Of a stretch of 64,000 nucleotides of DNA, positions 1 through 64,000 are shown in pieces. Each line of letters starts with the position of its first letter. The stretch's first letter is position 1. The position numbers and the translations under genes are program-made. Under the pieces are notes generated by a model. The model was not told the origin of the DNA. It saw only the letters and a list, made by a program, of their open reading frames with translations, and searched no databases. The DNA is taken from assembly GCA_046329105.1 (NCBI GenBank), contig JAXLVH010000001.1, positions 614,686-678,685 on the forward strand, in the 5' to 3' direction. This stretch comes from Flavobacteriales bacterium (GTDB taxonomy: Bacteria > Bacteroidota > Bacteroidia > Flavobacteriales_F > PHOS-HE28).

Positions 1-1
1 C

Positions 2-868
2 GTGGTCACCGCGCCGGACAGGCCCGCCGGACGTGGGCAGCAGTTGCGCATGAGTGCCGTGAAGGAGTACGCGATGGCTCACCCGGTTCTGCGCGATCGC
101 ATCCTTCAACCCGAAAAATTGAAAGATCCCGACTTCCACGCGCGTCTCGATGCGACGGGTGCATCGTTGTATGTGGTGGTCGCCTTCCGGATGCTGCCGG
201 AGGTGGTGTGGAAAAGGCCGGAGCTCGGAACGATCAACCTGCACGCCTCCTTGCTGCCCGATTATCGCGGAGCTGCTCCGATCAACTGGGCGGTGATCAA
301 TGGGGAGACCCGGACCGGGGTCACCACCTTCTTCATCCGCCAGGAGATCGATACCGGCGATGTGATCGGTCGCGAGGAGACTTCTATCGGTCCGGATGAG
401 ACCGCCGGTGAGGTGCATGACCGATTGATGGCCATCGGCGCCCGGTTGGTGGTGAGAACCGTGGGCAACATTCTTGCAGGCCGTGTATCACCCGTACCCC
501 AGTCGGACTCGCCAGCGCTCCACACGGCGCCGAAACTGACCCCGGACAATTGCCGGATCGGATGGAGCGGATCGGCCAGGAACGTGCATGATCACATCCG
601 AGGGCTCAGCCCATGGCCCGGCGCATGGTCCAAGTTGATCATCGGTGATCGGCCCGAACAACATTTCAAGATACTCAACACCCGGGTGGTCGCGAACACT
701 GGCAATGGCCAAGCAGGCCGCGTTGAATGGATCGACGAACGGTTCATCATCCACTGCGGTAGTGGAACGATCGAAGCACTGGAGTTGCAGGCCGAAGGGA
801 AGAAGCGGATGGATGCCGCTTCGTTCATTCGCGGACTACAAGGCGAACCTGTACTGCGGTTCATTTGA
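2..868 (+). CDS. fmt: Methionyl-tRNA formyltransferase (5' truncated by window edge)
   Basis: VTAPDRPAGRG, VVVAFRMLP, INLHASLLPDYRGAAPINWA, ETRTGVT, RGLSPWPGAW, LQAEGKKRM motifs. Confidence 0.97.
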   Translation: MVTAPDRPAGRGQQLRMSAVKEYAMAHPVLRDRILQPEKLKDPDFHARLDATGASLYVVVAFRMLPEVVWKRPELGTINLHASLLPDYRGAAPINWAVINGETRTGVTTFFIRQEIDTGDVIGREETSIGPDETAGEVHDRLMAIGARLVVRTVGNILAGRVSPVPQSDSPALHTAPKLTPDNCRIGWSGSARNVHDHIRGLSPWPGAWSKLIIGDRPEQHFKILNTRVVANTGNGQAGRVEWIDERFIIHCGSGTIEALELQAEGKKRMDAASFIRGLQGEPVLRFI

Positions 869-1192
869 GTGACCACATCAAGTGTGCCACACGGAACAAG
901 CAGCCAACACTCCTCATCGCAACCGCTGAACGGTTCGACGTTCAGTCGCCCGGCCGTGCGACACAGGCGATGAAGGTTGGATGGAACGCGGTGCGCGTAC
1001 GCATGATCGATCGCGGAGGTGTGGAACGGCCACCGAGCCGTTGGCCCAACACTTCGTACGAACGGCTCATGGGGTATTTTCTGAAACCCTTGATATCAGC
1101 GGCTTTCCGGCCGACTTATGAACAAAACCCCTGATTTTTCAACATTTTCCGAAGGTTCGCCCGGAAACCCTTGACAGGCGCGGTTTTCAGGA

Positions 1193-1200
1193 TAGATTCG
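1193..1200 (+). promoter_or_regulatory. Bacteroidota-type -7 promoter box (TAGATTCG) of hup, with TTG at 1171-1173 as -33
   Basis: Matches TAnnTTYG; 19-nt spacing from TTG fits the established Bacteroidetes -33/-7 architecture. Confidence 0.6.
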
Positions 1201-1241
1201 TCCCGAGTTACAAACTCAACAACAACCAACCAACCACAACC

Positions 1242-1520
1242 ATGGGCCTGAACAAAGCCGAACTGATCGAGTCGATCGCCACCGAAGCGAAGATCTCCAA
1301 AGCCGACGCCAAGCGTGCGCTGGATGCCTTCGTGAACAACACCACGAAAGCGCTGAAAAAAGGTGACCGCGTGGCCCTCGTCGGCTTCGGCACCTTCAGC
1401 ATCACCAAGCGTGCCGCCCGCAAAGGCCGCAACCCGCAGACCGGCAAAGAGATCAAGATCGCGGCCAAGAAGGTCGTGAAGTTCAAAGCCGGTGCCGACC
1501 TCAGCAACAAAGTGAAGTAA
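1242..1520 (+). CDS. hup: DNA-binding protein HU
   Basis: NKAELI...[13 protein letters not shown]...RKGRNPQTG...KFKAG signature, 92 aa. Confidence 0.97.
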
Positions 1521-1537
1521 GCTACGGCACTCCACCT

Positions 1538-1574
1538 GAAAAGGTCCCTCTTCATCGGGGGACCTTTTCTTTTG
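1538..1574 (+). terminator. Rho-independent terminator of hup
   Basis: GAAAAGGTCCC / GGGACCTTTTC stem followed by TTTT. Confidence 0.8.
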
Positions 1575-1645
1575 CACCCTCCGCAACCGCGGCCACCACC
1601 ACGATGTGGTGGGACGCATGACCCGACGAACCAGGAGAACAACAC

Positions 1646-2329
1646 ATGCTCACCGACGCCGAACTCTACGACCGCCTCGCCACGTTCGTATCCGACAACA
1701 AACGTGCGCTCTTCGACCGTATCGCTCCGGAACGCACGCGCCATGTGACCGTGGTACTGGAGGACATCTACCAACCGCACAACGCGAGCGCGGTGGTACG
1801 CACCTGCGATCTGCTCGGGGTCCAGGACATCCACATCATCGAGAACCGGAACAAATACGTGATGAATCCCGACGTGACGCTCGGATCCTCCAAGTGGACC
1901 GACATGCACCGCTATCGTGGGGATGGTGACAATTCACTCACGTGCGCGGAACACCTCCAGCAAGCCGGGTACCATATCGTGGCCACCAGCCCGCGTCCGG
2001 GCAGCTTCACACCGCACGACATCCCGCTGGACAAGCCCCTGGCCTTCTGCTTCGGCACCGAACTGACCGGTCTCGCCCCCGCGTTGATGGACCGTGCCGA
2101 CCTGCACATGCGGATCCCCATGTACGGCTTCACCGAGAGCTACAACATCAGCGTCAGTGCCGCCATCACCCTGTTCACGGTGATGGAACGACTGCGCACC
2201 GGTGGGGATCATTGGCGGCTCCCCGCGGATGAACTGATCGCGTTGAAACTGTCCTGGGCGCGCAAGACGGTACACAGCGCCGCCCATCTGGAAGAGCGTT
2301 TGCGCAGGGAACACGACGCTCACAGATGA
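1646..2329 (+). CDS. TrmH/SpoU family RNA 2'-O-methyltransferase
   Basis: VVLEDIYQPHNASAVVRTCD, FGTELTG, IPMYGFTESYNISVSAAI SPOUT motifs. Confidence 0.9.
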   Translation: MLTDAELYDRLATFVSDNKRALFDRIAPERTRHVTVVLEDIYQPHNASAVVRTCDLLGVQDIHIIENRNKYVMNPDVTLGSSKWTDMHRYRGDGDNSLTCAEHLQQAGYHIVATSPRPGSFTPHDIPLDKPLAFCFGTELTGLAPALMDRADLHMRIPMYGFTESYNISVSAAITLFTVMERLRTGGDHWRLPADELIALKLSWARKTVHSAAHLEERLRREHDAHR

Positions 2330-2486
2330 TGGGATCCCCGTTCTCGATGATCCTCCGCGGCCATGATCACCGGGCACCGGGATGTGATGAATTGAACATC
2401 GGTCGGTGGAGAATGTAACCTGAAGGCAACGTGCAACGTTGGAGCCCCCTGTTGACCTTTGTGTCAAACCTCAAAACCTCCAGACA

Positions 2487-2660
2487 ATGGGAAAAGGTGA
2501 CAAGAAGACGAAGAAAGGCAAGCGCACCATCGGCAGCCGTGGCAAGAGCCGCCCCGCCAAGCGCAAAGTAGTGGCCGCGAAAAAAGCGGGCGCGAAAAAA
2601 GCCGCCAAGAAAGCCGCTCCGAAGAAGAAGGCCGCCAAGAAGGCCACCAAGAAGAAGTGA
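2487..2660 (+). CDS. 30S ribosomal protein THX family with Lys/Ala-rich C-terminal tail (57 aa)
   Basis: MGKGDKKTKKGK..GS.GKSRP N-terminus is the THX signature; ATG at 2487 follows an A/C-rich leader. Confidence 0.85.
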   Translation: MGKGDKKTKKGKRTIGSRGKSRPAKRKVVAAKKAGAKKAAKKAAPKKKAAKKATKKK

Positions 2661-2678
2661 GCGGACCGCACAGAAGCA

Positions 2679-2704
2679 AAGACCCCGGCATCAGCCGGGG
2701 TCTT
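2679..2704. terminator. Hairpin between convergent thx and pdxH (likely bidirectional terminator)
   Basis: AAGACCCCGGC-ATCA-GCCGGGGTCTT perfect 11-bp stem. Confidence 0.75.
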
Positions 2705-2727
2705 CTGCATTCATACCTTTTGTTCGG

Positions 2728-3369
2728 TTACGGCTGCAACCGCATGTGCCGCCATCCGTCCGTGAAATGTTCAAATGCGATGCGGTCATGCATGCGGTCC
2801 GCACGGCCCTGCCAGAACTCGACGCGCACCGGGCGCACGCGAAGACCGCCCCAATGCTCCGGGCGCGGCACCTCTTGATCCTGGAAGCGTTCGCTCCAGC
2901 GCATGAACCGTTCGTCCAACTTCGCCCTGCTCTCCACCGGTCGGCTTTGATCGCTGCTCCACGCCCCGATGCGGCTCTCGCGGGGGCGCGAGGCGAAGTA
3001 GGCGTCGCTTTCAACGGCGGGTACCATCTCCACCTTGCCCTCGATCCGGACCTGTCGTTGCAAGCCGGGCCAGAAAAAAGTGAGTGCCGCACGGGCATCC
3101 CGCTCCAGATCCATGGCTTTGCGGCTGTTGTAGTTGGTATAAAAAACGAAACCGTCCTGGTTGAAGGAGCGCAGCAGCACGATCCGGCAACTGATACTCG
3201 CACTCCCCACCGTGGCCAGCGCCATCGCGTTGTGCTCGGGTTGTCCCGAGGCCTCCGCTTCATCAAGCCAATGGCCGAAGAGTTTGAACGGGTCCGTCCC
3301 TGCCGTCGCTTCGGTCAATTCGCCATTCTCGTACGAGCTGCGCGTCCCAACGTGTGTCGTGCCATCCAT
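2728..3369 (-). CDS. pdxH: Pyridoxamine 5'-phosphate oxidase
   Basis: NAMALAT, RIVLLR, GFVFYTNYNSRK, RQVRIEG, YFASRPRESRIGAWSS, PEHWGG, EFWQGR..RMHDR. Confidence 0.97.
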   Translation of the reverse strand: MDGTTHVGTRSSYENGELTEATAGTDPFKLFGHWLDEAEASGQPEHNAMALATVGSASISCRIVLLRSFNQDGFVFYTNYNSRKAMDLERDARAALTFFWPGLQRQVRIEGKVEMVPAVESDAYFASRPRESRIGAWSSDQSRPVESRAKLDERFMRWSERFQDQEVPRPEHWGGLRVRPVRVEFWQGRADRMHDRIAFEHFTDGWRHMRLQP

Positions 3370-3908
3370 CTTCAGCCGGTGTTACCGCGCGAAGGTATTT
3401 GCTGTTCGGCCAACCGGGAGATCGTTCATCGGGCATTCGACGCCGTGGTGTCAGGCAGGTGCAGCACGCTGGATCCACAACGGCAGTACGTGGATATACC
3501 TGGATGGCCCTTGCATAGGCCTTGCTTATCGGGATCATCGGATCCGTGTTCAACCGTGTGCCGCCATGCAACCCGTTGCGCCGCCAGTCGCATGGAGGAT
3601 CGACCCGGCGGCCCTGCTCCGGTAGAATCGCACCACGTGTAGCATCGGTCCGGTCAACCTCTCGGATCGGGGTCCCAAAATGCTTTGCGAATTGGTCCGA
3701 TCCAAATGCTCCCCCACGTCCTTTTACGTGTACCACACCACGTTGAATTACGCTGGCGCCCGCTTGCGTGATCCATCTGCTTTGTACCGCACCCATCGCC
3801 GTTCCTCGCGCCAGCACGGCCATACCTCATTTCGGGCATGGTGGTTCCGGCAGGTGTTCCTGCTTTGGGTGGTGTTGCTCGACGTACTGAACCAACAACA
3901 ACAGACCG

Positions 3909-3983
3909 ATGAAAACACATTTCAGGCTGAAGGCCGCGCTGTGCGTGGCGCTGTGTATCCCTCTATGGGGGGGGGTATTTTGA
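3909..3983 (+). other. Out-of-frame 5' segment (signal peptide) of the large T9SS gene
   Basis: ATG3909 encodes MKTHFRLKAALCVALCIPLWGG then stops at TGA3981; removing one G from the G9 run joins it in frame to 4042..8133. Confidence 0.8.
3967..3975 (+). repeat. G9 homopolymer tract in signal-peptide coding region
   Basis: ctctat-GGGGGGGGG-tattt read directly; longest homopolymer I noticed in the window. Confidence 0.9.
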
Positions 3984-4041
3984 ATCGCTCACGCCGCAGG
4001 CCAGGGGGCAGGCGGAGGCTTGGGCGATCGGGAATCAACGG

Positions 4042-7000
4042 GTGGACATGTACGGGACGCAAGCGCCCTTCCCGGTGACCGCCTTGCCGCAACACCCATT
4101 GACCGAGGAGAACACCTACCACGGCGAGATCGCCACACGATCCCAATTCGTACACACCGATGGCGATTGCCAATTGGTGATGTTCGGTATTGATGGGAAC
4201 ATCTACGACAAGGATGGTTACCTGATAGCGGATGTGGATGATGGTGATGGAAATGAGGAGGATTGCGCACAGTGCGTCGAACCGGGGGTAATGGAGATGC
4301 TGGCCATTCCAGTTCCGGATCATTGCGGGTTGTACTACATCTTGAGTGCCGGCCATCAATACGGATGGGACAGTCAAGCGGATGATTACGTGGTTCAAGG
4401 TGTCACTGCGGTGCATGCAGCGGTGTTGGACCTGACCCGGGAGAACCCGTACGATACGGACCGACTCGGCAGGCTTGTGACCCGTGATGAGATCCTTGAC
4501 ATGGATTACCCGGAGCTTTACGATTGGATGGAGACATTGATGAACACATCCATGTACGTGGCAAGTCCGAATGGTCCACCGGACATCCTGTTGCAAGCTC
4601 CGCAAGCATGCAAATCGCCGCTGGTCCTACTCCGGGCTGTGCGTAGCACGGCCTTGGGCGAAGATGGGTATTGGCTCTATGCCTCGCATGCGGGCAAGGT
4701 GGTGGAATATCGGGTCAATAGTTCGGGTATCCATTTTGTTGCCGCAATACCCACCTATCTGGATCCACTCCCCATTGGCATGACCGCTCGAAACTATTCG
4801 AGCGATGCCACCGCGATCCAAGTGGACAACGAGGTGAGATTGGCACTCACCAACGGAGGCCAACCCCTGTACGCGTACCCCGATATCGCTGGTACGTCGC
4901 CCGGCTTCGGTGCGGTGGTCATGCGTTTCAATGCGCAAACCGGTGCGCTGATCGGCAGTGTGCAAGGCCTGGCACCCGGCCAGGATGGATACCCCGATCT
5001 GGTGGATGTGAATTATGTGGCGCCGCAAGCACCAGGGCCCGGGCAGGATGGTGCCGCCGCCTGCGCCTGGTTGGATAATGGTGCCAAATTGTTGGTCACG
5101 GGCCGGGAGGTGGAAGGGAACGACTGGGTCCCCATCATGGCGGTGTACGACATGGCCACGGCCACCTGGGACGATATCCTGCCGGAATTGGGACTTCAAG
5201 GTGGAGGGGCGGACGACTACGTGCGCAGCCGCGCCCACCGCAACACCGCACCGGATGGCATCGGGGACGCTATCTACCTACCGCACCCCGCAGGTATCGC
5301 GGCCATCACGGGTGTGGATAACGGCAACTATGCATTCACTGCCGCCGTGCCCACAGTTGCACCCTGCATACCACCCGTCCTGGACCTTCTGGCGAATGTC
5401 TTGTACGAACCCCGCTTCATCAATGCCCAGGTTGCTGGCGATAACAGCGTAGAACAATACAACCGTGCCGAGTGTTGCACGTTCCGCACCACCTACGAAG
5501 GTTACAACGGCCACACCTTCCCCAACATCCCCGGCACCTACCATTGGTACCCCGATGACAACCCCTTTGGCAATTGCGGCAATGTGCTCTTCACCGGTGA
5601 TCTGATCATCCCACCGGATGTCACTCTGTTCATTCACAACATGACCCTGCGCTTCGCACCCGAGGCCCGCATGATCGTAAGGGCCAAAGGATACGTCTCG
5701 GCCATAGCATGTTACCTGACCAACGAGGATTGCCTGGGTCCGCGTTGGCCCGGGATCCGGGTAGAGGGGGATCCGAACGACCCGCTACAGAGCGAGATCC
5801 TCCAAGGCCGCCTACAGTTGTCCCATACCACGGTGGATGATGCCGTGGTGGGCGTGTGGTGCAGCAGCGACGATGGGCCAGGCCATACCGGGGGCATTGT
5901 GCGCACCTACTGGTCCACCTTCAGCAATTGCATCGTTGGTGCACGGATCGAACAATACCATCGGATCATCAATGAGGTCGAAGTGGTGAACAAATGCTCC
6001 TTCAACAGCACCAGCTTCGATGTCACACTGTCCTGGCCCGATCTGCAGGAGTTGCCCCAAGCACAGATCCACCTCTTTGATGTGAACGGCGTGGCCGTGA
6101 ACCGTTGCGACTTCTCCAACGTGTATCCTGTGGAGTTTATGGAGCCGCACCAACGCGGCGTGGGCATCCTCTCCTTCGATGCCTCCTACCGCTGCAAGGG
6201 TTTCGGCGACTATGCCAACAACCGGTTCCGCCGACTGGCCGTGGGGGCCCTGAACATCTGGAACGATCCGCTCTTCGCCAACCAGGTGGACGGCATGCAC
6301 TTCGACCGTAACTTGGTGGGCCTCTACGACATGGGCTGCCTCTACAGCATGGTCACCAACAACCGGTTCACCACCATGGCCAACACAGAGCCTGTCAGCT
6401 TCCTGAGCCTGGGCATGTACATCGATCAGAGCGCGGGCTACCTCGTGGAGCGCAACATCTTCGAGGATGTCGATCTCTCACTGCCCCACGAGGTGCACAG
6501 TGTGGGCATCTGGTTCCATGGTGACCAACCCGTAGAGAACCGGATCTACGACAACGCCTTTTACGGACTTACGTTGGGCAACGTGGCCGAGGGCGTGCAT
6601 CACCATACCACGGGGACGGTACCCCCAGTTATGACCGGGCTGCAATGGCTTTGCAACCTGTATGAGGGCGGTTTCGTCGATCAGTTCCTGCTCTCCCCGG
6701 ACGGCTCCATCAAGCAGCAGCAAGGCGTGAACAATCCGCTTGCCACCGCTGGCAACGTCTTCGTGGGCCAGAAGGATTGCCAGACCCAGTATGAGCCGGT
6801 GGTCTTCGCGGACCATGTCGATGAGTATGTGATCGACAATGTGGTGGTACCCTACGTGGTCACCTACCACTACTACGCCCACGACCAAAGCCCCGATTGC
6901 CGACCGGAGTGCGTGGAGGATGAGAACAACATTGACATTACACCGACAGGTGGATTTTACAATCTGGCTGAAGTAGAGGGAGCATTGCCGTTCAATCCGG

Positions 7001-8133
7001 CCCAACATTGCAATGGTGGCATCCTGGACGCCATTCACAAAAGCGTTCAGGAGCACCGGGCGGACTACGCGGCCAAGTACGCGCAATTGGCCAGTGCGGC
7101 CCTGGCCTGTGCCGGGCAGCTGGACAATGGCGAACGGGTGGAGGTGTTGGAAGCGATAAAGGCCGAGCCCGCTTGGCCCAGCCACCAGTTGCGCGGCTAC
7201 CTGCTGGCCCGCAGCCCGCTGAGCGAGGAGGCCATCATCACGGCCATCAACCGGGCCGAGCCCATGGACCCCTGGCACCTGACCCAGGTGCTCATCGCCA
7301 ACAGCAAACTCTCGGACCCCATCTGGGCGGCCTTGGACCACAGCGAAGCGCTGTCGCCCTTCTTCTACCAGATGGTGCTCGACCACCAGGAGGATCCCAG
7401 CATCCGCCAGATCCTGATGGAGGAGCTGGCCCTGCGCGCCTACGAGAAGGACACCGAGCAACGCCTGCTGGTGCTGGCCCTGCACGAGGACAGTACGTAC
7501 ACCGGCAAGTTGGATACCCTCCTCTCCATCCTCAGCACGGACACACTGGGGCTGGGCCGTACGGCGGCCTATCAACTGGCGCTGGCCCACGGGCGTGGCA
7601 CCGAGGCCGCCGCACTGGCAGCGGCCATGGCCGGGGATGCGCGTTTTGAGCAGCTGCTCGGCCTCGGCGCGTTGCAATTGGGCCTCGATCCCGGCTGGTC
7701 GCAGGCCGGACACAACGAGGTGATGGCCCTGCAGGACATGGCCGCCAGCGGCAAAAAGCTGGGCCGGGGCGCGGCGTGGGGCATCCTGTACGCGCTGGGC
7801 GCCACCGACAGCCTGCCCACCGGCCTGCTGCCCGTTGAGTACCGCTCGGCACGGGCGAATGAAACGGACGCCAGCACAGCGGAGCGGCCCGTGGTAGGCG
7901 CCTACCCCAACCCGGCGAAGGATCGGCTGATGATCACGTGGCCCGCTGAGGTGGACGCGGGTACCTTGGAGGTGATCGATGCCCGGGGCCGTTCGGTGCT
8001 TTCTCAAGCACTTGGATCACGTACCGGTTTTGTGGAATTGGACGTGCGCGGCTGGGCAGATGGACTGTACTTGGCGCGTGTGCTACGCGATGGCCAGGTG
8101 GTGGGTGAGACCAAATGCGCGATCGCCCGATGA
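4042..8133 (+). CDS. Large T9SS type-A CTD protein (propeller-like N-terminus, parallel beta-helix-like middle, helical region); true start probably 3909 via the G9 frameshift
   Basis: 1363-aa open frame; CTD VVGAYPNPAKD...IDARGR...GWADGLYLARV; repeated N.F/N.I beta-helix-like turns; fold calls are inference. Confidence 0.85.
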   Translation: MDMYGTQAPFPVTALPQHPLTEENTYHGEIATRSQFVHTDGDCQLVMFGIDGNIYDKDGYLIADVDDGDGNEEDCAQCVEPGVMEMLAIPVPDHCGLYYILSAGHQYGWDSQADDYVVQGVTAVHAAVLDLTRENPYDTDRLGRLVTRDEILDMDYPELYDWMETLMNTSMYVASPNGPPDILLQAPQACKSPLVLLRAVRSTALGEDGYWLYASHAGKVVEYRVNSSGIHFVAAIPTYLDPLPIGMTARNYSSDATAIQVDNEVRLALTNGGQPLYAYPDIAGTSPGFGAVVMRFNAQTGALIGSVQGLAPGQDGYPDLVDVNYVAPQAPGPGQDGAAACAWLDNGAKLLVTGREVEGNDWVPIMAVYDMATATWDDILPELGLQGGGADDYVRSRAHRNTAPDGIGDAIYLPHPAGIAAITGVDNGNYAFTAAVPTVAPCIPPVLDLLANVLYEPRFINAQVAGDNSVEQYNRAECCTFRTTYEGYNGHTFPNIPGTYHWYPDDNPFGNCGNVLFTGDLIIPPDVTLFIHNMTLRFAPEARMIVRAKGYVSAIACYLTNEDCLGPRWPGIRVEGDPNDPLQSEILQGRLQLSHTTVDDAVVGVWCSSDDGPGHTGGIVRTYWSTFSNCIVGARIEQYHRIINEVEVVNKCSFNSTSFDVTLSWPDLQELPQAQIHLFDVNGVAVNRCDFSNVYPVEFMEPHQRGVGILSFDASYRCKGFGDYANNRFRRLAVGALNIWNDPLFANQVDGMHFDRNLVGLYDMGCLYSMVTNNRFTTMANTEPVSFLSLGMYIDQSAGYLVERNIFEDVDLSLPHEVHSVGIWFHGDQPVENRIYDNAFYGLTLGNVAEGVHHHTTGTVPPVMTGLQWLCNLYEGGFVDQFLLSPDGSIKQQQGVNNPLATAGNVFVGQKDCQTQYEPVVFADHVDEYVIDNVVVPYVVTYHYYAHDQSPDCRPECVEDENNIDITPTGGFYNLAEVEGALPFNPAQHCNGGILDAIHKSVQEHRADYAAKYAQLASAALACAGQLDNGERVEVLEAIKAEPAWPSHQLRGYLLARSPLSEEAIITAINRAEPMDPWHLTQVLIANSKLSDPIWAALDHSEALSPFFYQMVLDHQEDPSIRQILMEELALRAYEKDTEQRLLVLALHEDSTYTGKLDTLLSILSTDTLGLGRTAAYQLALAHGRGTEAAALAAAMAGDARFEQLLGLGALQLGLDPGWSQAGHNEVMALQDMAASGKKLGRGAAWGILYALGATDSLPTGLLPVEYRSARANETDASTAERPVVGAYPNPAKDRLMITWPAEVDAGTLEVIDARGRSVLSQALGSRTGFVELDVRGWADGLYLARVLRDGQVVGETKCAIAR

Positions 8134-9638
8134 GGCGGGCGATCGCCATCGCGGTGTTGCTGGCAGGGAGCATATATGCTCCCTGCCAGAGCACCTTCAT
8201 CGTGCAATTCGACAGCGTTCAATCAGGCCACGATGCCAGTGGCCGGTCGATCATGGAGACCGAGAATGGACTCATCGTATTCGCGTGGCAACATTCTGAT
8301 GATGGTACTGGGCGGATGCGGGGCGCTGTGTATAAGCTGGCGCCCGATGGCACATTCTTAAGCCGATACGAGATCGGTACGGGCGAATTGACTGGATCCT
8401 ATTTCGGGCGGTGGGATCCTGTGACCCGAATGAATACCGGAGGCTTCGCTTCGATGTTCGTACGCAGTAATGGGTATGGATACAACATCGATATGATCCG
8501 GTTCGACGACAACGGGGATGTGCTTTCGTTCAATGATGTGATGGACTCTCCGCCAGAAGATTCGATCGTGGTCGGATCCCGGCAATTGCGGCAAACCGGG
8601 GATGGAGGATTCGTCCTTTGCGGTGCGTTTTCCCTTCCAGATGGATATGCCAAAGCCCTGCTGGTGAAATTGGACAGCACCGGCGCAGTCCAATGGCAGC
8701 GGACGTACGATGCGGCGGGCCAGAGCTACGATGCCATCAGCGTGGCGCAATACGTGGACGGCGGCTATGTTCTGGCCGGCTACCGCTTGCCGCAGGGCTT
8801 GAACGGACTAGGGTTCTTGATCCGTACGGACAGTGCGGGCAATGAACTTTGGCGACGGCATTTCGGCAACCAAGGTGGAGCGTGGTGCCCGGTCCGGGTG
8901 TGTGCAGATAGTGGTATCGTTGTGCTGGGTTCATACGCCGAACCGGACTGGCCATGGGATTGGTACCAATTGTTGCTTGTGAAATACGATGCACAGGGTG
9001 GTCTTCTGTGGCAGACCCGTTGCAACTACTTCCAGTACGTTACCGCGTATGACATGGAAGTATTGCCCGATCAGAGCATCATTACCTCAAGCGCGTACTC
9101 TTCCCTGATCGGTCTCACCAAGTTCAGCTCAGCGGGCGACAGTTTGTGGTGCCGTTGGTTATGGGCCATGGGCACCAATTCCTTCCATAGCGCTTACGAT
9201 GTGGAACTGGCGAGCGATGGCGGCTTCCTCCTCACCGGGCAGGTCACGCAGATGAGCGCCGGAAACCCGCACCCTGGCCAGGAGACGATCTTCGTGATCA
9301 AGACCGACAGCCTGGGCTGCGTGGTACCGGGCTGCCAGAACGTGGGCGTGCAGGAGTTCACCATCGATCTGCAGGAGCACCTGGAGGTGAGCCCCAACCC
9401 CGCCAATGACCGGGTGAACGTGCTGCTCACCCTACCCGAAACGGGTGAGGTCGAAGGCCAAGCCCGTGTATTGCTGTTGGATGCCACCGGCCGAACGGTG
9501 CTTGAACAGCCCATGCAACGGAACCTGAACCAACTACGCACCACCGTGGAGGTGAGCGCCTTGCCAGCAGGGATGTACTACTTGCACCTGCGCGATGCGA
9601 AGCGGTGGTTGGCGGGGAGCAAGCTGGTGGTGGAGTGA
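8130..9638 (+). CDS. T9SS type-A CTD protein with beta-propeller-like repeats (paralog 1)
   Basis: ATGA overlap with upstream stop; signal MRRAIAIAVLLAGSIYAPC/Q; repeats LVKLDSTGAVQW, LIRTDSAGNELW, LVKYDAQGGLLW, LTKFSSAGDSLW; CTD VSPNPAND...LPAGMYYL. Confidence 0.88.
   Translation: MRRAIAIAVLLAGSIYAPCQSTFIVQFDSVQSGHDASGRSIMETENGLIVFAWQHSDDGTGRMRGAVYKLAPDGTFLSRYEIGTGELTGSYFGRWDPVTRMNTGGFASMFVRSNGYGYNIDMIRFDDNGDVLSFNDVMDSPPEDSIVVGSRQLRQTGDGGFVLCGAFSLPDGYAKALLVKLDSTGAVQWQRTYDAAGQSYDAISVAQYVDGGYVLAGYRLPQGLNGLGFLIRTDSAGNELWRRHFGNQGGAWCPVRVCADSGIVVLGSYAEPDWPWDWYQLLLVKYDAQGGLLWQTRCNYFQYVTAYDMEVLPDQSIITSSAYSSLIGLTKFSSAGDSLWCRWLWAMGTNSFHSAYDVELASDGGFLLTGQVTQMSAGNPHPGQETIFVIKTDSLGCVVPGCQNVGVQEFTIDLQEHLEVSPNPANDRVNVLLTLPETGEVEGQARVLLLDATGRTVLEQPMQRNLNQLRTTVEVSALPAGMYYLHLRDAKRWLAGSKLVVE
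9300..9638 (+). repeat. 339-bp direct repeat, copy 1 (CTD module); copy 2 at 11031-11369
   Basis: Manual comparison: about 22 mismatches in 339 nt, with perfect blocks 9300-9373 and 9475-9598. Confidence 0.92.
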
Positions 9639-9696
9639 GAGCAGCCGTTCCTCAAATGATCCTGCCGGAAGTCGGAGACTTCCACGAGCTTTGAGC

Positions 9697-9861
9697 ATGG
9701 ATGCACAGCGCACAAGTGGCCCGCCCGTCAGCGCACATAGCCCCCCGCGCGGAACACTTGCGCGAATTCTGGAACTTGACCTGTCCCGCTTGGCCAATGG
9801 CGTGTACCAATTGACCGTGCCTGGAACGGTCGAAGAGGAACGCATCATCGTTACGCATTGA
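9697..9861 (+). pseudogene. Relic 3' end of a T9SS CTD gene
   Basis: Frame ends LELDLSRLANGVYQLTVPGTVEEERIIVTH*, like CTD termini (cf. VELDVRGWADGLYLARV of the large gene); no signal peptide or passenger. Confidence 0.55.
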
Positions 9862-9869
9862 CCATCCCC

Positions 9870-11369
9870 ATGAAGCATACGATCGCGCTGGTCTGCTTTG
9901 TCCTGCTGTGCGGCCACGTGGCCGCGCAGCAGGTGCAGACCTTCAATGTGGTGCGGCAGAACCTGGTCCAAGGACCTGCACTGGGGCTTTCTGTGAAGGA
10001 GGTGCCGGAAGGATACCTGGTCTTTCAGGTACAACGTGGATTGTCTGGAACGCCGCAGGACCCCTTTGTCAGCCTGTTCGACCGGCAGGGCGAACTTGTC
10101 TGGGAACACGATTATGTGGTACCCCGGTACGGATTCCTCGGTTATCCCGACCCCGTTTGCCGCACGCCTGATGGCGGCTTCGCTTCGGGCGTGTCCGTGT
10201 TCGGCTGGACATCCGATATCGACAGCCTCTTTCTCTGGCGCTTCGATGCACAGGGCGATACGGTCTTCACACGTTTCCTGATGGCCGATAGCACCATGAC
10301 CATCCGCAAATGCATCCGGACGATGAACGGGGACTTCGTGTTCACCGGTCTGCATCATCCTCCTGTTGAGCAATATCTGTTGCGCACGGACAGCATGGGC
10401 AACATCAAGCACTACGCTGGCTTCGCCAACTTTGATGGATATGGAGGAATGGGGCTGGCCGAAGACCCATCAGGCAATTTCTACCTTACCGGTTTTCAGT
10501 ATAATAGTTCTCACCGTGGCAGTCTGATCAAATGCGACAGCGTGGGTAACCTGTTGTGGACGCGTTTGTACGAGATGGAGAACGGGATATCCGAATGGCT
10601 CTCGGCCCTGGTCTTGTCCGACTCGAGCGTGCTTGTTGTTGGTGGAAAAGGAATCAGCTTCGGGAACAGCTCAGCTATCATCTCGCGCTATACATCGAAT
10701 GGCGAACTCTTGTGGACCGACGATGTTGTCACGGGCATCGGGGGACCTTCCTACATCAACCGTCTCACGGATGCGTTCCAGCGACCTGACGGTACGATCG
10801 TGGTGGCCGGGCAGTATGAATGGGAGGGTATCGGTTTCTTCGGGTTTGTTCAAGGCTACAGCATGGCAGGCGATTCCCTCTGGCGGAGATCATTCACCTA
10901 TTTTACCGGAATAGGCGACGGAGATCATAACATCTGGGATGTGGAGTCCACGAGCGATGGAGGTATGATCCTTACCGGAGAGGCGTACAACCATGCTCAA
11001 CCTGGCTCGCCTGTGAACATGTGGCTGGTAAAGACCGACAGCCTGGGCTGCGTGGTACCGGGCTGCCAGAACGTGGGCGTGCAGGAGTTCACCATCGATC
11101 TGCAAGAGCACCTGGTGGTGAGCCCCAACCCCGCGAGCGATCGGGTGAACGTGCTGCTCACACTACCCGAAACCGGAGAGATCGAAGGCCAGGCACAGGT
11201 ATTGTTGTTGGATGCCACCGGCCGAACGGTGCTTGAACAGCCCATGCAACGGAACCTGAACCAACTACGCACCACCGTGGAGGTGAGCGCCTTGCCAGCA
11301 GGGATGTACTACTTGCACCTGCGCGATGCCAAGCGGTGGCTGGCGGGGAGCAAAGTTGTTGTAGAGTGA
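9870..11369 (+). CDS. T9SS type-A CTD protein with beta-propeller-like repeats (paralog 2)
   Basis: Signal MKHTIALVCFVLLCGHVAA/Q; repeats FDRQGELVW, FDAQGDTVF, KCDSVGNLLW, YTSNGELLW; CTD nearly identical to paralog 1. Confidence 0.88.
   Translation: MKHTIALVCFVLLCGHVAAQQVQTFNVVRQNLVQGPALGLSVKEVPEGYLVFQVQRGLSGTPQDPFVSLFDRQGELVWEHDYVVPRYGFLGYPDPVCRTPDGGFASGVSVFGWTSDIDSLFLWRFDAQGDTVFTRFLMADSTMTIRKCIRTMNGDFVFTGLHHPPVEQYLLRTDSMGNIKHYAGFANFDGYGGMGLAEDPSGNFYLTGFQYNSSHRGSLIKCDSVGNLLWTRLYEMENGISEWLSALVLSDSSVLVVGGKGISFGNSSAIISRYTSNGELLWTDDVVTGIGGPSYINRLTDAFQRPDGTIVVAGQYEWEGIGFFGFVQGYSMAGDSLWRRSFTYFTGIGDGDHNIWDVESTSDGGMILTGEAYNHAQPGSPVNMWLVKTDSLGCVVPGCQNVGVQEFTIDLQEHLVVSPNPASDRVNVLLTLPETGEIEGQAQVLLLDATGRTVLEQPMQRNLNQLRTTVEVSALPAGMYYLHLRDAKRWLAGSKVVVE
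11031..11369 (+). repeat. 339-bp direct repeat, copy 2 (CTD module)
   Basis: Offset 1731 bp from copy 1; starts aagaccgacagcctgggctgcgtggtaccgggc in both. Confidence 0.92.
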
Positions 11370-11386
11370 AAAAAATGCCATTCCAC

Positions 11387-11844
11387 GTCACCCTGAGCGG
11401 AGCCGAAGGGTGGTGGTGGAATAGCACTGTTGCAGATGGCCCAAGACCTGTCACGCTGAGCTTGCCGAAGCGCTACCATGATCATGTGCATGTGTGTATA
11501 GCGCTTCGGCAAGCTCAGCGTGACAGTTCAGGAAGATCCTCCAGGCAGTGTCCAAGCGATAGCGTAGCATTGCTTCAACACTCCCATGCATTGTCAGGGT
11601 GAGAACTCCCATGCACTGTCACGCTGAGCCCGCCGAAGCGCTACCAAATTCCGGTACACTGTGTTGCAGCTTGGATCGTATCGGGTTCGTGTTGCAGTGT
11701 ATAGCGCTTCGGCAGGCTCAGCGTGACAGTTCAGGAGGATCCTCAAGACAGTGTCCAGGCGATAGCGTAGCATTGATCCAACACTCCCTTGTATTGTCAG
11801 GGTGGGAACTCCCATGCATTGTCACGCTGAGCCCGCCGAAGCGC
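11387..11844. repeat. BIME-like REP array (GTCACnCTGAGC..GCCGAAG family)
   Basis: REP at 11387; perfect 28-bp inverted pair 11448-11475/11499-11526; second pair 11616-11643/11702-11729 (1 mismatch); last REP ~11820-11844; 89-nt linker repeated at 11527-11615 and 11730-11818. Confidence 0.9.
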
Positions 11845-12086
11845 CTCTCCAATACCAGTCCGTATCACGATTTGACCGCTCGTTGTTTTCCTGAACCGTG
11901 GTTGTACATTTCCACGAGTTTTGATACTCCGGGTCCTGAGCAACATGAACGCACAGTGCGGAGCAGGGACGCTGAGGGAGTACAGAGCGCGTTGGCGCGA
12001 ACGTGAGGAGTGGATATGGGCCGATGTCGCACGCGCTCGGTCCAGCGTGCATATCTGCTATCTTGCACCACGGCAACGCATGCGTC

Positions 12087-12674
12087 ATGTCCTCCGATCC
12101 ACTCGACCTGGACCCCGATAACGCCCTGGCCCCGGCCCGTGGACGATTGCTGGTGAGCGGTCCGTACCTCACCGATCCATACTTCCACCGCACGGTGGTC
12201 CTGTTGTGCGAGCACGACAAGGAGGGTTCATTCGGTTTCGTGCTGAACCGGTCCCTGGACGTGGATGTGGCGAACATCATGGAGAACATGCCCTCGTTGG
12301 AAGGCCGCGTAAGCATCGGGGGGCCTGTGCAGAGCGGCAACCTCTATTACCTGCACACGCTGGGCAAGCGCGTACAGGGCAGCATCCGTGTGGTTGATGG
12401 CGTTCACATGGGTGGTGACTTCGAGCAGTTGCGCAGTTTGCTGGCCACCGATCCGAAGCTCGCCGATCACGTGCGCTTCTTCGTAGGATACAGTGGCTGG
12501 GGTGCCGATCAACTGGTGAAGGAATTGGATGAGCGTGCCTGGTTGATCGCTCCAGGGCACAAGCGATCGATCATGTCCCCACGCGCCACCGACCTCTGGG
12601 GTGACACCTTGCGGAATATGGGCAAGCAGTTCGCACCGCTGGCCAATTTTCCGGACGACCCTTCGTTGAATTAG
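12087..12674 (+). CDS. YqgE/AlgH family protein
   Basis: GRLLVS..YL.DPYFHRTVVLLCEHD.EGSFGFVLN, GGPV, RFFVGYSGWG..QL..E. Confidence 0.92.
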   Translation: MSSDPLDLDPDNALAPARGRLLVSGPYLTDPYFHRTVVLLCEHDKEGSFGFVLNRSLDVDVANIMENMPSLEGRVSIGGPVQSGNLYYLHTLGKRVQGSIRVVDGVHMGGDFEQLRSLLATDPKLADHVRFFVGYSGWGADQLVKELDERAWLIAPGHKRSIMSPRATDLWGDTLRNMGKQFAPLANFPDDPSLN

Positions 12675-13513
12675 GCGATGCTCTTCACAAGCAGATCCAC
12701 CAGATGCAGGGCCATGCGGTGCGTATAACGCTTGGTGCGGTATGCTGCTGCCCATTGCGGCCCGCGCACTGCATTGGTCATGATCAATTCATCGGCCGCC
12801 AGCAGGTTCTGTGGATTCAATGAGGTCTCGTACACCTTGATCCCGTTGGTCACCGCCAGATTGATCACCTGCATGCGCATCACCCCACCGATGCAACCAT
12901 CGCTGAGCGGGGGCGTGTAGAGCACACCATTGCTCACGATGAACACGTTGCCCGAGCCGCTCTCGATGATGTTCCCCTTGTCGTTCTGCAGCAGGCAGTC
13001 GTCCAGACCGCGATCCATGCACCACAGACCGGCCATCACGTACAACTGGCCATTCAGCGTCTTCAACGAACTGAGCCGATTCACCTGCTTGCGCATCTCG
13101 GGCCAGATATCCGTGACCAGTCCCTCGTGATTCAGGATATAATTGGCCGAAGACAACGGCGTGAGCGCGATCGTATAACCACTGTTATTGCCTTCGGGGC
13201 GGTAGTGTCCCGGCGCATCCCTGTACACCGTGAGCCGTATGCGCGCACTGGCATGCCCGCATTCCACCACGAGGCGTTCGATGTGCGCCTTCAGCGTTCG
13301 CTCGTTCAGCCCGTCCGGACAGTTGATGCGCAACACCTTCAACGCTTCGGTGAGGCGCGCCCAGTGCGCTCCGATGAAACACGGTTGGCCATTCACCACG
13401 CGGATGCTCTCGAAAAGCCCATCACCGTACCGATAGGCGCGGTTGTCCACCGCGATCACCGGTCGGCCCGCAGGGACCAGTTCACCGTTCACCACCAACG
13501 CCCCTCCTTCCAT
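12671..13513 (-). CDS. Class IV aminotransferase / 4-amino-4-deoxychorismate lyase-like
   Basis: NRAYRYGDGLFESIR, H.ARL, LKTLN, IIESGSGNVF, TPPLSDGCIGGVMR, ADELIMTNA. Confidence 0.9.
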   Translation of the reverse strand: MEGGALVVNGELVPAGRPVIAVDNRAYRYGDGLFESIRVVNGQPCFIGAHWARLTEALKVLRINCPDGLNERTLKAHIERLVVECGHASARIRLTVYRDAPGHYRPEGNNSGYTIALTPLSSANYILNHEGLVTDIWPEMRKQVNRLSSLKTLNGQLYVMAGLWCMDRGLDDCLLQNDKGNIIESGSGNVFIVSNGVLYTPPLSDGCIGGVMRMQVINLAVTNGIKVYETSLNPQNLLAADELIMTNAVRGPQWAAAYRTKRYTHRMALHLVDLLVKSIA

Positions 13514-14010
13514 CAGATCAGGGATGTCCGGGTCCGCAGTACATCGAGAAGTGGCGAATTGGCTTCCACCAGCACACCACGAACACCCACCGCCGTGGCG
13601 GCCTCCACGTCGCGATCACGATCGCCTATCATCACCGAAGCACCGGGATCGATCCCGTACCGCGCCATGGCCCGCTCCAACATCAGCGAGCCCGGCTTAC
13701 GGCAGAGGCAACGACCTTGCGAGGGATGATGCGGGCAGTAGTACACGGCATCCAGTTGTGTCCCCTCTTCCGCCAGGCATGCACCGATCCATGCGTGCGC
13801 CCGCTCCACATCGGCGTGCGTGTACAAACCGAGTGCGATACCGCTCTGGTTCGTGATGATCACGGCCAGGTTCCCTTGGGCCCGTACAGCTTTCACCGCC
13901 TCAGCCACGGTGGGCAGCATCTCCAGGTCATCCACGCGCCAGGTGTGCTCGCCACGCTCGCGCACCACCACGCCATCGCGATCCAGAAAAACCGCACGCC
14001 TCGTCCTCAT
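13513..14010 (-). CDS. HAD-IIIA hydrolase, D,D-heptose 1,7-bisphosphate phosphatase (GmhB-like)
   Basis: AVFLDRDGV, ITNQSGI, YYCPHHP..CLCRKPG, MIGDRDRD; start taken at MRTRR (14010). Confidence 0.88.
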   Translation of the reverse strand: MRTRRAVFLDRDGVVVRERGEHTWRVDDLEMLPTVAEAVKAVRAQGNLAVIITNQSGIALGLYTHADVERAHAWIGACLAEEGTQLDAVYYCPHHPSQGRCLCRKPGSLMLERAMARYGIDPGASVMIGDRDRDVEAATAVGVRGVLVEANSPLLDVLRTRTSLI

Positions 14011-14621
14011 GCGAAAGGTCCTGTTACGGCCTGCAGGAATCCTCCAAGCACAGGCGGGTGCATCATCACCGTGAACACGATGCCTACAAGCGCCCCCGCG
14101 AAATGCGCGTCGTGCGCGATCCCGTCCCCTCCACGGCGCCCCATGAACCATTCATACCCAAGATAAAGGATACCAAAGATCCAGGCCGGGGCCGGTACGG
14201 GCAGGATGAGCAGCATGAGCTTGTCCAACGGGAACATGAGGATCGAGGCGAAGAGGACGGCACTGGTGGCCCCGGAGGCACCTACCGCCCGGTACGAGGG
14301 ATCCCAGCGGTGCTTATAGTAGCCCGGCAACGAACTGAGCGTGATGCCCGCGAGGTAGAGCACGAGGAACGGGATGGTGCCGCTGTGCCCCGTGAGTTTG
14401 GCGTAGCCCTCCTCCACCCTGGGTCCGAACATGAACAGCACGAACATGTTCACGAAGAGGTGCTGCCCATTGCCATGGATGAAGCCGTGGGTGACCAGGC
14501 GGGACCAGTCCTGGCGGGTATTGATGACGAAGGGTTCGAAGACCATGCGGTCGAACATCCGGCGATCATTGAACGCACGCATCGAGATGAGCACGGTGAT
14601 GGCGATGACGACCCAGGTCAT
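14007..14621 (-). CDS. Rhomboid family intramembrane serine protease
   Basis: W.RLVTHGFIHG..HLFVNM, GASGA catalytic Ser motif, AHDAHFAG catalytic His; start at MTWVVIAIT. Confidence 0.92.
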   Translation of the reverse strand: MTWVVIAITVLISMRAFNDRRMFDRMVFEPFVINTRQDWSRLVTHGFIHGNGQHLFVNMFVLFMFGPRVEEGYAKLTGHSGTIPFLVLYLAGITLSSLPGYYKHRWDPSYRAVGASGATSAVLFASILMFPLDKLMLLILPVPAPAWIFGILYLGYEWFMGRRGGDGIAHDAHFAGALVGIVFTVMMHPPVLGGFLQAVTGPFA

Positions 14622-14644
14622 GGCGGGAAAGATAACCGCGCGCC

Positions 14645-15091
14645 TCAGTAGGTATGGTCGCGTACGATCCTCCAGCCGCTCGGGCCATCCGCCCATAAAA
14701 GGCTGAAACCACCGCCCAAGGTGTCGGCCGAAGACCGCGCACCTGCCACACCACGGACGAGTTGCCACTTTCCCGTACACCAGGCATGCTCGGGCCCCGC
14801 ACCGACCACTTCCAGATCACTGAACGTCAGATCGCCCATGGCCGCCTTGTCCGGATAGTGCTTGCGGTAGTTGGCGGTGACCGCGGCCTTGCCACAAGTG
14901 GTCCCGCGCGCATTCACGAAGCACACACTGTCGGCGTATCCTTCCATGAAGCCGCCCACATCGCCCCGGTCCCATGCGACTTCCTGATCCGCCATCACCG
15001 CCCGGATCGCCGCCTCGTCCTCCGGCCCGAAGACCGGGGTGCCGCAGGAAGTTGCGATGCATACTACGAGAAATGGGAGCCCGTGGCGCAT
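14645..15091 (-). CDS. NTF2-like / DUF4440 (YybH-like) probable lipoprotein
   Basis: Lipobox-like VCIATSC; AW..GD..GFM.GY, Y...Y..K..MG.L.F, GW.I..DH. Confidence 0.78.
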   Translation of the reverse strand: MRHGLPFLVVCIATSCGTPVFGPEDEAAIRAVMADQEVAWDRGDVGGFMEGYADSVCFVNARGTTCGKAAVTANYRKHYPDKAAMGDLTFSDLEVVGAGPEHAWCTGKWQLVRGVAGARSSADTLGGGFSLLWADGPSGWRIVRDHTY

Positions 15092-15094
15092 GGT

Positions 15095-16300
15095 TCAGAG
15101 GTTCTCAGGCAGGATCTTCACGCGCAGTTCCGCGTACCGCTGGGGAAACCAGCGCCGAAGGATGGCCACGTGGTAATTGTACGGCTTGTGCTGGTAGAAG
15201 CCCGGGGCCTTGCGGTACAGCTCCTTGTTCAGGAAGACGCCCTGCGCATCGCGCGGATTGGCTTTCATGATGGAGTCGTTGGCCAGGATCGTGCTGTCGC
15301 GCAGGATCAGCGGGTACGGGAACGGTTCCAGTTCGATCCGCTCCGGCATCACGGCGTAGTTCACCTCTTTGCGGTACGGTGGCATCACCACGTCGCCCAC
15401 CGACCCGCTGATGCGTTTGTCCACCGAGTTCGACGCGTAACGTGCCAGCCCCGAAAGCTTCCCACGCATCATGCGCAGCACCGCACTGCGGGCCAGGCTC
15501 CGCGTATCGTAGCCTTCCTGACCACCGATGATGCCATCGAGTGTGGCCGCGGAAAAGATGGGGTGGTCCAGAAAGGACATCGGCATGCCCGGCACGGGGT
15601 CGGCCGGATTGATGATGCTGAAGCTCGTACCCGTTTCGCAGTATGCATTCCTGTACGTTCCCGCGAAGGCCGCGTTGCCCACCATGGGGTTGGCGAAGGC
15701 GTACGTGGTGAACCGTGTCTTCCCCGGAAGCCGGCCCGATGGCAGGTTCTCCAGATAGGCGCGCAGCAAGAGGGCCAGTGCCCCGCCCTGACTGTGGCCG
15801 GTGATCGTCACATCATCCACGCCCTGTTCGTGCAACGCTCGCACCTGATCCAGCACGTCCGCAGCGATGAAGGAGATACCCAGGGCATATCCGGCATGCA
15901 CCGCCGCAGCGGTATCATCGGCGAAACGGTAAACGAACGGCTCGCCATCCACCGTGATCGTGCCCTCGGCCGGGATCATGGCGGCGTGCATGTTCTCCAT
16001 CCAGCTGAGCGGATCGGCCGTGGACCCACGGATCTCGATGACGCCCATGCTCCCGTGGCGGAACACCTGGAACAGATTGTCCATTCCGCGCGGTTCCGAT
16101 ACGTACACGCGCTCATACCCGGCGGGCAGGATCGCCGCATCGGAACCGTACAGGTCCTGGAAGGTGTGCGTGGCGCACAGGGCGCTCAGATCGGCGGCCA
16201 GGGCGGGATCGAAGCCGGGAGCACCGGGCGTGGCCAGGGCCGGGGATCCGGACAGGGCGAGGGCACAGGCCGTGCTCAAGGACAGGATGGTGGTGCGCAT
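15095..16300 (-). CDS. Secreted class 3 lipase-like alpha/beta hydrolase
   Basis: Signal peptide MRTTILSLSTACALALSGSPALA; IRGS, VHAGY, ITGHSQGG nucleophile elbow, FANPMVGN, NPADPVP. Confidence 0.8.
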   Translation of the reverse strand: MRTTILSLSTACALALSGSPALATPGAPGFDPALAADLSALCATHTFQDLYGSDAAILPAGYERVYVSEPRGMDNLFQVFRHGSMGVIEIRGSTADPLSWMENMHAAMIPAEGTITVDGEPFVYRFADDTAAAVHAGYALGISFIAADVLDQVRALHEQGVDDVTITGHSQGGALALLLRAYLENLPSGRLPGKTRFTTYAFANPMVGNAAFAGTYRNAYCETGTSFSIINPADPVPGMPMSFLDHPIFSAATLDGIIGGQEGYDTRSLARSAVLRMMRGKLSGLARYASNSVDKRISGSVGDVVMPPYRKEVNYAVMPERIELEPFPYPLILRDSTILANDSIMKANPRDAQGVFLNKELYRKAPGFYQHKPYNYHVAILRRWFPQRYAELRVKILPENL

Positions 16301-16446
16301 GCGGTCCGTTGGATGATGGAACAACGCGCCAAGAAAAGCAAACCGTGTGCTGGAACGCATCGGGCGTGCGCATGATCATGAACGACCGGACGTGTCCACC
16401 CTGCGGCCATGCGGTCCGGGAACCCGATCCGCAACCCTGTGGAACC

Positions 16447-16485
16447 AAAAAAAGAAGGGGCCGCCCCGATCAGGACGGCCCCTTC
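16447..16485 (-). terminator. Rho-independent terminator of rpsA
   Basis: GAAGGGGCCG / CGGCCCCTTC stem next to an A7 run (U-tract on - strand). Confidence 0.8.
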
Positions 16486-16507
16486 GCACAGGTCACTTGA
16501 TGCTGGA

Positions 16508-18391
16508 TCAGGCCTCTTCGCTCTGGTCGTCGGCCTCCTCTTTCTTGGCCTTGGACTTGGCTTTGCCACCTTCGCCGGCCTGCATCTGGTTCTTCAGGTC
16601 GCTCAGCACGCTGAGGTCGCCCAAGGTGGATTTCTCCACCTTGTCGTTCACGCTCTTCACGCTGGCGCTGTGGTCGCCGCCCTCATCGCCGGAGCCTTTG
16701 CGGCCACGCTTGGCGGATGCGGGTGCGCTCTCGATCACGTCATCGCCCTCTTCGAAGGTGCGCGTATGGCTGAGGGCGATCCGGCGATGCTCGGAGCTGA
16801 ACTCGAGCACGACGAACGGCAGCTTCTCTTCGAGACCGGCCTTGCTGCCGTCGGCTTTCTTCAGGTGCTTCAACGTCACGGTGCCTTCAACACCGTACGG
16901 CAGGGCCACGGTGAAGCTGCTGCCGTTGCGTCCCACGATGGTGCCCTCGTGCGTGCTGCCGGGCGTGAACACGCTGGCGAATACTTCCCAGGGGTTCTCT
17001 TCCACTTGCTTGTGACCGAGGCTGAGGCGGCGGTTGTCCTTGTCCACCTCCAACACCTGCACCTCCACCTCGTCGCCGATCTTGCAGAAATCGCTCGGGT
17101 GCTTGATGCGCTTGGTCCAGCTCAGGTCGCTGATGTGGATAAGCCCGTCCACGCCTTCCTCCAGCTCGGCGAAGATGCCGAAGTGGGTGAAGTTGCGCAC
17201 CTTGGCCGTGTGGCGGCTGCCCACCGGGTACTTGAACTCGATGTCGGCCCAGGGATCAGGCTGCAGCTGCTTCATGCCGAGGCTCATCTTGCGCTCCTCG
17301 CGATCGATGTTGAGGATCTGCACATCGATCTCCTGGCCTTCCTTGAGGAAGTCCTTCGGGCTGCGCAGATGCTGGCTCCAGCTCATTTCGCTCACGTGCA
17401 GCAGGCCCTCCACGCCGGCGGCCACTTCCACGAACGCGCCGTAATCGGTGATCACCATCACCTTGCCCTTCACCTTGTCGCCCACGTTCATATCGGCGCT
17501 CAGGGCGTCCCACGGATGCGCGCTCAGTTGCTTCAGGCCCAAGGCGATGCGGCGCTTCTCGTCGTCGAAGTCGAGGATGACGACGTTGATCTTCTCGTCG
17601 AGCTTCACGATCTCTTCCGGGTGGCTTACGCGGCCCCAACTCAGGTCGGTGATGTGGATCAGGCCGTCCACACCGCCCAGGTCGACGAATACGCCGTAAC
17701 TGGTAATGTTCTTGACGGTACCCTCCAGCACCTGGCCTTTCTCCAGGCCACCGATGATCTGCTTCTTCTGGGCCTCGAGTTCGGCTTCGATCAGGGCCTT
17801 GTGCGAGACCACCACGTTCTTGAACTCCTGGTTGATCTTCACCACCTTGAACTCCATGTTCTTGCCCACGAACTGGTCGTAGTCGCGGATCGGCTTCACA
17901 TCGATCTGGCTGCCGGGCAGGAAGGCCTCGATCCCGAACACGTCCACGATCAGGCCGCCTTTCGTACGGCACTTCACGAAGCCGGTGATGATCTCGTTGG
18001 TCTCGAGCGCATGGTTCACCTTGCCCCAGGCATTGTGTACCCGGGCCGTCTTGTGGCTGATCACCATCTGACCGCCCTTGTCCTCCTGCTTCTCGATGTA
18101 CACCTCCACCTGATCGCCCAGCTTCAGGTCCGGCTTGTAGCGGAATTCGCTCAGGGGAACGACGCCCTCGGACTTGTAGTTGATGTTGATGACGACCTCT
18201 TTCTTGTTCATGCCGACAACGGTGCCCATGAGCACCTCTTTCTCGGCAATGCTGGTGAGGCTCTCCTCGTACGCCTTCTCCATCCGCTCGCGATCGCTGG
18301 CGGAAATGGACTTCTTGTCATCCTCCAGTGTGGCCCAATCGAAATCGGCGGGCGGTTCGGCGAAGGTGACCTTGGTTTGTTCTGCTGACAT
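16508..18391 (-). CDS. rpsA: 30S ribosomal protein S1
   Basis: Six S1 repeats (KSEGVVP, GGLIVD..GIEAFLPGSQID, YGVFVDLGGVDGLIHITDLSW, YGAFVE...EGLLHVSEMSW, FGIFAE...DGLIHISDLSW); Bacteroidota-type EKSTLGD tail. Confidence 0.98.
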   Translation of the reverse strand: MSAEQTKVTFAEPPADFDWATLEDDKKSISASDRERMEKAYEESLTSIAEKEVLMGTVVGMNKKEVVININYKSEGVVPLSEFRYKPDLKLGDQVEVYIEKQEDKGGQMVISHKTARVHNAWGKVNHALETNEIITGFVKCRTKGGLIVDVFGIEAFLPGSQIDVKPIRDYDQFVGKNMEFKVVKINQEFKNVVVSHKALIEAELEAQKKQIIGGLEKGQVLEGTVKNITSYGVFVDLGGVDGLIHITDLSWGRVSHPEEIVKLDEKINVVILDFDDEKRRIALGLKQLSAHPWDALSADMNVGDKVKGKVMVITDYGAFVEVAAGVEGLLHVSEMSWSQHLRSPKDFLKEGQEIDVQILNIDREERKMSLGMKQLQPDPWADIEFKYPVGSRHTAKVRNFTHFGIFAELEEGVDGLIHISDLSWTKRIKHPSDFCKIGDEVEVQVLEVDKDNRRLSLGHKQVEENPWEVFASVFTPGSTHEGTIVGRNGSSFTVALPYGVEGTVTLKHLKKADGSKAGLEEKLPFVVLEFSSEHRRIALSHTRTFEEGDDVIESAPASAKRGRKGSGDEGGDHSASVKSVNDKVEKSTLGDLSVLSDLKNQMQAGEGGKAKSKAKKEEADDQSEEA

Positions 18392-18504
18392 TCAGCTTTC
18401 GACTTGTATCCCGGTTCCCGATGTTTCGGGGCAGCGCTGACCGGAAGGGGTTGTTGTTGGCCCGCTGTGCTGCCCAGCGGACGTTCCCGAAAAATTCGGG
18501 GGCG

Positions 18505-18512
18505 CGAATGTA
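18505..18512 (-). promoter_or_regulatory. -7 promoter box (TACATTCG) of rpsA
   Basis: Reverse complement of cgaatgta; about 110 nt upstream of the start. Confidence 0.55.
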
Positions 18513-18685
18513 CGTGTTCCTGTTCGATCCACAAGCGCTTCGGCGCTGAAGATCAGGCCGATCGGCATCCGTACTCCTCGCCCTCCCCATGGGTCAATGG
18601 ATCAAGGTTCCCGCCGCCTTCGTACCGCGAACGGCCTGGTGACCGCACATGGCCGCATCGGCCACCTCTACTTTCGCCCCGCCCC

Positions 18686-20572
18686 ATGCGTGCCCTGCTC
18701 GCCCTCAACCCCTATTTCCGCCGCTATTGGGGACGCATGGCGCTGGGCATCTTGTTCACCGCGCTCAGCAGCTTGTTCCAGATCTTCCAGCCGCAGGTGG
18801 TGCGCGAGGCCTTCGACCTCATCGGTACAAGCCTCGCTCTACGCGATCAACCGCTGGACCACGGGCACTTGGACGTTCCTGCCGAGATCAACAGTTGGGT
18901 CGGTTGGACCGGTATCGACCTGGACGCCCGGCTCAACGGAGCTGCCACTGATGAGGACAGGCGTACCAATGTGCGCTGGTTCGTCGCGTTCTATGCCCTG
19001 CTGTTCGTGGCTTTCACGCTGCTTCAAGGCTTCTTCATGTTCCTCATGCGCCAGACGATCATCGTGGTGAGCCGCCTGATCGAATACGACCTGAAGAACG
19101 ACATTTTCGCCCACTATCAGCGGCTGGACCGCGGCTTCTACAAGGGCCACAGCACGGGGGACCTGATGAACCGCATCAGCGAGGACGTGGGCAAGGTGCG
19201 CATGTACATCGGTCCGGCCATCATGTACATCCTGGGCATGGTGGTGCTGAGCGTGATGATCGTGTGGGTGATGGTCGGGGTGAATGTGAAGCTCACCCTG
19301 TGGGTGCTGGCACCACTCCCCCTGATGAGCATCGCCATTTATTACGTGAGCGACCTCATGAACAAGCGCGGCCTGGCGGTGCAGGCCCAGCAGAGCGTAC
19401 TCAGCAGCCTAGCGCAGGAGAGCTTCAGCGGGATCCGGGTGATCAAGTCCTTCGCCCGGGAGAAGTTGGTCTTCGGGCGCTTCCGCGATGCGGCGCACAC
19501 TTATCGGGAACGAAGCCTGGACCAGGCCCGGGTGGACGCCATCTTCATGCCGGTGATCATGTTGCTGATCGGCCTGAGCACCGTACTGACCATTTTCGTG
19601 GGGGGGCTCATGGTGATCGATGGCAACAGTTCGGTCACGGTGGGCAACATCGCCGAGTTCACCATTTACGTGAACAAGCTGACCTGGCCCTTCGCCAGCC
19701 TGGGTTGGATCACCTCGCAGGTGCAGCAGGCCGCAGCCAGCATGCAACGCATCAACGAGTTCCTCGGTACGGCCCCCGTCATCAACCCCGGCCCGGTGAA
19801 GTCCAGCACCATCCGGGGAGAGATCACCTTCGAGCAGGTCTCCCTCACCTACCCTGAGACCGGGATCGAGGCACTGAAGGACGTGAGCTTCACCGTTCCC
19901 GTGGGCGGCACGCTGGCCATCACAGGCCGTACCGGGTGCGGCAAGACCACCATCGCGGGACTCATCGGGCGTTTGCACGACCCTACCACCGGCCGTGTGC
20001 TCATCGATGGTATTCCGATCCGGGAATACGACCTCGGCACGCTGCGTCGCCAGGTAGGTCAGGTGCCGCAGGATGTCTTCCTGTTCAGCGATACGATCGA
20101 CCGGAACATCGCTTTCGGGCTTCACGAGGAACTGTCGGCAACCGAACGCGAGACACGGATCCGCGCGGCCGCCGCCACCGCACATGTCCACCAGAACATC
20201 ATGGACTTTCCCAACGGGTACGGGACCATCTTGGGTGAACGGGGCGTCACCCTGAGCGGTGGCCAAAAGCAACGAGTGAGCATTGCCAGGGCCGTGGTGG
20301 GCGAGCCGCGCATCCTGGTATTCGACGACCCGCTCAGTGCGGTGGACACGGCCACGGAGGCGGCCATATTGAACTCCCTGGAAACGGTGATGGAAGGCCG
20401 CACTACCGTGATCATCAGCCATCGGATCAGCGCTGTGCAACGGGCCGACCGGGTGCTCGTGCTGGAGGATGGACGCATCGCCGAGCAGGGTACCCATGCC
20501 GAACTTCTTGCGATGAGGGGCTTGTACGCCACCCTGCACGAGGAGCAGTTGTTGGAGGAGCAGCGGATCTGA
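18686..20572 (+). CDS. ABC exporter, fused permease/ATPase (MdlA/MsbA-like)
   Basis: TMD with STGDLMNRISEDV; Walker A GRTGCGKT, LSGGQKQR, FDDPLSAVD, ISHR; TACTTTCG box at 18669-18676 supports the 18686 start. Confidence 0.93.
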   Translation: MRALLALNPYFRRYWGRMALGILFTALSSLFQIFQPQVVREAFDLIGTSLALRDQPLDHGHLDVPAEINSWVGWTGIDLDARLNGAATDEDRRTNVRWFVAFYALLFVAFTLLQGFFMFLMRQTIIVVSRLIEYDLKNDIFAHYQRLDRGFYKGHSTGDLMNRISEDVGKVRMYIGPAIMYILGMVVLSVMIVWVMVGVNVKLTLWVLAPLPLMSIAIYYVSDLMNKRGLAVQAQQSVLSSLAQESFSGIRVIKSFAREKLVFGRFRDAAHTYRERSLDQARVDAIFMPVIMLLIGLSTVLTIFVGGLMVIDGNSSVTVGNIAEFTIYVNKLTWPFASLGWITSQVQQAAASMQRINEFLGTAPVINPGPVKSSTIRGEITFEQVSLTYPETGIEALKDVSFTVPVGGTLAITGRTGCGKTTIAGLIGRLHDPTTGRVLIDGIPIREYDLGTLRRQVGQVPQDVFLFSDTIDRNIAFGLHEELSATERETRIRAAAATAHVHQNIMDFPNGYGTILGERGVTLSGGQKQRVSIARAVVGEPRILVFDDPLSAVDTATEAAILNSLETVMEGRTTVIISHRISAVQRADRVLVLEDGRIAEQGTHAELLAMRGLYATLHEEQLLEEQRI

Positions 20573-20798
20573 GGCTCTCTGGCCCCCTTGGTACCGGGCG
20601 CACATTGGGGGATGGCGCGGACCTATCGAAAGACCTGGCACCCGTCCATTGGTCCCCCGTTCGGATCGCCCAATGGCCTCCGATGCATGGTCTCCCGATG
20701 AGCCACTCGACCCGGTCTGACAGGCCCAGCCCGATCTCCGGACGATCACGACGGGGCTGCCGATCCTGACCGGAGTGCTCATCCATCAAGCCTTGTAC

Positions 20799-21081
20799 CG
20801 TGGGATCGCACCACGTTCCGGAGCGAGCGCTGAGCACAGGAGTATGGCGCTTCGGCGGGTTCAGCGTGACAGTGGGGACAAGCGTGTCCAGGACCACTGC
20901 TCTTGAAATCTCTCCATGAACTGTCACGCTGAGCCCGCCGACTGCGCCTATGTGTAGCCGCTCCGGCGATGCGAGGAGCGCTACCACAAACCGATATCGT
21001 TTACGAATACCCGATCCTCAGCTCGTTCAGTCCGCTGGCCTGCAGCGTGGGATCTCACCACGTTCCGGAGCGAGCGCTGAG
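20799..21081. repeat. Composite intergenic repeat: 36-bp direct repeats enclosing a tail-to-tail REP pair
   Basis: cgtgggatc(g/t)caccacgttccggagcgagcgctgag at 20799-20834 and 21046-21081; REP copies at 20847-20872 and 20921-20941 match the 11.4-11.8 kb family. Confidence 0.85.
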
Positions 21082-21084
21082 ATC

Positions 21085-21121
21085 AAAAAAAAGGAACGCC
21101 CGGTGTTCGTCCGGGCGTTCC
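21085..21121 (-). terminator. Rho-independent terminator of the CUB-repeat gene pair
   Basis: GGAACGCCCGG / CCGGGCGTTCC stem with adjacent A8 (U8 on - strand). Confidence 0.85.
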
Positions 21122-21139
21122 TGAAGGATCGTGCTCTAC

Positions 21140-24100
21140 TCAGTGCGCCACCTGCAACTGTTCGGTCTTCGACCAGTCGTCGGTGTACAGGCGTACGGCA
21201 TAGGTCCCGTTCGCCAGAACGCCCAGGTCAAAGCGCTCGGTCCGGGCCGCATTGGCGCTGAAGCGCTCGCTCATCACCAGGCGACCGGTCATGTCCAGCA
21301 CATCCATGCTCACCAGACCTGTGAGCCCATCGGCGGTGCGCACGTACAACTCCCCGGTCGTGGGATTGGGGAACATGGCGAAGTGGTCCACCGTGAACTC
21401 GTTCTCTCCCACCAATCCGCAACTCACGCTCCAGTATAGCGCCGGGGTGGCCTGTCCGGTGGCGCATGAGCCAGCTTGGCTGCTGATCACCAGCACGGTA
21501 AGGGCGTTGGCCGGATTGCTGCTCGAAATGGACAGACCTCCGATCTGCCCACCCTGGTTGCCCATGTACACGATCTGCGCCGTGGTATCCAACCCGTTGT
21601 ACACTTGGATGTAGTCGTTGACCAGAAGCTGCCCGTACTCGAAGGTGACCGTGATGGGGTCCGAGGTACCACTGGCGTACACGAACCATGCGGTATCCGC
21701 ATTGGAGTAGCAATACTCCTGGCCCACGGCATCGCATGCGAGGGTGACACAGCTATCGGGCGCCAAGAAATACGCAGGGCTCACCTGTTTGCACAAGGGG
21801 GTGTTCACGCTCTGCACGACCACATTCCCCGTTGCGCCCAAGGGGAAGGGTCCAACCGTGTACGTCCCGGTATGAACACCTGTAAGGGTGTCGCCATTGA
21901 AGGTATTGCGGATGAGGAGATCCGTGGTGTTCTGGCCGAGGTCGGTCACATTCACATCAACCGAGAATCCATTGTGGATGCAATCGGGCACCATTTCGAA
22001 GGTGGCCGTGGGCGGGGTGCAGTCCAGGCAGTACACGTTCCAGATCCACTCGGTCATGCTACCGCTGGAACAAGAGATGCTCGGGTCAGAACTCATTTCC
22101 ATGTAGATCGAGTCGCCAATGCTGACCACGGTGGTATCCGTGAGGTTGGTCGTTAAGAAACCGTTCGTCCAGAGCAGGGTTCCCGTGTTGTCCGATCCAT
22201 CGTAGATGGACAGATGATCCCACGAGGCACTCTCGATGGTTCCTTGCAGGAACTGGATCACCAGTGGCGCGCCGCTCGTGCTGGTGTACAGCCAGTGGTG
22301 GAAATCGCTGAGTTGATAGCAGTAGCTGTCCTCGTAGATCACGGAGTCCGCGCAATCGATGATGATCGGGCAGAATGCATTCTCCAGGACACCGAGGTTC
22401 ACGTTGCACAGGGAGTTGGAGTCGTTCACCAAGGTGAGCGTGACCGGTGTGCCAACGGGGAAGGGACCGGCGGTGTACGTGCCCGGCGCGGTGATCACCG
22501 TGGGAGGCAGGCCGACGTCGTTCGTCAGGTCCACCGAGGGGTCGTTGCCCATCGCGGTCACATCCACCGACACGGACCAGATCTGCGCATCGCAATCGGT
22601 GGTGATCTCCCCGACCGTGGCCGTAACGGGAGAACAGTCCAGGCAATCCACCGTCCACTGCCACATGGTCTGGTTCCCGGTCGCACAGGACACGCTGCCG
22701 TCGGAACTCATCACCATATAAATGGAACCACTCGGCGCGATCAGTGGCGGCAGGGTGGACAGGTCTGTACCACCGAACGTGTTCGTGAAGAGCAGGTTCC
22801 CCGTATTGTCCGTGCCGTCGTAGATGTCCAGATGGTCGAAACTCACGCTTTCGATGGTGCCCGCGCTGAAATCCAGCGCCAGGGGCAGGCCCTCGTTGTC
22901 CTGGTACAGCCATTGGTGCGAATCGCTGTTCAAATAGCAGTAACTCTGATCCAGGGCCGGGTTGGCACAAGGGATGATCAACGGGCAGAAGGCGTTCTCG
23001 AACACCCCCAGATCCACGTTGCAGAGCGCGTTGGCATCGTTCACCACGGTGAGGGTGATCGGAACCCCCACCGGGAAAGGACCTGCGGTGTACGAACCCG
23101 GCGCACTCACCACGGTAGGCGGATAGCCCTGATCGTTCGCGATCTCCACTTGTGGATCGGTCCCGAGGTCGGAGATCTCCACGGAGATCGAGAAGATCTG
23201 TCCGTCGCAATCGGTGGTCACCTGGCCGGCCGTGGCCGTGGGCGGCACACAATCGAGGCAGCCCACCACGTAATCCCACGGCAGCGCGCTGCCATCGGAA
23301 CAACTGGTGAACTGGGTGGAGGTCAGTTTGAGCGTGAGTGCGAAGTCGGGGTTGGAGGAGGTGAAGAACATCCCGCTGAGGTCACCATTGGTGCCCGTTC
23401 CCTGATAGATGATCGGGGCTTGATCATTCAAGCCATCGTAAATGGTGAGCAGGTCCCCATCGAACTGGTAGATGCCACCGCTGTTGAACTGGAGGCGCAC
23501 CGGGAACCCGTTGTTCCCCTGGAAGATCTGGATGAAGGTCTCGGAATTTCCGTAGCAGTATGAATACTGATCCGGACCACAACTGATGATCGGACAGGGG
23601 TAGTTGGTCAGCGGGCCCGAGCTCACGTTGCACAGGGAGTTGAGTTCATTCTCCAGAACCACCGTTACCGTGGTTCCTTGTGCGAAGGGACCCACGGTGT
23701 AGGAGCCCGTTGCGGTGGCCGTTACCACCGGCGCACCGCCCGTGTTGGTGATGTCGATCGACGGATCGGATCCCATGGCGGTAACATCCACCACCACATT
23801 GAAGATCCCAAGTGCGCAGTCCAGATCGACAGCGAACGTGGCCTGTGGCTGTACGCAGTCCAGACAGCCCACCTGCCATGCCCAGGAAGTGAAACTGCCC
23901 GTGGAGCACGATACGCTGGCATCCGAACTCATCTGCATGAAGATGTTCGGGCCGGTGCTGATGGCCAGCACACCTGTGAGGTCCTGCGTGCTGAAGACAC
24001 CCGCGTGTGTGAACAGGATCGGGTATGAGTTGTCGGGACCATCGTAGATCGTGAGGTGGTCCCAGTTGTCGCTTTCGATCTGGCCTGCACTGAAAATAAG

Positions 24101-24325
24101 CGCCAGTGAGGTGGTCCCATCAGAACTCGTGTACAGCCAGCTCTGCGAATCGCTGGGGCCATAGCAATAGGTCTCATCCAGCGGTGGCGCACCACAGGTG
24201 ATGATGTTCTCCCCCGGGGGCGCTGCCGGTGGTGCCAGCGGAACGGGCAAGGGCACCAGGGCCATGGCCTTGAGGGTGAGCAGGGTGGAGCCTATCGCGG
24301 CCAAGCGTAACGTACGGACGTTCAT
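21140..24325 (-). CDS. T9SS type-A CTD protein with five Cys-rich CUB-like repeats (1061 aa)
   Basis: Signal peptide; ~205-aa unit YCY..W.Y..F..G.IE..DHL.IYDG..SD.SVSC..W.W.V.CLDC; CTD MFPNPTTG..LANGTYAV. Confidence 0.88.
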   Translation of the reverse strand: MNVRTLRLAAIGSTLLTLKAMALVPLPVPLAPPAAPPGENIITCGAPPLDETYCYGPSDSQSWLYTSSDGTTSLALIFSAGQIESDNWDHLTIYDGPDNSYPILFTHAGVFSTQDLTGVLAISTGPNIFMQMSSDASVSCSTGSFTSWAWQVGCLDCVQPQATFAVDLDCALGIFNVVVDVTAMGSDPSIDITNTGGAPVVTATATGSYTVGPFAQGTTVTVVLENELNSLCNVSSGPLTNYPCPIISCGPDQYSYCYGNSETFIQIFQGNNGFPVRLQFNSGGIYQFDGDLLTIYDGLNDQAPIIYQGTGTNGDLSGMFFTSSNPDFALTLKLTSTQFTSCSDGSALPWDYVVGCLDCVPPTATAGQVTTDCDGQIFSISVEISDLGTDPQVEIANDQGYPPTVVSAPGSYTAGPFPVGVPITLTVVNDANALCNVDLGVFENAFCPLIIPCANPALDQSYCYLNSDSHQWLYQDNEGLPLALDFSAGTIESVSFDHLDIYDGTDNTGNLLFTNTFGGTDLSTLPPLIAPSGSIYMVMSSDGSVSCATGNQTMWQWTVDCLDCSPVTATVGEITTDCDAQIWSVSVDVTAMGNDPSVDLTNDVGLPPTVITAPGTYTAGPFPVGTPVTLTLVNDSNSLCNVNLGVLENAFCPIIIDCADSVIYEDSYCYQLSDFHHWLYTSTSGAPLVIQFLQGTIESASWDHLSIYDGSDNTGTLLWTNGFLTTNLTDTTVVSIGDSIYMEMSSDPSISCSSGSMTEWIWNVYCLDCTPPTATFEMVPDCIHNGFSVDVNVTDLGQNTTDLLIRNTFNGDTLTGVHTGTYTVGPFPLGATGNVVVQSVNTPLCKQVSPAYFLAPDSCVTLACDAVGQEYCYSNADTAWFVYASGTSDPITVTFEYGQLLVNDYIQVYNGLDTTAQIVYMGNQGGQIGGLSISSSNPANALTVLVISSQAGSCATGQATPALYWSVSCGLVGENEFTVDHFAMFPNPTTGELYVRTADGLTGLVSMDVLDMTGRLVMSERFSANAARTERFDLGVLANGTYAVRLYTDDWSKTEQLQVAH

Positions 24326-24444
24326 GCGGTGATCGGTTTTCGGTGCGAGCCGTGTACTGGGCTAGACCGGGCGAATGTAGTCAGCCGCACCGATCGCCCA
24401 CTGGCCTTGATCGGGTCCAGTTATGAAGGCTGAGCCGGTACGTT

Positions 24445-27400
24445 TCAGTGCCGCAATTCCACCGCTGTCACCACGGACCGCGTGGTGGTGGATAATCGCA
24501 GCGCGTACCGTCCATCGGCCAGCCCGCCCAGGTCCAGCAGCATCGCTCCGCCTGCATGGGGCAACGATCGTGTTTCCTGCACCTTTCGACCGGCCGGGTC
24601 GAACACCTCGGCCCGCACCACCTCGATGCCCGGCCATGGCACCATGACCTGGACCATACCGGTGCTGGGATTCGGGAAGAGCCCAACGGCCGTTCCACCC
24701 GCCAGGTCCAGCCCGGTGAATCCACAGCCGACCGACCAGTGCAGTGCGGGGGTCGCCTCCCCCGTGGCGCAAGAACCCGTTCCGTCGCTCACGACCTGAA
24801 CCAGCAACGCATTGTCCGGGTTGTTGCTCGTGAGGGAATACCCCGAAATGTCGCCACCGAAATTCCCCGCGTACACCAGTTGGGCGTCGGTGGTCAGTCC
24901 GTTGAAGACGCGGATCTGGTCCCCGGGCAGCAGTTGCCCACTGTTGAAGAAGATGGTCACCGGGACGCTCTCGCCACTCGTGTAGATGAACCAGACCGTG
25001 TCCGCATCGGCGTAACAATGCTCCACCTGCAGCAGGTCGCAAGCCGTGATCACACAGGCCGCAGCGGGCAATGCGAGCTGCTCACTCACCGTACTGCAGA
25101 ACGGATTGGATCCATTGATCACCGACACCTGCACCCCGACGCCCATGGGAATGGGACCGATGACCGTGTTGCCCAAGCCGATGCCGCTGAGCGTGTCCCC
25201 GCTCCATGAGTCGGTGATGAGCACGTCGTCCCCTGAACCCAGGCCGGTCACGTTCACATCAACGTTGTACCGGTTGTGCGGACAATCGGCGACCGTTCCG
25301 AACGTGGCCTGCGGATCCGTGCAACTGATGCAGCCCACCGTCCACACCCAGGGCGTCATGGCCCCACTGGCGCAGGACACACTGTAGTCCGAGGTCATCC
25401 GCATGTAGAGCACGTTGCCCGTGCCTGCCACGGTGAGCCCGGCCAGTTGTTCGGTGCTGTTGAGCACGTGATCGTACAACACCGGGGCGGCCTGATCGGG
25501 GCCGTCGTAGATGGTCAGATGGTCGTACGCCGCGTTCTCGATGGTGCCCGCGGAGAACACGATACCCAGCGGTGATGCGCCCGAACTCTGGTAGAGCCAT
25601 TGTTCGGTATCGTATTCCCCGTAGCAGTATGTATGTTCCTGCAGCGGGGCCTCACAATCCACGGGCGTGGCGCACACGGTGCCCAGGAAGGTACCCAGCG
25701 GCGCGGCACAAAGGACGTTCTCGGCGTTCATTACCCCAAGGGCAACGGGGACGCCCGCGAGGAACGGACCTGCCATGTACGAGCCCGCAGCCGTCACCTC
25801 CACTGGTGGAAGACCCGCATCGTTGGTGATCAGCACCGTGTCCGCGGAACCCATATCCATGAGGTTGACCGGGACCGTGAAGCTCTGCGCGTCGCAATCG
25901 ATCGCCACATCCCCGGCCGTGGCCGTGGCCGTTTCGCAATCCAGGCAGTCCACCGTCCACACCCAGGATGTCATACTACCACTGGCACACGATACGCTGA
26001 GGTCGGAGGTCATGCGCATGAACAAGGACGTGCCTGTGCCCATCACCGTGAGGCCTGCCAATTGTTCGGTACCACCAAGCACGTGGTCGTACAATATCGG
26101 CGCCGCCTGATCGGTACCGTCGTGGATCGTCAAATGGTCGTACGCGGCGTTCTCGATGGTACCTGCCGAGAATACGATACCCAGCGGGGCCGGGCCCGAA
26201 CTCTGGTAAAGCCACTCTTCGGTATCGTACTCGCCGTAACAATAGGTCTGTTCCAATGGCGGCTCCTCGCAATCCACGATCGTGGCGCACATGGTGTTGA
26301 TGAAGGATCCCAGGGATACGGAACAAAGGGTATTCTCCCCGTTCTCAAGCACGAGTGCCACAGGCGTTCCTATGGGGAAAGGTCCGGCCGTGTACACACC
26401 CGTTCCGTTCACGTCCGTGGGTGGCAAACCCGCATCATTCGTGATCTGCAGCGCTTCGGCGGAACCCATGTCGGTCACGTTCACAAGCACCGAGAATCCC
26501 TGCGCTCCACAATCGGTCTCCACCTCCCCCACTGTTGCGGAGGCCGGTTCACAGTCCAGGCAGCCCACGGTATAGTTCCATTCCGGGGTCAACCCGCCAT
26601 CGGTGCAACTGAAACTGCTGTTCGACGTGAAACGGATGGTGAGCGCGTGGTCGGGATTGGTGGACGTTACGGTGATCCCGGTGAGGTCCCCGTTGTTGCC
26701 GATGCCCGAGAAGAGCACTGGATCCTGCGGTGTGAAGCCGTCGTGGATGGTGAGCGGATCATTGCCCGTGTTGGTCACCATGCCGCTGGTGAAGGTGATC
26801 CGCAACGGATAGCCCTGATCGCCTTGGAAGGTCTGTATGAGATACGCGTTGTTCGGGTAGCAGTAGGTGTAGGTCTCGGGGCCGCAGCCCACGATCGCGC
26901 ATCCACCATTGGTCAGGTCGTTCATCGCCACGTTGCAGCCCGGATTCCCCGCGTGCATCACCACCAGATCAACGATCGCGCCGAACGGGAAAGGCCCGAT
27001 GCTGTACGTGCCGGTCTGCAAGCCCCCGAGGTTGCTGGGGGCGCCATTGTTCACCGTCCAGTTCAATCCGACGGAAGGCGCATCGCCCAGGCTCTGCACC
27101 TCCACCTCCACACTGAACTGCTGGGCCCCGCAATCGTTGATGATGCTGGTGGAGGCCACAGGGGGATCGCAACCCGGGTTCGACATCAGGACCGTTGAAG
27201 CATGGCATACCTGCGCGGTGTTGCACAGGCTGTCGGTGTTCCAATGGGCGAAAAGATCCTGTGCGGTGGTCGCCTCCACGGTCAGGGGCGAGTCCCCCTG
27301 CCCCACCACCGGTCCATCGTACGCGCCTTCGCGCACGGTCACCCAACCACCACCTCCGTAAATAAAGGTGTACGAGGCACTCGGGATGATCCCGGTCACC

Positions 27401-27573
27401 ACCGCGAACTCCGTTTGCCAGCAACAGGTATGGATGGTGGTTGTTTGTCCTCCGGTGAGCGGCGTGATGGCGTTGGCGGGGTATTGTGATGTGTTGAGGC
27501 ATTGTGCGTTCAACTGTGCGGAGAGCAGGATGAGCGCGATCGTCGCCAGCATGTGCTTTGGCATGTGTTGCAT
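24445..27573 (-). CDS. T9SS type-A CTD protein with four CUB-like repeats (paralog of 21140..24325)
   Basis: Signal ..LATIALILLSAQLNA/QC; same repeat unit; CTD LFPNPSTG..LADGRYAL; start could be 27573, 27564 or 27552. Confidence 0.87.
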   Translation of the reverse strand: MQHMPKHMLATIALILLSAQLNAQCLNTSQYPANAITPLTGGQTTTIHTCCWQTEFAVVTGIIPSASYTFIYGGGGWVTVREGAYDGPVVGQGDSPLTVEATTAQDLFAHWNTDSLCNTAQVCHASTVLMSNPGCDPPVASTSIINDCGAQQFSVEVEVQSLGDAPSVGLNWTVNNGAPSNLGGLQTGTYSIGPFPFGAIVDLVVMHAGNPGCNVAMNDLTNGGCAIVGCGPETYTYCYPNNAYLIQTFQGDQGYPLRITFTSGMVTNTGNDPLTIHDGFTPQDPVLFSGIGNNGDLTGITVTSTNPDHALTIRFTSNSSFSCTDGGLTPEWNYTVGCLDCEPASATVGEVETDCGAQGFSVLVNVTDMGSAEALQITNDAGLPPTDVNGTGVYTAGPFPIGTPVALVLENGENTLCSVSLGSFINTMCATIVDCEEPPLEQTYCYGEYDTEEWLYQSSGPAPLGIVFSAGTIENAAYDHLTIHDGTDQAAPILYDHVLGGTEQLAGLTVMGTGTSLFMRMTSDLSVSCASGSMTSWVWTVDCLDCETATATAGDVAIDCDAQSFTVPVNLMDMGSADTVLITNDAGLPPVEVTAAGSYMAGPFLAGVPVALGVMNAENVLCAAPLGTFLGTVCATPVDCEAPLQEHTYCYGEYDTEQWLYQSSGASPLGIVFSAGTIENAAYDHLTIYDGPDQAAPVLYDHVLNSTEQLAGLTVAGTGNVLYMRMTSDYSVSCASGAMTPWVWTVGCISCTDPQATFGTVADCPHNRYNVDVNVTGLGSGDDVLITDSWSGDTLSGIGLGNTVIGPIPMGVGVQVSVINGSNPFCSTVSEQLALPAAACVITACDLLQVEHCYADADTVWFIYTSGESVPVTIFFNSGQLLPGDQIRVFNGLTTDAQLVYAGNFGGDISGYSLTSNNPDNALLVQVVSDGTGSCATGEATPALHWSVGCGFTGLDLAGGTAVGLFPNPSTGMVQVMVPWPGIEVVRAEVFDPAGRKVQETRSLPHAGGAMLLDLGGLADGRYALRLSTTTRSVVTAVELRH

Positions 27574-27662
27574 GGGCTTGTAGATGGTCGTGGGGGTCGG
27601 TGAATGGACTCCGGGAGGAAGGGCCAAGGTGCCCGAATATCGGTGGATAAGCGATCGGTGGC

Positions 27663-29657
27663 TCAGTGTTCCTGCTGATACGCCCGCTGGACCGCGTACA
27701 TCCCGGGTTTCCAATGGCCTTCGTAGTCGATGAGGCTCCAGCTCGGACCGGGCCAGCAATCGTTCAACTGCCAGAAGAGCGTACCCATGCAACGCGGTCG
27801 CGCACCCAGGTGCGCCTCAATGGCCATGCGGTACGCCCGGGCCTGCACTTCCTGGCTGGCCCGGATGAACGCACCCAGGGTCCTCGGCTCCACGCCCAAC
27901 TCCCGCTTGATCGCGTCAATGATCGGCTTGTCGGTCTTGTAACTGCGCTGCAGACGCTTCATCGTTGGCGATCCCAGGTATAATTCTGATGGGGGGTTGT
28001 ACCGGGCGAGCAAAGCGCTGTCCGGGTAGCTCTGGAATCCGTACTCACTCACGAAGCGCCCCACGTTGTTCGCGAACGAGGAGAAGGCACTGTCGCCGTG
28101 CCACACGCCCCAATAGTGCAGGTCGCCCCGGGTGAGGCCCTCGGCATTGCCCCAATTGCTCAGCGGTGAGGTGGGTGTGTACAAGGGGGATCGGAAGAAC
28201 GGCGACAGGTATCCGTTCCGGGCATTGAACAGTTCCGTGGATGCGTTCGCCACGCTGATCGAATCGGCCCCATGCAGATGGTAGCGCTCCTGCCACCCCC
28301 AGTTCTTCCACGCCACGTCGAGTTCGTTGTTGCCACACCAGATGGCGAGCGACGGGTGCCTCAGCAGGCGATGCTGCTGTTGGAACGCTTCCTGTTCAGC
28401 ATTCTCCATGAAGGACTTCGAACCTGGCGGAAGTTGGGCGTACATATGGTCCTGCCATACCAGGATCCCCGCCGTGTCGCACGCATCGAAGAACGCATCC
28501 GGTGGATAGATGCCACCGGCCCATACGCGCACCATGTTCATCCCGGCCTCACACATGTGCTTGACCAGTTCCACCCACTTCCTGTCCGCGTCCAGCGAAG
28601 GCACCATGTGCGGTGGAACGATGTTGCAACCCTTCATGAACACGTTCTTGCCATTCACCTTGAACGCGAAAGCCTGACCATCGGCGTCCCGCGTGGTGTC
28701 GAACTCCACGGTACGGATACCGATGCGCATTTCATGTACGCTGCGGACCGTATCGTCGCACGTCAAACGGGTGCGCACCCGGTACAGGGGTTGTTCGCCA
28801 GAACCACGCGGATCCCATCGCTTGGGCCGCTTGATCCTGAAGGTGACCCCATCCAGGTGGCCGGAACAATTGAGCACCGCAGGCCGCTCGCTGTCCGGTT
28901 CCCACAGTTGCACCGTGGTTCCGCACTTGGAGTCCAACTCACCGACCGCTCCATCGCTATCAACCACCACCTTCAGGTGTACCGTATTCCCATGATCGAA
29001 CTGGGTGGGAACCACCTGCCTGATCCTCCCGACACTCCACCCCCGCAACTCCACCCCCTGCCAGATCCCGCTCGTGACCAGCCTCGGGCAGAAATCCCAG
29101 CCGAATTGATACGCCGCCTTCCGGATGTACGGGCTCACCCCGCTGGGATCGTTGTCGTGGGGCAACTGGATCCCGTACGCATCGCGCAGCTTCGCTCCTT
29201 CTCTGATCGGGCTGCGGAAGATCACCCTCAACTCGTTGGGGCCCTCACGCAGCAGATCCTTCACCTCCCATTCCCACGTACGGAACATGTTGTTCGCCCG
29301 GCCCACCAGGGAGTCGTTCAGGTAGACCTCGGCGAAGGTGTCGAGCCCTTTGAACACCAGATCGAGGTGCCCGTGACGCAGCAGGGTGTCCGCAACGAGG
29401 ATCGTCCGCCGATACTCCCAATCCTCGTTCTCGATCCACTGCACACTGTCGATGTTGCTCCCCCGGTAGAAGTCGGGGATCAGTCCATGGCGCAGCAGGT
29501 CGGTCTGCACCACACCGGGCACCTCCGCATCATACCACCGGTCCTTCCCCACCTGCTGGAATCTCCACCCGTTGTTCAACGGGACCAGGACCTCCTGGGC
29601 GTGGAGGACGCAGGCCATGCAACATACGACCGTGATCAGCAGGATCGCTCGTTGCAT
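27663..29657 (-). CDS. GH2 beta-mannosidase-like glycoside hydrolase, ending just after the catalytic domain
   Basis: Signal ..CVLHA/Q; VPG.V.TDL, FKGLDT, RKAAYQFGWD..PRL..SGIW, NMVRVWAGGIY, WCGNNE, FVSEYGFQSYP, WQLNDCWP. Confidence 0.92.
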   Translation of the reverse strand: MQRAILLITVVCCMACVLHAQEVLVPLNNGWRFQQVGKDRWYDAEVPGVVQTDLLRHGLIPDFYRGSNIDSVQWIENEDWEYRRTILVADTLLRHGHLDLVFKGLDTFAEVYLNDSLVGRANNMFRTWEWEVKDLLREGPNELRVIFRSPIREGAKLRDAYGIQLPHDNDPSGVSPYIRKAAYQFGWDFCPRLVTSGIWQGVELRGWSVGRIRQVVPTQFDHGNTVHLKVVVDSDGAVGELDSKCGTTVQLWEPDSERPAVLNCSGHLDGVTFRIKRPKRWDPRGSGEQPLYRVRTRLTCDDTVRSVHEMRIGIRTVEFDTTRDADGQAFAFKVNGKNVFMKGCNIVPPHMVPSLDADRKWVELVKHMCEAGMNMVRVWAGGIYPPDAFFDACDTAGILVWQDHMYAQLPPGSKSFMENAEQEAFQQQHRLLRHPSLAIWCGNNELDVAWKNWGWQERYHLHGADSISVANASTELFNARNGYLSPFFRSPLYTPTSPLSNWGNAEGLTRGDLHYWGVWHGDSAFSSFANNVGRFVSEYGFQSYPDSALLARYNPPSELYLGSPTMKRLQRSYKTDKPIIDAIKRELGVEPRTLGAFIRASQEVQARAYRMAIEAHLGARPRCMGTLFWQLNDCWPGPSWSLIDYEGHWKPGMYAVQRAYQQEH

Positions 29658-29728
29658 GCGTGCCGAAAGGGGCCAGGATGCACGGTGCCCGCGCACCGGC
29701 TGATCCGTACACCGGAGCCTCGTGGTAC

Positions 29729-30481
29729 TCATCGCAGACCCGCTTTCACCAACGCATTCATCACCCCTTCGATCTTCGCCGTATCGGGCTCCACCGCGAA
29801 GTTCACACCGGCATGTTCGGCACTCATGGCCACACCGGCATGCTCCAGCAGTGCAGGCCGTTGGGCGGAAAAATGTACCTCCCGCACACCGGTGCGTTCC
29901 ACCAGTTCCACCACGTTGCCCGGGTTGATGCCCGCGCCCGCGGCAATGGTGATCCGCTCCCCCGCCCCTTCCACCAGGCGCTTCAGCATCGCCGCTCCGT
30001 CCAGCGCACGCGTTGCGCCACCCGAGGTGAGCACACGTGCCGCACCGAAGCCGATGCATTGCTCCAAGGCGGCGGGCATGTCCGCGGCATGATCGATCGC
30101 GCGGTGAAAGGTGAGTTCGCGTCCGTTGAGCGTAGCGCGTACGAGGTCCATCAATTCCGCATCGGCCTGGCCATCGGCACGCAAGGCCCCTGCAACAATG
30201 CCCGCGGTATCGTCGGCTACCGCGAGCAGCAAGGCATCCCGAAGGATGATCTGCCGCTCGTCGGTGGTATACCGGAAGCCGCCGGGGGAAGGCCGCACCA
30301 GCACTCGGCTCCACGTACCGGTACCCTTCGATCGCTCACGGACCAAACTCACGAGTCCGGGTCCGGGCGTGAGCCCGCCAGCAGCCAGCCAGGTGCAGAC
30401 CTCAACACTATCGGCACCGGCGTTCATGGCCGCCATTGCTTCATCCACCGAGGTGATACAAACCTCCACCCGTACGCGCAT
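29729..30481 (-). CDS. cutC: CutC family protein (copper homeostasis annotation)
   Basis: VEVC, GA..VE.C, GGLTP, LVRPSPGGF.Y, LTFHRAID, RVLTSGG, EVHFSA. Confidence 0.93.
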   Translation of the reverse strand: MRVRVEVCITSVDEAMAAMNAGADSVEVCTWLAAGGLTPGPGLVSLVRERSKGTGTWSRVLVRPSPGGFRYTTDERQIILRDALLLAVADDTAGIVAGALRADGQADAELMDLVRATLNGRELTFHRAIDHAADMPAALEQCIGFGAARVLTSGGATRALDGAAMLKRLVEGAGERITIAAGAGINPGNVVELVERTGVREVHFSAQRPALLEHAGVAMSAEHAGVNFAVEPDTAKIEGVMNALVKAGLR

Positions 30482-30649
30482 GGGGGCAAGGTAGCTGTCG
30501 CGATCGCGAACCCCTCGGACAGGGTATGGCTATCCGTTCTTGAAGCCGGGGCTCCGGAACCGGCCGATCGCCCTTACCAAAAAGGTCCGTCCAACGGTTC
30601 GGCCGCGTGCGCCATATTTGCACCCCGTTCGCGGGCATGTTGACATCCT

Positions 30650-30723
30650 GGGGCGATAGCTCAGCTGGCCAGAGCGCCGCGTTCGCAATGCGGAGGTCGA
30701 GGGTTCGACTCCCTTTCGCTCCA
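30650..30723 (+). tRNA. tRNA-Ala(CGC)
   Basis: Acceptor GGGGCGA/TCGCTCC with G3:U70, D-arm AGCTCAGCTGGCCAGAGC, anticodon stem CCGCG-TT CGC AA-TGCGG, T-loop GGTTCGACTCC; ends A then CCC, so CCA not encoded. Confidence 0.96.
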
Positions 30724-30728
30724 CCCCG

Positions 30729-30761
30729 AAGAAGCCCCGGCGAACCGGGGCTTTCTTTCTT
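30729..30761 (+). terminator. Terminator after tRNA-Ala
   Basis: GAAGCCCCGG-CGAA-CCGGGGCTTT followed by CTTTCTT. Confidence 0.8.
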
Positions 30762-30793
30762 CAGTCCCTGATCAGCGCACCGATCCCTTCGCC

Positions 30794-33712
30794 ATGACCG
30801 TCCTCCTCCTCTGCGCCGCCCTCGGGTGCGATCAAACGCCGCCCATCGCCGTGGATACGACCTCTCCGGCGGTCGAGCTCGTCAACCCGTTCATCGGCAC
30901 CGGCGGACATGGCCACACGTTTCCGGGAGCTTGCGTGCCGAACGGCCTGGTGCAGCTGAGCCCGGACACCCGGCCCGAAGGATACCTCGACTGGGACGGC
31001 TGCAGTGGATACCACAATAGTGATAGCCTTATTTACGGGTTCAGCCATACGCACCTGAGCGGCACCGGTGTGGCCGACCTGTGCGACGTGCTGCTGATGC
31101 CCATGGTGGACAAGCTCGACCTCGACCCCGCCAAGTACCGATCCCCGTTCCGGAAGAGCACCGAACACGCCCATGCCGGGTACTACACCGTGCAACTGGA
31201 CGGACCCGAGGTACGCGCCGAACTGACCGCGACCCAACGCACCGGCGTACACCGCTACACCTTCCCGCCCGAGGTTTCCGCACGCCTGGTGCTGGACCTC
31301 GTGCATCGCGACAAGCTCATCGCGGGCTACGCCGAACCGATCAACGCCCGGGAGATCGTGGGCGAGCGCCGAAGTTCCTCGTGGGCACGCGACCAACACC
31401 TGTTCTTCTGCATCCGCTTCAGTCACCCCATGCGCAGCGGTGAGCACGGCTTCTTCTGGAACAGCCTCTCCAACGACACCGTGGCCCCGTTGCGCCGTGC
31501 GCAGAAAGCCGTGGTGAACTTCGGGAAGCTGGACGCACCGCTCGTGGTGACGGTGGGTATCAGCGCCGTGAGCATCGAAGGGGCCAGGAAGAACCTGGAG
31601 GCCGAAGTCCCCGACCAGGATTTTGATGCGGTACGCAAGCGGGCCGAAGCAGCCTGGAACACGAAACTGAACAAGATCCAGGTATCCGGTGGCACGGCAG
31701 CTCAGCGGCGTACTTTTTACTCCGCACTGTACCACAGCTACGTGGCACCGTACATCTTCAACGATGTGGACGGGCAATACCGGGGCATGGACGGCCAGGT
31801 ACACCATGCGGACCACAACGTGTACACCGTGTTCAGCCTGTGGGACACCTTCCGCGCGCTGCATCCGCTGATGGCCGTGCTCGAACCGGACATGACGCGG
31901 GACATGGTCAGGACCTTTCTCCTGCACTACCAACAAGGAGGGAGACTTCCGGTGTGGGAACTGTGGGGTAACGAGACCGACTGCATGATCGGCTACCACA
32001 GCGTGAGCGTGATCGCCGATGCCTATTTGAAGGGCATCCGTGGCTTCGACGAGAAGCTGGCGTTGGAGGCCATGCTGGCCAGTGCCGACGCGGATCATTT
32101 CGGTCTGGACGCCTACCGGAAGCGAGGCTACATCAGCAGCGAGGACGCGCCGGAGAGCGTGAGCCGCACGCTGGAATACGCCTACGACGACTGGTGCATC
32201 GCCCGTTTCGCCGAGGCCACGGGGCATGCTGACGTGGCCGAGCGGTTCCTGGTGCGCAGCCGCAACTGGCAGAACCTCCTCGACCCGGACACGAAGTTCT
32301 TCCGCGCGCGGCGCAACGGCGGCTTGGTGGAGCCCTTCGACCCCTACGAGGTGAACTTCCACTACACCGAGGCCAATGCCTGGCAATACAGCCTGTTCGT
32401 ACCGCACGACATGGATCGTTTCATCCAGCTACTGGGCGGCACCACCGGGTTCACGCGCCGACTCGATGCCTTGTTCGAGGCCAGGACCACCACCACGGGA
32501 CGCGACCAGGTGGACATCGCCGGGCTGATCGGGCAGTACGCTCATGGCAACGAGCCCAGCCATTCGTTCGCCTACCTGTACACCCGGTCGAGCACACCCG
32601 ACCTCACCGCACCCTACGTATCGCGCATCATGAACGACCTCTACCACGATGCGCCCGATGGCCTCAGCGGCAACGAGGACTGCGGACAGATGAGCGCATG
32701 GTACGTCTGGAGCGCGCTGGGCCTCTACCCCGCCCTGCCCGGCTCCCCCGAGCTGGTCTTCGGCATCCCCCTCTTCGACTCGGTCGCTGTGGCGCTGCCC
32801 AACGGCAAGTCCTTGCGCATAAACTCCTTTGCCTCCGGTAACAGCCGTACGCACGTGGAACGCCTCACCTGGAACGGGCGGGAGCGCCCGATCACGGCCA
32901 CTTTGGGCCATGCCGAATTGAGCAACGGCGGCACCCTGCGCTTTGAACTGGGCCCACGCGCCGTGGACCAGCCCATAGCTGTTCCGAGCGACGAGGTGCG
33001 TATGCTGCCGCCACCGGTGCCCATCATACAGGCTCCGCGTGCGGCGTTCACGGACAGCATGACCGTTGCCATCTCAGCGATACCGGGGCCATGGGAGGTG
33101 CATTGCGCCGCGGGTGACGCCCTCTTGGGACCTTGTCCGCCACGGATGACGCTGCATGAGGCTGGCCGCATCACCGCAGTGGCGAAGGCCTTGGCGGGCG
33201 GTACCGGCCCGGACGTGACCGCCACCTTCACCCGTGTGGAGAGCGGGCGTACGATCGCGCTGGAGAGCGCCTACGCCCCGCAATACGCCGCCGGTGGCCA
33301 AGGCGCACTGGTGGACGGCCTGCGCGGTGGCAACGACTACCGCACCGGCGAATGGCAGGGCTACCACGGTGTTGACCTGCTGGCCACCGTGGACCTCGGC
33401 ACCGTGAAGCGCCTGAAGCGTGCCGGCCTGTCCGTGCTACAGGATCAACGCTCCTGGATCTGGTACCCGAAGGAAGTGACCTTCGCGTGGAGCACCAACG
33501 GCCGCACCTGGAGCAGCACCACCGTACTGAATGCCGTTGATCCCCGGACCGAAGGTGTGCTGACCACCGAGATGTGGTCGGAGGCCATCGGCAAGAAAGC
33601 GCGTTATGTGAAGGTGATCGCCAAGAGCGTCGGCCCCTGCCCGGACTGGCATCAGGGCAAGGGTGGCGAAACGTGGATCTTCGCCGACGAAGTGCTGCTG
33701 GAAACGGAGTAG
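30794..33712 (+). CDS. GH92 alpha-mannosidase, probable lipoprotein, with C-terminal accessory domains
   Basis: Lipobox LCAALGC; VNPFIGTGGHGHTFPGA..P.GLVQLSPDT, GFSHTHLSGTG, SLWDTFR, MIGYHS, YTEANAWQY, QYAHGNEPSH, GNEDCGQMSAW. Confidence 0.96.
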   Translation: MTVLLLCAALGCDQTPPIAVDTTSPAVELVNPFIGTGGHGHTFPGACVPNGLVQLSPDTRPEGYLDWDGCSGYHNSDSLIYGFSHTHLSGTGVADLCDVLLMPMVDKLDLDPAKYRSPFRKSTEHAHAGYYTVQLDGPEVRAELTATQRTGVHRYTFPPEVSARLVLDLVHRDKLIAGYAEPINAREIVGERRSSSWARDQHLFFCIRFSHPMRSGEHGFFWNSLSNDTVAPLRRAQKAVVNFGKLDAPLVVTVGISAVSIEGARKNLEAEVPDQDFDAVRKRAEAAWNTKLNKIQVSGGTAAQRRTFYSALYHSYVAPYIFNDVDGQYRGMDGQVHHADHNVYTVFSLWDTFRALHPLMAVLEPDMTRDMVRTFLLHYQQGGRLPVWELWGNETDCMIGYHSVSVIADAYLKGIRGFDEKLALEAMLASADADHFGLDAYRKRGYISSEDAPESVSRTLEYAYDDWCIARFAEATGHADVAERFLVRSRNWQNLLDPDTKFFRARRNGGLVEPFDPYEVNFHYTEANAWQYSLFVPHDMDRFIQLLGGTTGFTRRLDALFEARTTTTGRDQVDIAGLIGQYAHGNEPSHSFAYLYTRSSTPDLTAPYVSRIMNDLYHDAPDGLSGNEDCGQMSAWYVWSALGLYPALPGSPELVFGIPLFDSVAVALPNGKSLRINSFASGNSRTHVERLTWNGRERPITATLGHAELSNGGTLRFELGPRAVDQPIAVPSDEVRMLPPPVPIIQAPRAAFTDSMTVAISAIPGPWEVHCAAGDALLGPCPPRMTLHEAGRITAVAKALAGGTGPDVTATFTRVESGRTIALESAYAPQYAAGGQGALVDGLRGGNDYRTGEWQGYHGVDLLATVDLGTVKRLKRAGLSVLQDQRSWIWYPKEVTFAWSTNGRTWSSTTVLNAVDPRTEGVLTTEMWSEAIGKKARYVKVIAKSVGPCPDWHQGKGGETWIFADEVLLETE

Positions 33713-33717
33713 TGCGG

Positions 33718-34791
33718 CTACGCGAACAGGTCCAGCTGCCCTTCCGCTGGTCGCCGGAACAGATCGGTGCGCAACGGAGGAATGCTCCTTTCGGCGAAGG
33801 ATCGCTTATGGGACAGGCGGAACAATTGCCGCACCGTGTTGGCGAATTCCCCTTCGCCCCGCATCCGCCTACCGAACACGCTATCGCTCATGGATCCTCC
33901 ATGCATGGCGCTCACCTGCGCGATCACCTTGGCGGCCCGATCGGGGAAGTGCTCGTACACCCAGTTGTCGAAGATCGGCTTTACCGCGCCGTTCATGCGC
34001 ACAACCGTGTAGTTGGCCCCCAGCGCACCGGCTTCGGCCGCCGCTTGTAGCAGGGCGGGTACCTCGTGCTCGTTCAATGCCGGAATGATCGGTGCCACCA
34101 TCACTTCCGTGGGAACACCTGCCTTCGTCAATTCTCCGATCACACGCACACGGTTCGCTCCGGTGCTGGTACGCGGCTCCAATACCCTCCGCAGCTCCTC
34201 GTTCAGCGTGGTTAGGCTGATGGCCACGGTGACCAGTCCCAGGCCCGCCATTTCCTTCAAAATATCCAGATCACGCAGGATCAATGCATTCTTGGTGATC
34301 ATGCCCACGGGCTGGCGGAACTCCAGGCATACGGCGAGCATGGCCCGCGTGATGCCCTCCTTGCGCTCCACGGGCTGGTAGCAATCGGTGTTGCCGCTGA
34401 ACATGATGGGTGCAGGGGTCCACTTGCGGTCCTGAAGGGTGCGCCGCAACACCTCGGGCGCGCTGCGCTTGACGATGATCACCCGTTCGAAATCGAGGCC
34501 CGCACCGTAGCCCCAGTACTCGTGCGTGGGCCGGGCGTAACAGTAGGCACAGCCATGCTCACATCCTTGGTATGGATTCATACTCAAGGTGAATGGCAGA
34601 TCCGGGGAGTCCACCTTGTTGACGATCGTCCTCGGATGCTCAACCACGTACCGCGTGCGCCGATCCTCCTCCTCCACTTCGTCGATCCCTTCCCAATGAA
34701 CCACGCCGTAGCTGTGCTTCAGGAAGCGGTTGGCCACCTGCACGGCCGCACCACGCCCCTTGATGGGTTTCCCGTCGATCGGCATGCGCAT
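33718..34791 (-). CDS. PA0069/Rv2578c-type radical SAM protein (SplB-like)
   Basis: MNPYQGCEHGCAYCYARPTHEY CxxxCxxC; TDCYQP.E, LEPRTS, GRRMRG.G, QLDLF. Confidence 0.9.
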   Translation of the reverse strand: MRMPIDGKPIKGRGAAVQVANRFLKHSYGVVHWEGIDEVEEEDRRTRYVVEHPRTIVNKVDSPDLPFTLSMNPYQGCEHGCAYCYARPTHEYWGYGAGLDFERVIIVKRSAPEVLRRTLQDRKWTPAPIMFSGNTDCYQPVERKEGITRAMLAVCLEFRQPVGMITKNALILRDLDILKEMAGLGLVTVAISLTTLNEELRRVLEPRTSTGANRVRVIGELTKAGVPTEVMVAPIIPALNEHEVPALLQAAAEAGALGANYTVVRMNGAVKPIFDNWVYEHFPDRAAKVIAQVSAMHGGSMSDSVFGRRMRGEGEFANTVRQLFRLSHKRSFAERSIPPLRTDLFRRPAEGQLDLFA

Positions 34792-34830
34792 AATGTAGCG
34801 CAGGACAGTGGAATGCCGAGCTTGGCGGCT

Positions 34831-35781
34831 TCAGCGCGACGCCATGCTCGGCTTCAGGCGCGCGAGGGCGTGCGCGGTGAACAGCCTTGCTCCAGGACCG
34901 TTCAAATGGCTGCTGTCCGCGTACAGGTCATCCGGCCAGGAACGGTCGTACCCGTCGCAATAGTACTGGCCACGTGCGGTGATCAGTCCACGCACTTTGG
35001 CGATGTGCCGATTGATCGCGTCAATGGCCTCGGGCGTGCGGATGCCATCGCGGTAAGGCGGTGTCACATAGATCAGGTCGATCCCCATGGCGCGCAGCCC
35101 GGAGGCCAGGCGGTCGAGCGCGTCGTAGTGTTTCTGTGCAAGGTCGTCGGTCGCCGGAACAGGCCGCACCCAACGCTCCGCAAGGATCCGCTCCTTGGGC
35201 ACATCAAGAGCGACACCTCCGTGCGCATCCATGAGCAAGCACTCGTAGTTGGCACGGTCGGTGAACCGCAAGCGGTTGCTCTCCATCTGCCGCAGGTAGT
35301 ACACGAACTCCGGATGTGTCAGGTACGAGACCAGCCCGGGTCCCTTCTCAACCAGTTCCAGCACGGGGCCAAGGCGCATTTTCGAACGCTCCAGCGAGAG
35401 GGAGAAATCGCGCAGGTTGCCCGCGATCACGATGGTGCGGGGATGGTACCGTTCGGCGAAGGCGTGCGCCAACGTGCAGGTCTGGGACATATCAAGCCCC
35501 CAGGCGCCGAGGTTGAAATACCGCTTTGCGCCCAGCCGTGCGACCACCTCGTCGGAAGACAGGTTGTTCAAGGCCATCGAGGAGCCGAAAGCCAGCACGT
35601 CGGGATGGTTCGTGGCCGACCAGTCCTGGCGAGCGAACGCGGCGAACTTCTCATTCACGGCAACGTTGTTCGTTACGCGTGGTGCCGGGAAATACCGCGC
35701 ATAGAAGCCGCAATACACCGCAAGCATCACCACCACGGGCAGGCTGTATTTCAAGCATCGAAGGGCGAAACGGAAGGGCAT
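34831..35781 (-). CDS. SGNH-like extracytoplasmic partner of the MBOAT (AlgJ/DltD-like role inferred)
   Basis: N-terminal TM anchor; FGSS block I; DSSHLNGPGA (DxxH); directly downstream of MBOAT. Confidence 0.65.
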   Translation of the reverse strand: MPFRFALRCLKYSLPVVVMLAVYCGFYARYFPAPRVTNNVAVNEKFAAFARQDWSATNHPDVLAFGSSMALNNLSSDEVVARLGAKRYFNLGAWGLDMSQTCTLAHAFAERYHPRTIVIAGNLRDFSLSLERSKMRLGPVLELVEKGPGLVSYLTHPEFVYYLRQMESNRLRFTDRANYECLLMDAHGGVALDVPKERILAERWVRPVPATDDLAQKHYDALDRLASGLRAMGIDLIYVTPPYRDGIRTPEAIDAINRHIAKVRGLITARGQYYCDGYDRSWPDDLYADSSHLNGPGARLFTAHALARLKPSMASR

Positions 35782-35787
35782 CACGGG

Positions 35788-37236
35788 TCAGAACTGGAAA
35801 TATATGAACTCACCTCCCCCCAGCGGGGCCATCAGGATCATCAATGCGATCAGGCCGTAGTACAGCGTGTACCGCACCGGGCGTGTGGCCCGCCCGTCCA
35901 ACTGCAGACCGTGCTGGCGATCCCGGTTGATCCATTCGATGACGAGCATGATCAGGATACCCGACACGCTGAATACCAGATCGCGAACATGGGTAAATTG
36001 GGGCGGGGAGAACAACGAGGCGGAGAAGACCTTTTTGAAGACCTCCATGGCATCGGTCATGTTCTCGGCACGGAAGAACACCCGGGTGAAGGTGGCCAGT
36101 GCGAAGGTGACGAGCATACGGAGCAGTTCATCGCGGGTGGGCAGGATTCGGCCCTCGGCGATCGGCCCGGTGAACCGCCGGTTGGCCCCTGTGAGGATGA
36201 GCGGGATGAAGAACGCCGCGTTGATGGCGCCCCACGCGATGAAGGTCCAGTTGGCACCATGCCAGAATCCGCTCACCAGGAAGATGATGATCGTATTGCG
36301 CAACACCATCCACTTGCCGCCGCGGCTGCCGCCCAACGGGATGTAGAGGTAATCCCTGAACCAGGTGTTGAGGCTCATGTGCCAGCGCCGCCAGTACTCG
36401 CCCATGTCGCGGCTGAAATACGGATAGGCGAAGTTGCGCATGAGGGTGAATCCGAAGAGCCGGGCGCAGCCGAGGGCCATGTCCGAATACCCCGAGAAGT
36501 CGCAGTAGATCTGGAAGGAGAAGAAAATGGTGGCCAGCACCAGTGTGGCGCCGTTGTGGCCCGTGGGGTCATCGTACGCGGGATCCACCAGGAAACCACA
36601 GTTGTCGGCCACGACCACCTTTTTGAACAGGCCCCAAAGGATCTGCCGCAGGCCATCCTGCGCATGGGCCAGGTCGAAGGTCCTCGGGTTCTCGAACTGC
36701 TTGACCATGTTGCGGGCCCGTTCGATCGGCCCGGCGAGCAACTGGGGGAAAAAGCTGACGAACGCGAAAAATACCAGCGGATCGCGCGTGGCCGGAAGCT
36801 GCCTGCGGTACACATCGATGGTGTAACTCAAGCTTTGAAAGGTATAAAAACTGATGCCCACCGGGAGGATGATGCCCAGGGTACGCAGACCAAGCGGCCT
36901 CCCCAGCAAGGTGAATCCATCGTTGAACGCGGTGATGAAGAAGTCGCAGTACTTGAAGAAGCCGAGCAACCCGAGGTTGGCCGCCAGGCTGATGCCGAGC
37001 AGCAGCTTGCGCCGTGCCGTGGCCTGCTCGCGCTGCAGTCCCAATGCGACCAGGAAATCCACCCCTGATGTGAAGAGCAGCAGACCGAGGTAACGCCAGT
37101 CCCACCAACCATAGAACACACAGCCTGCCAGGATCAGGAAGGCGTTCTGACCCCGGATACGACCCGGCCCGATCAGCCAGTACCCGAGAAAGACCAGCGG
37201 CAGGAAGACCGCGAAATCGATCGAATTGAACAGCAT
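35788..37236 (-). CDS. MBOAT family O-acyltransferase (AlgI/DltB-like)
   Basis: MLFNS..F, LGFFKY, LPVGISFYTFQ.LSY.IDVYR, FFPQL.AGPI, QIYCDFSGYSDMA, WRRWHMSL..WFRDYLYIPLGG, SGFWHGA.W.F. Confidence 0.95.
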   Translation of the reverse strand: MLFNSIDFAVFLPLVFLGYWLIGPGRIRGQNAFLILAGCVFYGWWDWRYLGLLLFTSGVDFLVALGLQREQATARRKLLLGISLAANLGLLGFFKYCDFFITAFNDGFTLLGRPLGLRTLGIILPVGISFYTFQSLSYTIDVYRRQLPATRDPLVFFAFVSFFPQLLAGPIERARNMVKQFENPRTFDLAHAQDGLRQILWGLFKKVVVADNCGFLVDPAYDDPTGHNGATLVLATIFFSFQIYCDFSGYSDMALGCARLFGFTLMRNFAYPYFSRDMGEYWRRWHMSLNTWFRDYLYIPLGGSRGGKWMVLRNTIIIFLVSGFWHGANWTFIAWGAINAAFFIPLILTGANRRFTGPIAEGRILPTRDELLRMLVTFALATFTRVFFRAENMTDAMEVFKKVFSASLFSPPQFTHVRDLVFSVSGILIMLVIEWINRDRQHGLQLDGRATRPVRYTLYYGLIALMILMAPLGGGEFIYFQF

Positions 37237-37600
37237 GCGGAACTACAAGGATCCGGCGCTACGGAATGGGCCGTTGATACCGTGGAAGCGGAATATCCAC
37301 GCTCCGGTGTTCACTCGACCGTGCGGGCCGTGGCCTGTGCACCAGCGGGTATGGTCCTGCATTCGCGTACATCATAGGTGCTGTTCAGGGCAAAACGGGC
37401 CTTGCCCACCCCATTCTTCGGGGAGGTGGCCCACTCCAACGGTCCTGGACGCTCCGTTGTTACTCCACGGATCCGTGCATGAACCACTGTGGAGGTCGTC
37501 ATCCGGGATCATCGATCCATGCGCACCTTTGTGTCGGCCCAGTGTATCGTCCTGACCCGTTCCGCGTACAAGCGTCCTCTTCTCACCACACACCATCTGC

Positions 37601-40078
37601 ATGAGCACCCCGACCTTCCTCAAGTGGCTTCACGAAGTTGAACTGAAGGACATCCCGACCGTGGGCGGCAAAAACGCCAGCCTCGGCGAGATGATCCAGC
37701 ACCTGGGCAAGCTCGGCGTTCAGGTGCCGGGAGGCTTCGTGGTCACCGTGGCCAGTTACGAGGCCTTCATCGCGCACAATGAACTGGACCAGAAGATCCA
37801 CGATATCGTGGCCGGGTTGGATACCGATGATGTGGAGAACATCCGACGCACCGGCCTGGCCGTGCGCACACTTATCAAGAACGGGAAGTTCCCCGAGGAG
37901 ATCTGGAAGGGCATCATGGCCCGGTACGACGAGCTGAGCCAGAAATACGGCCAGGATGCCACCGATGTGGCCGTGCGCAGCAGTGCCACCGCCGAGGACC
38001 TCCCCGACGCCAGCTTCGCTGGGCAGCAGGAGACCTTCCTGAACATCCGGGGCCACCAGGACCTGATCAGTGCCGTGCGCAACTGTTTCGCCTCGCTGTG
38101 GACCGATCGCGCCATCGTGTACCGCCAGAGCCTGGGTTACGACCACTTCAATGTGGGGATCAGCGTGGGTGTGCAGAAGATGGTACGCTCCGATCTGGGC
38201 GCCAGCGGCGTGGCCTTCAGCCTGGATACCGAAAGCGGTTTCCGGGACGTGGTACTCATCAACGGCAGCTACGGCCTGGGCGAAATGGTCGTGCAGGGCG
38301 CCGTGAGTCCCGATGAGTTCCTGGTCTTCAAGCCCACCCTGGCCGAGGGCTACAGCGCCATCATCGAGAAGAAGATCGGCAACAAGGACCGCAAGATGAT
38401 CTACGGTGTGGAGCCCGGCAAGCCCACGCTCACCATCCCCACCGAGCGCGCCATGCGCAACCGCTTCTGCATCTCCGACGACCAGGCCCTGGAGATCGCA
38501 CGCGGCGTGACGGCCATTGAAAAATACTACTCCGCCAAAAAGGGCCACTGGTGCCCCATGGACGTGGAGTGGGCGGTGGACGGCCTGAGCAAGCAGCTCT
38601 TCATCGTGCAGGCCCGGCCCGAGACGATCCACAGCCGCAAAGCCACCGATCGCGTGGTGGAGTACCGGCTGGACGCCGCATCCATGTCCGGAGGCGCATC
38701 GCCCGAGGTGATCGCCAAGGGTGTGGCCATCGGCGACAAGGTGGGTGCTGGCAAGGTGCGCATCCTCTTCAGCCTGGACGGGCGGGGTGGCGGTACCGAC
38801 GGCAAGGACTTCCAACAGGGTGACGTGCTGGTGACCGACATGACCGATCCCGATTGGGAGCCGATCATGAAGAAGGCCAGCGCAATCATCACCAACAAGG
38901 GCGGCCGCACCTGCCATGCCGCCATCGTGGCCCGCGAAATGGGCGTGCCGGCCATCGTGGGGTGCGGCAACGCAACCGACCTGCTCGATACCGGGATGGA
39001 GGTAACGGCCAGCTGCTGCGAGGGCGATACCGGCGTGATCTACAAGGGGATCGTCCCCTTCACGCGCGAGGAGACCATGCTGAACGACCTGCCCGAGGTG
39101 CGCACGCCGATCATGCTCAACGTGGCCAGCCCCGACCTGGCCTTCAAGTTCGCCGCCCTGCCGAATGCCGGTGTGGGCCTGGCCCGCGAGGAATTCCTCA
39201 TCAACAACTACATCCAGGCCCACCCCCTGGCCCTCCTGCAGCACAAGGAACTGGGCGATGTGGCCCTCAGCGGCAAGATCAGCTACCTGATCAACGGGTA
39301 CGAGGACGAGGAGACCTTCTTCGTCAAGCGCCTCAGCTACGGCATCGCCAAGATCGCCGCCGCCTTCCACCCCAACAAGGTGATCGTGCGCTTCAGCGAT
39401 TTCAAGAGCAACGAGTACAAGAACCTCCTGGGCGGCGAGCATTTCGAACCCGATGAGGAGAACCCCATGATCGGCTGGCGCGGCGCATCGCGCTACTACA
39501 GCGATGCGTACAAGGAGGCCTTCGGGCTGGAGTGCAAGGCCCTGCGCCGCGTGCGCGAGAAGATGGGGCTGAAGAACGTGGTGGTGATGGTGCCCTTCTG
39601 CCGAACGGTGGAGGAACTCAAAAAGGTAATGGCGGTGATGAAGGAATACGGTCTGGAGCGCGGCAAGGAAGGCCTCGAACTCTACCTGATGGCCGAGATC
39701 CCCAGCAACATCATCCTGGCCGAGGAGTTCGCCCAGTACATCGACGGCTTCTCCATCGGCAGCAACGACCTTACCCAGCTCACCCTCGGGCTCGATCGCG
39801 ACAGCGCGCTCGTGAGCCACATCTACGACGAGCGCAACGAGGCCGTGAAGGGCATGATCCGTTCGCTCATCAGCTCGGCCAAACGCACCGGCACCAAGGT
39901 GGGCATCTGCGGCCAGGGCCCCAGCGACTTCCCCGATTTCGCGCAATTCCTCGTGGAACTCGGGATCGATACCATCAGTGTCACACCCGACAGCCTGCTG
40001 AAAACGCGCCGGGCCATCGCTGAAGTGGAGAAGACCATCACAGCGAAGGGCAGCAAGGCCAGGATCCAGGCGAACTGA
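37601..40078 (+). CDS. ppsA: Phosphoenolpyruvate synthase (pyruvate, water dikinase)
   Basis: VGGKNASLGEM, VAVRSSATAEDLPDASFAGQQET, DVEWA, QARPET, GGRTCHAAIVARE, RFSDFKSNEY, ENPMIGWRG, FSIGSNDLTQ. Confidence 0.97.
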   Translation: MSTPTFLKWLHEVELKDIPTVGGKNASLGEMIQHLGKLGVQVPGGFVVTVASYEAFIAHNELDQKIHDIVAGLDTDDVENIRRTGLAVRTLIKNGKFPEEIWKGIMARYDELSQKYGQDATDVAVRSSATAEDLPDASFAGQQETFLNIRGHQDLISAVRNCFASLWTDRAIVYRQSLGYDHFNVGISVGVQKMVRSDLGASGVAFSLDTESGFRDVVLINGSYGLGEMVVQGAVSPDEFLVFKPTLAEGYSAIIEKKIGNKDRKMIYGVEPGKPTLTIPTERAMRNRFCISDDQALEIARGVTAIEKYYSAKKGHWCPMDVEWAVDGLSKQLFIVQARPETIHSRKATDRVVEYRLDAASMSGGASPEVIAKGVAIGDKVGAGKVRILFSLDGRGGGTDGKDFQQGDVLVTDMTDPDWEPIMKKASAIITNKGGRTCHAAIVAREMGVPAIVGCGNATDLLDTGMEVTASCCEGDTGVIYKGIVPFTREETMLNDLPEVRTPIMLNVASPDLAFKFAALPNAGVGLAREEFLINNYIQAHPLALLQHKELGDVALSGKISYLINGYEDEETFFVKRLSYGIAKIAAAFHPNKVIVRFSDFKSNEYKNLLGGEHFEPDEENPMIGWRGASRYYSDAYKEAFGLECKALRRVREKMGLKNVVVMVPFCRTVEELKKVMAVMKEYGLERGKEGLELYLMAEIPSNIILAEEFAQYIDGFSIGSNDLTQLTLGLDRDSALVSHIYDERNEAVKGMIRSLISSAKRTGTKVGICGQGPSDFPDFAQFLVELGIDTISVTPDSLLKTRRAIAEVEKTITAKGSKARIQAN

Positions 40079-40207
40079 GCGGGGACCGGGCGGAGGCCCG
40101 TACCAAGTGGCCGATCCCGCGGATCACGGTGATCGGGGTCCGGCGAAGCGCCCCGGGGCCGTGGGTGTGCGGCTTCGTTACATTCGGCGCCCACGCAGCT
40201 TCGACAC

Positions 40208-42646
40208 ATGCGATCATTCCTCGTGACCACGGTAGCGGCCCTCGCACTGGCCGCCACCGCCAGCGCCCAGCCCTACCGCTTCGGTTGCCACTACTTCCGC
40301 AACGCATCGTACCATCCGCATCGGCCACAACTGATCGGCGTCCGCGAAGGCATCCTCGACGTGATCGCGCGCAGCGACACCTTCGATATCCTGCACTACG
40401 ACATCGCACTGGACATCACCGATGTGGGCGGACACACGATCAAGGCGGCGACCGGCGTGACATATACCGCACTGGTGGCCGATGCGCCCCTCCGACTGGA
40501 CCTGATCGATGCGCTCACCGTGGATTCGGTCACCTCATCCGGCGGTCCACTGCCCTTTACCCATGCGGACAGCCTGCTCACGATCGTCCTGGGCCCCACG
40601 GCCATCGGGGATACGGGCACCATAACGGTACACTATCACGGCATACCCGGATATGATACCGATTGGGGCGGCTTCCGATACCAGAACGGGTACATTTACA
40701 ACCTCGGCATCGGTCTAAGCACCATCCCGCCCAACTTCGGCAAGGTCTGGTACCCGTGCTTCGACAGCTTTGTTGAACGTGCCACCTATGCATACCACGT
40801 GAAAAGCGCAGGCACCTACCGGGCGCACTGTCAGGGCCAGTTCCTGGGTGAGACCCAACTCGGCGGCGATACGGTGGTGCGTTCCTTCGCCCTGGACCAC
40901 GCGATCCCCACGCACATCTCGGCCATAGCGGCGGCCAACTACGCGGACAGTAACTGGACGCACACCGGCGCGTACGGCGACATTCCCGTGCGCCTCACGG
41001 CGAAGCCCGCGGCCCTCGCCGGCATGGTGAGCAAGTTCGCCAGCCTGGGCGATGCCATCGACTGCTACGAATTCTGGTACGGCCCGTACCCGTACGACCG
41101 TGTGGGCTACGCGCTCACCACCGACGGTGCGTTGGAGATCGCCGAGAACATCGCCTATCCGGACTTCATGCCCGAGCAATCGCTGTTCGACAACCGCGGT
41201 CTGTTCGGCCACGAACTGGGCCACCATTGGTGGGGCGACAACGTGACCCCGCGCATCCACAATCACATGTGGCTGAAGGAAGGGCCGGCCGAGTACAGCG
41301 GGCATCTGCTGGAGGAATGGGCCTTCGGGCACGATGCCTTCGTGGATGTGGTGAAGGACAACATGAAGTACGTCCTGGAAGAGGCGCATCTGCAGGACGG
41401 CGGCTTCCAGGCACTGAGCCCCATGCCCGACGAGCACATCTATGGGCTGCATACCTATTACAAGGGAGCGGCTGTCATGCACAACCTGCGCGGCTACCTC
41501 GGCGATACGCTTTTCCGCCAGGGCATGAGCGCCGTGCAACTGGATCTCGCACTGAGCGCGATGGACCCGGCGGGTTTCCAGGCAGCGCTCGAAGCCTCCA
41601 CCGGAGCGGACCTGAGCGACTTCTTCACCGACCAGGTCTTCACTCCAGGATTCTCGGTATTTACCGTCCAGGCCATGCAGAGCCAGCCACAGGGCAACGA
41701 CCATCAGGTGGACCTGACCCTGCGCCAACGCCTGCGCGGCACCACCGGTATGCACCATAACGTCCCGCTCGACATCACACTGATCTCCGCCACCGGCGAG
41801 AGAGAGGAGTACAACGCCACGGCGACCGGGGAGTACACCACCGTCCAACTCACCAGCCCCTTCGAACCCGCGATGGCGGTGCTGAACGGACACAACCGGT
41901 TGAACCAGGCCCGCATGGATCACGAATTCACGGCCGTGCCCGGCGTGAACTTCGCCAGTGCGCTGCCGTACGTGGACTTCCGTGTGGACGATATCGATCT
42001 GGTGGACAGCACGCTCATCCGGGTGGAGCACATCTGGGCCGGCGCCGGGAACGACCCCAAGGAGTGGGGCATCTTCGAAGTGAGCGATGCGCACTACTGG
42101 ATCGTGGACGGCCTGTGGCCCGCTGGCACCGCGCTGAACGGCCGCGTGTACTACCACGCCCATACCGATGAGCTGGACGAGGACCTTTATGGGGCCTCCG
42201 AAGCCGATGCCATACTGGTTTACCGGGAGAACGCCGAGACTCCCTGGCGCCTGTGTCCGGATGTCACCCTCGTCCTCGGCAACCTTACGGACGGGAGCGG
42301 CAACATGAAGATCGATACCCTGCGGAAAGGCCAGTACGCGTTCGCGAAAGGCAACGTCATCATCGGTATGGAGGAAACCGACAGCAGACCCCTGGATCTC
42401 GGGATCGTTCCAGATCCGGCCGATGATCACATCCGTGTTCGTGGCCGGTACGAGGGGGCGGCAACGCTCTTCTTCGATGTCCTCGACATGGATGGCGGCC
42501 TGGTGCAACGCACCACCGTGGCGGTGGCGAACACGTTCGACCGCAACGTTCCCGTGGCCACACTTCCGGCGGGCAGCTACCTGTTGCGCGCTCATGATGG
42601 CAAGGGTGGCCTGATCGGTACCGGCCGCTTCAGCGTGATGCACTGA
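40208..42646 (+). CDS. M1 family metallo-aminopeptidase with T9SS CTD
   Basis: Signal ..ATASA/Q; HELGHHW-x18-E (WLKEG) zinc motif; YYKGAAVMHNLR; CTD-like end IVPDPA..LPAGSYLL; TACATTCG box at 40179-40186. Confidence 0.9.
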   Translation: MRSFLVTTVAALALAATASAQPYRFGCHYFRNASYHPHRPQLIGVREGILDVIARSDTFDILHYDIALDITDVGGHTIKAATGVTYTALVADAPLRLDLIDALTVDSVTSSGGPLPFTHADSLLTIVLGPTAIGDTGTITVHYHGIPGYDTDWGGFRYQNGYIYNLGIGLSTIPPNFGKVWYPCFDSFVERATYAYHVKSAGTYRAHCQGQFLGETQLGGDTVVRSFALDHAIPTHISAIAAANYADSNWTHTGAYGDIPVRLTAKPAALAGMVSKFASLGDAIDCYEFWYGPYPYDRVGYALTTDGALEIAENIAYPDFMPEQSLFDNRGLFGHELGHHWWGDNVTPRIHNHMWLKEGPAEYSGHLLEEWAFGHDAFVDVVKDNMKYVLEEAHLQDGGFQALSPMPDEHIYGLHTYYKGAAVMHNLRGYLGDTLFRQGMSAVQLDLALSAMDPAGFQAALEASTGADLSDFFTDQVFTPGFSVFTVQAMQSQPQGNDHQVDLTLRQRLRGTTGMHHNVPLDITLISATGEREEYNATATGEYTTVQLTSPFEPAMAVLNGHNRLNQARMDHEFTAVPGVNFASALPYVDFRVDDIDLVDSTLIRVEHIWAGAGNDPKEWGIFEVSDAHYWIVDGLWPAGTALNGRVYYHAHTDELDEDLYGASEADAILVYRENAETPWRLCPDVTLVLGNLTDGSGNMKIDTLRKGQYAFAKGNVIIGMEETDSRPLDLGIVPDPADDHIRVRGRYEGAATLFFDVLDMDGGLVQRTTVAVANTFDRNVPVATLPAGSYLLRAHDGKGGLIGTGRFSVMH

Positions 42647-42925
42647 GATCCCGGGCGATCGACAGGTATCCGATCACCCAGTATGGGTATGACCATACGG
42701 GTCGACCGGTGATGAGGCGACAGGGAAGAACGGTCGATCAACCGGGCATGGCCAGGTACAGGAGCGGACGGATGTGAAGGTGTCCAAAGATCCCTGCATC
42801 TCTCTGGCCTCGTTGAACTCCCCTGCCCGGGTGCGGCTATCGCTCGCCGACCGGGCAAGGGACGTCCTGCCCTTCCTGTCTTGGAGGGTAACCTTGGTTG
42901 CCCGCGATCCGTAGGAGCCGAAGAC

Positions 42926-43576
42926 ATGAAGAAAACGCATACCCCCATCTACCGGCGTTGGAGCACCGTGATCAGCGCGGCCGCTCTCTCCACCATCGCG
43001 TTCGGCGATCCCGCTGAACTCCCTGCACACTCCATGTACGATATGGCGCCGCCGGTCCAGTTGATCAGCTTCACCGTCACCCAGGATCAACAGTTCGTCC
43101 GCTTGGATTGGGTGACCGCCTCCGAATGGAACAACGTCAAATTCGTACTGGAGCGCTCCACCGATGGTGAGGCCTTCGGAACGATCGGCATCGTGCTGGG
43201 TGCGGGGAACAGCAGCCAGATGATCACCTACAAGTGGCTCGATCGCACACCTCCCGATGGCGTAGTGCAATACCGCCTCCAACAGATCGATGGCGATGGC
43301 CAGTCCACCTACTCGCCCGTGGCCACGATCGACATGGGCACGGGGCCGGATCCCGTGGTCTCCCCCAATCCCATCGCCGCTGACCAGTTCACCTTGAACA
43401 ACGTGGCCATTGGCAGCCAACTGGAGATCCGCACCATGAACGGCGCGCTCGTGCGCTTCCTCACCGCCACTTCCAGCACGGTAAAGTACGGCGATCTGGA
43501 ACCGGGCACGTATCTTCTGCGCATCACGGATCCTGAGACCGGTGCGGTGAAGCTGACACGCTTCGTGCGGCAGTAG
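42926..43576 (+). CDS. Small T9SS CTD protein: signal peptide + PV(E/Q)L Ig-like domain + CTD
   Basis: PPVQLISF..LDW.TASE.NN..F..ERS.DG..F..IG...GAGNS..YRLQQID.DG..YS, then VSPNP..LEPGTYLL. Confidence 0.8.
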   Translation: MKKTHTPIYRRWSTVISAAALSTIAFGDPAELPAHSMYDMAPPVQLISFTVTQDQQFVRLDWVTASEWNNVKFVLERSTDGEAFGTIGIVLGAGNSSQMITYKWLDRTPPDGVVQYRLQQIDGDGQSTYSPVATIDMGTGPDPVVSPNPIAADQFTLNNVAIGSQLEIRTMNGALVRFLTATSSTVKYGDLEPGTYLLRITDPETGAVKLTRFVRQ

Positions 43577-43597
43577 ATCATCACACTTGAGCTTCCG

Positions 43598-43636
43598 GAA
43601 GGGGTCGTCTCGAAAGAGGCGACCTCTTTCTTGTTC
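43598..43636 (+). terminator. Terminator after 42926..43576
   Basis: GGGGTCGTCTC-GAAA-GAGGCGACCTC followed by TTTCTTGTT. Confidence 0.75.
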
Positions 43637-43845
43637 GTGCCCTCCGCTTCGTTCATACAGATCCCAGGAGCCGCCTACCTGCAACACTCACAAAGCTGTG
43701 CTATAGAGTCGGCACGATCTCGTTCTGGGACACCCTTAGGCCAGTTGATCCGAGAACAGTAAGAGATCCGTCAGCTGCGATCAAAACCAAATAATGCCGC
43801 CCCTTTAAGAGGCGACAGCCCTGGCACCCCGGTCCGGCGCACCGC

Positions 43846-44070
43846 ATGGTGCATGTTGACCTGGAAGCCCGGACCGGCGGCGTTAACGCGCTGTCTTTGC
43901 GCTGGCCATTGATCACTGTAATAGAGGTACAGTTCCCGGTTGAGGCGGGTGCTCAAGGGACGGCAACTCAACTGCCACCGGACCTGGCCGATGGCCTGTA
44001 CCTCCTGACGAGCACCGATCCTTCCGGCACCGTGCTGGAGTCCATACCGGTGATCATGGGGCAGGAATGA
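43846..44070 (+). pseudogene. Possible orphan T9SS CTD fragment
   Basis: Ends LPPDLADGLYLLTSTDPSG..., CTD-like; no signal peptide; in-frame stop at 43792. Confidence 0.35.
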
Positions 44071-44159
44071 CAAGTCCGATCCCGGTTCCGCCTGATCTTC
44101 CATTCCACGACCGTCAGTTTTCCAGGGGGCATCCGTGTTTGCGTACGGTCCATAAGCTG

Positions 44160-44744
44160 CTACTTCTGTATAAGGCCGATCTTCCACATGCCGCGCAGAT
44201 CACCCAGTTGGTAGCCGGTCGCGCGGTCCTGGGGATACATCTCCGCAAGCACGGCGCGGGTGCCCTCCGCAATGTCTTCCGCGCCGCCGTGGCACTTCAG
44301 GCAAGTGGGCATGCCCACGGTGATCGGCTTGTAGTACCACACGGCCCCTTCGGCATCCTGTTGCACAAAGGCGGACTTGTCGCTGGCGAAGCGTTCCCAC
44401 GCGGCCCGGTCCTGCGGCAGGCGGATCCCGTTGTCCGGATCGCGGTTCCGGTCGCTGAGGCGCCGTACATCCACCTCGAACAAGGCGGCCACGGAATCCG
44501 TGAGCGGCACGGCCCGGGTGTTGCAGAAAGCCACGGCGTGCTCCGGCCCGCCGGCCTGCATGGCTGCGGACACGTTCTTCAGCAAGACCTGTTGGGCCTG
44601 TGCCGATATGGAATCGCCCAAGGCGAGGAAGTCGGCCTGCTCCGTGGCCGACAGCATGCCCGGGCCTGTATTGGTGCATGCGGCCGGGAGCAGCGCGAAC
44701 ACGCATCCGGCCACGGTCAATTTCAGGTTGCTGGGATGGTTCAT
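44160..44744 (-). CDS. DUF3365-type single-heme cytochrome c lipoprotein
   Basis: Lipobox ALLPAAC; RRLSDRNRDP.N, YYKPI..CLKCHG (CxxCH), YP.D.ATGY..GDLRG. Confidence 0.85.
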   Translation of the reverse strand: MNHPSNLKLTVAGCVFALLPAACTNTGPGMLSATEQADFLALGDSISAQAQQVLLKNVSAAMQAGGPEHAVAFCNTRAVPLTDSVAALFEVDVRRLSDRNRDPDNGIRLPQDRAAWERFASDKSAFVQQDAEGAVWYYKPITVGMPTCLKCHGGAEDIAEGTRAVLAEMYPQDRATGYQLGDLRGMWKIGLIQK

Positions 44745-44845
44745 GGTCCGTGACGAGTGGTGTTGCGTGGAATGGCCTTATAGGGCCAAGTCCAAAACTA
44801 TTCCGGGCATCCGGTACTCCATTGGAAGAAAGATCACGAAGGCAC

Positions 44846-44876
44846 TTGCATTTAACCTAATGGTTAATTACGTTTG
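44846..44876 (+). promoter_or_regulatory. arsR promoter (TTG -33, TACGTTTG -7) with operator palindrome TTAACC-N4-GGTTAA between them
   Basis: TTG 44846-44848; palindrome 44852-44867; TACGTTTG 44869-44876 is a perfect TAnnTTTG; 20-nt spacer. Confidence 0.75.
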
Positions 44877-44891
44877 CCTCGCCTTCGCGCA

Positions 44892-45335
44892 ATGGCCGCT
44901 TCGGCGAACAAGCCCATCAGCCTCCCCTCGCCTTCGCCGGGCTACGGCGACCAACGCATGGACCGCCTCTCGCTCACCTTCTCCGCCCTGGCCGACCCCA
45001 CGCGCCGGGCCATATTGGCGCGGCTTTCCAGCGGTCCGGCCTCGGTGAACGACCTGGCCGCGCCCTTCAACATGAGCCTACCGGCGGTGAGCAAGCACCT
45101 AAAAGTGCTGGAGCGCGCGCAGCTCATTTCCCGGGGGAAGGAGGCCCAATGGCGGCCGTGCGCCATCAAGGCCGCGCCGCTGAAGGAAGCCACCGACTGG
45201 ATGGAGCAATACCGCCAGTTCTGGGAGGCCCGCTTCGATCGGCTGGATGAATACCTGAAGGAGTTGCAGGCACAGGAGAAACCGGCGCAGGCCAAGTCTG
45301 CGTCTTCAAGCAAGAAACATGGAAAACGCAAGTAA
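44892..45335 (+). CDS. ArsR/SmtB family transcriptional repressor
   Basis: FSALADPTRRAILARL, F.MSLPAVSKHLKVLE.A.LI.R..QWRPC, FWE.RFD.L; alternative start 44958. Confidence 0.93.
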   Translation: MAASANKPISLPSPSPGYGDQRMDRLSLTFSALADPTRRAILARLSSGPASVNDLAAPFNMSLPAVSKHLKVLERAQLISRGKEAQWRPCAIKAAPLKEATDWMEQYRQFWEARFDRLDEYLKELQAQEKPAQAKSASSSKKHGKRK

Positions 45336-45792
45336 GATCCAGGAAGGTGCGGTGGGCGATCGCGAGATCATTGTCACCCGCATAGTACACGCCCCGCGCG
45401 AGCGGGTGTGGAAAGCCTTTGCCACGGCCGAAGCCCTGGCCCATTGGTGGGGGCCGAACGGCTTCACCATCACCACCTCGGCGTTCGAGTTCCGCGAGGG
45501 CGGTGAGTGGGTCTTTGTGATGCACGGCCCGGACGGACGCGACTATCCGAACCGGATCCGCTTCATGCGCCTCGTGAAGCCCTCGCGCATGGAGCACGAG
45601 CACGGCGGCGATGGCGACCGCGTGGTCTTCGATGCGGTGATCACCCTCGACGACTTGGGCGACACGACCCGCGTAACGCTGCACTCCACCTTCCGCATCG
45701 CCTCAGAACGTGATCTGGTGGTGAAGGAATACGGCGCCATCGAAGGCGGCAAGCAAACCCTCGCACGCCTGGACGAATACCTCAAGCAGTAA
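45319..45792 (+). CDS. SRPBCC/AHSA1-like protein 1
   Basis: REI..TR...APRERVWKAF, WWGPNGF, FREGGEW.FVMHGPDG.DYPN, G..QTL.RL. Confidence 0.9.
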   Translation: MENASKIQEGAVGDREIIVTRIVHAPRERVWKAFATAEALAHWWGPNGFTITTSAFEFREGGEWVFVMHGPDGRDYPNRIRFMRLVKPSRMEHEHGGDGDRVVFDAVITLDDLGDTTRVTLHSTFRIASERDLVVKEYGAIEGGKQTLARLDEYLKQ

Positions 45793-45833
45793 CATCCGGA
45801 AACTTCCCTTCCCAACAAACAAAGCAAGCAATC

Positions 45834-46334
45834 ATGACAACCCCGGCCATCTTCAACTTCATCGTCAAGAAGGAGGAAAAGTCCATCACGGTGGAACGCT
45901 CCTTCAACGCACCCTTGGCAGCGGTATGGTCCGCATGGACAGAAGCCGATATCCTGTGCAAGTGGTGGGCACCGAAGCCGTACGCATGCGTGATCCAGTC
46001 GCTTGACTTCCGTGTGGGCGGAAGCTGGCGCTACTACATGCAGGGCCCGGAAGGCGATTGCCACTATTGCAGCTTCGACTACACGGCCGTGAAACCCTTG
46101 ACCTCCTTCACCGGGATCGATGGCTTCTGCGATGAGCACGGTACGCCCATCGACGCGATGCCTCGGATGAACTGGGAGAACAACTTCAACGCACAAGATG
46201 GCAGCACGGTGGTGCGCGTGCAGATCCGCTTCAACAGCGAGGATGATCTGGAGAAGATCACGGCCATGGGCTTCAAGGAAGGTTTCACGCAGGGGCTGGA
46301 CCAACTGGATGAGCTGCTCGCGATCAGGAAATAA
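45834..46334 (+). CDS. SRPBCC/AHSA1-like protein 2
   Basis: ITVERSFNAP..VWSAWT, WWAPKP, DFRVGGSW.Y.M.GPEG, MGFKEG..LDQL. Confidence 0.9.
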   Translation: MTTPAIFNFIVKKEEKSITVERSFNAPLAAVWSAWTEADILCKWWAPKPYACVIQSLDFRVGGSWRYYMQGPEGDCHYCSFDYTAVKPLTSFTGIDGFCDEHGTPIDAMPRMNWENNFNAQDGSTVVRVQIRFNSEDDLEKITAMGFKEGFTQGLDQLDELLAIRK

Positions 46335-46395
46335 GGGCGCGAGATCACGCGCTCCAAAAACTAAAAACAAGTAAGGGCGGGAAATTTCCCGCCCC
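46331..46395. repeat. Doublet of (G)TAAGGGCG..CGCCCC palindromes
   Basis: taagggcgcgagatcacgcgctcc (46332-46355) and gtaagggcgggaaatttcccgcccc (46371-46395). Confidence 0.85.
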
Positions 46396-46414
46396 GACAA
46401 ACAACCCCGACCCC

Positions 46415-46837
46415 ATGTCAACCGCAACCCGCATCACCATCTCCGCCCTTGTGAACAAACCGGTGGCCCACGTCTGGAAAGTCTGGACGGAGCCCGAACA
46501 CATCACGCAATGGAACGCCGCCAGTGACGACTGGCACTGCCCCAAGGCCAGCAACGACCTGCGCACAGGCGGCACCTTCAGCAGCACCATGGCCGCACGC
46601 GACGACAGCTTTAGCTTCGACTTCGGCGGCGTGTTCGACGATGTGCAACCGCACAAGCGCATCGCCTTCACCATGGGCGATGGCCGCTCCTGCGAGATCC
46701 TCTTCACGGAGGAGAATGGCAGTACCCGCGTAGTGGAATCCTTCGACGCCGAGGCGCAGAACCCGGTGGAGATGCAACGCAGCGGCTGGCAAGCGATCCT
46801 GGACCGGTTCAAACGGCATGCGGAGGCGCAAGCCTGA
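46415..46837 (+). CDS. SRPBCC family protein 3
   Basis: ITI.A.V..PV..VW..WT.PEHITQWN.ASDDWHCP, DLR.GG.F...M.A.D.S..FDF, GWQAIL..FK. Confidence 0.9.
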   Translation: MSTATRITISALVNKPVAHVWKVWTEPEHITQWNAASDDWHCPKASNDLRTGGTFSSTMAARDDSFSFDFGGVFDDVQPHKRIAFTMGDGRSCEILFTEENGSTRVVESFDAEAQNPVEMQRSGWQAILDRFKRHAEAQA

Positions 46838-46846
46838 AATACTGGT

Positions 46847-46933
46847 TCACCACAGAGGCACAGAGGACACGGAGAATTCGAACAGGACTTAGCGAAGGCA
46901 TCCTCCTTTGTGCTCTCTGTGCCTCTGTGGTGA
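46847..46933. repeat. CACAGAG-family inverted repeat pair
   Basis: tcaccacagaggcacagag (46847-46865) and its exact reverse complement (46915-46933). Confidence 0.9.
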
Positions 46934-46957
46934 TATCCGATACAACCTGAAGGGACC

Positions 46958-47914
46958 ATGACTTCCACAGCAACCCCGAACAAGGTGAAGGTTGCCCCCC
47001 ATGGCGACCGCGCCATCCTGATCACCCGCAGTTTCAACGCGCCGCGCGAACTGGTCTTCGATGCGTTGAGCAAACCGCCCATGGTGAAGAAGTGGCTGAA
47101 CGGGCCACCGGGCTGGTCCATGACCACCTGCATGATCGACCTCCGCGTTGGCGGCAAGTTCCGCTACGCATGGCGAAACCAGGCCGGCCATGGCATGGGC
47201 TTGAGCGGTGTGTACAAAGAGGTGGTGCGCCCGGAGCGCATCGTGAACACGGAGGTCTTCGAGCCTGCGTGGTATCCGGGCGAGGCGTTGTCGACCACGG
47301 TGCTCACCGAGAAGAAAGGCACCACCTTGATGACGATCACGGCGCGGTACGACTCGTGGAAGACCCGCGACGAGGTGCTCGCATCGCCGATGGAAGGCGG
47401 ACTGGAGTTCAGTTACCAGGAGTTGGATGCGCTCCTGGCCAAGAAGATCGCGTCAGGCTCCAAGACGTCTTCGTCCCGCACCGGCAGGAAGGCCAAGCCA
47501 GGGAACGCTTTGTTCTCCGGCGTCTCCGAGCCGGAGCTGGTGGATGCGTACATGAAGACATTGAAGCATCCGCTCAAACCCGTTGCGGAACAGTTGCGCA
47601 AGGTGATCCTGGCCGCGGACAAGTCGATCGGCGAGGGCATCTACTGGAATGCGCCGTGCTTCTACTTCACCGGAAAGATGGAGCCCTTCGACCCGAAGAC
47701 CTACAAGCGCTACATCGTCGGCTTCAACTTCTTCAAGCAGGACACGCTACGCCTCATCTTCCTGCGCGGCGCAGATGTGGAGAAGCAGGGCGGCCTGCTC
47801 ACCGGCGACTATAAGGATGGTCGTCGGCTCGCGCTCTTCAGCAGCATGGCCGACGTGAAGAAGCATGAGAAGGAACTGAAGCGGATCGTGAAGCAACTCA
47901 TCAAGACCATGTAA
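46958..47914 (+). CDS. SRPBCC-DUF1801 fusion protein
   Basis: N-terminal I.ITRSFNAPRELVFDA..EVVRPERIV.TE; C-terminal LRKVIL....IGEGIYWNAPCF..RLIF.RGA..G.Y.DGRR. Confidence 0.85.
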   Translation: MTSTATPNKVKVAPHGDRAILITRSFNAPRELVFDALSKPPMVKKWLNGPPGWSMTTCMIDLRVGGKFRYAWRNQAGHGMGLSGVYKEVVRPERIVNTEVFEPAWYPGEALSTTVLTEKKGTTLMTITARYDSWKTRDEVLASPMEGGLEFSYQELDALLAKKIASGSKTSSSRTGRKAKPGNALFSGVSEPELVDAYMKTLKHPLKPVAEQLRKVILAADKSIGEGIYWNAPCFYFTGKMEPFDPKTYKRYIVGFNFFKQDTLRLIFLRGADVEKQGGLLTGDYKDGRRLALFSSMADVKKHEKELKRIVKQLIKTM

Positions 47915-47983
47915 GGGCGCGAGATCTCGCGCCCCAAACTCAGTAAGGGCGGGTGCTTCGACTTCGCTCAGCATTCCCGCCCC
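47911..47983. repeat. Second GTAAGGGCG doublet; second unit carries a 20-nt REP insert
   Basis: gtaagggcgcgagatctcgcgcccc (47911-47935); gtaagggcggg-[tgcttcgacttcgctcagca]-ttcccgcccc (47943-47983). Confidence 0.88.
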
Positions 47984-48002
47984 GACGACAACCATCGAAC
48001 CC

Positions 48003-48464
48003 ATGATCACCACACCCGAAGTCATTACCACCCATGAGACCACAACTGCCGTGATCCCGCTTTTGATCCCCTGCCAGGACATGGGCAAATACATGGACCC
48101 CGCGATCCAGGAAGTGATCAAGGCCATCACCGGCCAGGGCATCGCCATCACTGGGCCGATGTTCTCCTTCCATAAGCGACGCCCGAGCGACAGCTTCGAC
48201 TTCGAGATCGGATTTCCGGTATCGAAGGCGATCAAGGCGGAAGGGCGGGTGATCAACGGCAAGCTGCCGGCTGTGAAAGTCGTGCGCAGCGTGTACCAAG
48301 GGCCGTACGACAACCTGGGGCAGGCTTGGGGCGCGTTGCAGAAGTGGGTGCGTGAGCAAGGCTATGGCGAAACCGGCCGCTTCTGGGAGAGCTACCTGAA
48401 CAATCCCGATGAGGTGAAGGACCCGAAGGATTACTTGACGGAGTTGAACTGGATCATCGGCTGA
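48003..48464 (+). CDS. GyrI-like small-molecule binding domain protein
   Basis: GP.FS.H, FDFEIGFPV, LPA..V.R.VYQGPYDNL..AW..L..W, WESYL..P. Confidence 0.85.
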   Translation: MITTPEVITTHETTTAVIPLLIPCQDMGKYMDPAIQEVIKAITGQGIAITGPMFSFHKRRPSDSFDFEIGFPVSKAIKAEGRVINGKLPAVKVVRSVYQGPYDNLGQAWGALQKWVREQGYGETGRFWESYLNNPDEVKDPKDYLTELNWIIG

Positions 48465-48943
48465 TGGAAACGACCGCGGACATCTCGAAGCGTACCCTGG
48501 TGCTCACCCGCAGGCTCAACGCCCCGCGCGAGCTGGTCTTTGCCGCATGGACCGATCCCAAGCATTTGGTACGCTGGTGGGGCCCGAAGGATTTCACCCT
48601 GCCGCATTGCGAACAGGACTTCCGCGTGGGCGGTGCATACCGCTTCTGCATGCGCGCACCGGATTGCAGCGACCATTGGGTGCGCGGCGAGTACACGCAC
48701 ATCGACCCGCCGCGTCGGCTGGTCTTCACTTGGCTGCGCGAGGACAACGAGGGCGACATCTGGTGCGATACCGTGGTGTGCATCACGCTGAAGGAACAAG
48801 GCGGGGCCACCTTGCTCACCTTGGAGCAGACCACCTTCGCCACCGTGGCGCATTGCGAGGAACATGCCGTCGGTTGGGGCGAATGCCTGGACCGCCTCGT
48901 GCGTTTCACTGAGCAACACGGATCATCCACATCACCGCTATGA
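48464..48943 (+). CDS. SRPBCC/AHSA1-like protein 5
   Basis: LVLTR.LNAPRELVFAAWTDP.HL.RWWGP, DFRVGG.YR.CMR.PD, GW.ECLDRL. Confidence 0.9.
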   Translation: METTADISKRTLVLTRRLNAPRELVFAAWTDPKHLVRWWGPKDFTLPHCEQDFRVGGAYRFCMRAPDCSDHWVRGEYTHIDPPRRLVFTWLREDNEGDIWCDTVVCITLKEQGGATLLTLEQTTFATVAHCEEHAVGWGECLDRLVRFTEQHGSSTSPL

Positions 48944-49365
48944 CGATCCAGGACCAGATCGATCGGTACATCGGTGACCAAACCGGGCCGAAGCAAAGCG
49001 ACCTGCGCACACTTCACCAACTCACCATGAAGGTGATGCCAAAGTGCAAGCTGTGGTTCCTCGATGGCAAGGACGCCAAGGGCAAGGTGGTGTCCAATCC
49101 GAACATCGGTTATGGCACGCAGACCATGACCTACGCCGACGGAACAACCAAGGAATTCTACCGCATCGGGTTGAGCGCCAACACCATGGGGATCAGCGTG
49201 TACATCATGGGCCTTGCAGACAAGGAACATCTCGCCAACACCTACGGCAAACGACTTGGCAAGGCCAGCATCACCGGCTACTGCATCAAGTTCAAGAACC
49301 TGAAGGACATCAACGTGGGCGTGCTGGAAGAAGCGATCCGAGACAGGGCGCAACGACCGAAATAG
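48940..49365 (+). CDS. DUF1801 (YdhG-like) protein
   Basis: IDRYI, LWFLDGK...GKVVSNPNIGYG, IGLSAN..GISVY, LGKASITGYCIKFK. Confidence 0.8.
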   Translation: MTIQDQIDRYIGDQTGPKQSDLRTLHQLTMKVMPKCKLWFLDGKDAKGKVVSNPNIGYGTQTMTYADGTTKEFYRIGLSANTMGISVYIMGLADKEHLANTYGKRLGKASITGYCIKFKNLKDINVGVLEEAIRDRAQRPK

Positions 49366-49377
49366 GTCGTGGGTGAA

Positions 49378-49396
49378 TCACCACAGAGGCACAGAG
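49378..49396. repeat. Solitary CACAGAG-family arm
   Basis: tcaccacagaggcacagag identical to 46847-46865; no partner arm seen. Confidence 0.85.
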
Positions 49397-49456
49397 AACA
49401 CAGAGGAAAAGAAACTTCAGATCCGTACCGTCGACCCGCAACACCCCCCTTCCCAA

Positions 49457-49951
49457 ATGAGCAAGCTCCAACGCACCCAAGCCTGCCTGTGGTTCCCTGG
49501 CAACGCTGAAGAGGCCGTGGCCTTCTACATGGGCATCTTCCCGAATTCCAGGATCATCAGCAAGCCGGTCGTATCCGAGGAAGTATCCACGGCGAGCGGA
49601 CTGCCCGTGGGTTCGGTGCTCTGCATCGAGTTCGAGCTGGACGGCGAGCTGTTCCTGGCGCTTAACGGCGGTCCGCAGTTCAAGTTCACCGAAGCTGTTT
49701 CGCTCATGGTGCGCTGCAAGGACCAACAGGAGATCGACCACTACTGGAAAAAGCTCAGCGCGGGCGGGCCACCCGAAGCGCAGATCTGCGGCTGGCTCAA
49801 GGACAAGTACGGATTGAGCTGGCAGGTGGTCCCCGCCATGCTTACCGACATGATGCGCGACGCCAAGGGCTATGACCGCATGATGGTGGCGCTGATGGGC
49901 ATGAAGAAGCTGGTGATCGCGGAGCTGGAGAAGGCGTTCAAAGGCAAGTAG
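49457..49951 (+). CDS. VOC/PhnB-like protein (3-demethylubiquinone-9 3-methyltransferase-like annotation)
   Basis: CLWF...AEEA..FY..IF, ALNGGP.FKF.EAVS..V.C.DQ.EID.YW, CGWLKDKYGLSWQVVP, MKKL.IA.L. Confidence 0.9.
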   Translation: MSKLQRTQACLWFPGNAEEAVAFYMGIFPNSRIISKPVVSEEVSTASGLPVGSVLCIEFELDGELFLALNGGPQFKFTEAVSLMVRCKDQQEIDHYWKKLSAGGPPEAQICGWLKDKYGLSWQVVPAMLTDMMRDAKGYDRMMVALMGMKKLVIAELEKAFKGK

Positions 49952-49977
49952 AACAGCAGGCAACCAACGCTCAACCC

Positions 49978-50424
49978 ATGAAAGCCGCAAACACAACGGA
50001 CTACCTGGCCGCGCTGCCGATCGACCAGCGCAAGGCCTTGGAAATCCTGCGCAAGCATATCCTTGCCGCAGCCCCCGGCGCGGAAGAATACTTCGGCTAC
50101 GGCCTGCCCGCCTTCAAGTACAATGGACATCCGTTGGTGTACATCGGCGCGGCCAAGAACCACTGCGCGCTGTACGGCGCGGTGCCGCCCGGGTTCAAAG
50201 AGAAGCTGAAAGGCTTTATCGTGAGCAAAGGCACGATCCAGTTCATGCCGGAAAAACCCTTGCCCGCCGGGCTGGCAAAGGAGATCGTGAAGGCGAAATG
50301 CGCGGAGATCGAGGTGCGGTGGCCGGTGAGGGAGGTGAAGAAGGTGAAGGAAGTTAAGAAGGGGAAGAATGTGAAGGTGGTGAGGATGGTGCAGAAAGCG
50401 ACGAAGAACCCGGTGAAGGAGTGA
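49978..50424 (+). CDS. DUF1801 (YdhG-like) protein with low-complexity basic tail
   Basis: DYLAALP...R.ALE.LR..I, YGLPAFKY.G.PLVY, KGTIQF...KPLP. Confidence 0.82.
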   Translation: MKAANTTDYLAALPIDQRKALEILRKHILAAAPGAEEYFGYGLPAFKYNGHPLVYIGAAKNHCALYGAVPPGFKEKLKGFIVSKGTIQFMPEKPLPAGLAKEIVKAKCAEIEVRWPVREVKKVKEVKKGKNVKVVRMVQKATKNPVKE

Positions 50425-50936
50425 TGAGGTCCGGACCGCCGATATGGAAACATGTGCGTGACGTGCTCATACTTCCCGTTACCGTTACCTGCGTGATCCC
50501 GTGGTTGATCCATGCAGGGTCGCCAGCATGGATGCCGACAGGTACCGTTGTGTCATGGTTGGCCGTGGTGCTCTTCTGTTCTGGCTTGCTGCTGTTCGCA
50601 ACCACGCTGGCAGCTTTCGTGAAGCGGGGCAACGGAACCCTGGCGCCCTGGACCCCCACACAACGACTGATCGTTTCCGGCCCCTACCGCTATTGCCGCA
50701 ACCCGATGATCACCGGGGTGCTGCTCATCCTGTGCGCCGAGGCACTTTGGCTGAGGTCAGGTTGGATCGCCGTGGAAGCCGTGATCTTCTTCGCCGTGAA
50801 CACCGTGTACTTTATCCTGGCTGAGGAACCAAGCATGGAACATAGATTCGGGCAGGACTACCGCGCGTACAAAGCAGATGTGCCGCGTTGGATCCCGCGC
50901 CTGAAGCCTTACTTCGCAAGTCCAGACATTCCATGA
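50424..50936 (+). CDS. Isoprenylcysteine carboxylmethyltransferase/PEMT-like membrane protein
   Basis: G.GTLAPW.PT..L.VSGPYRY.RNPM..G, EEP...RFG..Y..YK..VPRWIP. Confidence 0.85.
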   Translation: MRSGPPIWKHVRDVLILPVTVTCVIPWLIHAGSPAWMPTGTVVSWLAVVLFCSGLLLFATTLAAFVKRGNGTLAPWTPTQRLIVSGPYRYCRNPMITGVLLILCAEALWLRSGWIAVEAVIFFAVNTVYFILAEEPSMEHRFGQDYRAYKADVPRWIPRLKPYFASPDIP

Positions 50937-51292
50937 AAACCCAGGACTACGCCCGCGTCTTCGCCTACTCCTTCGCCTCCATCTACCCCATGTACGTGCA
51001 GAAAGTGGAGAAGAAGGGCCGCACCAAGGCTGAACTGGACCAAGTACTCTGCTGGCTCACCGGCTACGATACCAAGGGCCTGCAAAAGCAAATTGCCAGC
51101 AAGTGCGACCTGAAGACCTTCTTCGCCGCCGCGCCACGCATGCACCCGAATGCCACCCAGGTCACCGGCATGATCTGCGGGGTGTGCATCGAGGAGATCG
51201 AAAACCCGCTGATGCGCGACATCCGCCGCATGGACAAGCTGGTGGATGAACTGGCCAAGGGAAGGGCGATGGAAAAGATCCTGCGCGCTTGA
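50933..51292 (+). CDS. DUF2200 family protein
   Basis: FASIYP.YV.KVEKKGRTK.ELDQV..WLTGY, FFA.AP, ITG.ICG, R.MDKLVDELAKG; ATGA overlap. Confidence 0.9.
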   Translation: MKTQDYARVFAYSFASIYPMYVQKVEKKGRTKAELDQVLCWLTGYDTKGLQKQIASKCDLKTFFAAAPRMHPNATQVTGMICGVCIEEIENPLMRDIRRMDKLVDELAKGRAMEKILRA

Positions 51293-51301
51293 AGAAATGC
51301 A

Positions 51302-51414
51302 CACCACAGAGGCACAGAGCACACAGAGAACCGAGCAGCGCAGGACGGATCTTGCGTTGCTATATTGGTGTTGAAATCATAGTATTCCTCTGTGTGCTCT
51401 GTGCCTCTGTGGTG
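51302..51414. repeat. CACAGAG-family inverted repeat pair (27-bp arms)
   Basis: caccacagaggcacagagcacacagag (51302-51328) / ctctgtgtgctctgtgcctctgtggtg (51388-51414), perfect. Confidence 0.9.
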
Positions 51415-51426
51415 AACCGGAACTGA

Positions 51427-52011
51427 ATGAACCCCAACGACCCCTCCCAGCAACTCGTCCTTGCCTTCGAGACCGCCAAGGAATGGGACACCTGGCTGGC
51501 GAAGCACCACGCGACCTCCACGGGCGTGTACATCCGCGTGGGCAAGAAGGGCAGCGGCATCCGCTCCATCACCTGCCCCGAAGCCCTGGAAGTGGCCCTG
51601 TGCTACGGCTGGATCGATGCCATCCGGAAAAGCCATGATGCCAACACCTTTCTACAGCGCTATTGCCCGCGCGGCCCGCGCAGCATCTGGAGCGAGATCA
51701 ATAAGAAGAAGGTGCAGCAGCTCATCAAAGCCAGGCTGATGCTACCAGCGGGTCTCGCCGCCGTGAAGCGCGCAAAGGAAAATGGGCAATGGGACAAGGC
51801 TTATGCGCCGGCCAGCAGCATCACCGTGCCGCCGGACCTGGAAGCCGCGCTGAAGAAGAACAACAAGGCCCGCGACTTCTTCGCCACACTGAAAGGCAGC
51901 AACCGCTATGCATTTCTCCATCGCCTGCACACGGCCAAGAAGGCCGAAACGCGCGCGCGGAGGTTGGAGCAGTTCATCGGCATGTTGGAACGCGGCGAAA
52001 CGTTCTACTGA
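51427..52011 (+). CDS. YdeI/OmpD-associated (bacteriocin-protection-like) protein
   Basis: W..WL..HH, EALE.ALCYGWID, R...S.WS..NK, AGLAAV..AK..G.W..AY, AKKAETR.RR. Confidence 0.9.
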   Translation: MNPNDPSQQLVLAFETAKEWDTWLAKHHATSTGVYIRVGKKGSGIRSITCPEALEVALCYGWIDAIRKSHDANTFLQRYCPRGPRSIWSEINKKKVQQLIKARLMLPAGLAAVKRAKENGQWDKAYAPASSITVPPDLEAALKKNNKARDFFATLKGSNRYAFLHRLHTAKKAETRARRLEQFIGMLERGETFY

Positions 52012-52022
52012 ACAACAATGCC

Positions 52023-52457
52023 ATGAACGACCGTGAAGTACGCACCACCCGGATCATTGCCGCCCCATGCGAGCGGGTCTTTGCGGCATGGACCGATCCC
52101 GCACAGCTCGCGAGCTGGTGGGGACCGCAAGGCTTCACCAACACCTTCCACCGTTTCGAGCTGAAGCCGGAGGGTATGTGGGAGTTCACCATGCACGGCC
52201 CGAACGGCATGGACTTCCACAACACCTGCGTATTCAAGCGTATCGAACCGCCCGGCTACCTGGAGTTCGACCACTTGAAGGAAATGCACTTCTACAAGGC
52301 GATCGTGAACTTCACCGGAGTGGAAGGCGGCACGCGCGTCGATTGGATCATGCGCTTCAACACCATTGAGGAACTGGCGCCGATCCGCGGGTTCATTGAA
52401 AAGGCGAATGAAGAGAACCTCGATCGGATGGAACGGCAATTGACCAAGAAACCCTGA
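52023..52457 (+). CDS. SRPBCC/AHSA1-like protein 6
   Basis: R.I.AP.ERVF.AW.DP..LA.WWGP.GFTNTFH.F, MHGP.G.DF.N, ANEENLDR. Confidence 0.88.
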   Translation: MNDREVRTTRIIAAPCERVFAAWTDPAQLASWWGPQGFTNTFHRFELKPEGMWEFTMHGPNGMDFHNTCVFKRIEPPGYLEFDHLKEMHFYKAIVNFTGVEGGTRVDWIMRFNTIEELAPIRGFIEKANEENLDRMERQLTKKP

Positions 52458-52463
52458 AACCCC

Positions 52464-52988
52464 ATGCCTTACGTACTCCTGATCCTTGCCGTCCTCATCG
52501 TCGGCATCCTCATCGTGGCTTCCACGAAACCCAACACCGTCCACTACGAACGCAGTACAGTGATCAATGCTCCGCCGGAGAAGATCGTTCCGCACCTCGT
52601 CGATTTCCACAAATGGGAAGCCTGGAGCCCGTGGGAGAAGTTGGAGCCGGGCATGAAGCGGAGCTATTCTGGCGCGGCCAGCGGCGTGGGGGCTACCTAC
52701 GCCTGGGAAGGGAAAAAGAAGGCCGGTGCGGGCACCATGGAGATCTTGGAGACGGGCATCAGCGGCGTGAAGATCGACCTGCGCTTCATCAAGCCGTGGA
52801 AGGCTGAATGCATCGCGCAGTTCCATTTCACACCGCAGCCCAACGGCACAGACGTGCGCTGGTCGATGGACGGTCCCAACACCTTTATGGGCAAGATCTT
52901 CGGCTTGTTCATGAACATGGACAAGCTGGTGGGCAAGGATTTCGAGATCGGGCTGGCGGGGTTGAAGACGGTGGTGGAGAAGGATTGA
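52464..52988 (+). CDS. SRPBCC (polyketide cyclase/dehydrase-like) protein 7 with N-terminal membrane anchor
   Basis: Hydrophobic N-terminus; ERS..I.APPE, W..WSPW, GVGA.Y.W.G...G.G.M, G.DFE.GL..LK. Confidence 0.88.
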   Translation: MPYVLLILAVLIVGILIVASTKPNTVHYERSTVINAPPEKIVPHLVDFHKWEAWSPWEKLEPGMKRSYSGAASGVGATYAWEGKKKAGAGTMEILETGISGVKIDLRFIKPWKAECIAQFHFTPQPNGTDVRWSMDGPNTFMGKIFGLFMNMDKLVGKDFEIGLAGLKTVVEKD

Positions 52989-53012
52989 TCGGCCTCCGGT
53001 ACCTTCGCGTTC

Positions 53013-53504
53013 ATGGAAACTCACAGCGCCCAACGCACACGCAACAACGTTTCCACCCCCGCCCTTGATGAACTCCGCATCACCCGCGTGTTCAACGCGC
53101 CGCGCAAGCTTGTGTGGCAGGCATGGACCACCCCGGCCATGCTCGTGCATTGGTTCGGCTGCGCGGCCTTCAGCACCATCGATGCCGAGGCCGATGTGTG
53201 CGAGGGCGGCCAATGGCGCGTGGTGATGCGCGCCCCGGACGGCACGGACTACCCGGCTTACGGCACCTACACCGCCGTGCGCCCCATCGATCACCTGGCC
53301 TTTACGCACCAGTGGGAGAAGCAGGTGGTAGAGGTGAATCCCGCGAACCACCGCACGCAGGTGACCGTGGACCTGTACGAAGAAGGTGCGAAGACGCGCA
53401 TGGAATTCCGGCAGACGGGGCTTGCTTCAGAAGACTCCCGCGACAGCCATATCGGCGGGTGGTGCGACAGTATGGACAAGCTGGCGGAGCAGTTCGCGGA
53501 TTGA
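53013..53504 (+). CDS. SRPBCC/AHSA1-like protein 8
   Basis: ELRITRVFNAPR.LVW.AWT.P, D...GG.WR.VMRAPDG, GW....DKL; TACCTTCG box at 53000-53007. Confidence 0.9.
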   Translation: METHSAQRTRNNVSTPALDELRITRVFNAPRKLVWQAWTTPAMLVHWFGCAAFSTIDAEADVCEGGQWRVVMRAPDGTDYPAYGTYTAVRPIDHLAFTHQWEKQVVEVNPANHRTQVTVDLYEEGAKTRMEFRQTGLASEDSRDSHIGGWCDSMDKLAEQFAD

Positions 53505-53597
53505 TCCTTGCAGATCCCGCCGGTGTTTCCCTGCACCTGGAATGCAAAATGCCTGCCCGGGCGGAAGCGCGGACAGGCATTGTTGCTTTCGGTCCGT

Positions 53598-54914
53598 TCA
53601 GCTCTTCACCACGCGCTGCACGCCCACGGGCTTGCCTCCTTTCAGCAGTGAAATATGGTACACGCCGGGTTCGAGACCGCCCAAGTGGATCGTTCGGTCC
53701 ATCGGCAGGCGGCCTTGGCCTACCGTAGCGCCCAAAGCATTGACCACGCGGTATTCGGTCCCGGCCGGATCAATGTTGAGCAGGCGGACCTGGTCACTGG
53801 CCGGATTCGGAGCAACGCTGAATTGGGCCAGGGATGAAAGGTCCTGGATCGAAGTGGTGCCCAGCTGCTTCCGGTAAACATCGGTGCCACTGAACTGGGC
53901 AAAGACATAGCCGTTGAGTTCCACGAAATTGTACACAGCGAAGGTGGCGTACGGATCCTCAGGCAACCCCACGGTGTCCTTGGCGAAGGTTTGCCCGCCA
54001 TCCATGCTCAGGAACAGATCAGGGCGCGTGCCCATGTGCTGGTTCTGGCAGGACAACCAGATCGTGTTGCCACGCGTGAACATCGCCCCCACGGCGTGGG
54101 AGAAGCCCCAGATCCCCGGCTCTTGGACGAGGTAGGGCGCGGTGTTGATCGAGGTCCAGCTGGTTCCTTGGTCGGTGGAGTACTTCACGAAGCGTTCCTG
54201 GGTGGTCACATCCGTCCCGCTCAAGTACCAACGCCCGTTGGTGGGGTCGCGATCCAGCAGACCGATGGCATGCCATTGCGGAATGCCGTTGCAGTCCGGT
54301 GTCGTCCAGGTATTGCCCAGGTCGGTGGTATAAGCGAAGCCGTGCGATTCCGTTCCGCCCCCGGCGGTGAACAACGTATCGCCGTGGCTGCTGAACGCAC
54401 CCGGATCATTTGCGGCCAGCCAGGGCACGTGCGTCCAAGAAGCGTCCGTCTCGTTCTTCACGTAGTAGGCATCGGCATTGTCCGCATCCAGGGCGAGCTT
54501 TCCATTGAACCCATGGAGCTGGTTCACGCCGGCCTTGTTCGTTTGCGGCCAAAGGACGTGCGGCGGCATGCCCACCGTGTCGGAATGCCAGGCACCACCG
54601 TCATTGTCGGTCCAATAGATGTCGCCGGTGCCACCGGACATGGTGCTGGCCACATACAGCCGACTGCCCGTGCTGGTGATCAGGTGGATGTTGCCCACCA
54701 CCCCTGTGGTGGGAATGGTCGTCCAATTATCCCCATTGTCCGTGCTCTTTACCAAGCCCAGTGTGGAATTGTGCGCATACAGCGCACCTTGGTGGAGCCC
54801 GAGCGCGGTCCACGGTTCATTGTAGGCGGTGGTGAGCCCGACCGGTTCCCAAGCCTGGCCTTTGGCAACACCCAGAGCCGCCAAAAACAACAATGGAGTA
54901 ATGAACTTTTTCAT
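53598..54914 (-). CDS. T9SS CTD protein with BNR/Asp-box beta-propeller
   Basis: Signal MKKFITPLLFLAALGVAKG/Q; Asp-boxes STDNGDNW, TTDLGNTW, STDQGTSW, SMDGGQTF; CTD VAPNPASD..LEPGVYHI. Confidence 0.87.
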   Translation of the reverse strand: MKKFITPLLFLAALGVAKGQAWEPVGLTTAYNEPWTALGLHQGALYAHNSTLGLVKSTDNGDNWTTIPTTGVVGNIHLITSTGSRLYVASTMSGGTGDIYWTDNDGGAWHSDTVGMPPHVLWPQTNKAGVNQLHGFNGKLALDADNADAYYVKNETDASWTHVPWLAANDPGAFSSHGDTLFTAGGGTESHGFAYTTDLGNTWTTPDCNGIPQWHAIGLLDRDPTNGRWYLSGTDVTTQERFVKYSTDQGTSWTSINTAPYLVQEPGIWGFSHAVGAMFTRGNTIWLSCQNQHMGTRPDLFLSMDGGQTFAKDTVGLPEDPYATFAVYNFVELNGYVFAQFSGTDVYRKQLGTTSIQDLSSLAQFSVAPNPASDQVRLLNIDPAGTEYRVVNALGATVGQGRLPMDRTIHLGGLEPGVYHISLLKGGKPVGVQRVVKS

Positions 54915-55343
54915 GCTGTTCGGTTAATGCGGCGATTATACGCGGGCCAGAGGCCCGGAGTTATACGGTATGCACCGAAATTATCCGGGAAGGGGTCTGC
55001 GACCTGAACGGATCATGTCCGTGCATTCTGTCCCATCCATCGCCGCAGGTCCGCACAAAAGTGTGCTTCCGGGAAGGGACGTGCCCGCGTGATGGAACTG
55101 TTGCGTCTGCGCCAAGGGATGGCGACCGGTCATGGTATTTACTGATGCGGTGACGAAGATCCAGTTCCTCCGCTCGCGGATGCTGGTTGGTGAAGAAGAA
55201 TGGAAGCGAGGAGGAGCGCGGCATCCTCACGTCCTCTCTTCTTCACCCGTGACCTGGATCGACCGCTTCTTGGCCACCGTCTCAGTTGCGGATTTCCTTA
55301 GATGCCGGCGCTGGCGTACGCCTCCGTTCTTCGGTTCAGCAGA

Positions 55344-55447
55344 ATGGAGTTCGACTGACGGGCATGGCCGACGAGGTCTCGCGCGACAGCCACATCGGCG
55401 GCTGGTGCGACAGAATGGACAAGCTGGTGGGGCAATTCACGGGTTGA
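55344..55447 (+). pseudogene. Relic copy A of the 3' end of SRPBCC gene 8
   Basis: MEF[-1]LTGMADEVSRDSHIGGWCDRMDKLVGQFTG* aligns to 53400-53504 (MEFRQTGLASEDSRDSHIGGWCDSMDKLAEQFAD*); 104 vs 105 nt. Confidence 0.85.
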
Positions 55448-55548
55448 TCCGCTCCGGTTCGCCGGGAAAGTAGCGGCCCGGGGACCTCTTTGCGTTTCAG
55501 GCGACATCGCCGTTGCCATGGATATGGTTGGACGATTACATTCGTTGG

Positions 55549-56373
55549 ATGCCTGCCCAGGCGAACACCTCCGAGGTGTGCTTTGTGATCCCGCCCGCAC
55601 TGCGGGATGCGGTGAAGATGTTCTGGCAGATGGACCGGACAGGGCTGATGCATGGGCATGAGACCATCGTTCCAAAGGGCGTCGTGGAGATCATCTTCAA
55701 TTTATCGGCAGAAACAATTGTGCGCTACCGGAACGGGGCCGGACCACTGACGGTGCCGCGCGTTTTCCTGAATGGCTTCAACACCGCGCCTTTCCGGATC
55801 GCGCTTCCCGCGCATCAGCGCTTCCTGGGCATCGTGCTCCATCCCACCGCCGTGAAACGGATCTTCGGATTTCCGGCCAGGGAGTGTGCCGACTGGATCA
55901 TCGACCTGTCCCTGGTGGACCGCACCATGAACACCTTGTGGCATGAGGTGATCGAGCGGCCCACATTCACGGAACGCCGGGCTTTGCTGGTGGAATGGAT
56001 GGTGGCGCGCCATGCGCAGCCCACCGCGCGCGAGTGTGCCATGGACCGCTTCCTCGGCGACCATGCCAGCCAAGTGCCCACCGTGGTCCAGTTGGCCGAT
56101 CGGCTTTGCTGGTCAACGCGCCAATTGACCCGGCGCATGGAAGAGCTGACCGCCATGAACACCGAGCGGACCCTGCACTACATGAAGCACGTGGGTGCTT
56201 TGCACTTGATCCACCTTTCCCCGATGCCGCTCACGGCGATCGCCTACGCGAGCGGTTTCGCGGACCAGGCGCATTTCAACCGCTCGTTCAAAGCCTTCAC
56301 GGGCTATACGCCCATGGCATACCGGCAAGCCATGATCCCCATGGTGGGGCACCTCATGGAGAATGTCCGATAG
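55549..56373 (+). CDS. AraC family transcriptional regulator (DUF6597-like N-terminus)
   Basis: VPKG.VE.IF, GI..HP, S.RQL.R, L..IAY.SGF.DQAHF.R.FK.FTG.TP..Y; TACATTCG at 55537-55544 favours the 55549 start. Confidence 0.9.
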   Translation: MPAQANTSEVCFVIPPALRDAVKMFWQMDRTGLMHGHETIVPKGVVEIIFNLSAETIVRYRNGAGPLTVPRVFLNGFNTAPFRIALPAHQRFLGIVLHPTAVKRIFGFPARECADWIIDLSLVDRTMNTLWHEVIERPTFTERRALLVEWMVARHAQPTARECAMDRFLGDHASQVPTVVQLADRLCWSTRQLTRRMEELTAMNTERTLHYMKHVGALHLIHLSPMPLTAIAYASGFADQAHFNRSFKAFTGYTPMAYRQAMIPMVGHLMENVR

Positions 56374-56428
56374 GTTCAATTTTCCGGTTTGGGGTCCGCA
56401 GGAGATTTGCCGCCAAACCACTGGAACC

Positions 56429-56953
56429 ATGTCCAACGCAAAAAATACGCGCTCCACGGTCGGCTACTACCTGCTGATCTTATCGATGTTCGCGTTCTTC
56501 TCCGTTGCTGGCGCCAACGTCTATGAGTTGATCACCGAGGTCCCGAACTGGTCCTCCAACGTGCCGGAGTCCCTCATTGCCAGGCGCGCGAATATCACCG
56601 TGACCAACCCTGGACACTTTTTTCAGACCTTTTCCCCGCTTGCCATCCTCTGTCTGATCGCCTCAACCATCCTGCTGCGCAACCGGCCCAAGGAGGCCAA
56701 TAAGTGGTTGCTGATCTCCCTTGGCGGAATTGTCATTGCCGAAGCCTTCACGGGCATCTACTTCATGCCGCGCAACTTCACCCTCTTCCTGGACCCCATG
56801 GATGGCGTGCCCGTGGAGGCATTGCGTGCTGCAGCCTCAGAATGGGTGGCTGCGAACAAGGTGCGCCTCGCGCTGGTGTTGATCACCTGGTTCGTGCTGT
56901 TGAAAGCGTACGCCGTTGTCGCCATTGCCCGGCACCGGGAGGTGGGGCAATAG
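56429..56953 (+). CDS. DUF1772-like four-helix membrane protein
   Basis: Hydrophobic helices; G..YE....PNW, P..FF....PL, Y..PRN..LF, W...N.VR; downstream of AraC. Confidence 0.6.
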   Translation: MSNAKNTRSTVGYYLLILSMFAFFSVAGANVYELITEVPNWSSNVPESLIARRANITVTNPGHFFQTFSPLAILCLIASTILLRNRPKEANKWLLISLGGIVIAEAFTGIYFMPRNFTLFLDPMDGVPVEALRAAASEWVAANKVRLALVLITWFVLLKAYAVVAIARHREVGQ

Positions 56954-57007
56954 CTTGGTGGGTGAAGGCCCGCATCTCGCGCAAGGCTCCAAGCTCGTGC
57001 ATTTTGC

Positions 57008-57175
57008 AACCTCGATCACCGGCCCCAGGTGACCGTGGACCTGTACAAGAATGACAAGCGCACTCGACTGGAATTCAGGCAACCTGGTCCGGACAGCGAA
57101 GACCCGCGCGAAAGCCACATCGGCGGGTGGTGCGGCAGCATGGATAAGCTGGCAGATGCACTTGACAGGTGCTGA
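57008..57175 (+). pseudogene. Relic copy B of the 3' end of SRPBCC gene 8
   Basis: DHRPQVTVDLYKNDKRTRLEFRQPGPDSEDPRESHIGGWCGSMDKLADALDRC* vs NHRTQVTVDLYEEGAKTRMEFRQTGLASEDSRDSHIGGWCDSMDKLAEQFAD*; in-frame TGA at 56963 and no start codon. Confidence 0.88.
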
Positions 57176-57305
57176 TGGTCCTCATCGTCTGACAGGTTGA
57201 TCCGTTCATCCGCCGGACCAAGAATGAGGATATGGCAGATAACCGCATACCATACATCAAGGATCAGTGCGGCACCGGCCCCGGTTGCAGGAGCCGCGCC
57301 CTCCC

Positions 57306-58013
57306 CTACCTCCCAGTGAGGTACACGTAGTCCATCAACACGCTGCGAAGTAGCTCCTCGGCGTGCAGTTCAGTGGTGATCCCGAGCTCGCTCTTCACCC
57401 GATCGGTCATCGCCTGGATCGTCTTCGCCCTGCGTTGGCTGGTGCTCCGCAGGACCCGCTGGATCAGGCGTGCGTGCGCATCGCCCATGCGGAGCACCTC
57501 CGGATGGACCGGGACGTAGCCCTCGGGGATGTCGGCCAACAATGTGTCGCTCAATTGATACCGACGCTTCATCGAGACCACGCAGGTGCCCGCAGCGATA
57601 TCGCCCAAGCGCTGCCCCTTGCCGTTGAACAGGATCACCACCGCCCCAACGAAGGCCAACGCATCGATGGGCCGGAGCATCCAGCGCATGAGGTAGTGGC
57701 CCAGTCCGGGTTGGCCGCCATCGAGCCGCGCCACCTTCAGGTCCAGCGCGCGCTTGCCGATGCTCTTGCCATCCATGAACAGCTCGAACAGCAGGTTGTA
57801 GAAGGTCCACGGGATCCCGAAGATCAGGATCCAGAACCACTGCGGAAAGGATCCGAAGGAGATGTCCAGCCCATCGATGATCTGGTACACCAGGATCGTC
57901 CATCCGGCCAGCACGGTCCAATCCAGCATGGAGGCCAGTCCGCGGCCCACGATGGTGGCCACGTGATGCTCGATCACCACGTTCTGCGGTGTGTCGATCC
58001 GGATCGTTTCCAT
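57306..58013 (-). CDS. RDD family protein
   Basis: I.TPQNV.IE..A....R.LA...D, E.FMDG.SIGK, RW.LRPID, QRLGD..AGT.V. Confidence 0.9.
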   Translation of the reverse strand: METIRIDTPQNVVIEHHVATIVGRGLASMLDWTVLAGWTILVYQIIDGLDISFGSFPQWFWILIFGIPWTFYNLLFELFMDGKSIGKRALDLKVARLDGGQPGLGHYLMRWMLRPIDALAFVGAVVILFNGKGQRLGDIAAGTCVVSMKRRYQLSDTLLADIPEGYVPVHPEVLRMGDAHARLIQRVLRSTSQRRAKTIQAMTDRVKSELGITTELHAEELLRSVLMDYVYLTGR

Positions 58014-58140
58014 GCTGGGGCCAATGTACGGGACAGTGGTCCGGAGTCGCGACAAGTTCGCCCGGATCCCGGCCATCCTCTGCCCTACCACTGTCCCTGT
58101 GCACGGTGCTTCCTGCTCTATGTTTGCCGGAAGTCACCAG

Positions 58141-59109
58141 ATGCGGGAAGCGGCCTTCGTACAGCGGAACAAGGAGAAGTGGCAGCGCCTGGAGCAGGTG
58201 CTGGCGCACGGGAACAAGGGCCTGAGCGCCGATGAGACCACCTCGCTGTACATCGAACTCACGGACGACCTGAGCTACGCGCGCACCTTCTTCCCCGGCA
58301 CGCCGGTGGCCGGTTACCTGAACGAGTTGGCCGTGGGACTGCACCAGCATGTGCACCGCAGCCAGAAGACCGGTGGTGGCCGCATGATCACCTTCTGGAC
58401 CAAGGAACTACCGCTCGTTCTGGCAGCCACCCGCAAGCAGTTGCTCATCTCGGCGGCCGTCTTCTTCACCGCCTGCCTCATCGGCGCGGTGAGTGCGCAC
58501 CACGACGACACCTTCACCCGGCTGATCATGGGCGACGGCTATGTGAACATGACCCTGGAGAACATCAAGAACGGGAAGCCCATGAACGTGTACGGCACCA
58601 CACCCGAGATGGACATGTTCTTCGCCATCACACTGAACAACATCATGGTGTCGTTCTTCGCTTTCGCGCTGGGTGTGGTGTTCAGCTACGGCACCTGGCT
58701 CATGCTCATGTACAATGGTGTGATGCTGGGCTGCTTCCAATACTTCATGTATCAGCAGGGCGTGCTGCGCGAAAGCGTGCTGAGCATCTGGATCCACGGC
58801 ACCATCGAGATCAGCAGCATCGTGATCGCCGGTGCGGCCGGCATCGTGATGGGCAACGGACTGCTCTTCCCCGGCACCTTCACGCGGCTCACCAGCTTCA
58901 TGCGCAGTGCGCAGCGCGGCCTGAAAATCGTGATCGGCCTGGTGCCCTGCTTCATCCTGGCCGGTTTCCTCGAGTCGTTCGTCACGCGCCACAGCCCGGA
59001 GATGTATCCTTGGGCCAGCGCAGCGATCATCCTGGGGAGTCTGGCCTTCATCATCCTGTATTTCATCGTGTATCCTTTCCATGTCGAGCGCAGCCTCCGA
59101 AACGCGTAG
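58141..59109 (+). CDS. Stage II sporulation protein M (DUF95) family membrane protein
   Basis: MREAAFV.RN..KW..LE, DDLSYARTFFP, NN..V.F..F..G, IWIHGT.EI..I.IAG.AG, AGFLESFVTR; TATGTTTG box at 58119-58126. Confidence 0.92.
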   Translation: MREAAFVQRNKEKWQRLEQVLAHGNKGLSADETTSLYIELTDDLSYARTFFPGTPVAGYLNELAVGLHQHVHRSQKTGGGRMITFWTKELPLVLAATRKQLLISAAVFFTACLIGAVSAHHDDTFTRLIMGDGYVNMTLENIKNGKPMNVYGTTPEMDMFFAITLNNIMVSFFAFALGVVFSYGTWLMLMYNGVMLGCFQYFMYQQGVLRESVLSIWIHGTIEISSIVIAGAAGIVMGNGLLFPGTFTRLTSFMRSAQRGLKIVIGLVPCFILAGFLESFVTRHSPEMYPWASAAIILGSLAFIILYFIVYPFHVERSLRNA

Positions 59110-59986
59110 TACCGGCGCTGCGGTATCGTCCGACACGGGCTTCCGCCAGGTGCGCGACCTGAGCGACACGATCAGCACGGGGTTCCGCTTCATCCGCGCG
59201 CACGCGAGCACCTTGTACCGCCCGCTCTTCTTCATCTGCATGCCCATCCGCATAGTTGCCAGCCTGCTGCTGGGCTCCTTTTTCCAGACCATCCAAGGTG
59301 CGGGCGGCCCGGGCACCGGCGGTTTCATCAGCATGTTCGCCGGGTACGTGCTCGCAGGCCTCTCCTTCCTGCTGGCCAGCGCCGTGATCTGCGAGTACAT
59401 GCGCCTGGTGATGCTCTCTCCGGGAACGCGCCCAACGCTGGGTGCGGTTTGGCGCGAAACACGGCGCAACATCATTTTCTACCTCGTTCTCAGCTTCGTC
59501 ACCGGGGCGATGATGACCATGGGCTTCTTCCTCCTGGTCATCCCGGGTATCTTCCTGCTCGTGGTCTTCCAGTTCAGCTACCCGCTGCACGCCTTCGAGC
59601 GGGCGGACTTCGGTGCGTGCATCGGTCGTGCCTTCTCCCTGGCCTGGGGGCGCTGGTGGATGACCTTCGCGCTGCTCATCGGCCTATTCGGCATGGCCGT
59701 GCTGCTGCACGCCGCCATCGACATCCCCGGATGGTTGATCACGGGCTTCGGCTCACTCAGCGGGATGGACTGGACCGAGGATCCCGAAGGTGCGGGCCGT
59801 CGCATGCAGTGGTTCTTCACCTTCTTCGCGCTGATCGCCAGTGTGACCGAATTGATCGTGACACCCTTCGTGCAAGTGCCCATGTGCTACCACATGCTGA
59901 GTACCCTGGAACGCAACGAGGCGCCCGGCCTGCTGGAAGAGGTGCATCGCTTCAGCCTGGAACCCAGCCCTACCGCCAAGGGATGA
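59081..59986 (+). CDS. Conserved multi-pass membrane protein of the SpoIIM/MoxR cluster
   Basis: FRQVRDLSDTISTGFRFIR; several TM helices; LLVIPGIFL; R.F.L.WG.WW.TF. Confidence 0.75.
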   Translation: MSSAASETRSTGAAVSSDTGFRQVRDLSDTISTGFRFIRAHASTLYRPLFFICMPIRIVASLLLGSFFQTIQGAGGPGTGGFISMFAGYVLAGLSFLLASAVICEYMRLVMLSPGTRPTLGAVWRETRRNIIFYLVLSFVTGAMMTMGFFLLVIPGIFLLVVFQFSYPLHAFERADFGACIGRAFSLAWGRWWMTFALLIGLFGMAVLLHAAIDIPGWLITGFGSLSGMDWTEDPEGAGRRMQWFFTFFALIASVTELIVTPFVQVPMCYHMLSTLERNEAPGLLEEVHRFSLEPSPTAKG

Positions 59987-60927
59987 CGGTCCGCTGCCGC
60001 ATGCTGTTCGTGGTGTTGGCCGCACTGGTGACAGGCTGCGACCCGGACCGCGTGGCGGAGCGCGAAGCGCGTGAAGCCCAAGAACAGGCCACGCTGGATT
60101 CCCTGAACACCGCGGCCGAAGCGGAGGCCGCGGCCATGGTGGACTCCGTGGCCGAAGCTCTGGCGGCGGACAGTTCCCCGGAACTCGATTCCACTGGCGC
60201 GTGGAACTTCAACGAGGACGAGGTCGCCGTTACCGAAGAAGAGGTGGAGGAACTCAGCCCCGAGGACTGGTCCAGGCTGGCGCAGGACACCGTCCAGGTA
60301 CGTAACGTGCACTTCGACCAGGCCGCACTCGATGCCTACCTGAGCGATCCGGACCTGGACTACGATCGCGAGCGGCACGAGGAACGACTCTGGTGGACGC
60401 GTTTCATGCGCTGGCTGAACGACCGATTGAACGACCTCTTCGGATCCAAGGGCGGGCGACTGGTCTTCGACAACATCGAGTGGATCATCCTGGCCATCGC
60501 GGTGCTCACCGTGCTCTGGTTCTTGCGCAAGCGACTCTTCGGTGGCGTGTTCGGCATGGACGCACAGCGGGCACGACAGGTAACGGAGATGGAGGAGGAC
60601 ATCGCCGAGCTGGACCTGGACAAGCTGCTGCGCGAGGCCGAACAACGCGAGGACTGGCGGCTCGCGCTGCGCTACCACTGGCTGAAGGTCCTGCGCAAGC
60701 TGTTGGACGAGGGGCGCATCCGCTGGCAACCGCGCTCCACCGATGCCGATTACCTCGCCCAATTGAAGGATCCCGCCCTGCGCGCCACCTTCAGCGAGCT
60801 CAGCTTCATCTTCAAATGGGTGTGGTACGGTGACGCCCCCATGGACCGCACGCGATACCAGCGGCTGCGTCCCGTGTTCGAGGCCGCTCATTCATCCGCC
60901 CCGGCGGCACCGGCCCAACGCGCATGA
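59983..60927 (+). CDS. DUF4129 domain protein with predicted lipoprotein N-terminus
   Basis: LAALVTGC lipobox; acidic linker; TM; AE...D.RLA.RY.WL..L..L, ..L..F..VWYG. Confidence 0.82.
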   Translation: MTVRCRMLFVVLAALVTGCDPDRVAEREAREAQEQATLDSLNTAAEAEAAAMVDSVAEALAADSSPELDSTGAWNFNEDEVAVTEEEVEELSPEDWSRLAQDTVQVRNVHFDQAALDAYLSDPDLDYDRERHEERLWWTRFMRWLNDRLNDLFGSKGGRLVFDNIEWIILAIAVLTVLWFLRKRLFGGVFGMDAQRARQVTEMEEDIAELDLDKLLREAEQREDWRLALRYHWLKVLRKLLDEGRIRWQPRSTDADYLAQLKDPALRATFSELSFIFKWVWYGDAPMDRTRYQRLRPVFEAAHSSAPAAPAQRA

Positions 60928-62174
60928 GCAAGGGGGAACGCACCATCGTGATCGGTACCGTTGTGGTGGTACTGCTCATCCTGCTGCTGCAGACCATCGC
61001 CCCGCGCGAGACCAACTGGACCGAAACCTTCAGCGCGCACAAACGCTCGCCCTGGGGCTGCGAACTGGTGGTGGAGCGCGCCCGGGATCTTTTTCCCCAA
61101 GGAGTGACCCTCTCCCATGATCCGCTCTACCTGACGGCGCAAGCGCGACCCGACACCATCATCAGCAGCGGGCCGGTGAACCACATCCTCATCGACGAGC
61201 AGGCCAGTTGGGACTCCCTGGACCTGACCCACCTGTTGAAGATGGTGGAACAGGGGGACAACGCCTTTGTTGCCGCCAGACAATGGTGGGGCACAGGCAA
61301 CCTGCTGGACACACTGAACATCAGTTCCGACTACCGTTGGACCCCGAGTGAATGGAGCGAGGAGATCAACACGTTCGTGCACGCCGACACCACCGTGATC
61401 CGCTTCGCCACCCAGCCGCTCCGCTGGGACAGCGCCTCCCGCTTCGTGCGTGGCGACCATGACTACATGTTCGAACGGTTCCCGATAGACAGCACCGAGG
61501 TGCTCGCCGTGAAGGAGAAGACCGACAGCACGGGCACGCACCGCTATCCGGTGCTGCTCCGCATGCGCTGGGGCAAGGGGCAATTCTACCTGTGCACCAC
61601 ACCGAACGCCTTCACCAACTACGCGCTCCTGCGTCCCGAGGCGCGCCATTTCATGGAGGCCACCTTCGCCCTGCTCCCCGACCGGCCCGTGATCTGGGAC
61701 GAATTCTACAAGACCGGTCGCATGGAGAGTTCAACACCGCTGCGCTTCGTCCTCGACCGAACACCGTTGAAGCGTGCCTACTGGACCATGATCGTCCTGC
61801 TGGCCCTCACCATCCTGGTGCATGCCCGCCGCCGCCAACGCGCCATTCCGGTGCTTGAGCCCGTGCGCAACACCAGCCGCGATTTCGCCGAGACCATCGG
61901 CCGCATGTATTATTTCACGGGCGACCATGCCGACCTGGCCCGGAAGATGTGCCTGTACTTCAAGGATGAATTGCGCCAGCGCCTCTACCTGCGCCGCACG
62001 GTGTGGGACGAGGAGGACATCGCCACCATCGCCGCACGCACCGGCATCCCGATCACCGAATGGCAGAGCGCCTTCCGACTGATCGCTCACTACGAGACCG
62101 CTCCGCACGTGAGCGAGGAACAACTCATGCAACTCAACAGGTCCCTCTCGCGCCTGCGCGAACGGATCGCCTGA
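60924..62174 (+). CDS. DUF4350 domain protein
   Basis: N-terminal TM; NW..TF...K.P.G, V.QG..AF.AA, P..FTNY.LL, RRQR.IP...P..N.S..F..TIG..Y. Confidence 0.82.
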   Translation: MSKGERTIVIGTVVVVLLILLLQTIAPRETNWTETFSAHKRSPWGCELVVERARDLFPQGVTLSHDPLYLTAQARPDTIISSGPVNHILIDEQASWDSLDLTHLLKMVEQGDNAFVAARQWWGTGNLLDTLNISSDYRWTPSEWSEEINTFVHADTTVIRFATQPLRWDSASRFVRGDHDYMFERFPIDSTEVLAVKEKTDSTGTHRYPVLLRMRWGKGQFYLCTTPNAFTNYALLRPEARHFMEATFALLPDRPVIWDEFYKTGRMESSTPLRFVLDRTPLKRAYWTMIVLLALTILVHARRRQRAIPVLEPVRNTSRDFAETIGRMYYFTGDHADLARKMCLYFKDELRQRLYLRRTVWDEEDIATIAARTGIPITEWQSAFRLIAHYETAPHVSEEQLMQLNRSLSRLRERIA

Positions 62175-62214
62175 TCACCGATCATCCATACCGCGCGCTG
62201 TGCGCCAACAGACC

Positions 62215-63234
62215 ATGACAGACCCCACCGGCACGAACCTCGACGCCACCACCCCACCTCAGGATCCCGGCTACATCCCTTCCCTCCCACTGGCCGAATT
62301 GCGCAACACGGCGGACCGGCTCCGCGCCGAGGTACAGAAGGTGATCGTGGGCCAGGAAAAGGTACTGGACCTCCTGCTCATCGCCCTGCTGAGCGATGGA
62401 CACGTGCTTATCGAAGGCATGCCAGGCCTGGCAAAAACACTCACGGCCAAACTGCTCGCGCGCACCGTGGACACCGGTTTCAGCCGTATCCAGTTCACAC
62501 CTGACCTGATGCCGAGCGATGTGATCGGCACCAGCGTCTTCGACCCGCGCACCAGCACCTTCGAGTTCAAGTCCGGTCCCATCTTCAGCAACATCATCCT
62601 CATCGACGAGATCAACCGCGCACCGGCCAAGACCCAGGCGGCGCTCTTCGAGGCTATGGAGGAGCGACAGGTCACCGTGGACGGCCGTTCTTATCCGCTC
62701 GGAGCACCCTTCCTGGTGGTGGCCACGCAGAACCCCATCGAACACGAAGGCACCTATCGCCTCCCCGAAGCGCAGCTCGACCGCTTCCTCTTCAAGGTGG
62801 AGATCGGCTATCCCGGTGTGGACGACGAGGTGGCCCTGTTGCAACGCAGCCAGGAAGGCGCGGACCGCATGAGCACCGCACACATCCGACCGACGATCTC
62901 ACCCGCTGAGCTGCGCCATGCCCGCACACTGGCCGCTGGCGTGCGTTGCGACGAGAAGCTCGTTCGATACATCGCGGAGATCATCCACGCCACACGCAAC
63001 GACCGCACCTTGATGCTCGGCGCTTCGCCACGTGCCAGCCTGGCCACCTTGCGCGCTTCCAAGAGCGCGGCGGCCATCCAAGGGCGCGACTTCGTGGTGC
63101 CCGAGGACATCCAACTCGTCCTGCCGCCCGTGCTGCGCCACCGGATCCTGCTGACCCCCGAACGCGAAATGGAAGGCCTTCGGCCCGACGAGGTGGTGGC
63201 GCAGTTCATCGCCAAAGTGCCCGTGCCCCGGTGA
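62215..63234 (+). CDS. MoxR family AAA+ ATPase
   Basis: GHVLIEGMPGLAKT, RIQFTPDLMPSDVIG, LIDEINRAPAKTQAALFEAMEE, ATQNPIE.EGTY.LPEAQLDRF, GASPRA. Confidence 0.96.
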   Translation: MTDPTGTNLDATTPPQDPGYIPSLPLAELRNTADRLRAEVQKVIVGQEKVLDLLLIALLSDGHVLIEGMPGLAKTLTAKLLARTVDTGFSRIQFTPDLMPSDVIGTSVFDPRTSTFEFKSGPIFSNIILIDEINRAPAKTQAALFEAMEERQVTVDGRSYPLGAPFLVVATQNPIEHEGTYRLPEAQLDRFLFKVEIGYPGVDDEVALLQRSQEGADRMSTAHIRPTISPAELRHARTLAAGVRCDEKLVRYIAEIIHATRNDRTLMLGASPRASLATLRASKSAAAIQGRDFVVPEDIQLVLPPVLRHRILLTPEREMEGLRPDEVVAQFIAKVPVPR

Positions 63235-64000
63235 GCAACGCCCTGCGATCGTTCTTCCTCACCTCCCGATTCTTCGGGATCGGATGGGGCATCGTGGCGC
63301 TCTTCTGCGCCGCGTTCCCCTTTCCGTTCCTGCTGCCCGTGGCCACCGGGCTCCTGGTCGCGCTCGCTGCGGTCACACTCGTGGACACCCTCCTGCTCCA
63401 TCGCGTGAGGTCCGGCATCAACGCATCGCGCAACACGCTGGACAAATGGAGCAACGGCGATGAGAACCCCGTGACCATCACCGTGACGAGCCGCTACGGC
63501 ATACCCGTGGATGTCCGCGTGCTGGATGAACTCCCCTTCCAATTCCAGGAACGTAGCCTGGACCTGCATGCGCGGATACCGCCCGGGGGAACACGGGAAC
63601 TGAACTACATGGTGCGGCCCGTGGAACGCGGTGTGTACACCTACGGCGCCATCAACATCCTGGTGCGCACCCGCCTGGGACTGGCCGAGCGGCGTTACCG
63701 CCAGGAGCAGGGAAAGGAAGTGGCCACCTACCCCAGCTACATCCACCTTCGCAAGTATGAATTGATGGCCCTGGCCGACCGCTGGAGCATGGCCGGTGTG
63801 AAGAAGGTGCGTCGCAGCGCCCAACGCGTGGAATTCGAGCGCATCCGGAACTACGTGCCCGGCGACGACAAACGGACCGTGAACTGGAAGGCCACGGCCC
63901 GGCTCGGCGAACTGATGGTGAACCAGTACCAGGACGAGAAGGCCCAGCAGATCATCAGCCTGATCGACACGGGCCGCACCATGAAAATGCCCTTCGAAGG
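63231..64000 (+). CDS. DUF58 domain protein (3' truncated by window edge)
   Basis: My translation from GTG63231 (GTGA overlap): two TM helices, SNGDENPV, EFERIRNYVPGDDKRTVNWKATAR, LMVNQYQDEK, IDTGRTM. Confidence 0.9.
   Translation, partial: MSNALRSFFLTSRFFGIGWGIVALFCAAFPFPFLLPVATGLLVALAAVTLVDTLLLHRVRSGINASRNTLDKWSNGDENPVTITVTSRYGIPVDVRVLDELPFQFQERSLDLHARIPPGGTRELNYMVRPVERGVYTYGAINILVRTRLGLAERRYRQEQGKEVATYPSYIHLRKYELMALADRWSMAGVKKVRRSAQRVEFERIRNYVPGDDKRTVNWKATARLGELMVNQYQDEKAQQIISLIDTGRTMKMPFE

Follow-up and report, generated by a model that had tools for sequence, protein, structure and literature searches.

Two reading frames meet at a run of nine G residues in the window, by which we mean the whole 64,000-nucleotide stretch of Flavobacteriales DNA that was analyzed. 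The first is a 24-codon signal-peptide ORF on the + strand, running from ATG 3909-3911 to TGA 3981-3983 (product MKTHFRLKAALCVALCIPLWGGVF). The second is a large ORF, listed as 4042-8133 with a GTG start and 1363 aa, which lies in the +1 frame relative to ATG 3909 (4048 - 3909 = 139) and is open from 3931. The G9 run occupies codons 20 to 23 of the signal-peptide ORF and so falls in the 5' coding region of the gene. When the sequence was re-read, start codon, stop codon and tract all lay exactly where an earlier note on this DNA had put them. The features of the locus are as follows.

3711 to 3908, + strand: conserved stretch before the ATG that presumably holds promoter and 5' UTR and travels with the gene (blastn)
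3909 to 3983, + strand: signal-peptide ORF with a basic n-region and a hydrophobic h-region, terminated in the G9 state by TGA 3981-3983
3967 to 3975, + strand: G9 homopolymer of exactly nine bases, the proposed slipped-strand switch; the in-frame state is G8 or G11
3976 to 4008, + strand: last part of the signal peptide, YFESLTPQARG, read in the +1 (body) frame as reconstructed with one G removed
3978 to 3981, + strand: T4 run directly after the tract, T3 in the sister species (alignments)
4009 to 8133, + strand: mature cargo of about 1370 aa, stop codon included in the coordinates; gene caller start ATG 4048, first start codon in frame GTG 4042
7903 to 8100, + strand: T9SS type A C-terminal sorting domain (CTD), residues 1332-1397 of the 1407-aa reconstruction
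8115 to 9638, + strand: downstream T9SS cargo gene with Por_Secre_tail, the first 19 nt of which overlap the end of the large gene
9870 to 11369, + strand: second downstream T9SS cargo gene with delta-60/SBBP-type repeats and a CTD, signal peptide MKHTIALVCFVLLCGHVAA followed by QQVQ

Deletion of one G joins the two ORFs, as the earlier note had proposed for G8. The computed reconstruction is an uninterrupted protein of 1407 aa (...CIPLWGGYFESLTPQARGQAEAWAIGNQRVDMYGT...). Tract lengths of G8 or G11 give 1407 or 1408 aa with a signal peptide, and G9 gives the 24-aa peptide; GGGAGGAGG is an example of an interrupted tract that keeps the same frame. In the window, the frame can be restored in two ways, either by a change from G9 to G8 or by loss of one T from the T4 run at 3978-3981. 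The sister species has G9 followed by TATTTG in its in-frame allele, and the window has G9 followed by TATTTTG. Thus, the in-frame length is G9 in the sister species and G8 in the window because the tract is followed by T3 in the former and by T4 in the latter.

Only once the frame is restored does a putative Sec signal peptide appear on the window cargo. From homology and inspection by eye, signal peptidase I is predicted to cut between 4008 and 4009 (ARG/QAEAW, the slash marking the cut). A lipoprotein reading of the signal peptide (LCVALC) was rejected by eye because it lacks a lipobox-like L-x-[GA]-C motif. The tract is missing from homologs of 30-36% identity, which carry the signal peptide in frame, as do the alleles P0023 and P0027, which are present in the protein collection as full-length proteins with a signal peptide. 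The tract-less homologs therefore display the intact architecture of the gene. Their aligned cleavage regions read ...ACA/QADAW, ...AHA/QSDAW and ...ASA/QTAW, with Gln at +1. The earlier note had described Gln after the cleavage site in six other secreted proteins; we can vouch for it in these homologs and in the two downstream cargo genes.

The sequence before ATG 3909 appears to belong to the gene. Strains of the window species share the sequence from 3711 on and diverge upstream of it: blastn homology between the window and L003, L041 and L042 starts at 3711, and the genes upstream differ. Much of the approximately 160 nt before the ATG (about 3750-3908) is kept in the sister species of 70% identity, in blocks such as GGGCATGGTGGTTCC and CTGCTTTGGG. 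A scan for sigma-70 promoters gave one weak match, at 3600-3628, which was not used, the consensus being unsuited to Bacteroidota.

The large ORF encodes a T9SS cargo, in agreement with the earlier note: Por_Secre_tail PF18962 (E 2.7e-8, over the gathering score) and TIGR04183 (E 1.2e-5) match its C-terminus, both exceeding their cut-offs. Pfam and NCBIfam searches of the cargo returned nothing besides the CTD, and a profile search of PDB sequences returned nothing meaningful. Each half was modeled with AlphaFold2 on a seven-sequence alignment, with poor results (mean pLDDT 60 and 45), and Foldseek gave only generic beta-propeller matches to the models (TM 0.2-0.47). These models loosely indicate a beta-rich N-terminal half and a helical region, followed by the CTD. 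We therefore describe the cargo as a putative large beta-rich surface protein and make no functional claim beyond that. The product of the gene at 8115-9638 has an in-frame signal peptide (MRRAIAIAVLLAGSIYAPC followed by QSTF), and the order of large gene then 8115-9638-type gene recurs in L003, L005, L006, L007 and L039. The two genes are probably co-transcribed, and the downstream one may possibly suffer polarity when the proposed switch is OFF. Three further CTD proteins are encoded within the window, and a PorP/SprF gene adjoins the orthologs in L002, L006 and L039.

It is very improbable that the gene calls are simply right, so that the protein lacks a signal peptide and starts at ATG 4048 (or GTG 4042), and that the mini-ORF and G run are irrelevant. 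The calls themselves are consistent: the representative and all other listed members of the window-species cluster that bear an N-terminus begin MYGTQAPF, and most called relatives begin at the equivalent position or a few residues upstream. However, the Met is not conserved (RVDMYG, RVDLYG, WVDMHS, WARMDP), and conservation in the body frame extends upstream of it, via GQAEAW, back to the tract. In the tract-less homologs, the in-frame signal peptide stops immediately ahead of the aligned Q. ATG 3909 stands in an A-rich context (ACAACAACAGACCGATGAAAAC), whereas 4048 lies in GC-rich sequence, and a T9SS CTD would be useless without Sec export. Moreover, the hydrophobic signal-peptide frame before the tract is kept across lineages, and diverged orthologs read MKTHFKLKAVLSAALCIPLW, MDKRFLIRVAITVAVCA and MDKRFLLKVAFAVALCA there.

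The G9 run is the longest homopolymer in the 64-kb window and the only run of at least nine bases. The window holds 146 runs of G4, 31 of G5, two of G6, one of G7, none of G8 and one of G9; the longest C run is at most six bases, and second in length among G/C runs is the G7, at 19600. Judged by how strictly this genome otherwise avoids long runs, the tract clearly stands out. Note that a model of independent, identically distributed bases would permit about one G9-type run in the window; the more telling evidence is therefore that orthologs, too, carry a tract at this position.

Homopolymers of at least nine bases are error-prone on every sequencing platform. Could the true sequence be G8? 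Ten of ten independent contigs of the window species carry G9, among them a variant that is about 94% identical in nucleotides; they come from MEGAHIT and SPAdes metagenome assemblies of several projects and include three NCBI MAGs. These are assembled consensus sequences and so report the majority genotype rather than within-population mixtures. Because all ten agree, across samples, projects and assemblers, sequencing error is effectively excluded, and we regard an assembly or sequencing artefact as extremely improbable, although the earlier note had held it to be equally plausible and Illumina reads are known to have trouble passing through G-tracts (PMC9187656). In addition, relatives show an offset of one extra base on both G and C tracts, including L034 and L035 at about 60x and 200x coverage, and random errors would not share one direction.

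A homopolymer lies at the same signal-peptide position in orthologs of 47-70% identity, in one paralog of 29% identity and in distant family members. Its base is G or C and its length 9 to 12 (G9/G10, C10/C11, C12 or G11). This is the ortholog comparison that the earlier note had proposed, and neither of the two observations it named as damaging, accurate reads that uniformly show G8 or orthologs that lack a homopolymer at this position, was made. Two loci were set aside. In L010 (a k141 contig, 48% identity), the first approximately 130 nt are unrelated and joined at the expected tract site, which probably reflects an assembly break or chimera and makes the locus uninformative. L014 has a T19+G21 block at the equivalent position, a likely artefact or assembly break that was left out of the count.

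Tract length is polymorphic, with in-frame and out-of-frame alleles, in two sister lineages, whereas the window species has G9 in 10 of 10 contigs. On a G tract, L001 has G10 and is out of frame, whereas L025 and L038 have G9 and are in frame. On a C tract, the C11 loci L002 and L009 are out of frame, whereas L039, a low-coverage assembly with a k-mer coverage of about 2.5, is in frame with C10. In both comparisons, the 130-140 nt shown around the tract are otherwise identical. Two of the three sister-species contigs with the same G-tract context are in frame, which is more than assembly error can account for; L028, a variant locus, is out of frame as well. Across the family, 24 of 28 tract-bearing contigs have the in-frame length plus one, irrespective of whether the in-frame length is 8, 9, 10 or 11. 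Among loci with saturated synonymous sites (dS 0.5-1.1), the C11 tract has stayed the same. With its G10, the distant member L032 departs from this majority and falls into the other out-of-frame phase; the offset is thus not absolutely fixed.

The gene is still used. The body ORF evolves at a dN/dS of 0.22-0.26 and has no stops in any ortholog, and this includes two window-species variants that already share G9 and T4 (dN/dS 0.26 at a dS of 0.16, with 17 of 17 gaps keeping the frame). These data bear on whether the window species simply carries a frameshifted pseudogene, inactivated by the extra T at 3978-3981 and decaying. That all ten contigs are out of frame would fit such decay, as would the T4 run, which is derived relative to the sister species. 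A 4.1-kb body free of stops and under the constraint just described does not fit it, and the out-of-frame arrangement occurs with intact bodies in many other lineages. We consider decay highly unlikely.

The best explanation, and in our judgment a probable one, is that the G9 run is a slipped-strand phase-variation switch and that the window carries its OFF allele. The earlier note's candidate thereby becomes the best-supported reading, given the tracts of the orthologs and the in-frame and out-of-frame alleles of two sister lineages. Translation would start at ATG 3909 and, with G9, the ribosome would terminate after 24 codons at TGA 3981. The 4-kb body, lacking a signal peptide and a conserved start of its own, would then yield no exportable protein, and the two overlapping or adjacent downstream cargo genes would probably be hit by polarity as well. 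Loss of one G in replication (to G8; likewise a tract of G11) would fuse the signal peptide to the body. The resulting pre-protein would be exported by Sec, cut at ARG/Q and passed to the T9SS via its C-terminal domain. Because the tract sits in the part that is cleaved off, in-frame changes of its length would leave the mature protein unaltered.

Support for the switch comes from the G9/G10 and C10/C11 length changes, which toggle the frame on otherwise identical contexts. Two observations count against it: tract length does not vary among the ten contigs of the window species, and a freely drifting hypermutable tract should vary more than the 24 of 28 contigs at one offset do, and should occupy both OFF phases. 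A switch therefore needs strong insertion bias, selection for that particular OFF state, or both. The OFF allele of the window would be the in-frame length plus one state that dominates in nature. In this state, translation meets an early stop in each of the lineages; the third frame would instead append a basic tail of 55-65 aa to the signal peptide, a difference that may be the reason for such selection. That populations of the window species switch, at whatever rate, and with what polarity, we infer from the locus and its relatives. The biological reason might be, for example, escape from phage or grazers, or a balance of cost against adhesion.

The uniform offset could also mean that the in-frame length plus one genotype is the functional wild type, and that programmed recoding yields a set fraction of full-length pre-protein. 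We judge this unlikely, yet a serious rival to the switch. RNA polymerase might slip on the run of G9-C12, a length that equals or exceeds that of the RNA:DNA hybrid, and produce transcripts minus one nucleotide. Alternatively, tRNA-Gly or tRNA-Pro might undergo +1 ribosomal slippage on GGG_G or CCC_C, both shift-prone in principle; CCC CCC CCC GGA encodes the stall-prone PPPG. Rare in-frame alleles would then be mutational by-products. Such recoding would account for a frameshift whose position and direction are the same in 24 of 28 contigs (all needing -1 nt), on G and C tracts of four lengths, and for its persistence through saturated synonymous divergence and in all ten window-species contigs. 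Between window and sister species, tract and adjacent T run have changed in a compensating manner that retains the offset. The body is under continuous purifying selection, and the surroundings of the C tract hardly differ even between paralogs that are 29% identical as proteins.

However, in-frame alleles occur on identical 130-140-nt contexts, in two-thirds of the sister-species contigs with that context, and L032 is out of frame in the other phase. Aligned by eye, the G, C and low-GC lineages have no stimulator in common besides the homopolymer, be it an SD-like motif, an adjacent stop or a structure; the zero-frame stop lies 2-8 codons from the tract, at a variable distance. Documented bacterial transcriptional slippage, as in dnaX and IS elements, resembles the present case in the conservation of position and direction across species, a likeness shared by prfB-type +1 frameshifting, and in a slippery run that is no shorter than the RNA:DNA hybrid. 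Those slippage sites are A/T runs (PMC1088944), whereas here the runs are G/C of 9-12 nt. Known +1 sites pair a neighboring stop or rare codon with an SD-like stimulator upstream. Here, no such feature is conserved, and in-frame alleles exist. Expression in the closest experimentally studied analogue was attributed to replication slippage (PMC9187656). G9-C12 runs also slip at the DNA level, so that recoding would at most add to phase variation. It is unlikely that the plus-one state is a conserved recoding signal rather than an OFF state, by which Flavobacteriales set a low fixed output of the T9SS cargo operon with in-frame mutants as occasional high expressers. If true, no programmed recoding site of this kind, on a G/C run and conserved throughout a bacterial protein family, would have been described before.

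Phase variation by slippage at such a position has parallels. Jonsson et al. in 1991 and Stern et al. in 1986 are said to have described, for Neisseria gonorrhoeae pilC and Neisseria opa, a poly-G tract and CTCTT repeats, respectively, in the region that encodes the signal peptide. There, too, the repeat lies in the leader coding region, the frame toggles a surface protein, and in-frame changes are removed with the leader. Those organisms are host-adapted pathogens with contingency-locus families and documented rates, whereas ours is an environmental organism with one tract in 64 kb. Campylobacter jejuni has poly-G contingency loci with G8-G11 in 5' coding regions. The likeness extends to tract length, and a length-dependent bias of insertion and deletion focuses C. 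jejuni populations on one or two lengths; however, ON and OFF lengths are both common there, whereas here one OFF phase dominates at any absolute length. To our knowledge, the known switches of Bacteroidota are invertible DNA segments. The invertible promoters and shufflons of Bacteroidales share the phylum and create heterogeneity of surface structures in a population, but they act by site-specific recombination and not by simple-sequence slippage.

The closest match is found in the sortase-dependent pilus genes bbr_0113 and bbr_1889 of Bifidobacterium breve UCC2003, which are switched by replication slippage in a G-tract (PMC9187656). The tract, of about 9-12 bases, lies between an ORF for the Sec signal and a body ORF that has no start of its own, and it is annotated one base too long; replication slippage was shown, as was downstream polarity, and population heterogeneity was measured (PMC9187656). 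As in the window, Sec signal and body are split between two ORFs, the productive state is -1+3n, and the tract is conserved across species, there of one genus (PMC9187656). B. breve is a gut commensal of the Gram-positive Actinobacteria with sortase/LPXTG anchoring, whereas the present gene encodes a T9SS cargo of Flavobacteriales from activated sludge. Here the tracts consist of either G or C, and the comparison is of consensus genotypes alone. We looked for accounts of T9SS cargo that is switched by homopolymers, and of homopolymer phase variation in Flavobacteria, and found no relevant report in the literature searched.

A consequence for annotation is that pipelines systematically mis-call such genes as proteins without a signal peptide. 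All representatives in the protein collection begin downstream of the signal peptide, P0007 among them, despite a tract-less locus with the signal peptide in frame. The strict in-frame plus one pattern also offers a clean natural test of DNA-level switching versus recoding at G/C runs. Simple-repeat phase variation is textbook biology of host-adapted pathogens. The tract described here would be a homopolymer switch maintained over long evolutionary time in uncultured, free-living wastewater Flavobacteriales, controlling a giant T9SS surface protein and probably its operon. Bet-hedging with surface proteins, possibly against phage or grazers, may thus operate in engineered ecosystems.

The signal peptide of a large T9SS cargo gene in the window is separated from the body by nine G bases (3967-3975). 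Translation from ATG 3909 reads MKTHFRLKAALCVALCIPLWGGVF and stops at TGA 3981-3983, just as the earlier note had described, and the large ORF in the mechanical ORF list (4042-8133) is in the +1 frame relative to that ATG, a frame open from 3931. Deleting one G in silico gave an unbroken 1407-aa protein (...CIPLWGGYFESLTPQARGQAEAWAIGNQRVDMYGT...), which confirms that G8 would join signal peptide and body. The C-terminus of this reconstruction is a type A sorting domain (CTD; PF18962, E 2.7e-8, also TIGR04183), which likewise upholds the gene's assignment as T9SS cargo. G9 is the only homopolymer of at least 9 bases in the 64-kb window (61% G+C), where G runs number 146 (G4), 31 (G5), 2 (G6), 1 (G7), 0 (G8) and 1 (G9), and C runs are never longer than 6. 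The start of the next cargo gene overlaps the stop of the large gene by 19 nt. The G run also makes up the 3' arm of a short hairpin (CCCTC-TAT-GGGGG, then TATTTT; 3958-3984), scored terminator-like by a scan (5 overlapping matches vs 0.9 expected), kept in the sister species and absent from lineages with C tracts. It may be relevant to transcription or slippage, or else be a by-product of IPL codons.

The window's species is represented by ten contigs (the window, L003, L004 and L040-L046), taken from three NCBI MAGs and from MEGAHIT and SPAdes assemblies of metagenomes from several projects. All read ...CCCTCTAT-G9-TATTTTGAA, including the L040-L042 variant, whose nucleotide identity is only about 94%. 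Because random homopolymer errors cannot yield such agreement, G9 is not a sequencing error, which the earlier note had held equally plausible. Decay into a pseudogene is ruled out as well: body ORFs are all intact, with pairwise dN/dS of 0.22-0.26, and the 17 gaps between the window and L040 (dS 0.16, both already G9 + T4) all preserve the frame. The gene is therefore still in use. One copy, in L009 (MAG STL-BAC50), has an in-frame stop at 9301-9303, about codon 1167, and is annotated as 1108-aa and 226-aa proteins (MFN8352207 and MFN8352206); near-identical copies in L002 and L039 are intact, and the stop reflects a strain-specific nonsense mutation or else an error. Among strains of the window's species, homology begins sharply at window 3711 (L003 626, L041 1164, L042 1095). 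The gene upstream is a pyridoxamine-oxidase (window, L004, L040), Disulph_isomer (L003, L041) or something else (L042), and the cargo gene is the same, 100% or 94% identical; between strains, either the cassette moved or the neighborhood was rearranged.

Besides the window's own protein, six relatives were recovered by homology search, and the underlying DNA was then examined. In the comparison of orthologs that the earlier note had proposed, relatives carry a G or C homopolymer at the same site. In these five lineages the tract lies at the end of the signal-peptide hydrophobic core, with the body continuing in the +1 frame.

Tracts in relatives (identity to the window's protein)
L001, sister species, 70% identity: G10 + TATTTG, out of frame
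L002, L005, L006, L007, L009, L011, L012, L030, group at 47-55% identity: C11 after MDKRFLIRVAITVAVCA, out of frame
L019, paralog on L009's contig, 29% identity: same 5' cassette and C11, out of frame
L013, homolog, 33% identity: C12, out of frame
L034, L035, distant lower-GC members, about 60x and 200x coverage: G11 after MKNKLHFPMVAFVLCISFIFN, out of frame

STL-BAC50 (JAXLVG01) holds three family members, of which two share a contig and lie ~10 kb apart (C11 at L009 5911-5921, L012 5911-5921 and L019 5899-5909). Their 5' cassettes are near-identical from about -45 to +50 around C11, with proteins 29-55% identical to the window's, a pattern suggestive of gene conversion or of strong constraint on the cassette at the nucleotide level. 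These tracts tend to be where assemblies break: L032 opens with C13 at the end of its contig, and in L010 everything up to the tract position is unrelated sequence. A T19 run followed directly by G21 in L014 (78-117; a 32%-identity homolog), exactly where the signal-peptide start or the tract is expected, is probably an assembly or two-color-chemistry artifact at a real tract.

Homologs at 30-36% identity (L008, L015, L016, L020-L024, L026, L027, L029) have no tract. Their in-frame signal peptide, ending ...A-x-A|Q-(A/S/T)-D-A-W and aligned to ARG|QAEAW of the window, defines the intact architecture and shows that called starts are wrong. Gene calls for the window protein and six relatives omit the signal peptide and begin at M(D)LYG(A/T)QAPF or close to it; every family representative in the protein collection (P0001-P0007) has its called start downstream of the signal peptide, even P0007, at whose locus the signal peptide is in frame and a tract is absent. 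In databases the family therefore appears signal-peptide-less. The first body-frame start codon is GTG 4042, and orthologs do not conserve the Met at 4048. At the equivalent place L008 and L022 read AAWGGWG or AAWCGWGG; such sequences suggest that the G tract derived from a W-G-G-W codon cluster.

Beside tract-less distant homologs lies an XRE-type HTH-like gene that is transcribed divergently. Its type was assigned from its own sequence and from an HTH Pfam match at the equivalent position in L008, and its end (...VFGKLRGGGGG..., ...LLPGSRGGGGGG...) is a poly-G run of 10-17 bases.

Poly-G runs at the HTH-like gene
L021 184-194, minus strand
L022 712-725, minus strand
L023 79-95, minus strand
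L026 1200-1213, minus strand
L029 147-156, minus strand

L023 (17) and L026 (14) share identical sequence on one flank of the run, which makes its length polymorphic, by a multiple of three; lengths of 11, 14, 14 and 17 all stay in a single phase. The run may represent a second type of homopolymer element associated with the cargo family.

At the DNA level, the length of the cargo-gene tract varies and toggles the frame. L025 and L038 have G9 (in frame) vs G10 in L001 (out of frame), and L039 has C10 (in frame) vs C11 in L002 and L009 (out of frame); both sets are otherwise identical over the 130-140 nt shown around the tract. Of the three sister-species contigs sharing this tract context, two are in frame; L028, a fourth contig with variant flanks, is G10 and out of frame, and the distant L032 is G10 in the other out-of-frame phase. 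Full-length members with a signal peptide also occur among the 90% clusters (P0023, MKTHFKLKAVLSAALCIPLWGGVFETLTPQAKGQAEAW...; P0027, ...MDKRFLIRVAITVAVCAPPPEGPGSW...). Given both in-frame and out-of-frame alleles, the tract behaves as a contingency locus does. The earlier candidate for phase variation thus gains anatomy and frame-toggling alleles in relatives, but tract length shows zero variation within the window's species.

Most tract-bearing contigs (24/28) sit at the in-frame length plus one, with 3/28 in frame and 1/28 in the other phase. Out-of-frame tracts of G9, G10, C11, C12 and G11 match in-frame lengths of 8, 9, 10, 11 and 10; C11 is constant among loci at dS 0.5-1.1, and G9 + T4 in the window vs G10 + T3 in the sister species are compensating changes that leave the offset unchanged. 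Such constancy does not fit a free-running switch. It is what programmed recoding of a fixed frameshift at G/C runs would leave, as is the invariant length in the window's species, and runs of G9 to C12 may allow both slippage switching and recoding. We consider recoding unlikely, however: sequence comparison found no stimulatory element common to the G, C and low-GC lineages, and the precedent is replication slippage. In Bifidobacterium breve pilus genes, a G-tract separates a Sec-signal ORF from an LPXTG body ORF, the reference genotype carries one base too many, productive events are -1+3n, and maximum-depth sequencing traced a small in-frame subpopulation to replication slippage (PMC9187656). 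With that precedent, we favor phase variation with OFF as the state that usually predominates. In every lineage the dominant OFF phase meets a stop 2-8 codons past the tract, and the third frame would add a 55-65-residue basic tail to the signal peptide; insertion bias, quick termination or both would favor this OFF phase.

In orthologous loci, the cargo gene is often preceded by a PorP/SprF gene and large PKD or CHU_C proteins and followed by one to three CTD proteins of ~500 aa, a layout resembling that of gliding-adhesin-type surface-protein clusters. Source names attached to cluster members are those of 'Flavobacteriales bacterium' MAGs, and two sample names mention activated sludge. A literature search turned up no account of homopolymers switching T9SS cargo, nor of such switching in Flavobacteriales; to our knowledge, the switches described in this phylum are DNA inversions.

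Other features of the window
21140-24325, minus strand: another large T9SS cargo gene, 1061 aa, Por_Secre_tail, no tract
21085: A8 run just downstream of that gene's stop
27663-33712: GH2 and GH92 glycoside hydrolase genes

Judged from sequence alone, anatomy and comparison would place this locus among contingency loci, like gonococcal pilC and opa and the B. breve pilus switch. Translation would initiate at ATG 3909, in an A-rich context. With G9 it would terminate at 3981 and give no exportable protein, and the overlapping next cargo gene and the following one would probably be down too, through polarity of the kind seen in downstream transcription of the B. breve pilus genes (PMC9187656). 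With G8 or G11, the pre-protein would be exported, cleaved before Gln and handed to the T9SS via its CTD; because the tract sits in the discarded leader, in-frame length changes would cost nothing.

Follow-up and report, generated by a model that had tools for sequence, protein, structure and literature searches.

The pairing of an ArsR regulator (COG0640) with a protein of the Aha1/AHSA1 family (COG3832) has been described as a two-gene module, for which antibiotic resistance was considered the most plausible role (Makarova et al. 2009, PMC2701414). A relative that has been characterised is Rv2034 of Mycobacterium tuberculosis. It is insensitive to metals, represses the overlapping ArsR-SRPBCC operon to which it belongs, and recognises an 8-N4-8 palindrome (PMC3338718). 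The locus presented here, from an uncultured Flavobacteriales bacterium, begins with a metal-motif-less ArsR and an AHSA1/SRPBCC gene; this head is the known ArsR-COG3832 module, and the array is a greatly expanded form of it. Within the window (the whole 64-kb stretch of DNA that was analysed), 16 co-directional genes occupy positions 44958-53504 of the + strand, the lone ArsR being followed by 15 small genes, mostly of ligand-binding-type folds. We lean, with some reserve, towards reading the array as one autoregulated operon in which ArsR would repress itself and the 15 other genes, and whose role would be the tolerance of toxic organic compounds.

A preliminary description of this DNA had listed a 16-gene, ArsR-led run together with its domains, and Pfam recovers 16/16 genes and every domain call. 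It had placed the start of the array at 44892; the conserved arsR start is the ATG at 44958 (MDRLS...). A 35-nt indel, which is not a multiple of three, lies between the two positions in one conspecific contig. The first gene, g1 (44958-45335), encodes a predicted winged-helix repressor of the ArsR/SmtB family, metal-motif-less subfamily (Pfam HTH_20/HTH_5; NCBIfam HTH_metalloreg). Eight SRPBCC domains follow, seven of which are AHSA1: the head gene g2 (45319-45792; 82.7 bits), g3 (45834-46334; 61.2 bits), g4 (46415-46837; 81.8 bits), the N-terminal half of g5 (46958-47914; residues 27-160), g7 (48464-48943; 113.5 bits), g14 (52023-52457; 74.2 bits, with Polyketide_cyc2 at 40.1 bits) and the terminal g16 (53013-53504; 97.1 bits). 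The eighth, g15 (52464-52988; 49.8 bits), is of the Polyketide_cyc2 type; its sequence begins MPYVLLILAVLIVGILIVAS, the N-terminus being a hydrophobic helix. DUF1801 domains are found in the C-terminal half of g5 (residues 208-314), making this gene an AHSA1-DUF1801 fusion, in g8 (48940-49365; a weak match of 28.0 bits against a cut-off of 27.2) and in g10 (49978-50424; 46.8 bits).

[quoted passage not shown] The assignment of g11 is to PEMT (49.2 bits), the matches to Pfam ICMT and to the NCBIfam isoprenylcysteine methyltransferase being below cut-off. DUF2200 is a small all-alpha protein in its AlphaFold2 model (pLDDT 93); the uncharacterised SP1917 (3c9p) is its sole structural match, and homologues in other phyla are 65-92% identical. 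A search of the PDB for a sequence relative of g13 found none. The starts of g9, g12 and g14 are most likely at 49457, 50933 and 52023, judging by lengths that agree with those of orthologues. The genes are tightly packed, and the overlapping stop and start codons noted earlier number five: g1/g2 (17 nt), g6/g7 (1), g7/g8 (4), g10/g11 (1) and g11/g12 (4).

Ahead of arsR there is a candidate promoter of the Bacteroidota type (44846-44876, + strand), with TTG at -33 (44846-44848) and TACGTTTG at -7 (44869-44876). Between the two boxes sits a palindromic candidate operator, TTAACCTAATGGTTAA (TTAACC-N4-GGTTAA; 44852-44867). This combination, which is newly described here, is kept in all 8 Flavobacteriales loci aligned, despite unrelated upstream flanks. 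The AACC-N4-GGTT core is present 5' of homologous arsR genes in 40/80 loci from many phyla, compared with 0/80 control regions, and TAACC-N4-GGTTA occurs once in the whole 64 kb, at the arsR promoter. No + strand TAnnTTTG box was found inside the array, a result of little weight since the motif is rare (3 copies in the window). The ArsR protein has a single cysteine, within the invariant motif EAQWRPC, and is highly conserved (73-94% identity in sister metagenome-assembled genomes and 62-84% across phyla; dN/dS 0.07-0.10); its relatives in the PDB include 3f6o and 7r22. The single leading ArsR, with a conserved promoter and candidate operator, agrees with the proposal that the array stands behind one repressor.

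The same array is present in 6/6 conspecific contigs retrieved, and related arrays in eight sister genomes, so the clustering of these genes is not due to chance. The related Flavobacteriales arrays contain 7 to 21 genes each; the 16-gene expansion is real, but, having been called striking, it proves ordinary for the clade rather than unique. A collinear backbone (ArsR, AHSA1s, GyrI-like, DUF1801 and Polyketide_cyc2) is common to the arrays. Orthologues of g6, g7 and g15 are found in 8/8 arrays, those of g3, g10 and g14 in 7/8, of g4 in 6/8 (73-84% identical in the 3 arrays scored by BLASTP), of g16 in 5/8, where it is last every time, and of g2 and g8 in 4/8. In five of its 7 arrays g10 lies directly upstream of a g14-type AHSA1, and the g5-type fusion is kept in three sister genomes (L087, L089 and L214). 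Genes are gained and lost between backbone genes, and the last two or three genes are collinear across the clade; g11, for example, is confined to the window's species, and in the closest sister, L214, which is without it, DUF1801 abuts DUF2200. At the head, some sisters have another AHSA1 paralogue, which is of the g3 type in L087, L090 and L215. Gene content therefore varies among the sister genomes and is not fixed across relatives, although the pattern is not the conserved head and variable tail that had been expected: the collinear core includes the tail, indels are interstitial, and it is the head AHSA1 that is swapped.

The SRPBCC paralogues of the window are 22-44% identical to each other, while each has collinear orthologues at 54-84%. 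Since, in addition, dN/dS for the array genes is 0.07-0.39 against three sisters, the genes are functional; on the same comparisons, the SRPBCC paralogues are judged to be old and under purifying selection. An extensible library assembled by accretion, as first envisaged, does not fit this divergence, which speaks of ancient paralogues and no recent extension. Premature stops occur in conspecific contigs in g9 (W122*, L003), g13 (Y79*, L005) and g14 (Q36*, L003), which suggests either genes that are singly dispensable or errors of assembly.

The theme of chemical defence is strengthened by the cargo of the sister arrays, in which bona fide resistance and repair families occupy equivalent positions. 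One gene of the L087 array scores 224.5 bits against the rifampin_ARR equivalog (cut-off 130), and L088 also holds a rifampin ADP-ribosyltransferase-type gene. A PF08713 DNA_alkylation gene (AlkD-type repair) directly follows the GyrI-like gene in 4 sister arrays, and further cargo comprises Ble-like_N, Glyoxalase_4 (VOC) and an alpha/beta hydrolase. In other phyla, the genes 3' of the same ArsR include RibD_C, DUF899, GFA, arylamine NAT, beta-lactamase-fold, YceI, DoxX, GST and MFS genes. Among the proteins of the window, g7 matches CalU16 (4fpw, E 1.5e-9) in the PDB, with uncharacterised structural-genomics proteins scoring better, and the closest solved relatives of g6 are the EcmrR effector domain and CTR107 (5kax, E 7e-21). 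The window's own array has no Arr, AlkD-like or Ble-like gene; NCBIfam names no member of its cargo, PADLOC gives no match to it, and none of its proteins closely resembles a resistance protein known from experiment. The resistance genes of the sister arrays point to chemical defence as the probable role. The cargo is not composed of binder folds alone, as the preliminary description had it, given the membrane methyltransferase g11, the all-alpha DUF2200 and the enzymes of sister arrays; this composition favours a putative ArsR-repressed battery for xenobiotic or antibiotic tolerance, mixing binders and enzymes, over a pure sponge.

In the mechanism that we propose, the metal-independent ArsR would bind TTAACC-N4-GGTTAA between the -33 and -7 boxes, repressing arsR and the 15 downstream genes, until a non-metal signal relieves the repression. 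The battery thus released would consist of small cytosolic proteins for hydrophobic ligands, represented by the eight SRPBCC domains, one GyrI-like protein, one PhnB/VOC protein and three DUF1801 domains, together with the membrane methyltransferase, DUF2200 and YdeI/OmdA. Antibiotics, genotoxins and other xenobiotics are the most likely targets, and members may act by binding, by self-sacrificial or hydrolytic inactivation, or by chemical modification. In this scheme we infer that ArsR represses the array, that one transcript runs on through the spacers with hairpins, and that expression is inducible, and the same holds for all ligands and protective effects.

A less probable reading, which we hold only tentatively, is that the array handles hydrophobic metabolites or forms a general stress battery, with ArsR sensing physiological state rather than foreign toxins. 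The proteins would then, at similarly low probability, buffer or carry either reactive by-products of metabolism or hydrophobic compounds of endogenous or nutritional origin, such as lipids, quinones and breakdown products of a flavonoid-like or aromatic nature. The usual ligands of SRPBCC/START proteins are hydrophobic metabolites, lipids among them (review PMC13525633), the partner families DoxX, PhnB/VOC, GFA, DUF899, RibD_C and GST serve redox or detoxification in general, published work connects Rv2034 with the regulation of lipids and hypoxia (PMC3338718), and an ArsR that is so conserved across phyla (62-84%) suggests a universal signal. However, rifampin ADP-ribosyltransferase, AlkD-type repair and Ble-like genes fit endogenous metabolism poorly, and the turnover of genes between close relatives is as expected of an environment-facing role.

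The spacers of the array raise a further question, namely whether it is one operon. Stable hairpins are found at 5/15 junctions, in spacers of 80-134 nt (z-scores -4.3 to -10.8). Twin small GC-rich hairpins in the g3/g4 spacer (46335-46400; RNA fold -30.8 kcal/mol, z -4.6) have a homologous copy in the g5/g6 spacer (47915-47985; -37.5 kcal/mol) and are seen only in conspecific contigs. A REPIN-like long hairpin, built from two inverted copies of CACCACAGAGGCACAGAG, occupies the g4/g5 spacer (46844-46934; -52.7 kcal/mol, z -6.0); it is without a downstream U tract and matched no Rfam family. The g8/g9 spacer holds a single REP copy (49378-49408), and the g12/g13 spacer another REPIN-like long hairpin (51299-51418; -77.2 kcal/mol, z -10.8). 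The two very stable REPIN-like structures could stop or process the transcript, and it is conceivable, if rather unlikely, that the spacers cut the array into five or six units, each transcribed or processed separately (delimited as g1-g3, g4, g5, g6-g8, g9-g12 and g13-g16), with ArsR controlling g1-g3 only. Against such a division, none of the hairpins has a + strand U tract, no intrinsic-terminator-like site was found on the + strand in any array spacer, and a promoter-like box is present in none. The repeats are, moreover, secondary insertions into a packed operon, because several sister arrays are hairpin-free and sister spacers are 47 nt or shorter almost throughout. Transcription of the proposed single operon likely ends at a hairpin (53540-53590) between the array and the convergent gene at 53598-54914 (- strand), as judged from its position; the fold of 53505-53597 is weak (-38.6 kcal/mol, z -2.1).

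Somewhat more doubtful is a split one-component system, in which ArsR would sense its ligand through the head AHSA1: once the inducer is bound, this protein would contact ArsR and lift repression. As an equally doubtful corollary, the array would be a regulatory pair with a payload and not 15 equivalent binders. ArsR is without metal sites (by sequence and in PMC2701414), its overlap with the first AHSA1 is 17-20 nt in 7/8 arrays, an AHSA1 gene follows the same ArsR in 64/66 loci from diverse phyla, and ArsR-AHA1 fusion proteins are on record in Pfam (PMC2577659). The partner at the head is not constant, however: the g3-type head genes of L087, L090 and L215 are only about 44% identical to g2, compared with about 90% for ArsR. 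In loci from other phyla, identity is 31-52% for the head AHSA1, with a best window match that varies (g7, g2 or g5), against 62-84% for ArsR. A toxin-antitoxin-like module in expanded form, COG3832 being the toxin and ArsR the antitoxin, is very improbable: the pair was predicted to be TA-like from its patchy, multi-copy distribution (PMC2701414), is entered in TA databases and is among the listed M. tuberculosis candidates, but here 15 cargo genes of ligand-binding and enzyme families share one regulator, leaving no pairing, and a Stenotrophomonas maltophilia COG3832 protein was non-toxic in E. coli and in its own host (PMC7650669). Just as improbable is an integron-like cassette array with the hairpins as recombination sites, for although both repeat families are restricted to the array within the 64 kb, a REP doublet lies directly 5' of OmdA in the window and in L090 despite its differing array position, and integrons are known to carry GyrI-like/Cass2 proteins (Pfam description), no integrase adjoins the array, hairpins are missing from ten junctions and from most sister arrays, the backbone genes keep their order and have vertical orthologues, and the REP 18-mer occurs in >120 unrelated metagenome contigs without any array-family gene.

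Compared with the ArsR-COG3832 module (PMC2701414), the favoured operon shares the metal-motif-less ArsR, the overlapping AHSA1 gene next to it, the occurrence in many phyla and the proposed role in antibiotic resistance. It differs in that the module expands as several separate two-gene copies per genome, whereas here one ArsR heads 16 genes, with GyrI-like, DUF1801, PhnB, YdeI, DUF2200 and PEMT genes added to the pair. The conserved operator and the architecture of backbone plus indels were not found described in PMC2701414 or in the other literature searched. Rv2034-Rv2035-Rv2036 (Gao et al. 2012, PMC3338718) is likewise headed by a metal-insensitive ArsR autorepressor with an overlapping SRPBCC second gene, and its operator has the same 4-nt spacer; the likeness is one of metal insensitivity, operon layout and operator form. 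Its palindrome is different (CCGTAAGT-N4-ACTTACGG versus TTAACC-N4-GGTTAA), the operon has three genes, and Rv2034 also activates the distant phoP and dosR. The self-sacrifice proteins of enediyne resistance (CalC, CalU16 and CalU19) share the SRPBCC (AHSA1-like) fold, the likeness of g7 to CalU16 being a sequence match; no enediyne biosynthetic cluster lies near the window array. Among GyrI-like binders and hydrolases (CTR107/SAV2435, the EcmrR effector domain and YtkR7-type proteins), g6 matches CTR107 and EcmrR by sequence. Self-resistance to yatakemycin pairs a cyclopropanoid hydrolase (YtkR7-type) with an AlkD/YtkR2-type glycosylase, and the GyrI-like and PF08713 neighbours of four sister arrays resemble this pairing, the window itself being without PF08713. 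The concept of a regulator that controls a drug-binding protein sequestering the inducer is shared with multidrug-responsive systems such as TipAL/TipAS and AlbA, which have a MerR regulator and one binder, in contrast with the ArsR and 15 heterogeneous genes of the present array.

The array comprises sixteen open reading frames, all running in one direction on the + strand at 44.9–53.5 kb, and every domain named in the preliminary description was reproduced by Pfam. The first gene, g1, encodes an ArsR regulator (Pfam and NCBIfam) and is followed by fifteen cargo genes (g2–g16). AHSA1-type SRPBCC domains are found in g2, g3, g4, the N-terminal half of g5, g7, g14 and g16; g15 is an SRPBCC protein of the Polyketide_cyc2 type, with a hydrophobic helix at its N-terminus. 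DUF1801 forms the C-terminal half of g5 and recurs in g8 (barely over threshold) and g10. The remaining genes encode a GyrI-like protein (g6), a PhnB-like VOC protein (g9, PF06983), a PEMT/ICMT-like membrane methyltransferase (g11), a DUF2200 protein (g12) and a YdeI/OmdA protein (g13). Start and stop codons overlap in five gene pairs. The start of arsR had been placed at 44892; the conserved start is at 44958, and in a conspecific contig the stretch between the two ATGs has an indel of 35 nt, a length not divisible by three. Orthologue lengths set the starts of g9, g12 and g14 at 49457, 50933 and 52023. The NCBI MAG GCA_019694775.1 and many metagenome contigs encode a g5 protein identical to that of the window. 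Coupling of DUF1801 to AHSA1 recurs: the two are fused in g5, their genes overlap in g7/g8, and in five sister genomes the g14-type AHSA1 gene follows g10 directly. This repeated coupling suggests that the two folds work together.

Upstream of the array lie an M1 peptidase gene and three − strand genes, one of them a divergent Tll0287-like gene (44160-44744, − strand). The latter has a − strand TAnnTTTG box of its own (44793-44800) some 50 nt ahead of its start, so that the 150-nt gap holds two putative promoters placed back to back. Downstream, a convergent BNR/sortilin-like gene (53598-54914, − strand) is followed by an AraC regulator. The former encodes a protein of 438 aa and is kept at the array end in L214, the closest sister locus; its C-terminal tail resembles a sorting domain for type IX secretion, with Por_Secre_tail not reported by Pfam. 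The AraC regulator carries DUF6597 and is found near the array end both in the window (55513-56373, + strand) and in the sister locus L090 (19289-20378), where it adjoins a Glyoxalase gene; in the window a weak anthrone-oxygenase-like gene follows (56363-56953, + strand). It may represent a second, linked regulator.

The regions upstream of arsR were aligned from eight Flavobacteriales loci whose flanks are otherwise unrelated. All eight leaders share a TTG, then ATTTAACC-N4-GGTTAAnT, then TAC(G/A)TTTG, an arrangement which we take to be a Bacteroidota-type −33/−7 promoter. A perfect palindrome, TTAACC-N4-GGTTAA, thus lies at 44852-44867 as a candidate operator between the −33 box (44846-44848) and the −7 box (44869-44876) of the predicted arsR promoter, and it occurs once in the 64-kb window. 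Among the best 80 of more than 600 matches to this ArsR, 40 have AACC-N4-GGTT within 150 nt upstream of arsR, sometimes doubled at a spacing of 16 nt; the motif is present in none of 80 control regions.

The regulator itself has a single cysteine, within the sequence EAQWRPC, and is without the metal motifs of ELCVCDL type (α3 CXC) or the α5 His/Asp/Glu type. Its closest relatives (73–94% identical) are in MAGs labelled ‘Flavobacteriales bacterium’. A scan with an ArsR alignment, using one genome per species, gave more than 600 matches with the [KR]EAQWRPC motif; the best 80 are 62–84% identical and come from Cyanobacteria, Acidobacteriota, Proteobacteria, Chloroflexota, Verrucomicrobiota and others. 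At these 80 loci the AHSA1 protein encoded downstream is only 31–52% identical, in contrast with the 62–84% of the regulator. The conservation of ArsR across phyla reflects either very strong constraint or frequent transfer. A 76%-identical copy on Sinorhizobium meliloti pSymB adjoins dctA/B/D and belongs to an ArsR-SRPBCC-GFA unit.

The array is real, and it almost certainly forms one unit under one ArsR-controlled promoter. There are no terminator-like sites on the + strand in any array spacer. The window holds three TAnnTTTG boxes, one being the arsR box, and none inside the array, the motif being too rare in the window for this to be strong evidence. A sigma-70 promoter scan found no matches, as expected for Bacteroidota. 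Repeats are present in five spacers of 80–134 nt, that is, at five of the fifteen junctions. In two of these, inverted CACCACAGAGGCACAGAG copies make up long REPIN-like hairpins, at 46844-46934 (predicted fold −52.7 kcal/mol) and 51299-51418 (−77.2 kcal/mol), and a third has a single CACCACAGAGGCACAGAG repeat at 49378-49408. The other two, at 46335-46400 (g3/g4) and 47915-47985 (g5/g6), are homologous to each other: each has a perfect GC-rich palindrome of the GGGCGCGAGATCTCGCGCCC type straight after the stop codon, then a GGGCGGG...CCCGCCC hairpin. These twin small hairpins, a pattern restricted to conspecific contigs, resemble terminators when read on the − strand; no U tract is found 3′ of the array hairpins. 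Rfam gave only sub-threshold miRNA-like matches over the array, at the long hairpins. In the arrays of several sisters, L087, L089 and L092 among them, the spacers are 47 nt or shorter almost throughout; the hairpins were therefore inserted secondarily, into an operon whose ancestral form was tightly packed. All five copies of the CACCACAGAGGCACAGAG 18-mer in the 64 kb are within three array spacers, and the L090 array contains it three times, including immediately 5′ of the OmdA gene, as in the window. The 18-mer is also found on more than 120 unrelated metagenome contigs, none of which has array-family genes; it is a generic repeat and was rejected as a marker of ArsR arrays.

The same sixteen genes are present in all six conspecific contigs retrieved. 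For wider comparison, gene contexts labelled with Pfam were available from eight sister genomes, and orthologues were clustered over the window and seven of these, L088 being omitted as it looks fragmented. The arrays range from 7 genes (L091) to 21 (L092). A conserved head and a variable tail had been anticipated. Instead, a backbone is conserved over the whole length, the turnover is interstitial, and the head AHSA1 itself varies: in L087, L090 and L215 it is a g3-type paralogue, about 44% identical to g2. The backbone, constant in order in seven or eight of the eight clustered arrays, consists of ArsR, the g3-type AHSA1, GyrI-like, the g7-type AHSA1, the g10-type DUF1801, the g14-type AHSA1 and Polyketide_cyc2; the g16-type AHSA1 is found in five and is the last gene every time. 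Four to six arrays have the g2, g4, g8, g9 and g13 types, the AHSA1-DUF1801 fusion, DoxX_2 and a DNA_alkylation gene (PF08713), the last without exception directly 3′ of GyrI-like; neither DoxX_2 nor PF08713 is in the window array. The g12 type occurs in three. Restricted to one or two arrays are the rifampin ADP-ribosyltransferase Arr, Ble-like_N, Glyoxalase_4, an alpha/beta hydrolase, DUF1428, DUF4287, SnoaL, KilA-N and the PEMT gene of the window. The gene order of L214 is that of the window, except that DUF1801 adjoins DUF2200; most simply, therefore, the PEMT gene g11, which is seated with overlapping codons at both ends, is a gain in the lineage of the window. The middle of the L215 array holds a gene in which AHSA1 is fused to GyrI-like, and a further gene with a KilA-N domain (5483-6466 and 7733-8566).

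The SRPBCC paralogues of the window are 22–44% identical to one another, and each has collinear orthologues at 54–84%. Against three sisters, dN/dS is 0.07–0.10 for ArsR and 0.09–0.39 for the cargo, with dS close to saturation. The paralogues are ancient, and each has been maintained individually; this agrees with distinct specificities without proving them. In other phyla, an AHSA1 gene heads the run after the same ArsR in 64 of 66 scorable loci; the run has a median length of 1 and a maximum of 8, both lower bounds, since over these 80 diverse loci only families present in the window could be classified, supplemented by one Pfam census. Large arrays are a speciality of one Flavobacteriales clade.

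Over the stretch from 44913 to 57914 or beyond, five conspecific contigs are 99.6–99.9% identical to the window; upstream of 44913 they are unrelated to it, which places a strain-level recombination breakpoint inside the arsR leader. In that upstream part, the Tll0287-like gene and the M1 peptidase are replaced by ThiF and five unknown genes on the + strand, and the promoter allele is a diverged one. Conspecific SNPs are clustered in short tracts that look like imported recombination tracts (g6/g7 in L004, g9 in L003), and there are three premature stops: W122* in g9 and Q36* in g14 (both in L003), and Y79* in g13 (L005). The window-equivalent positions of tracts and stops are 48227-48572, 49750-49861, 51663 and 52128. 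The stops suggest either that individual members are dispensable and become pseudogenes, or errors or chimeras of metagenome assembly. Isolate names of several related MAGs resemble those of Danish wastewater plants, suggesting that the hosts live in wastewater treatment plants.

Several clues to function come from the sisters. A gene inside the L087 array (11353-11748) scores 224.5 bits against the NCBIfam equivalog for rifampin ADP-ribosyltransferase, where the cut-off is 130, and L088 has such a gene likewise; the window has none. GyrI-like is paired with the PF08713 DNA-alkylation-repair gene in four sisters, and Ble-like_N is found in two. In the window, g7 matches CalU16, an enediyne self-resistance protein, at E 1.5e-9, although other, anonymous AHSA1 structures score higher. 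The g6 protein matches both CTR107 and the multidrug sensor EcmrR, the latter in its effector domain, g9 matches 1u69, an uncharacterised PA2721-like structure, and a sequence search of structures gave no solved relative of g13. The DUF2200 model (g12) is all-alpha and confident (pLDDT 93); its sole match is the uncharacterised SP1917, and the fold search gave no functional lead. NCBIfam returned no informative names for the window cargo. The Pfam census of unclassified genes downstream of the same ArsR in other phyla recorded DUF899 (4), RibD_C (4), GFA (2), arylamine N-acetyltransferase, a beta-lactamase fold, YceI, DoxX, GST_N and MFS. In combination, these clues favour a role in detoxification and tolerance.

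Other identities were considered. Makarova, Wolf and Koonin (2009, PMC2701414) thought a toxin-antitoxin function possible for the ArsR-COG3832 pair, which is also listed in later toxin-antitoxin surveys; a type II system is disfavoured here by the 1:15 stoichiometry, and because the homologous COG3832 protein of S. maltophilia was reported to be non-toxic (PMC7650669). An integron cassette array, which would have an adjacent IntI integrase and an attC site behind every cassette, is rejected: both were looked for, the flanking genes include no integrase, and the hairpins are at a minority of the junctions, specific to species or lineage and missing from most sister arrays. A type II polyketide cyclase/aromatase cluster is rejected in that no KS/CLF/ACP or other PKS genes are adjacent. 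Against the anti-phage defence models of PADLOC the cargo gave no match, and ArsR gave only generic wHTH matches.

Chemical defence, by contrast with these, is the best available explanation of the array and a somewhat probable one, on the basis of association. That reading, already put forward in the preliminary description, has gained support from the associations, and a mixture of binders and enzymes is favoured over a pure sponge. The arrays combine binders and enzymes, and with the predicted membrane methyltransferase g11 and the all-alpha DUF2200 protein among the members the term ‘library of binders’ is too narrow. A more ambitious version is put forward tentatively, and we consider it rather unlikely to hold in full: a pan-bacterial, non-metal ArsR sensor (the EAQWRPC subfamily, with its TTAACC-N4-GGTTAA operator) would control an evolvable ‘chemical immunity’ operon of 7–21 genes in one Flavobacteriales clade, in which each of the long-diverged binders (SRPBCC, GyrI-like, DUF1801 and VOC) would have its own class of toxic small molecule to neutralise, through sequestration or self-sacrifice, beside classical inactivating and repair enzymes.

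If true, the ‘chemical immunity’ reading would describe a strategy of regulated, multi-binder defence that differs both from efflux and from resistance by a single enzyme. Few uncharacterised small proteins are commoner in environmental bacteria than those of the SRPBCC/AHSA1, DUF1801, PhnB-like, DUF2200 and YdeI types, and through the array several large families without known function become cleanly accessible to experiment. The arrays provide a testable handle, with one conserved candidate operator, one regulator and a natural array series; in the sisters, known resistance genes (Arr, AlkD-like, Ble-like) occupy the same slots as uncharacterised ones. Should the cargo protect against antibiotics or pollutants, part of the intrinsic resistome would have been overlooked, and several DUF families would gain functions.

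The core of the array is already in the literature, and nothing in it is mechanistically unprecedented. ArsR (COG0640) and Aha1 (COG3832) form a mobile two-gene module, whose ArsR has no metal motifs and whose most plausible role was held to be antibiotic resistance (PMC2701414); the pair has had no function assigned since 2009. As in that module, g1 is a wHTH ArsR without metal motifs, with a co-directional AHSA1/SRPBCC gene (g2) immediately downstream that overlaps it by 17 nt. Unlike the module, a two-gene unit found patchily and in several copies per genome, the 64-kb window has one regulator and 15 cargo genes. The literature searched yielded no paper on ArsR-led arrays of such length, nor on their operator or comparative architecture, and ArsR goes unmentioned in a 2026 review of bacterial START proteins (PMC13525633). 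A characterised relative is Rv2034 of M. tuberculosis, which is insensitive to metals, represses its own operon of overlapping ArsR-SRPBCC genes and binds an 8-N4-8 palindrome (PMC3338718). The array shares with it the overlapping ArsR-SRPBCC genes and a palindromic candidate operator with an N4 spacer that overlaps its own promoter; from this characterised relative and the conserved palindrome in the promoter, it is a strong inference that g1 would likewise repress its own operon.

Follow-up and report, generated by a model that had tools for sequence, protein, structure and literature searches.

A gene tail present three times beside an ArsR-SRPBCC array in a Flavobacteriales bacterium: the probable remains of a decayed tandem array

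How the 3' end of one gene came to be present three times, with genes of other kinds lying between the copies, is the question raised by a stretch of 64,000 nucleotides from a Flavobacteriales bacterium (GCA_046329105.1 JAXLVH010000001.1:614686-678685; hereafter the window). The gene, SRPBCC/AHSA1 gene 8 (called S8), scores 97.1 bits against the PF08327 profile (cut-off 22.1), and its host region is an array of eight SRPBCC paralogues with ArsR at the head, which S8 closes in 44 of 44 related loci. Its last ~160 nt, together with ~20 nt past the stop, occur three times in the window. A reading made from the DNA alone (the sequence-only reading) had proposed either an integration hotspot in which unrelated cargo was stacked, or tandem duplicates that had decayed to the same segment. 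S8 and the three copies, each of which opens one of the units called A, B and C, were delimited as follows.

53013..53504, plus strand: S8, intact AHSA1/SRPBCC gene, last of the ArsR-SRPBCC array (Pfam PF08327, E=1.2e-27)
53343..53523, plus strand: copy 1, start of unit A; S8 from nt ~331 through the stop and on into the first ~20 nt of the spacer before araC (alignments)
55344..55465, plus strand: copy 2, start of unit B; 5'-truncated S8-tail relic plus the start of the spacer (alignment)
57011..57216, plus strand: copy 3, sole remainder of unit C; full-length S8-tail relic plus the start of the spacer and ~27 extra nt

A 40-nt core of the repeat (up to three mismatches allowed) was found exactly three times in the window and not at all in 100 shuffles, and copy-versus-copy BLASTN gave E values of ~1e-21 to 1e-22, which, with the alignments, bears out the earlier observation that the S8 end is present three times. 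Copy 2 matches copy 1 at 55344-55450 (80% over 99-108 nt), is startless, carries a 1-nt deletion and gave no match to the AHSA1 profile in Pfam. Copy 3 matches copy 1 at 57017-57156/57175 (76% over 143 nt) and keeps an open frame of 48 codons, which hits the AHSA1 profile weakly (E=0.008; 16.8 bits, under the 22.1 cut-off). The post-stop homology (TTGATCC...CGCCGG) extends for ~20 nt in all three copies, ending at 53523, 55465 and 57216, respectively, and in copy 3 is preceded by the ~27 extra bases. The three sites are thus those named earlier, with limits revised to reach ~20 nt past the stop and with the S8 homology of copy 3 beginning at ~57011-57017. Copy 2 is a 5'-deleted form of a relic that stays full length (162 nt) in two relatives, L011 and L065; compared with the L011 relic it is short of ~107-120 nt, made up of the flank and the first 68 nt of the relic. 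Relics were searched for in ~40 further loci with the C-terminal peptide (tblastn), and none was found in species other than that of the window, L011 and L012.

The segment between copies 2 and 3 contains three further features.

55513..56373, plus strand: AraC-family regulator (DUF6597 + HTH_18), unit B (Pfam; gene callers place the start at 55549)
56363..56953, plus strand: DUF1772/Anthrone_oxy-like membrane protein, unit B (Pfam PF08592, E=5e-5, below the gathering score)
56972..57010, plus strand: flank, i.e. the DUF1772 3'UTR with the first half of a terminator; its right end joins S8 nt ~331

Copy 3 of the window and the relics of L011/L065 and L012 all begin at one left boundary, S8 nt ~331, and are preceded by a common flank of ~45 nt that does not derive from S8, the window flank and that left of the L011 relic being alike over 37 nt (81%, z=10.9). 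The flank is homologous to positions 5754-5790 of L013, a single-copy relative which has S8, araC and DUF1772 and neither the T9SS gene described below nor a relic. There the same sequence forms an intact hairpin followed by U7, that is, a terminator, and homology between L013 and the window ends just ahead of copy 3 (at 57003 by BLAST, ~57010 by eye). Since the second half of the terminator is replaced by S8 sequence in the relic copies and the hairpin is whole in L013, the boundary is a novel join point, at which a candidate microhomology (GCGCAGCACGGC/GCGAACCACCGC) was read by eye, blurred by decay of the copies. The distances agree as well: copies 2 and 3 are 1,725 nt apart from start to start, and 1,721 nt separate S8 nt 331 from the terminator loop in L013. 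The S8-araC spacer measures 62 nt, of which the first ~20 nt are those found behind all three copies.

This shared boundary bears on the plainest explanation, that full-length S8 paralogues once stood at positions 2 and 3 and decayed independently. An array of eight SRPBCC genes would be a natural setting for such pseudogenisation, but independent decay would not have left two relics with one left boundary and one non-S8 flank in common. The relics are, moreover, S8-like specifically, the other paralogues of the array being 60-70% alike and in the N-terminal motif only, and no relative has a full-length S8-like gene at either relic position; the outcome that would have refuted the sequence-only reading was thus not observed. 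We consider this explanation hardly credible.

The interval between copies 1 and 2 differs in content, and its features are the following.

53524..55250 (right edge approximate), no strand assigned: putative secondary insertion into unit A, holding the T9SS/BNR gene and the region upstream of it between a terminator hairpin and the hairpin at 55189-55247
53598..54914, minus strand: BNR/Sortilin-like secreted protein with a weak T9SS C-terminal sorting domain (Pfam)
55293..55343, plus strand: araC', remnant of the araC 5' end, left from unit A (alignment to araC)

The genes between the copies are those described earlier, that is, a BNR/Sortilin-like gene with a weak T9SS tail, an AraC/DUF6597 gene and a DUF1772-like gene, the last below the Pfam threshold. 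The secondary insertion is bounded by a hairpin at 53537-53592 (-32.5 kcal/mol, z=-3.6) and by that at 55189-55247, which corresponds to inverted repeat I10. It is absent from L013, in which S8 continues directly into the araC spacer, and the BNR/Sortilin-like protein is 97% identical in L011, L012 and L065; judged from these comparisons, the T9SS gene would be a later insertion into the first unit. To its right, araC' aligns with araC positions 55540-55573 (26 of 33 nt; score reached in none of 500 shuffles), and its counterpart in L012 matches window 55504-55599 over 43 nt (z=11.9) and, in tblastx, over 32 aa (44-47% identity). The remnant is located left of copy 2 in the window, and in L011 and L012 it immediately precedes the flank; in those two relatives the DUF1772 3'UTR adjoins relic 2. 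Both pieces beside relic 2 suggest that the interval between copies 1 and 2 was once a second araC-DUF1772 unit, and the copy 1 to copy 2 start distance of 1,943 nt probably departs from the unit length because of the T9SS insertion and of deletions. Unit A would accordingly be left with the araC 5' remnant, unit B is intact, and unit C consists of the relic and ~20 nt of spacer, no significant trace of araC being found past 57200 in the window.

Our preferred explanation, to which we assign a probability of roughly 60%, is that the three copies are what is left of a head-to-tail array with a unit of 1,721-1,725 nt that was later broken up. The unit probably comprised S8 from nt ~331 to the stop, the 62-nt spacer, araC, DUF1772 and the first terminator half, and it seems fairly probable that no dedicated recombinase took part in forming the array. 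Tandem duplication, the second of the two earlier proposals, is retained here in altered form, as a decayed array in which the repeated unit is a 1.72-kb segment starting inside S8 and including araC and DUF1772, not the S8 gene. That several units existed is suggested by remnants, of which that of araC is short (33-43 nt of DNA, 32 aa in tblastx). A genome with two or more intact units was not encountered among 44 species-level loci, one metagenome pattern scan (which gave a single match, of the L011 type) and three context look-ups.

Direct observation covers the anatomy of the repeats, their common flank, the remnant of araC, the relative with a single copy and the junction in L007/L009. 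How the first join was made, and in what sequence the steps followed, is a reconstruction. A single illegitimate join of the terminator loop to S8 nt ~331, by tandem duplication or an equivalent one-sided import, would have come first, and a further unit would have been gained through unequal homologous recombination. Because the gene body was attached to the first S8 tail only, copies 2 and 3 would have become startless pseudogene fragments and drifted. The T9SS gene may then have entered the spacer of unit A, most of whose araC-DUF1772 part would have been deleted, after which the window lineage would have dropped another ~110 nt, losing the flank and with it the beginning of copy 2, and unit C would have been reduced to its relic and ~20 nt.

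Some observations count against a tandem array. The relics have closer relatives than copy 1: that of L011 shares 81% identity with copy 1 and 84-87% with S8 of other species. Copy 1 carries its own cluster of derived changes. Its tract from nt 343 to 477 shows 0-1 differences from L011, L012 and L013, whose S8 5' parts differ by 3-8%, and against the nearest species the divergence of this tract exceeds that of the S8 5' part by 9-11 points. The discordance of copy 1 thus requires, under the tandem-array model, that recombination later replaced the S8 tail; an imported 3' end would fit it as well. The tract that is near-identical in the four lineages also starts within ~15-30 nt of the relic boundary, and near that boundary, at the left end of the repeat, copies 1 and 3 have a 21-nt exact block in common (CAGGTGACCGTGGACCTGTAC; 57025-57045 = 53357-53377; P~0.012), which looks like an att core too. 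Lastly, the spacer homology of copy 2 stops near the same point (CGCCGG) behind copy 1 and copy 3 alike, and this common end of the spacer homology after copies 1 and 3 would have to be a coincidence.

The other earlier proposal is here taken as serial site-specific integration of integrase-dependent elements at the S8 3' end, each bringing a new gene end and displacing the previous one as attR, with the integrases later lost, in the manner of CIME accretion. The common left boundary of the relics with the 21-nt block upon it would be expected of such a process, the flank that they share might represent a P arm, the near-identity of the copy-1 tract (0-1 differences from three other lineages, with differing flanks) would fit, and so would the downstream side of S8, which differs in almost every species (the first downstream genes in relatives include PPDK, TPR, Exo_endo_phos and histidine-kinase genes). 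We nevertheless regard it as improbable. In line with the sequence-only reading, which saw no integrase, no integrase or transposase family was found in the window locus, beside the array or in L011-L013, nor was there one with at least two members among 108 ORFs downstream of S8 in 29 other species, in a scan that covered ORFs of 150-560 aa and listed families of two or more members. Reuse of the site is not seen in the ~40 species without relics. The supposed P arm is half of an ordinary terminator, whole in L013, and the T9SS interval, holding pieces of araC and of the DUF1772 3'UTR, is not an independent element; the stacking of unrelated cargo at a hotspot is not supported in the form proposed. 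L013 lacks the T9SS interval yet has an S8 end of the copy-1 type as far as the last codon, a state that precise excision would not restore. The exchange points also vary, with a break at 57152 in the loci L007/L009 (see below), the 21-nt block of copies 1 and 3 at the left end, and an L012 relic that resembles copy 1 over its first ~88 nt only (the block itself is not kept in the L011 and L012 relics, with five differences each), which argues for homologous rather than site-specific recombination. Very doubtful, too, is a cassette-like module composed of cargo, ~45-nt flank and S8-tail repeat, with CAGGTGACCGTGGACCTGTAC as its core, moved in trans by a recombinase encoded elsewhere; if it were real, these uncultured Flavobacteriales would possess an integron-like stacking site at the S8 3' end.

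The loci L007/L009 contain a tract of ~7 kb with 0-4 differences from the window, the homology ending at 57152 within copy 3, where the relic is fused to the native S8-tail/yaaA junction of that lineage. The yaaA ATG lies 72 nt from the S8 MD codons (ATGGAT) in L007/L009 and 72-75 nt from them natively in L032/L041, and the homology upstream of yaaA at the junction has z=5. L032 and L041 are empty sites in which S8 is joined to yaaA, and in a further one (L014) it is joined to a fucosidase gene; empty sites, as predicted, do exist, but S8 does not join the RDD gene in them. Ffh of the L007/L009 host is 94% identical to that of the window lineage, where 100% would be expected within one species, and the host lineage is therefore a different one. 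Relic copy 3 appears, from these comparisons, to have served as a homology arm in the recent carriage of the block into the L007/L009 lineage. The geometry foreseen earlier, a restored gene with the displaced native end distal to it, is indeed present there, and would have arisen by homologous exchange. The repeats seem since to have behaved as ordinary homology: they show what are probably patches of gene conversion, and at least one recent exchange between lineages would have had its right crossover in copy 3. More likely than the cassette-like module is that gene-tail relics can act as 'portable homology arms', homologous recombination ferrying accessory genes between lineages as in L007/L009.

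The same geometry lends itself to an explanation that we hold to be rather unlikely, in which a genome with a plain S8 received araC-DUF1772 and a donor-type S8 tail by one-sided import. The left end would have entered by homologous recombination, and the right end through a join within the S8 tail of the recipient, either illegitimate or at short homology. Such an import could have been a Campbell insertion of a circularised fragment or a case of homology-facilitated illegitimate recombination, with no integrase; the relics would be displaced native ends, and the second unit a register-shifted repeat of the process. Besides L007/L009 (tract ending in copy 3, native yaaA spacing, different host lineage), the discordance of copy 1 with the 5' part of S8 speaks for it, as does the observation that the relics resemble S8 of other species at least as closely as they resemble copy 1, and araC, for which no homologues above 44% identity were found outside its own 90% cluster, suggests a foreign origin. 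Import still depends, however, on that one illegitimate join and on a unit being added later, so that it differs from the tandem-array model only in the place of the first join. In the window and L010, the tail of copy 3 and its ~20 nt of spacer are of the same type as in copies 1 and 2, with a divergence about that of its body, and are therefore easier to explain as part of a copied unit than as a native end. In L007/L009, finally, the event is recent and secondary, because the copy 3/RDD junction is older (5% divergence of its surroundings in L010).

Compared with known systems, S8 and its seven paralogues fit the arrangement of ArsR-linked arrays of AHSA1/SRPBCC, DUF1801, GyrI-like, VOC and related small genes, a likeness that concerns the host array alone and is silent on the origin of the repeats. 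De Vries and Wackernagel reportedly described, in 2002, homology-facilitated illegitimate recombination, by which accessory DNA is imported via a flanking conserved sequence. The ~7-kb window-identical tract of L007/L009 resembles such import, with crossovers in the conserved array and in a short stretch of the S8 tail. Its right arm, unlike theirs, would be a pseudogene relic distal to the cargo, so that the exchange would bring the cargo in and fuse the recipient's own gene tail to the relic.

In the accretion of ICEs and CIMEs (ICESt1/ICESt3 at fda; PAISt at bacA), direct repeats of a gene 3' end likewise part integrase-free accessory blocks. CIMEs keep att sites after the loss of integration genes (PMC5704250), and PAISt makes use of repeated site copies at the bacA 3' end and is excised in modules (PMC4057263). 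Those att sites have a defined core, cut by an integrase that is known, and their blocks were left by mobile elements, related or unrelated. Here no recombinase was found in the loci and ORFs scanned, the left arm is half of a neighbouring gene's terminator, the blocks repeat one another, and exchange occurred at varying points.

A close likeness is to tandem segmental duplication: the units stand head to tail and have one length, their one novel junction lacks long homology, relatives show a single-copy state, and copy number shifts further through unequal homologous recombination. In the patAB duplication of Streptococcus pneumoniae, the join points are independent of homology and the duplicated units unstable (PMC4432121). 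Laboratory duplications are young, identical and unstable, whereas the copies described here are 20-27% diverged, mostly deleted and fixed within a species; the unit also begins inside a gene, each extra unit thus opening with a gene-tail pseudogene, and one unit contains the unrelated T9SS gene. Overall, the locus appears to be an ordinary genome scar, a further case of an already known type of feature.

S8, the eighth and final SRPBCC gene of the ArsR-headed array, carries a tail (its last ~160 nt) that was found to recur twice more in the window, in both cases without a start. The tail of S8 itself is called copy 1, and the two relics downstream are called copies 2 and 3:

53013-53504, + strand, S8, intact AHSA1/SRPBCC gene (Pfam PF08327, E=1.2e-27) ending in copy 1
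55344-55450, copy 2, relic of the S8 tail (80% identity over 99-108 nt; 1-nt deletion)
57017-57175, copy 3, relic of the S8 tail (76% identity over 143 nt)
55293-55343, araC 5' remnant (26/33 nt match; score reached by 0/500 shuffles)

A 40-nt core with at most three mismatches occurred three times in the window versus none in 100 shuffles, and homology among the three copies extended ~20 nt beyond the stop codon (TTGATCC...CGCCGG). These alignments confirmed the threefold 3' end reported by the sequence-only reading, and the gene content it had placed between the copies (a T9SS/BNR surface-protein gene between copies 1 and 2, araC and a DUF1772 gene between copies 2 and 3) was also borne out. 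Copies 2 and 3 should accordingly be annotated as pseudogene fragments. Scans of the region for tRNAs, Rfam families, tandem repeats, and promoters or terminators returned nothing relevant; TRF reported no duplication at a ~27-nt extra segment in copy 3, which had been read as a duplication by eye. A 17-mer, ATGGACAAGCTGGTGGG, is common to S7 (a Polyketide_cyc2 protein gene; 52917-52933) and copy 2 (55411-55427) and encodes MDKLVG in both (repeat family D4), probably by chance or micro-conversion.

The feature is best read, with a probability of roughly 0.6, as the remnants of a tandem segmental duplication, an event of a known kind, altered by later insertion, deletion and homologous exchange. 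The window lineage belongs to the uncultured Flavobacteriales and is often encountered in metagenomes of activated sludge (GCA_018267155.1 and GCA_019694775.1 are examples), and a scan of species-representative genomes located S8 orthologues at 99-39% identity in 44 loci. S8 was the final gene of the array in all 44, and the content downstream of it varied from species to species. A C-terminal peptide search located extra S8-tail fragments in the window species and in the two relatives nearest to it (loci L011 and L012), and in none of the ~40 other loci. The informative relatives are arranged as follows:

L014, S8 at 88% identity: S8 directly beside alpha-L-fucosidase
L013, S8 at 93% identity: S8, araC-DUF1772, SBBP protein, fucosidase; no T9SS gene and no relic
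L012, S8 at 97% identity: S8, T9SS gene, relic, PorP and CHU_C proteins, fucosidase
L011 and L065, S8 at 99% identity: S8, T9SS gene, full-length 162-nt relic, then other genes

Homology between L013 and the window covers 52998-53507 and 55344-57003, and thus stops just short of copy 3, and the L011 relic has its orthologue in window copy 2, which lacks ~110 nt on its 5' side. Context look-ups with the window S8, AraC and RDD proteins returned only the window arrangement and the downstream variants of the related contigs L007/L009 and L010.

Array membership is itself gained and lost among close relatives, and gene content also differs in the related loci L019, L022 and L047. In L013, a ~1.66-kb insertion between S7 and S8 (L013 2060-3737) carries an additional ArsR-like gene, with 49% identity to the array ArsR. 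SRPBCC gene 4 (46958-47914) encodes an AHSA1 and DUF1801 domain fusion of 318 aa, in an array that also has separate genes for these domains. The arm CACCACAGAGGCACAGAG of a REP-like palindromic element occurs five times in the window versus none expected, and the element could promote rearrangements within the array:

46848-46932, 49379-49396 and 51302-51414, REP-like element, two complete palindromes and one half, all in intergenic gaps of the ArsR-SRPBCC array

The anatomy of the relics identifies the repeated segment. Copy 3 and the relics of L011/L065 and L012 have a common start at S8 nt ~331 and the same ~45-nt non-S8 flank on their left; outside the window lineage, a metagenome scan for this flank returned a single contig, L065, of the L011 type. 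The flank is homologous to the DUF1772 3'UTR of L013 (37 nt, 81%, z=10.9), where together with the following bases it folds into a hairpin followed by seven U, that is, an intrinsic terminator. In the relic copies, S8 sequence stands in place of the second hairpin half and the U-run, so that the flank/S8 junction is a derived join point, which cuts the terminator in its loop. An araC 5' remnant lies directly left of the flank in L011 and L012 (the L012 remnant is 79% identical over 43 nt, z=11.9, and 44-47% identical over 32 aa, aligning to window 55504-55599) and directly left of copy 2 in the window, and each copy is followed by the start of the S8-araC spacer. Shared flank, araC remnant and spacer start together imply that a further araC-DUF1772 unit formerly lay between copies 1 and 2. 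Copies 2 and 3 repeat at a period of 1,725 nt, which matches the 1,721-nt single-copy segment of L013. With the shared flank, the araC remnant and this unit-length spacing, the fallback of the sequence-only reading, tandem duplicates decayed to the same segment, came close to the arrangement found.

Several further similarities were set aside. A putative DUF1772 3' coding remnant left of copy 2 was rejected, the similarity there being to the araC 5' end, and a 15-nt araC-like match downstream of copy 1 (4/1000 shuffles) was treated as chance. No significant araC or spacer trace was found after copy 3 (57200-57310) or after the L011 and L012 relics. The tail of the L012 relic might possibly be a native L014-type tail (10/13 nt and equal distance to the stop), for which local alignment was not significant (z=1.4). 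A hairpin with 24-bp arms upstream of the T9SS gene (55189-55247) is still a hairpin in L012 (~3560-3620) despite sequence change and is deleted in L011; it could represent another REP-like element or, alternatively, a terminator at the right-hand boundary of the T9SS insertion. A search of 5.8 billion proteins gave the AraC/DUF6597 regulator (55549-56373) no homologue beyond 44% identity, members of its own 90% cluster aside; the nearest were in Balneolaceae and Hymenobacter, and together with DUF1772 the regulator looks like a clade-specific acquisition.

The order of events in the duplication history can be reconstructed as follows. A single illegitimate join of the DUF1772 terminator loop to S8 nt ~331 would have produced a head-to-tail repeat of S8 tail, spacer, araC, DUF1772 and half terminator, from which unequal recombination could have generated at least two complete units plus a partial third one (units A, B and C, beginning with copies 1, 2 and 3). 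The S8 body being attached to the first tail only, the other tails would have been startless from birth. In unit A, the T9SS gene and its terminator hairpin would have been inserted ~20 nt into the spacer, and a stretch of ~1.4 kb between araC codon ~30 and the DUF1772 3'UTR deleted, giving the L011/L012 state; another ~110 nt would then have been lost in the window lineage. Unit C was presumably cut off after its relic, which now adjoins the RDD cluster, and L013 would either never have been duplicated or have collapsed back to a single unit.

Copy 1 fits this scheme least well. It is not the nearest relative of the relics, it has a private substitution cluster, and across its tract (S8 nt 343-477) L011, L012 and L013 each depart from the window at 0-1 positions, against 3-8% in their 5' parts; relative to the nearest species, the divergence of the tract exceeds that of the S8 5' part by 9-11 points. 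At its left end, the repeat contains a 21-nt block that is identical in copies 1 and 3 (P~0.012). These misfits and the block suggest one of two histories: a recombinational replacement that gave S8 its present tail once the duplication existed, or an origin of the first join in a one-sided import, which would have brought in araC-DUF1772 together with a donor-type tail. The latter is the main rival and is considered rather unlikely. A sharp recombination boundary of the copy-1 tract at the relic start was partly withdrawn, as divergence from L013 declines gradually along S8. Mosaic blocks of identical and diverged sequence are common throughout the region, showing that these lineages often exchange DNA by homologous recombination. 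Strains that are otherwise nearly identical are unusually variable in a short patch immediately upstream of the repeat boundary (53243-53354; S8 nt 231-342): L011 shows 8 differences within 52 nt and L012 shows 12 in ~104 nt, with identical sequence on either side. L010 equals the window over 50,000-53,600 and 55,400-56,400 and differs by up to ~10% in patches of the T9SS/BNR gene and upstream (53600-55000); within the species, these alignments mark the gene as mosaic or fast-evolving.

Repeated gene 3' ends around accessory genes are a textbook signature of integrative elements, and the sequence-only reading had preferred an integration hotspot at the S8 3' end. Under that explanation the copies would be att scars of site-specific elements stacked at S8, which we consider improbable. 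The locus encodes no recombinase, and neither do the variable regions of L011-L013, which hold genes for T9SS cargo proteins, PorP, HGD-D, BcrAD_BadFG and fucosidase; among 108 ORFs of 150-560 aa downstream of S8 in 29 other species, no integrase family appeared twice, and the neighbours were ordinary genes. The supposed cargo modules are copies of each other, what would be the P arm is one half of the terminator of a neighbouring gene, and the exchange points vary from case to case. L013 lacks the T9SS interval, yet its tail is of the copy-1 type up to the last codon, which is not expected after precise excision.

In contigs L007, L009 and L055 (three independent assemblies), window homology stops at 57152, inside copy 3, and yaaA-ffh-folD follows. 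A native S8/yaaA-ffh-folD arrangement exists in the related loci L032 and L041, and in L016 with one intervening gene. The yaaA ATG lies 72 nt from the MD codons (ATGGAT) of copy 3 in L007, versus 72-75 nt from those of the S8 tail in L032 and L041, and the bases upstream of yaaA are homologous between L007 and the native loci (z=5; 0/1000 shuffles). The L007/L009-type Ffh (P0137) and that of the window-type assembly GCA_019694775.1 (P0159) are 94% identical; in the latter, ffh stands in another context, without yaaA or folD. The L007/L009-type YaaA was found in few contigs. Judged by these genes, the three contigs belong to a lineage other than that of the window, and an ancestral status of their arrangement for the window species was rejected on the same Ffh evidence. 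L007/L009 differ from the window by 0-4 positions over ~49,950-57,000, by 2-29% per 250 nt in the array to the left, and by five positions inside copy 3. This pattern reads as the footprint of a recent ~7-kb homologous exchange, in the right crossover of which copy 3 would have paired with the recipient's own S8 tail, importing the T9SS gene, araC and DUF1772. The window-type copy 3/RDD junction is older, because L010 has it too, with ~5% divergence around it. The near-identical tract points to genes having moved recently between activated-sludge lineages that differ at species level. In the L007 type, yaaA is in frame with the copy 3 relic (L007 12544-13551), and gene callers predict YaaA proteins of 294 aa (P0132) and 331 aa (P0012/P0134), with 24 or 61 extra N-terminal codons from the relic. 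In L007 itself, though not in the other contigs, a TAG lies within the relic. The predicted extension is either an annotation artefact or a real fusion.

The value of the case is twofold. L007/L009 offer a natural example of a distal pseudogene relic serving as a homology arm, the right-hand crossover of a recent inter-lineage exchange that would have brought three accessory genes "into" the recipient's gene and given yaaA its predicted in-frame extension. The locus is also a look-alike warning, as the picture of an integrative element would here be the product of a single illegitimate join, unequal recombination and decay, with no integrase involved. In telling integrative elements from decayed duplication, it is comparison with close relatives that decides, not the sequence alone. 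The closest look-alike among known systems is CIME-type accretion at gene 3' ends (PMC5704250; PMC4057263), from which the present locus differs in the defining features.
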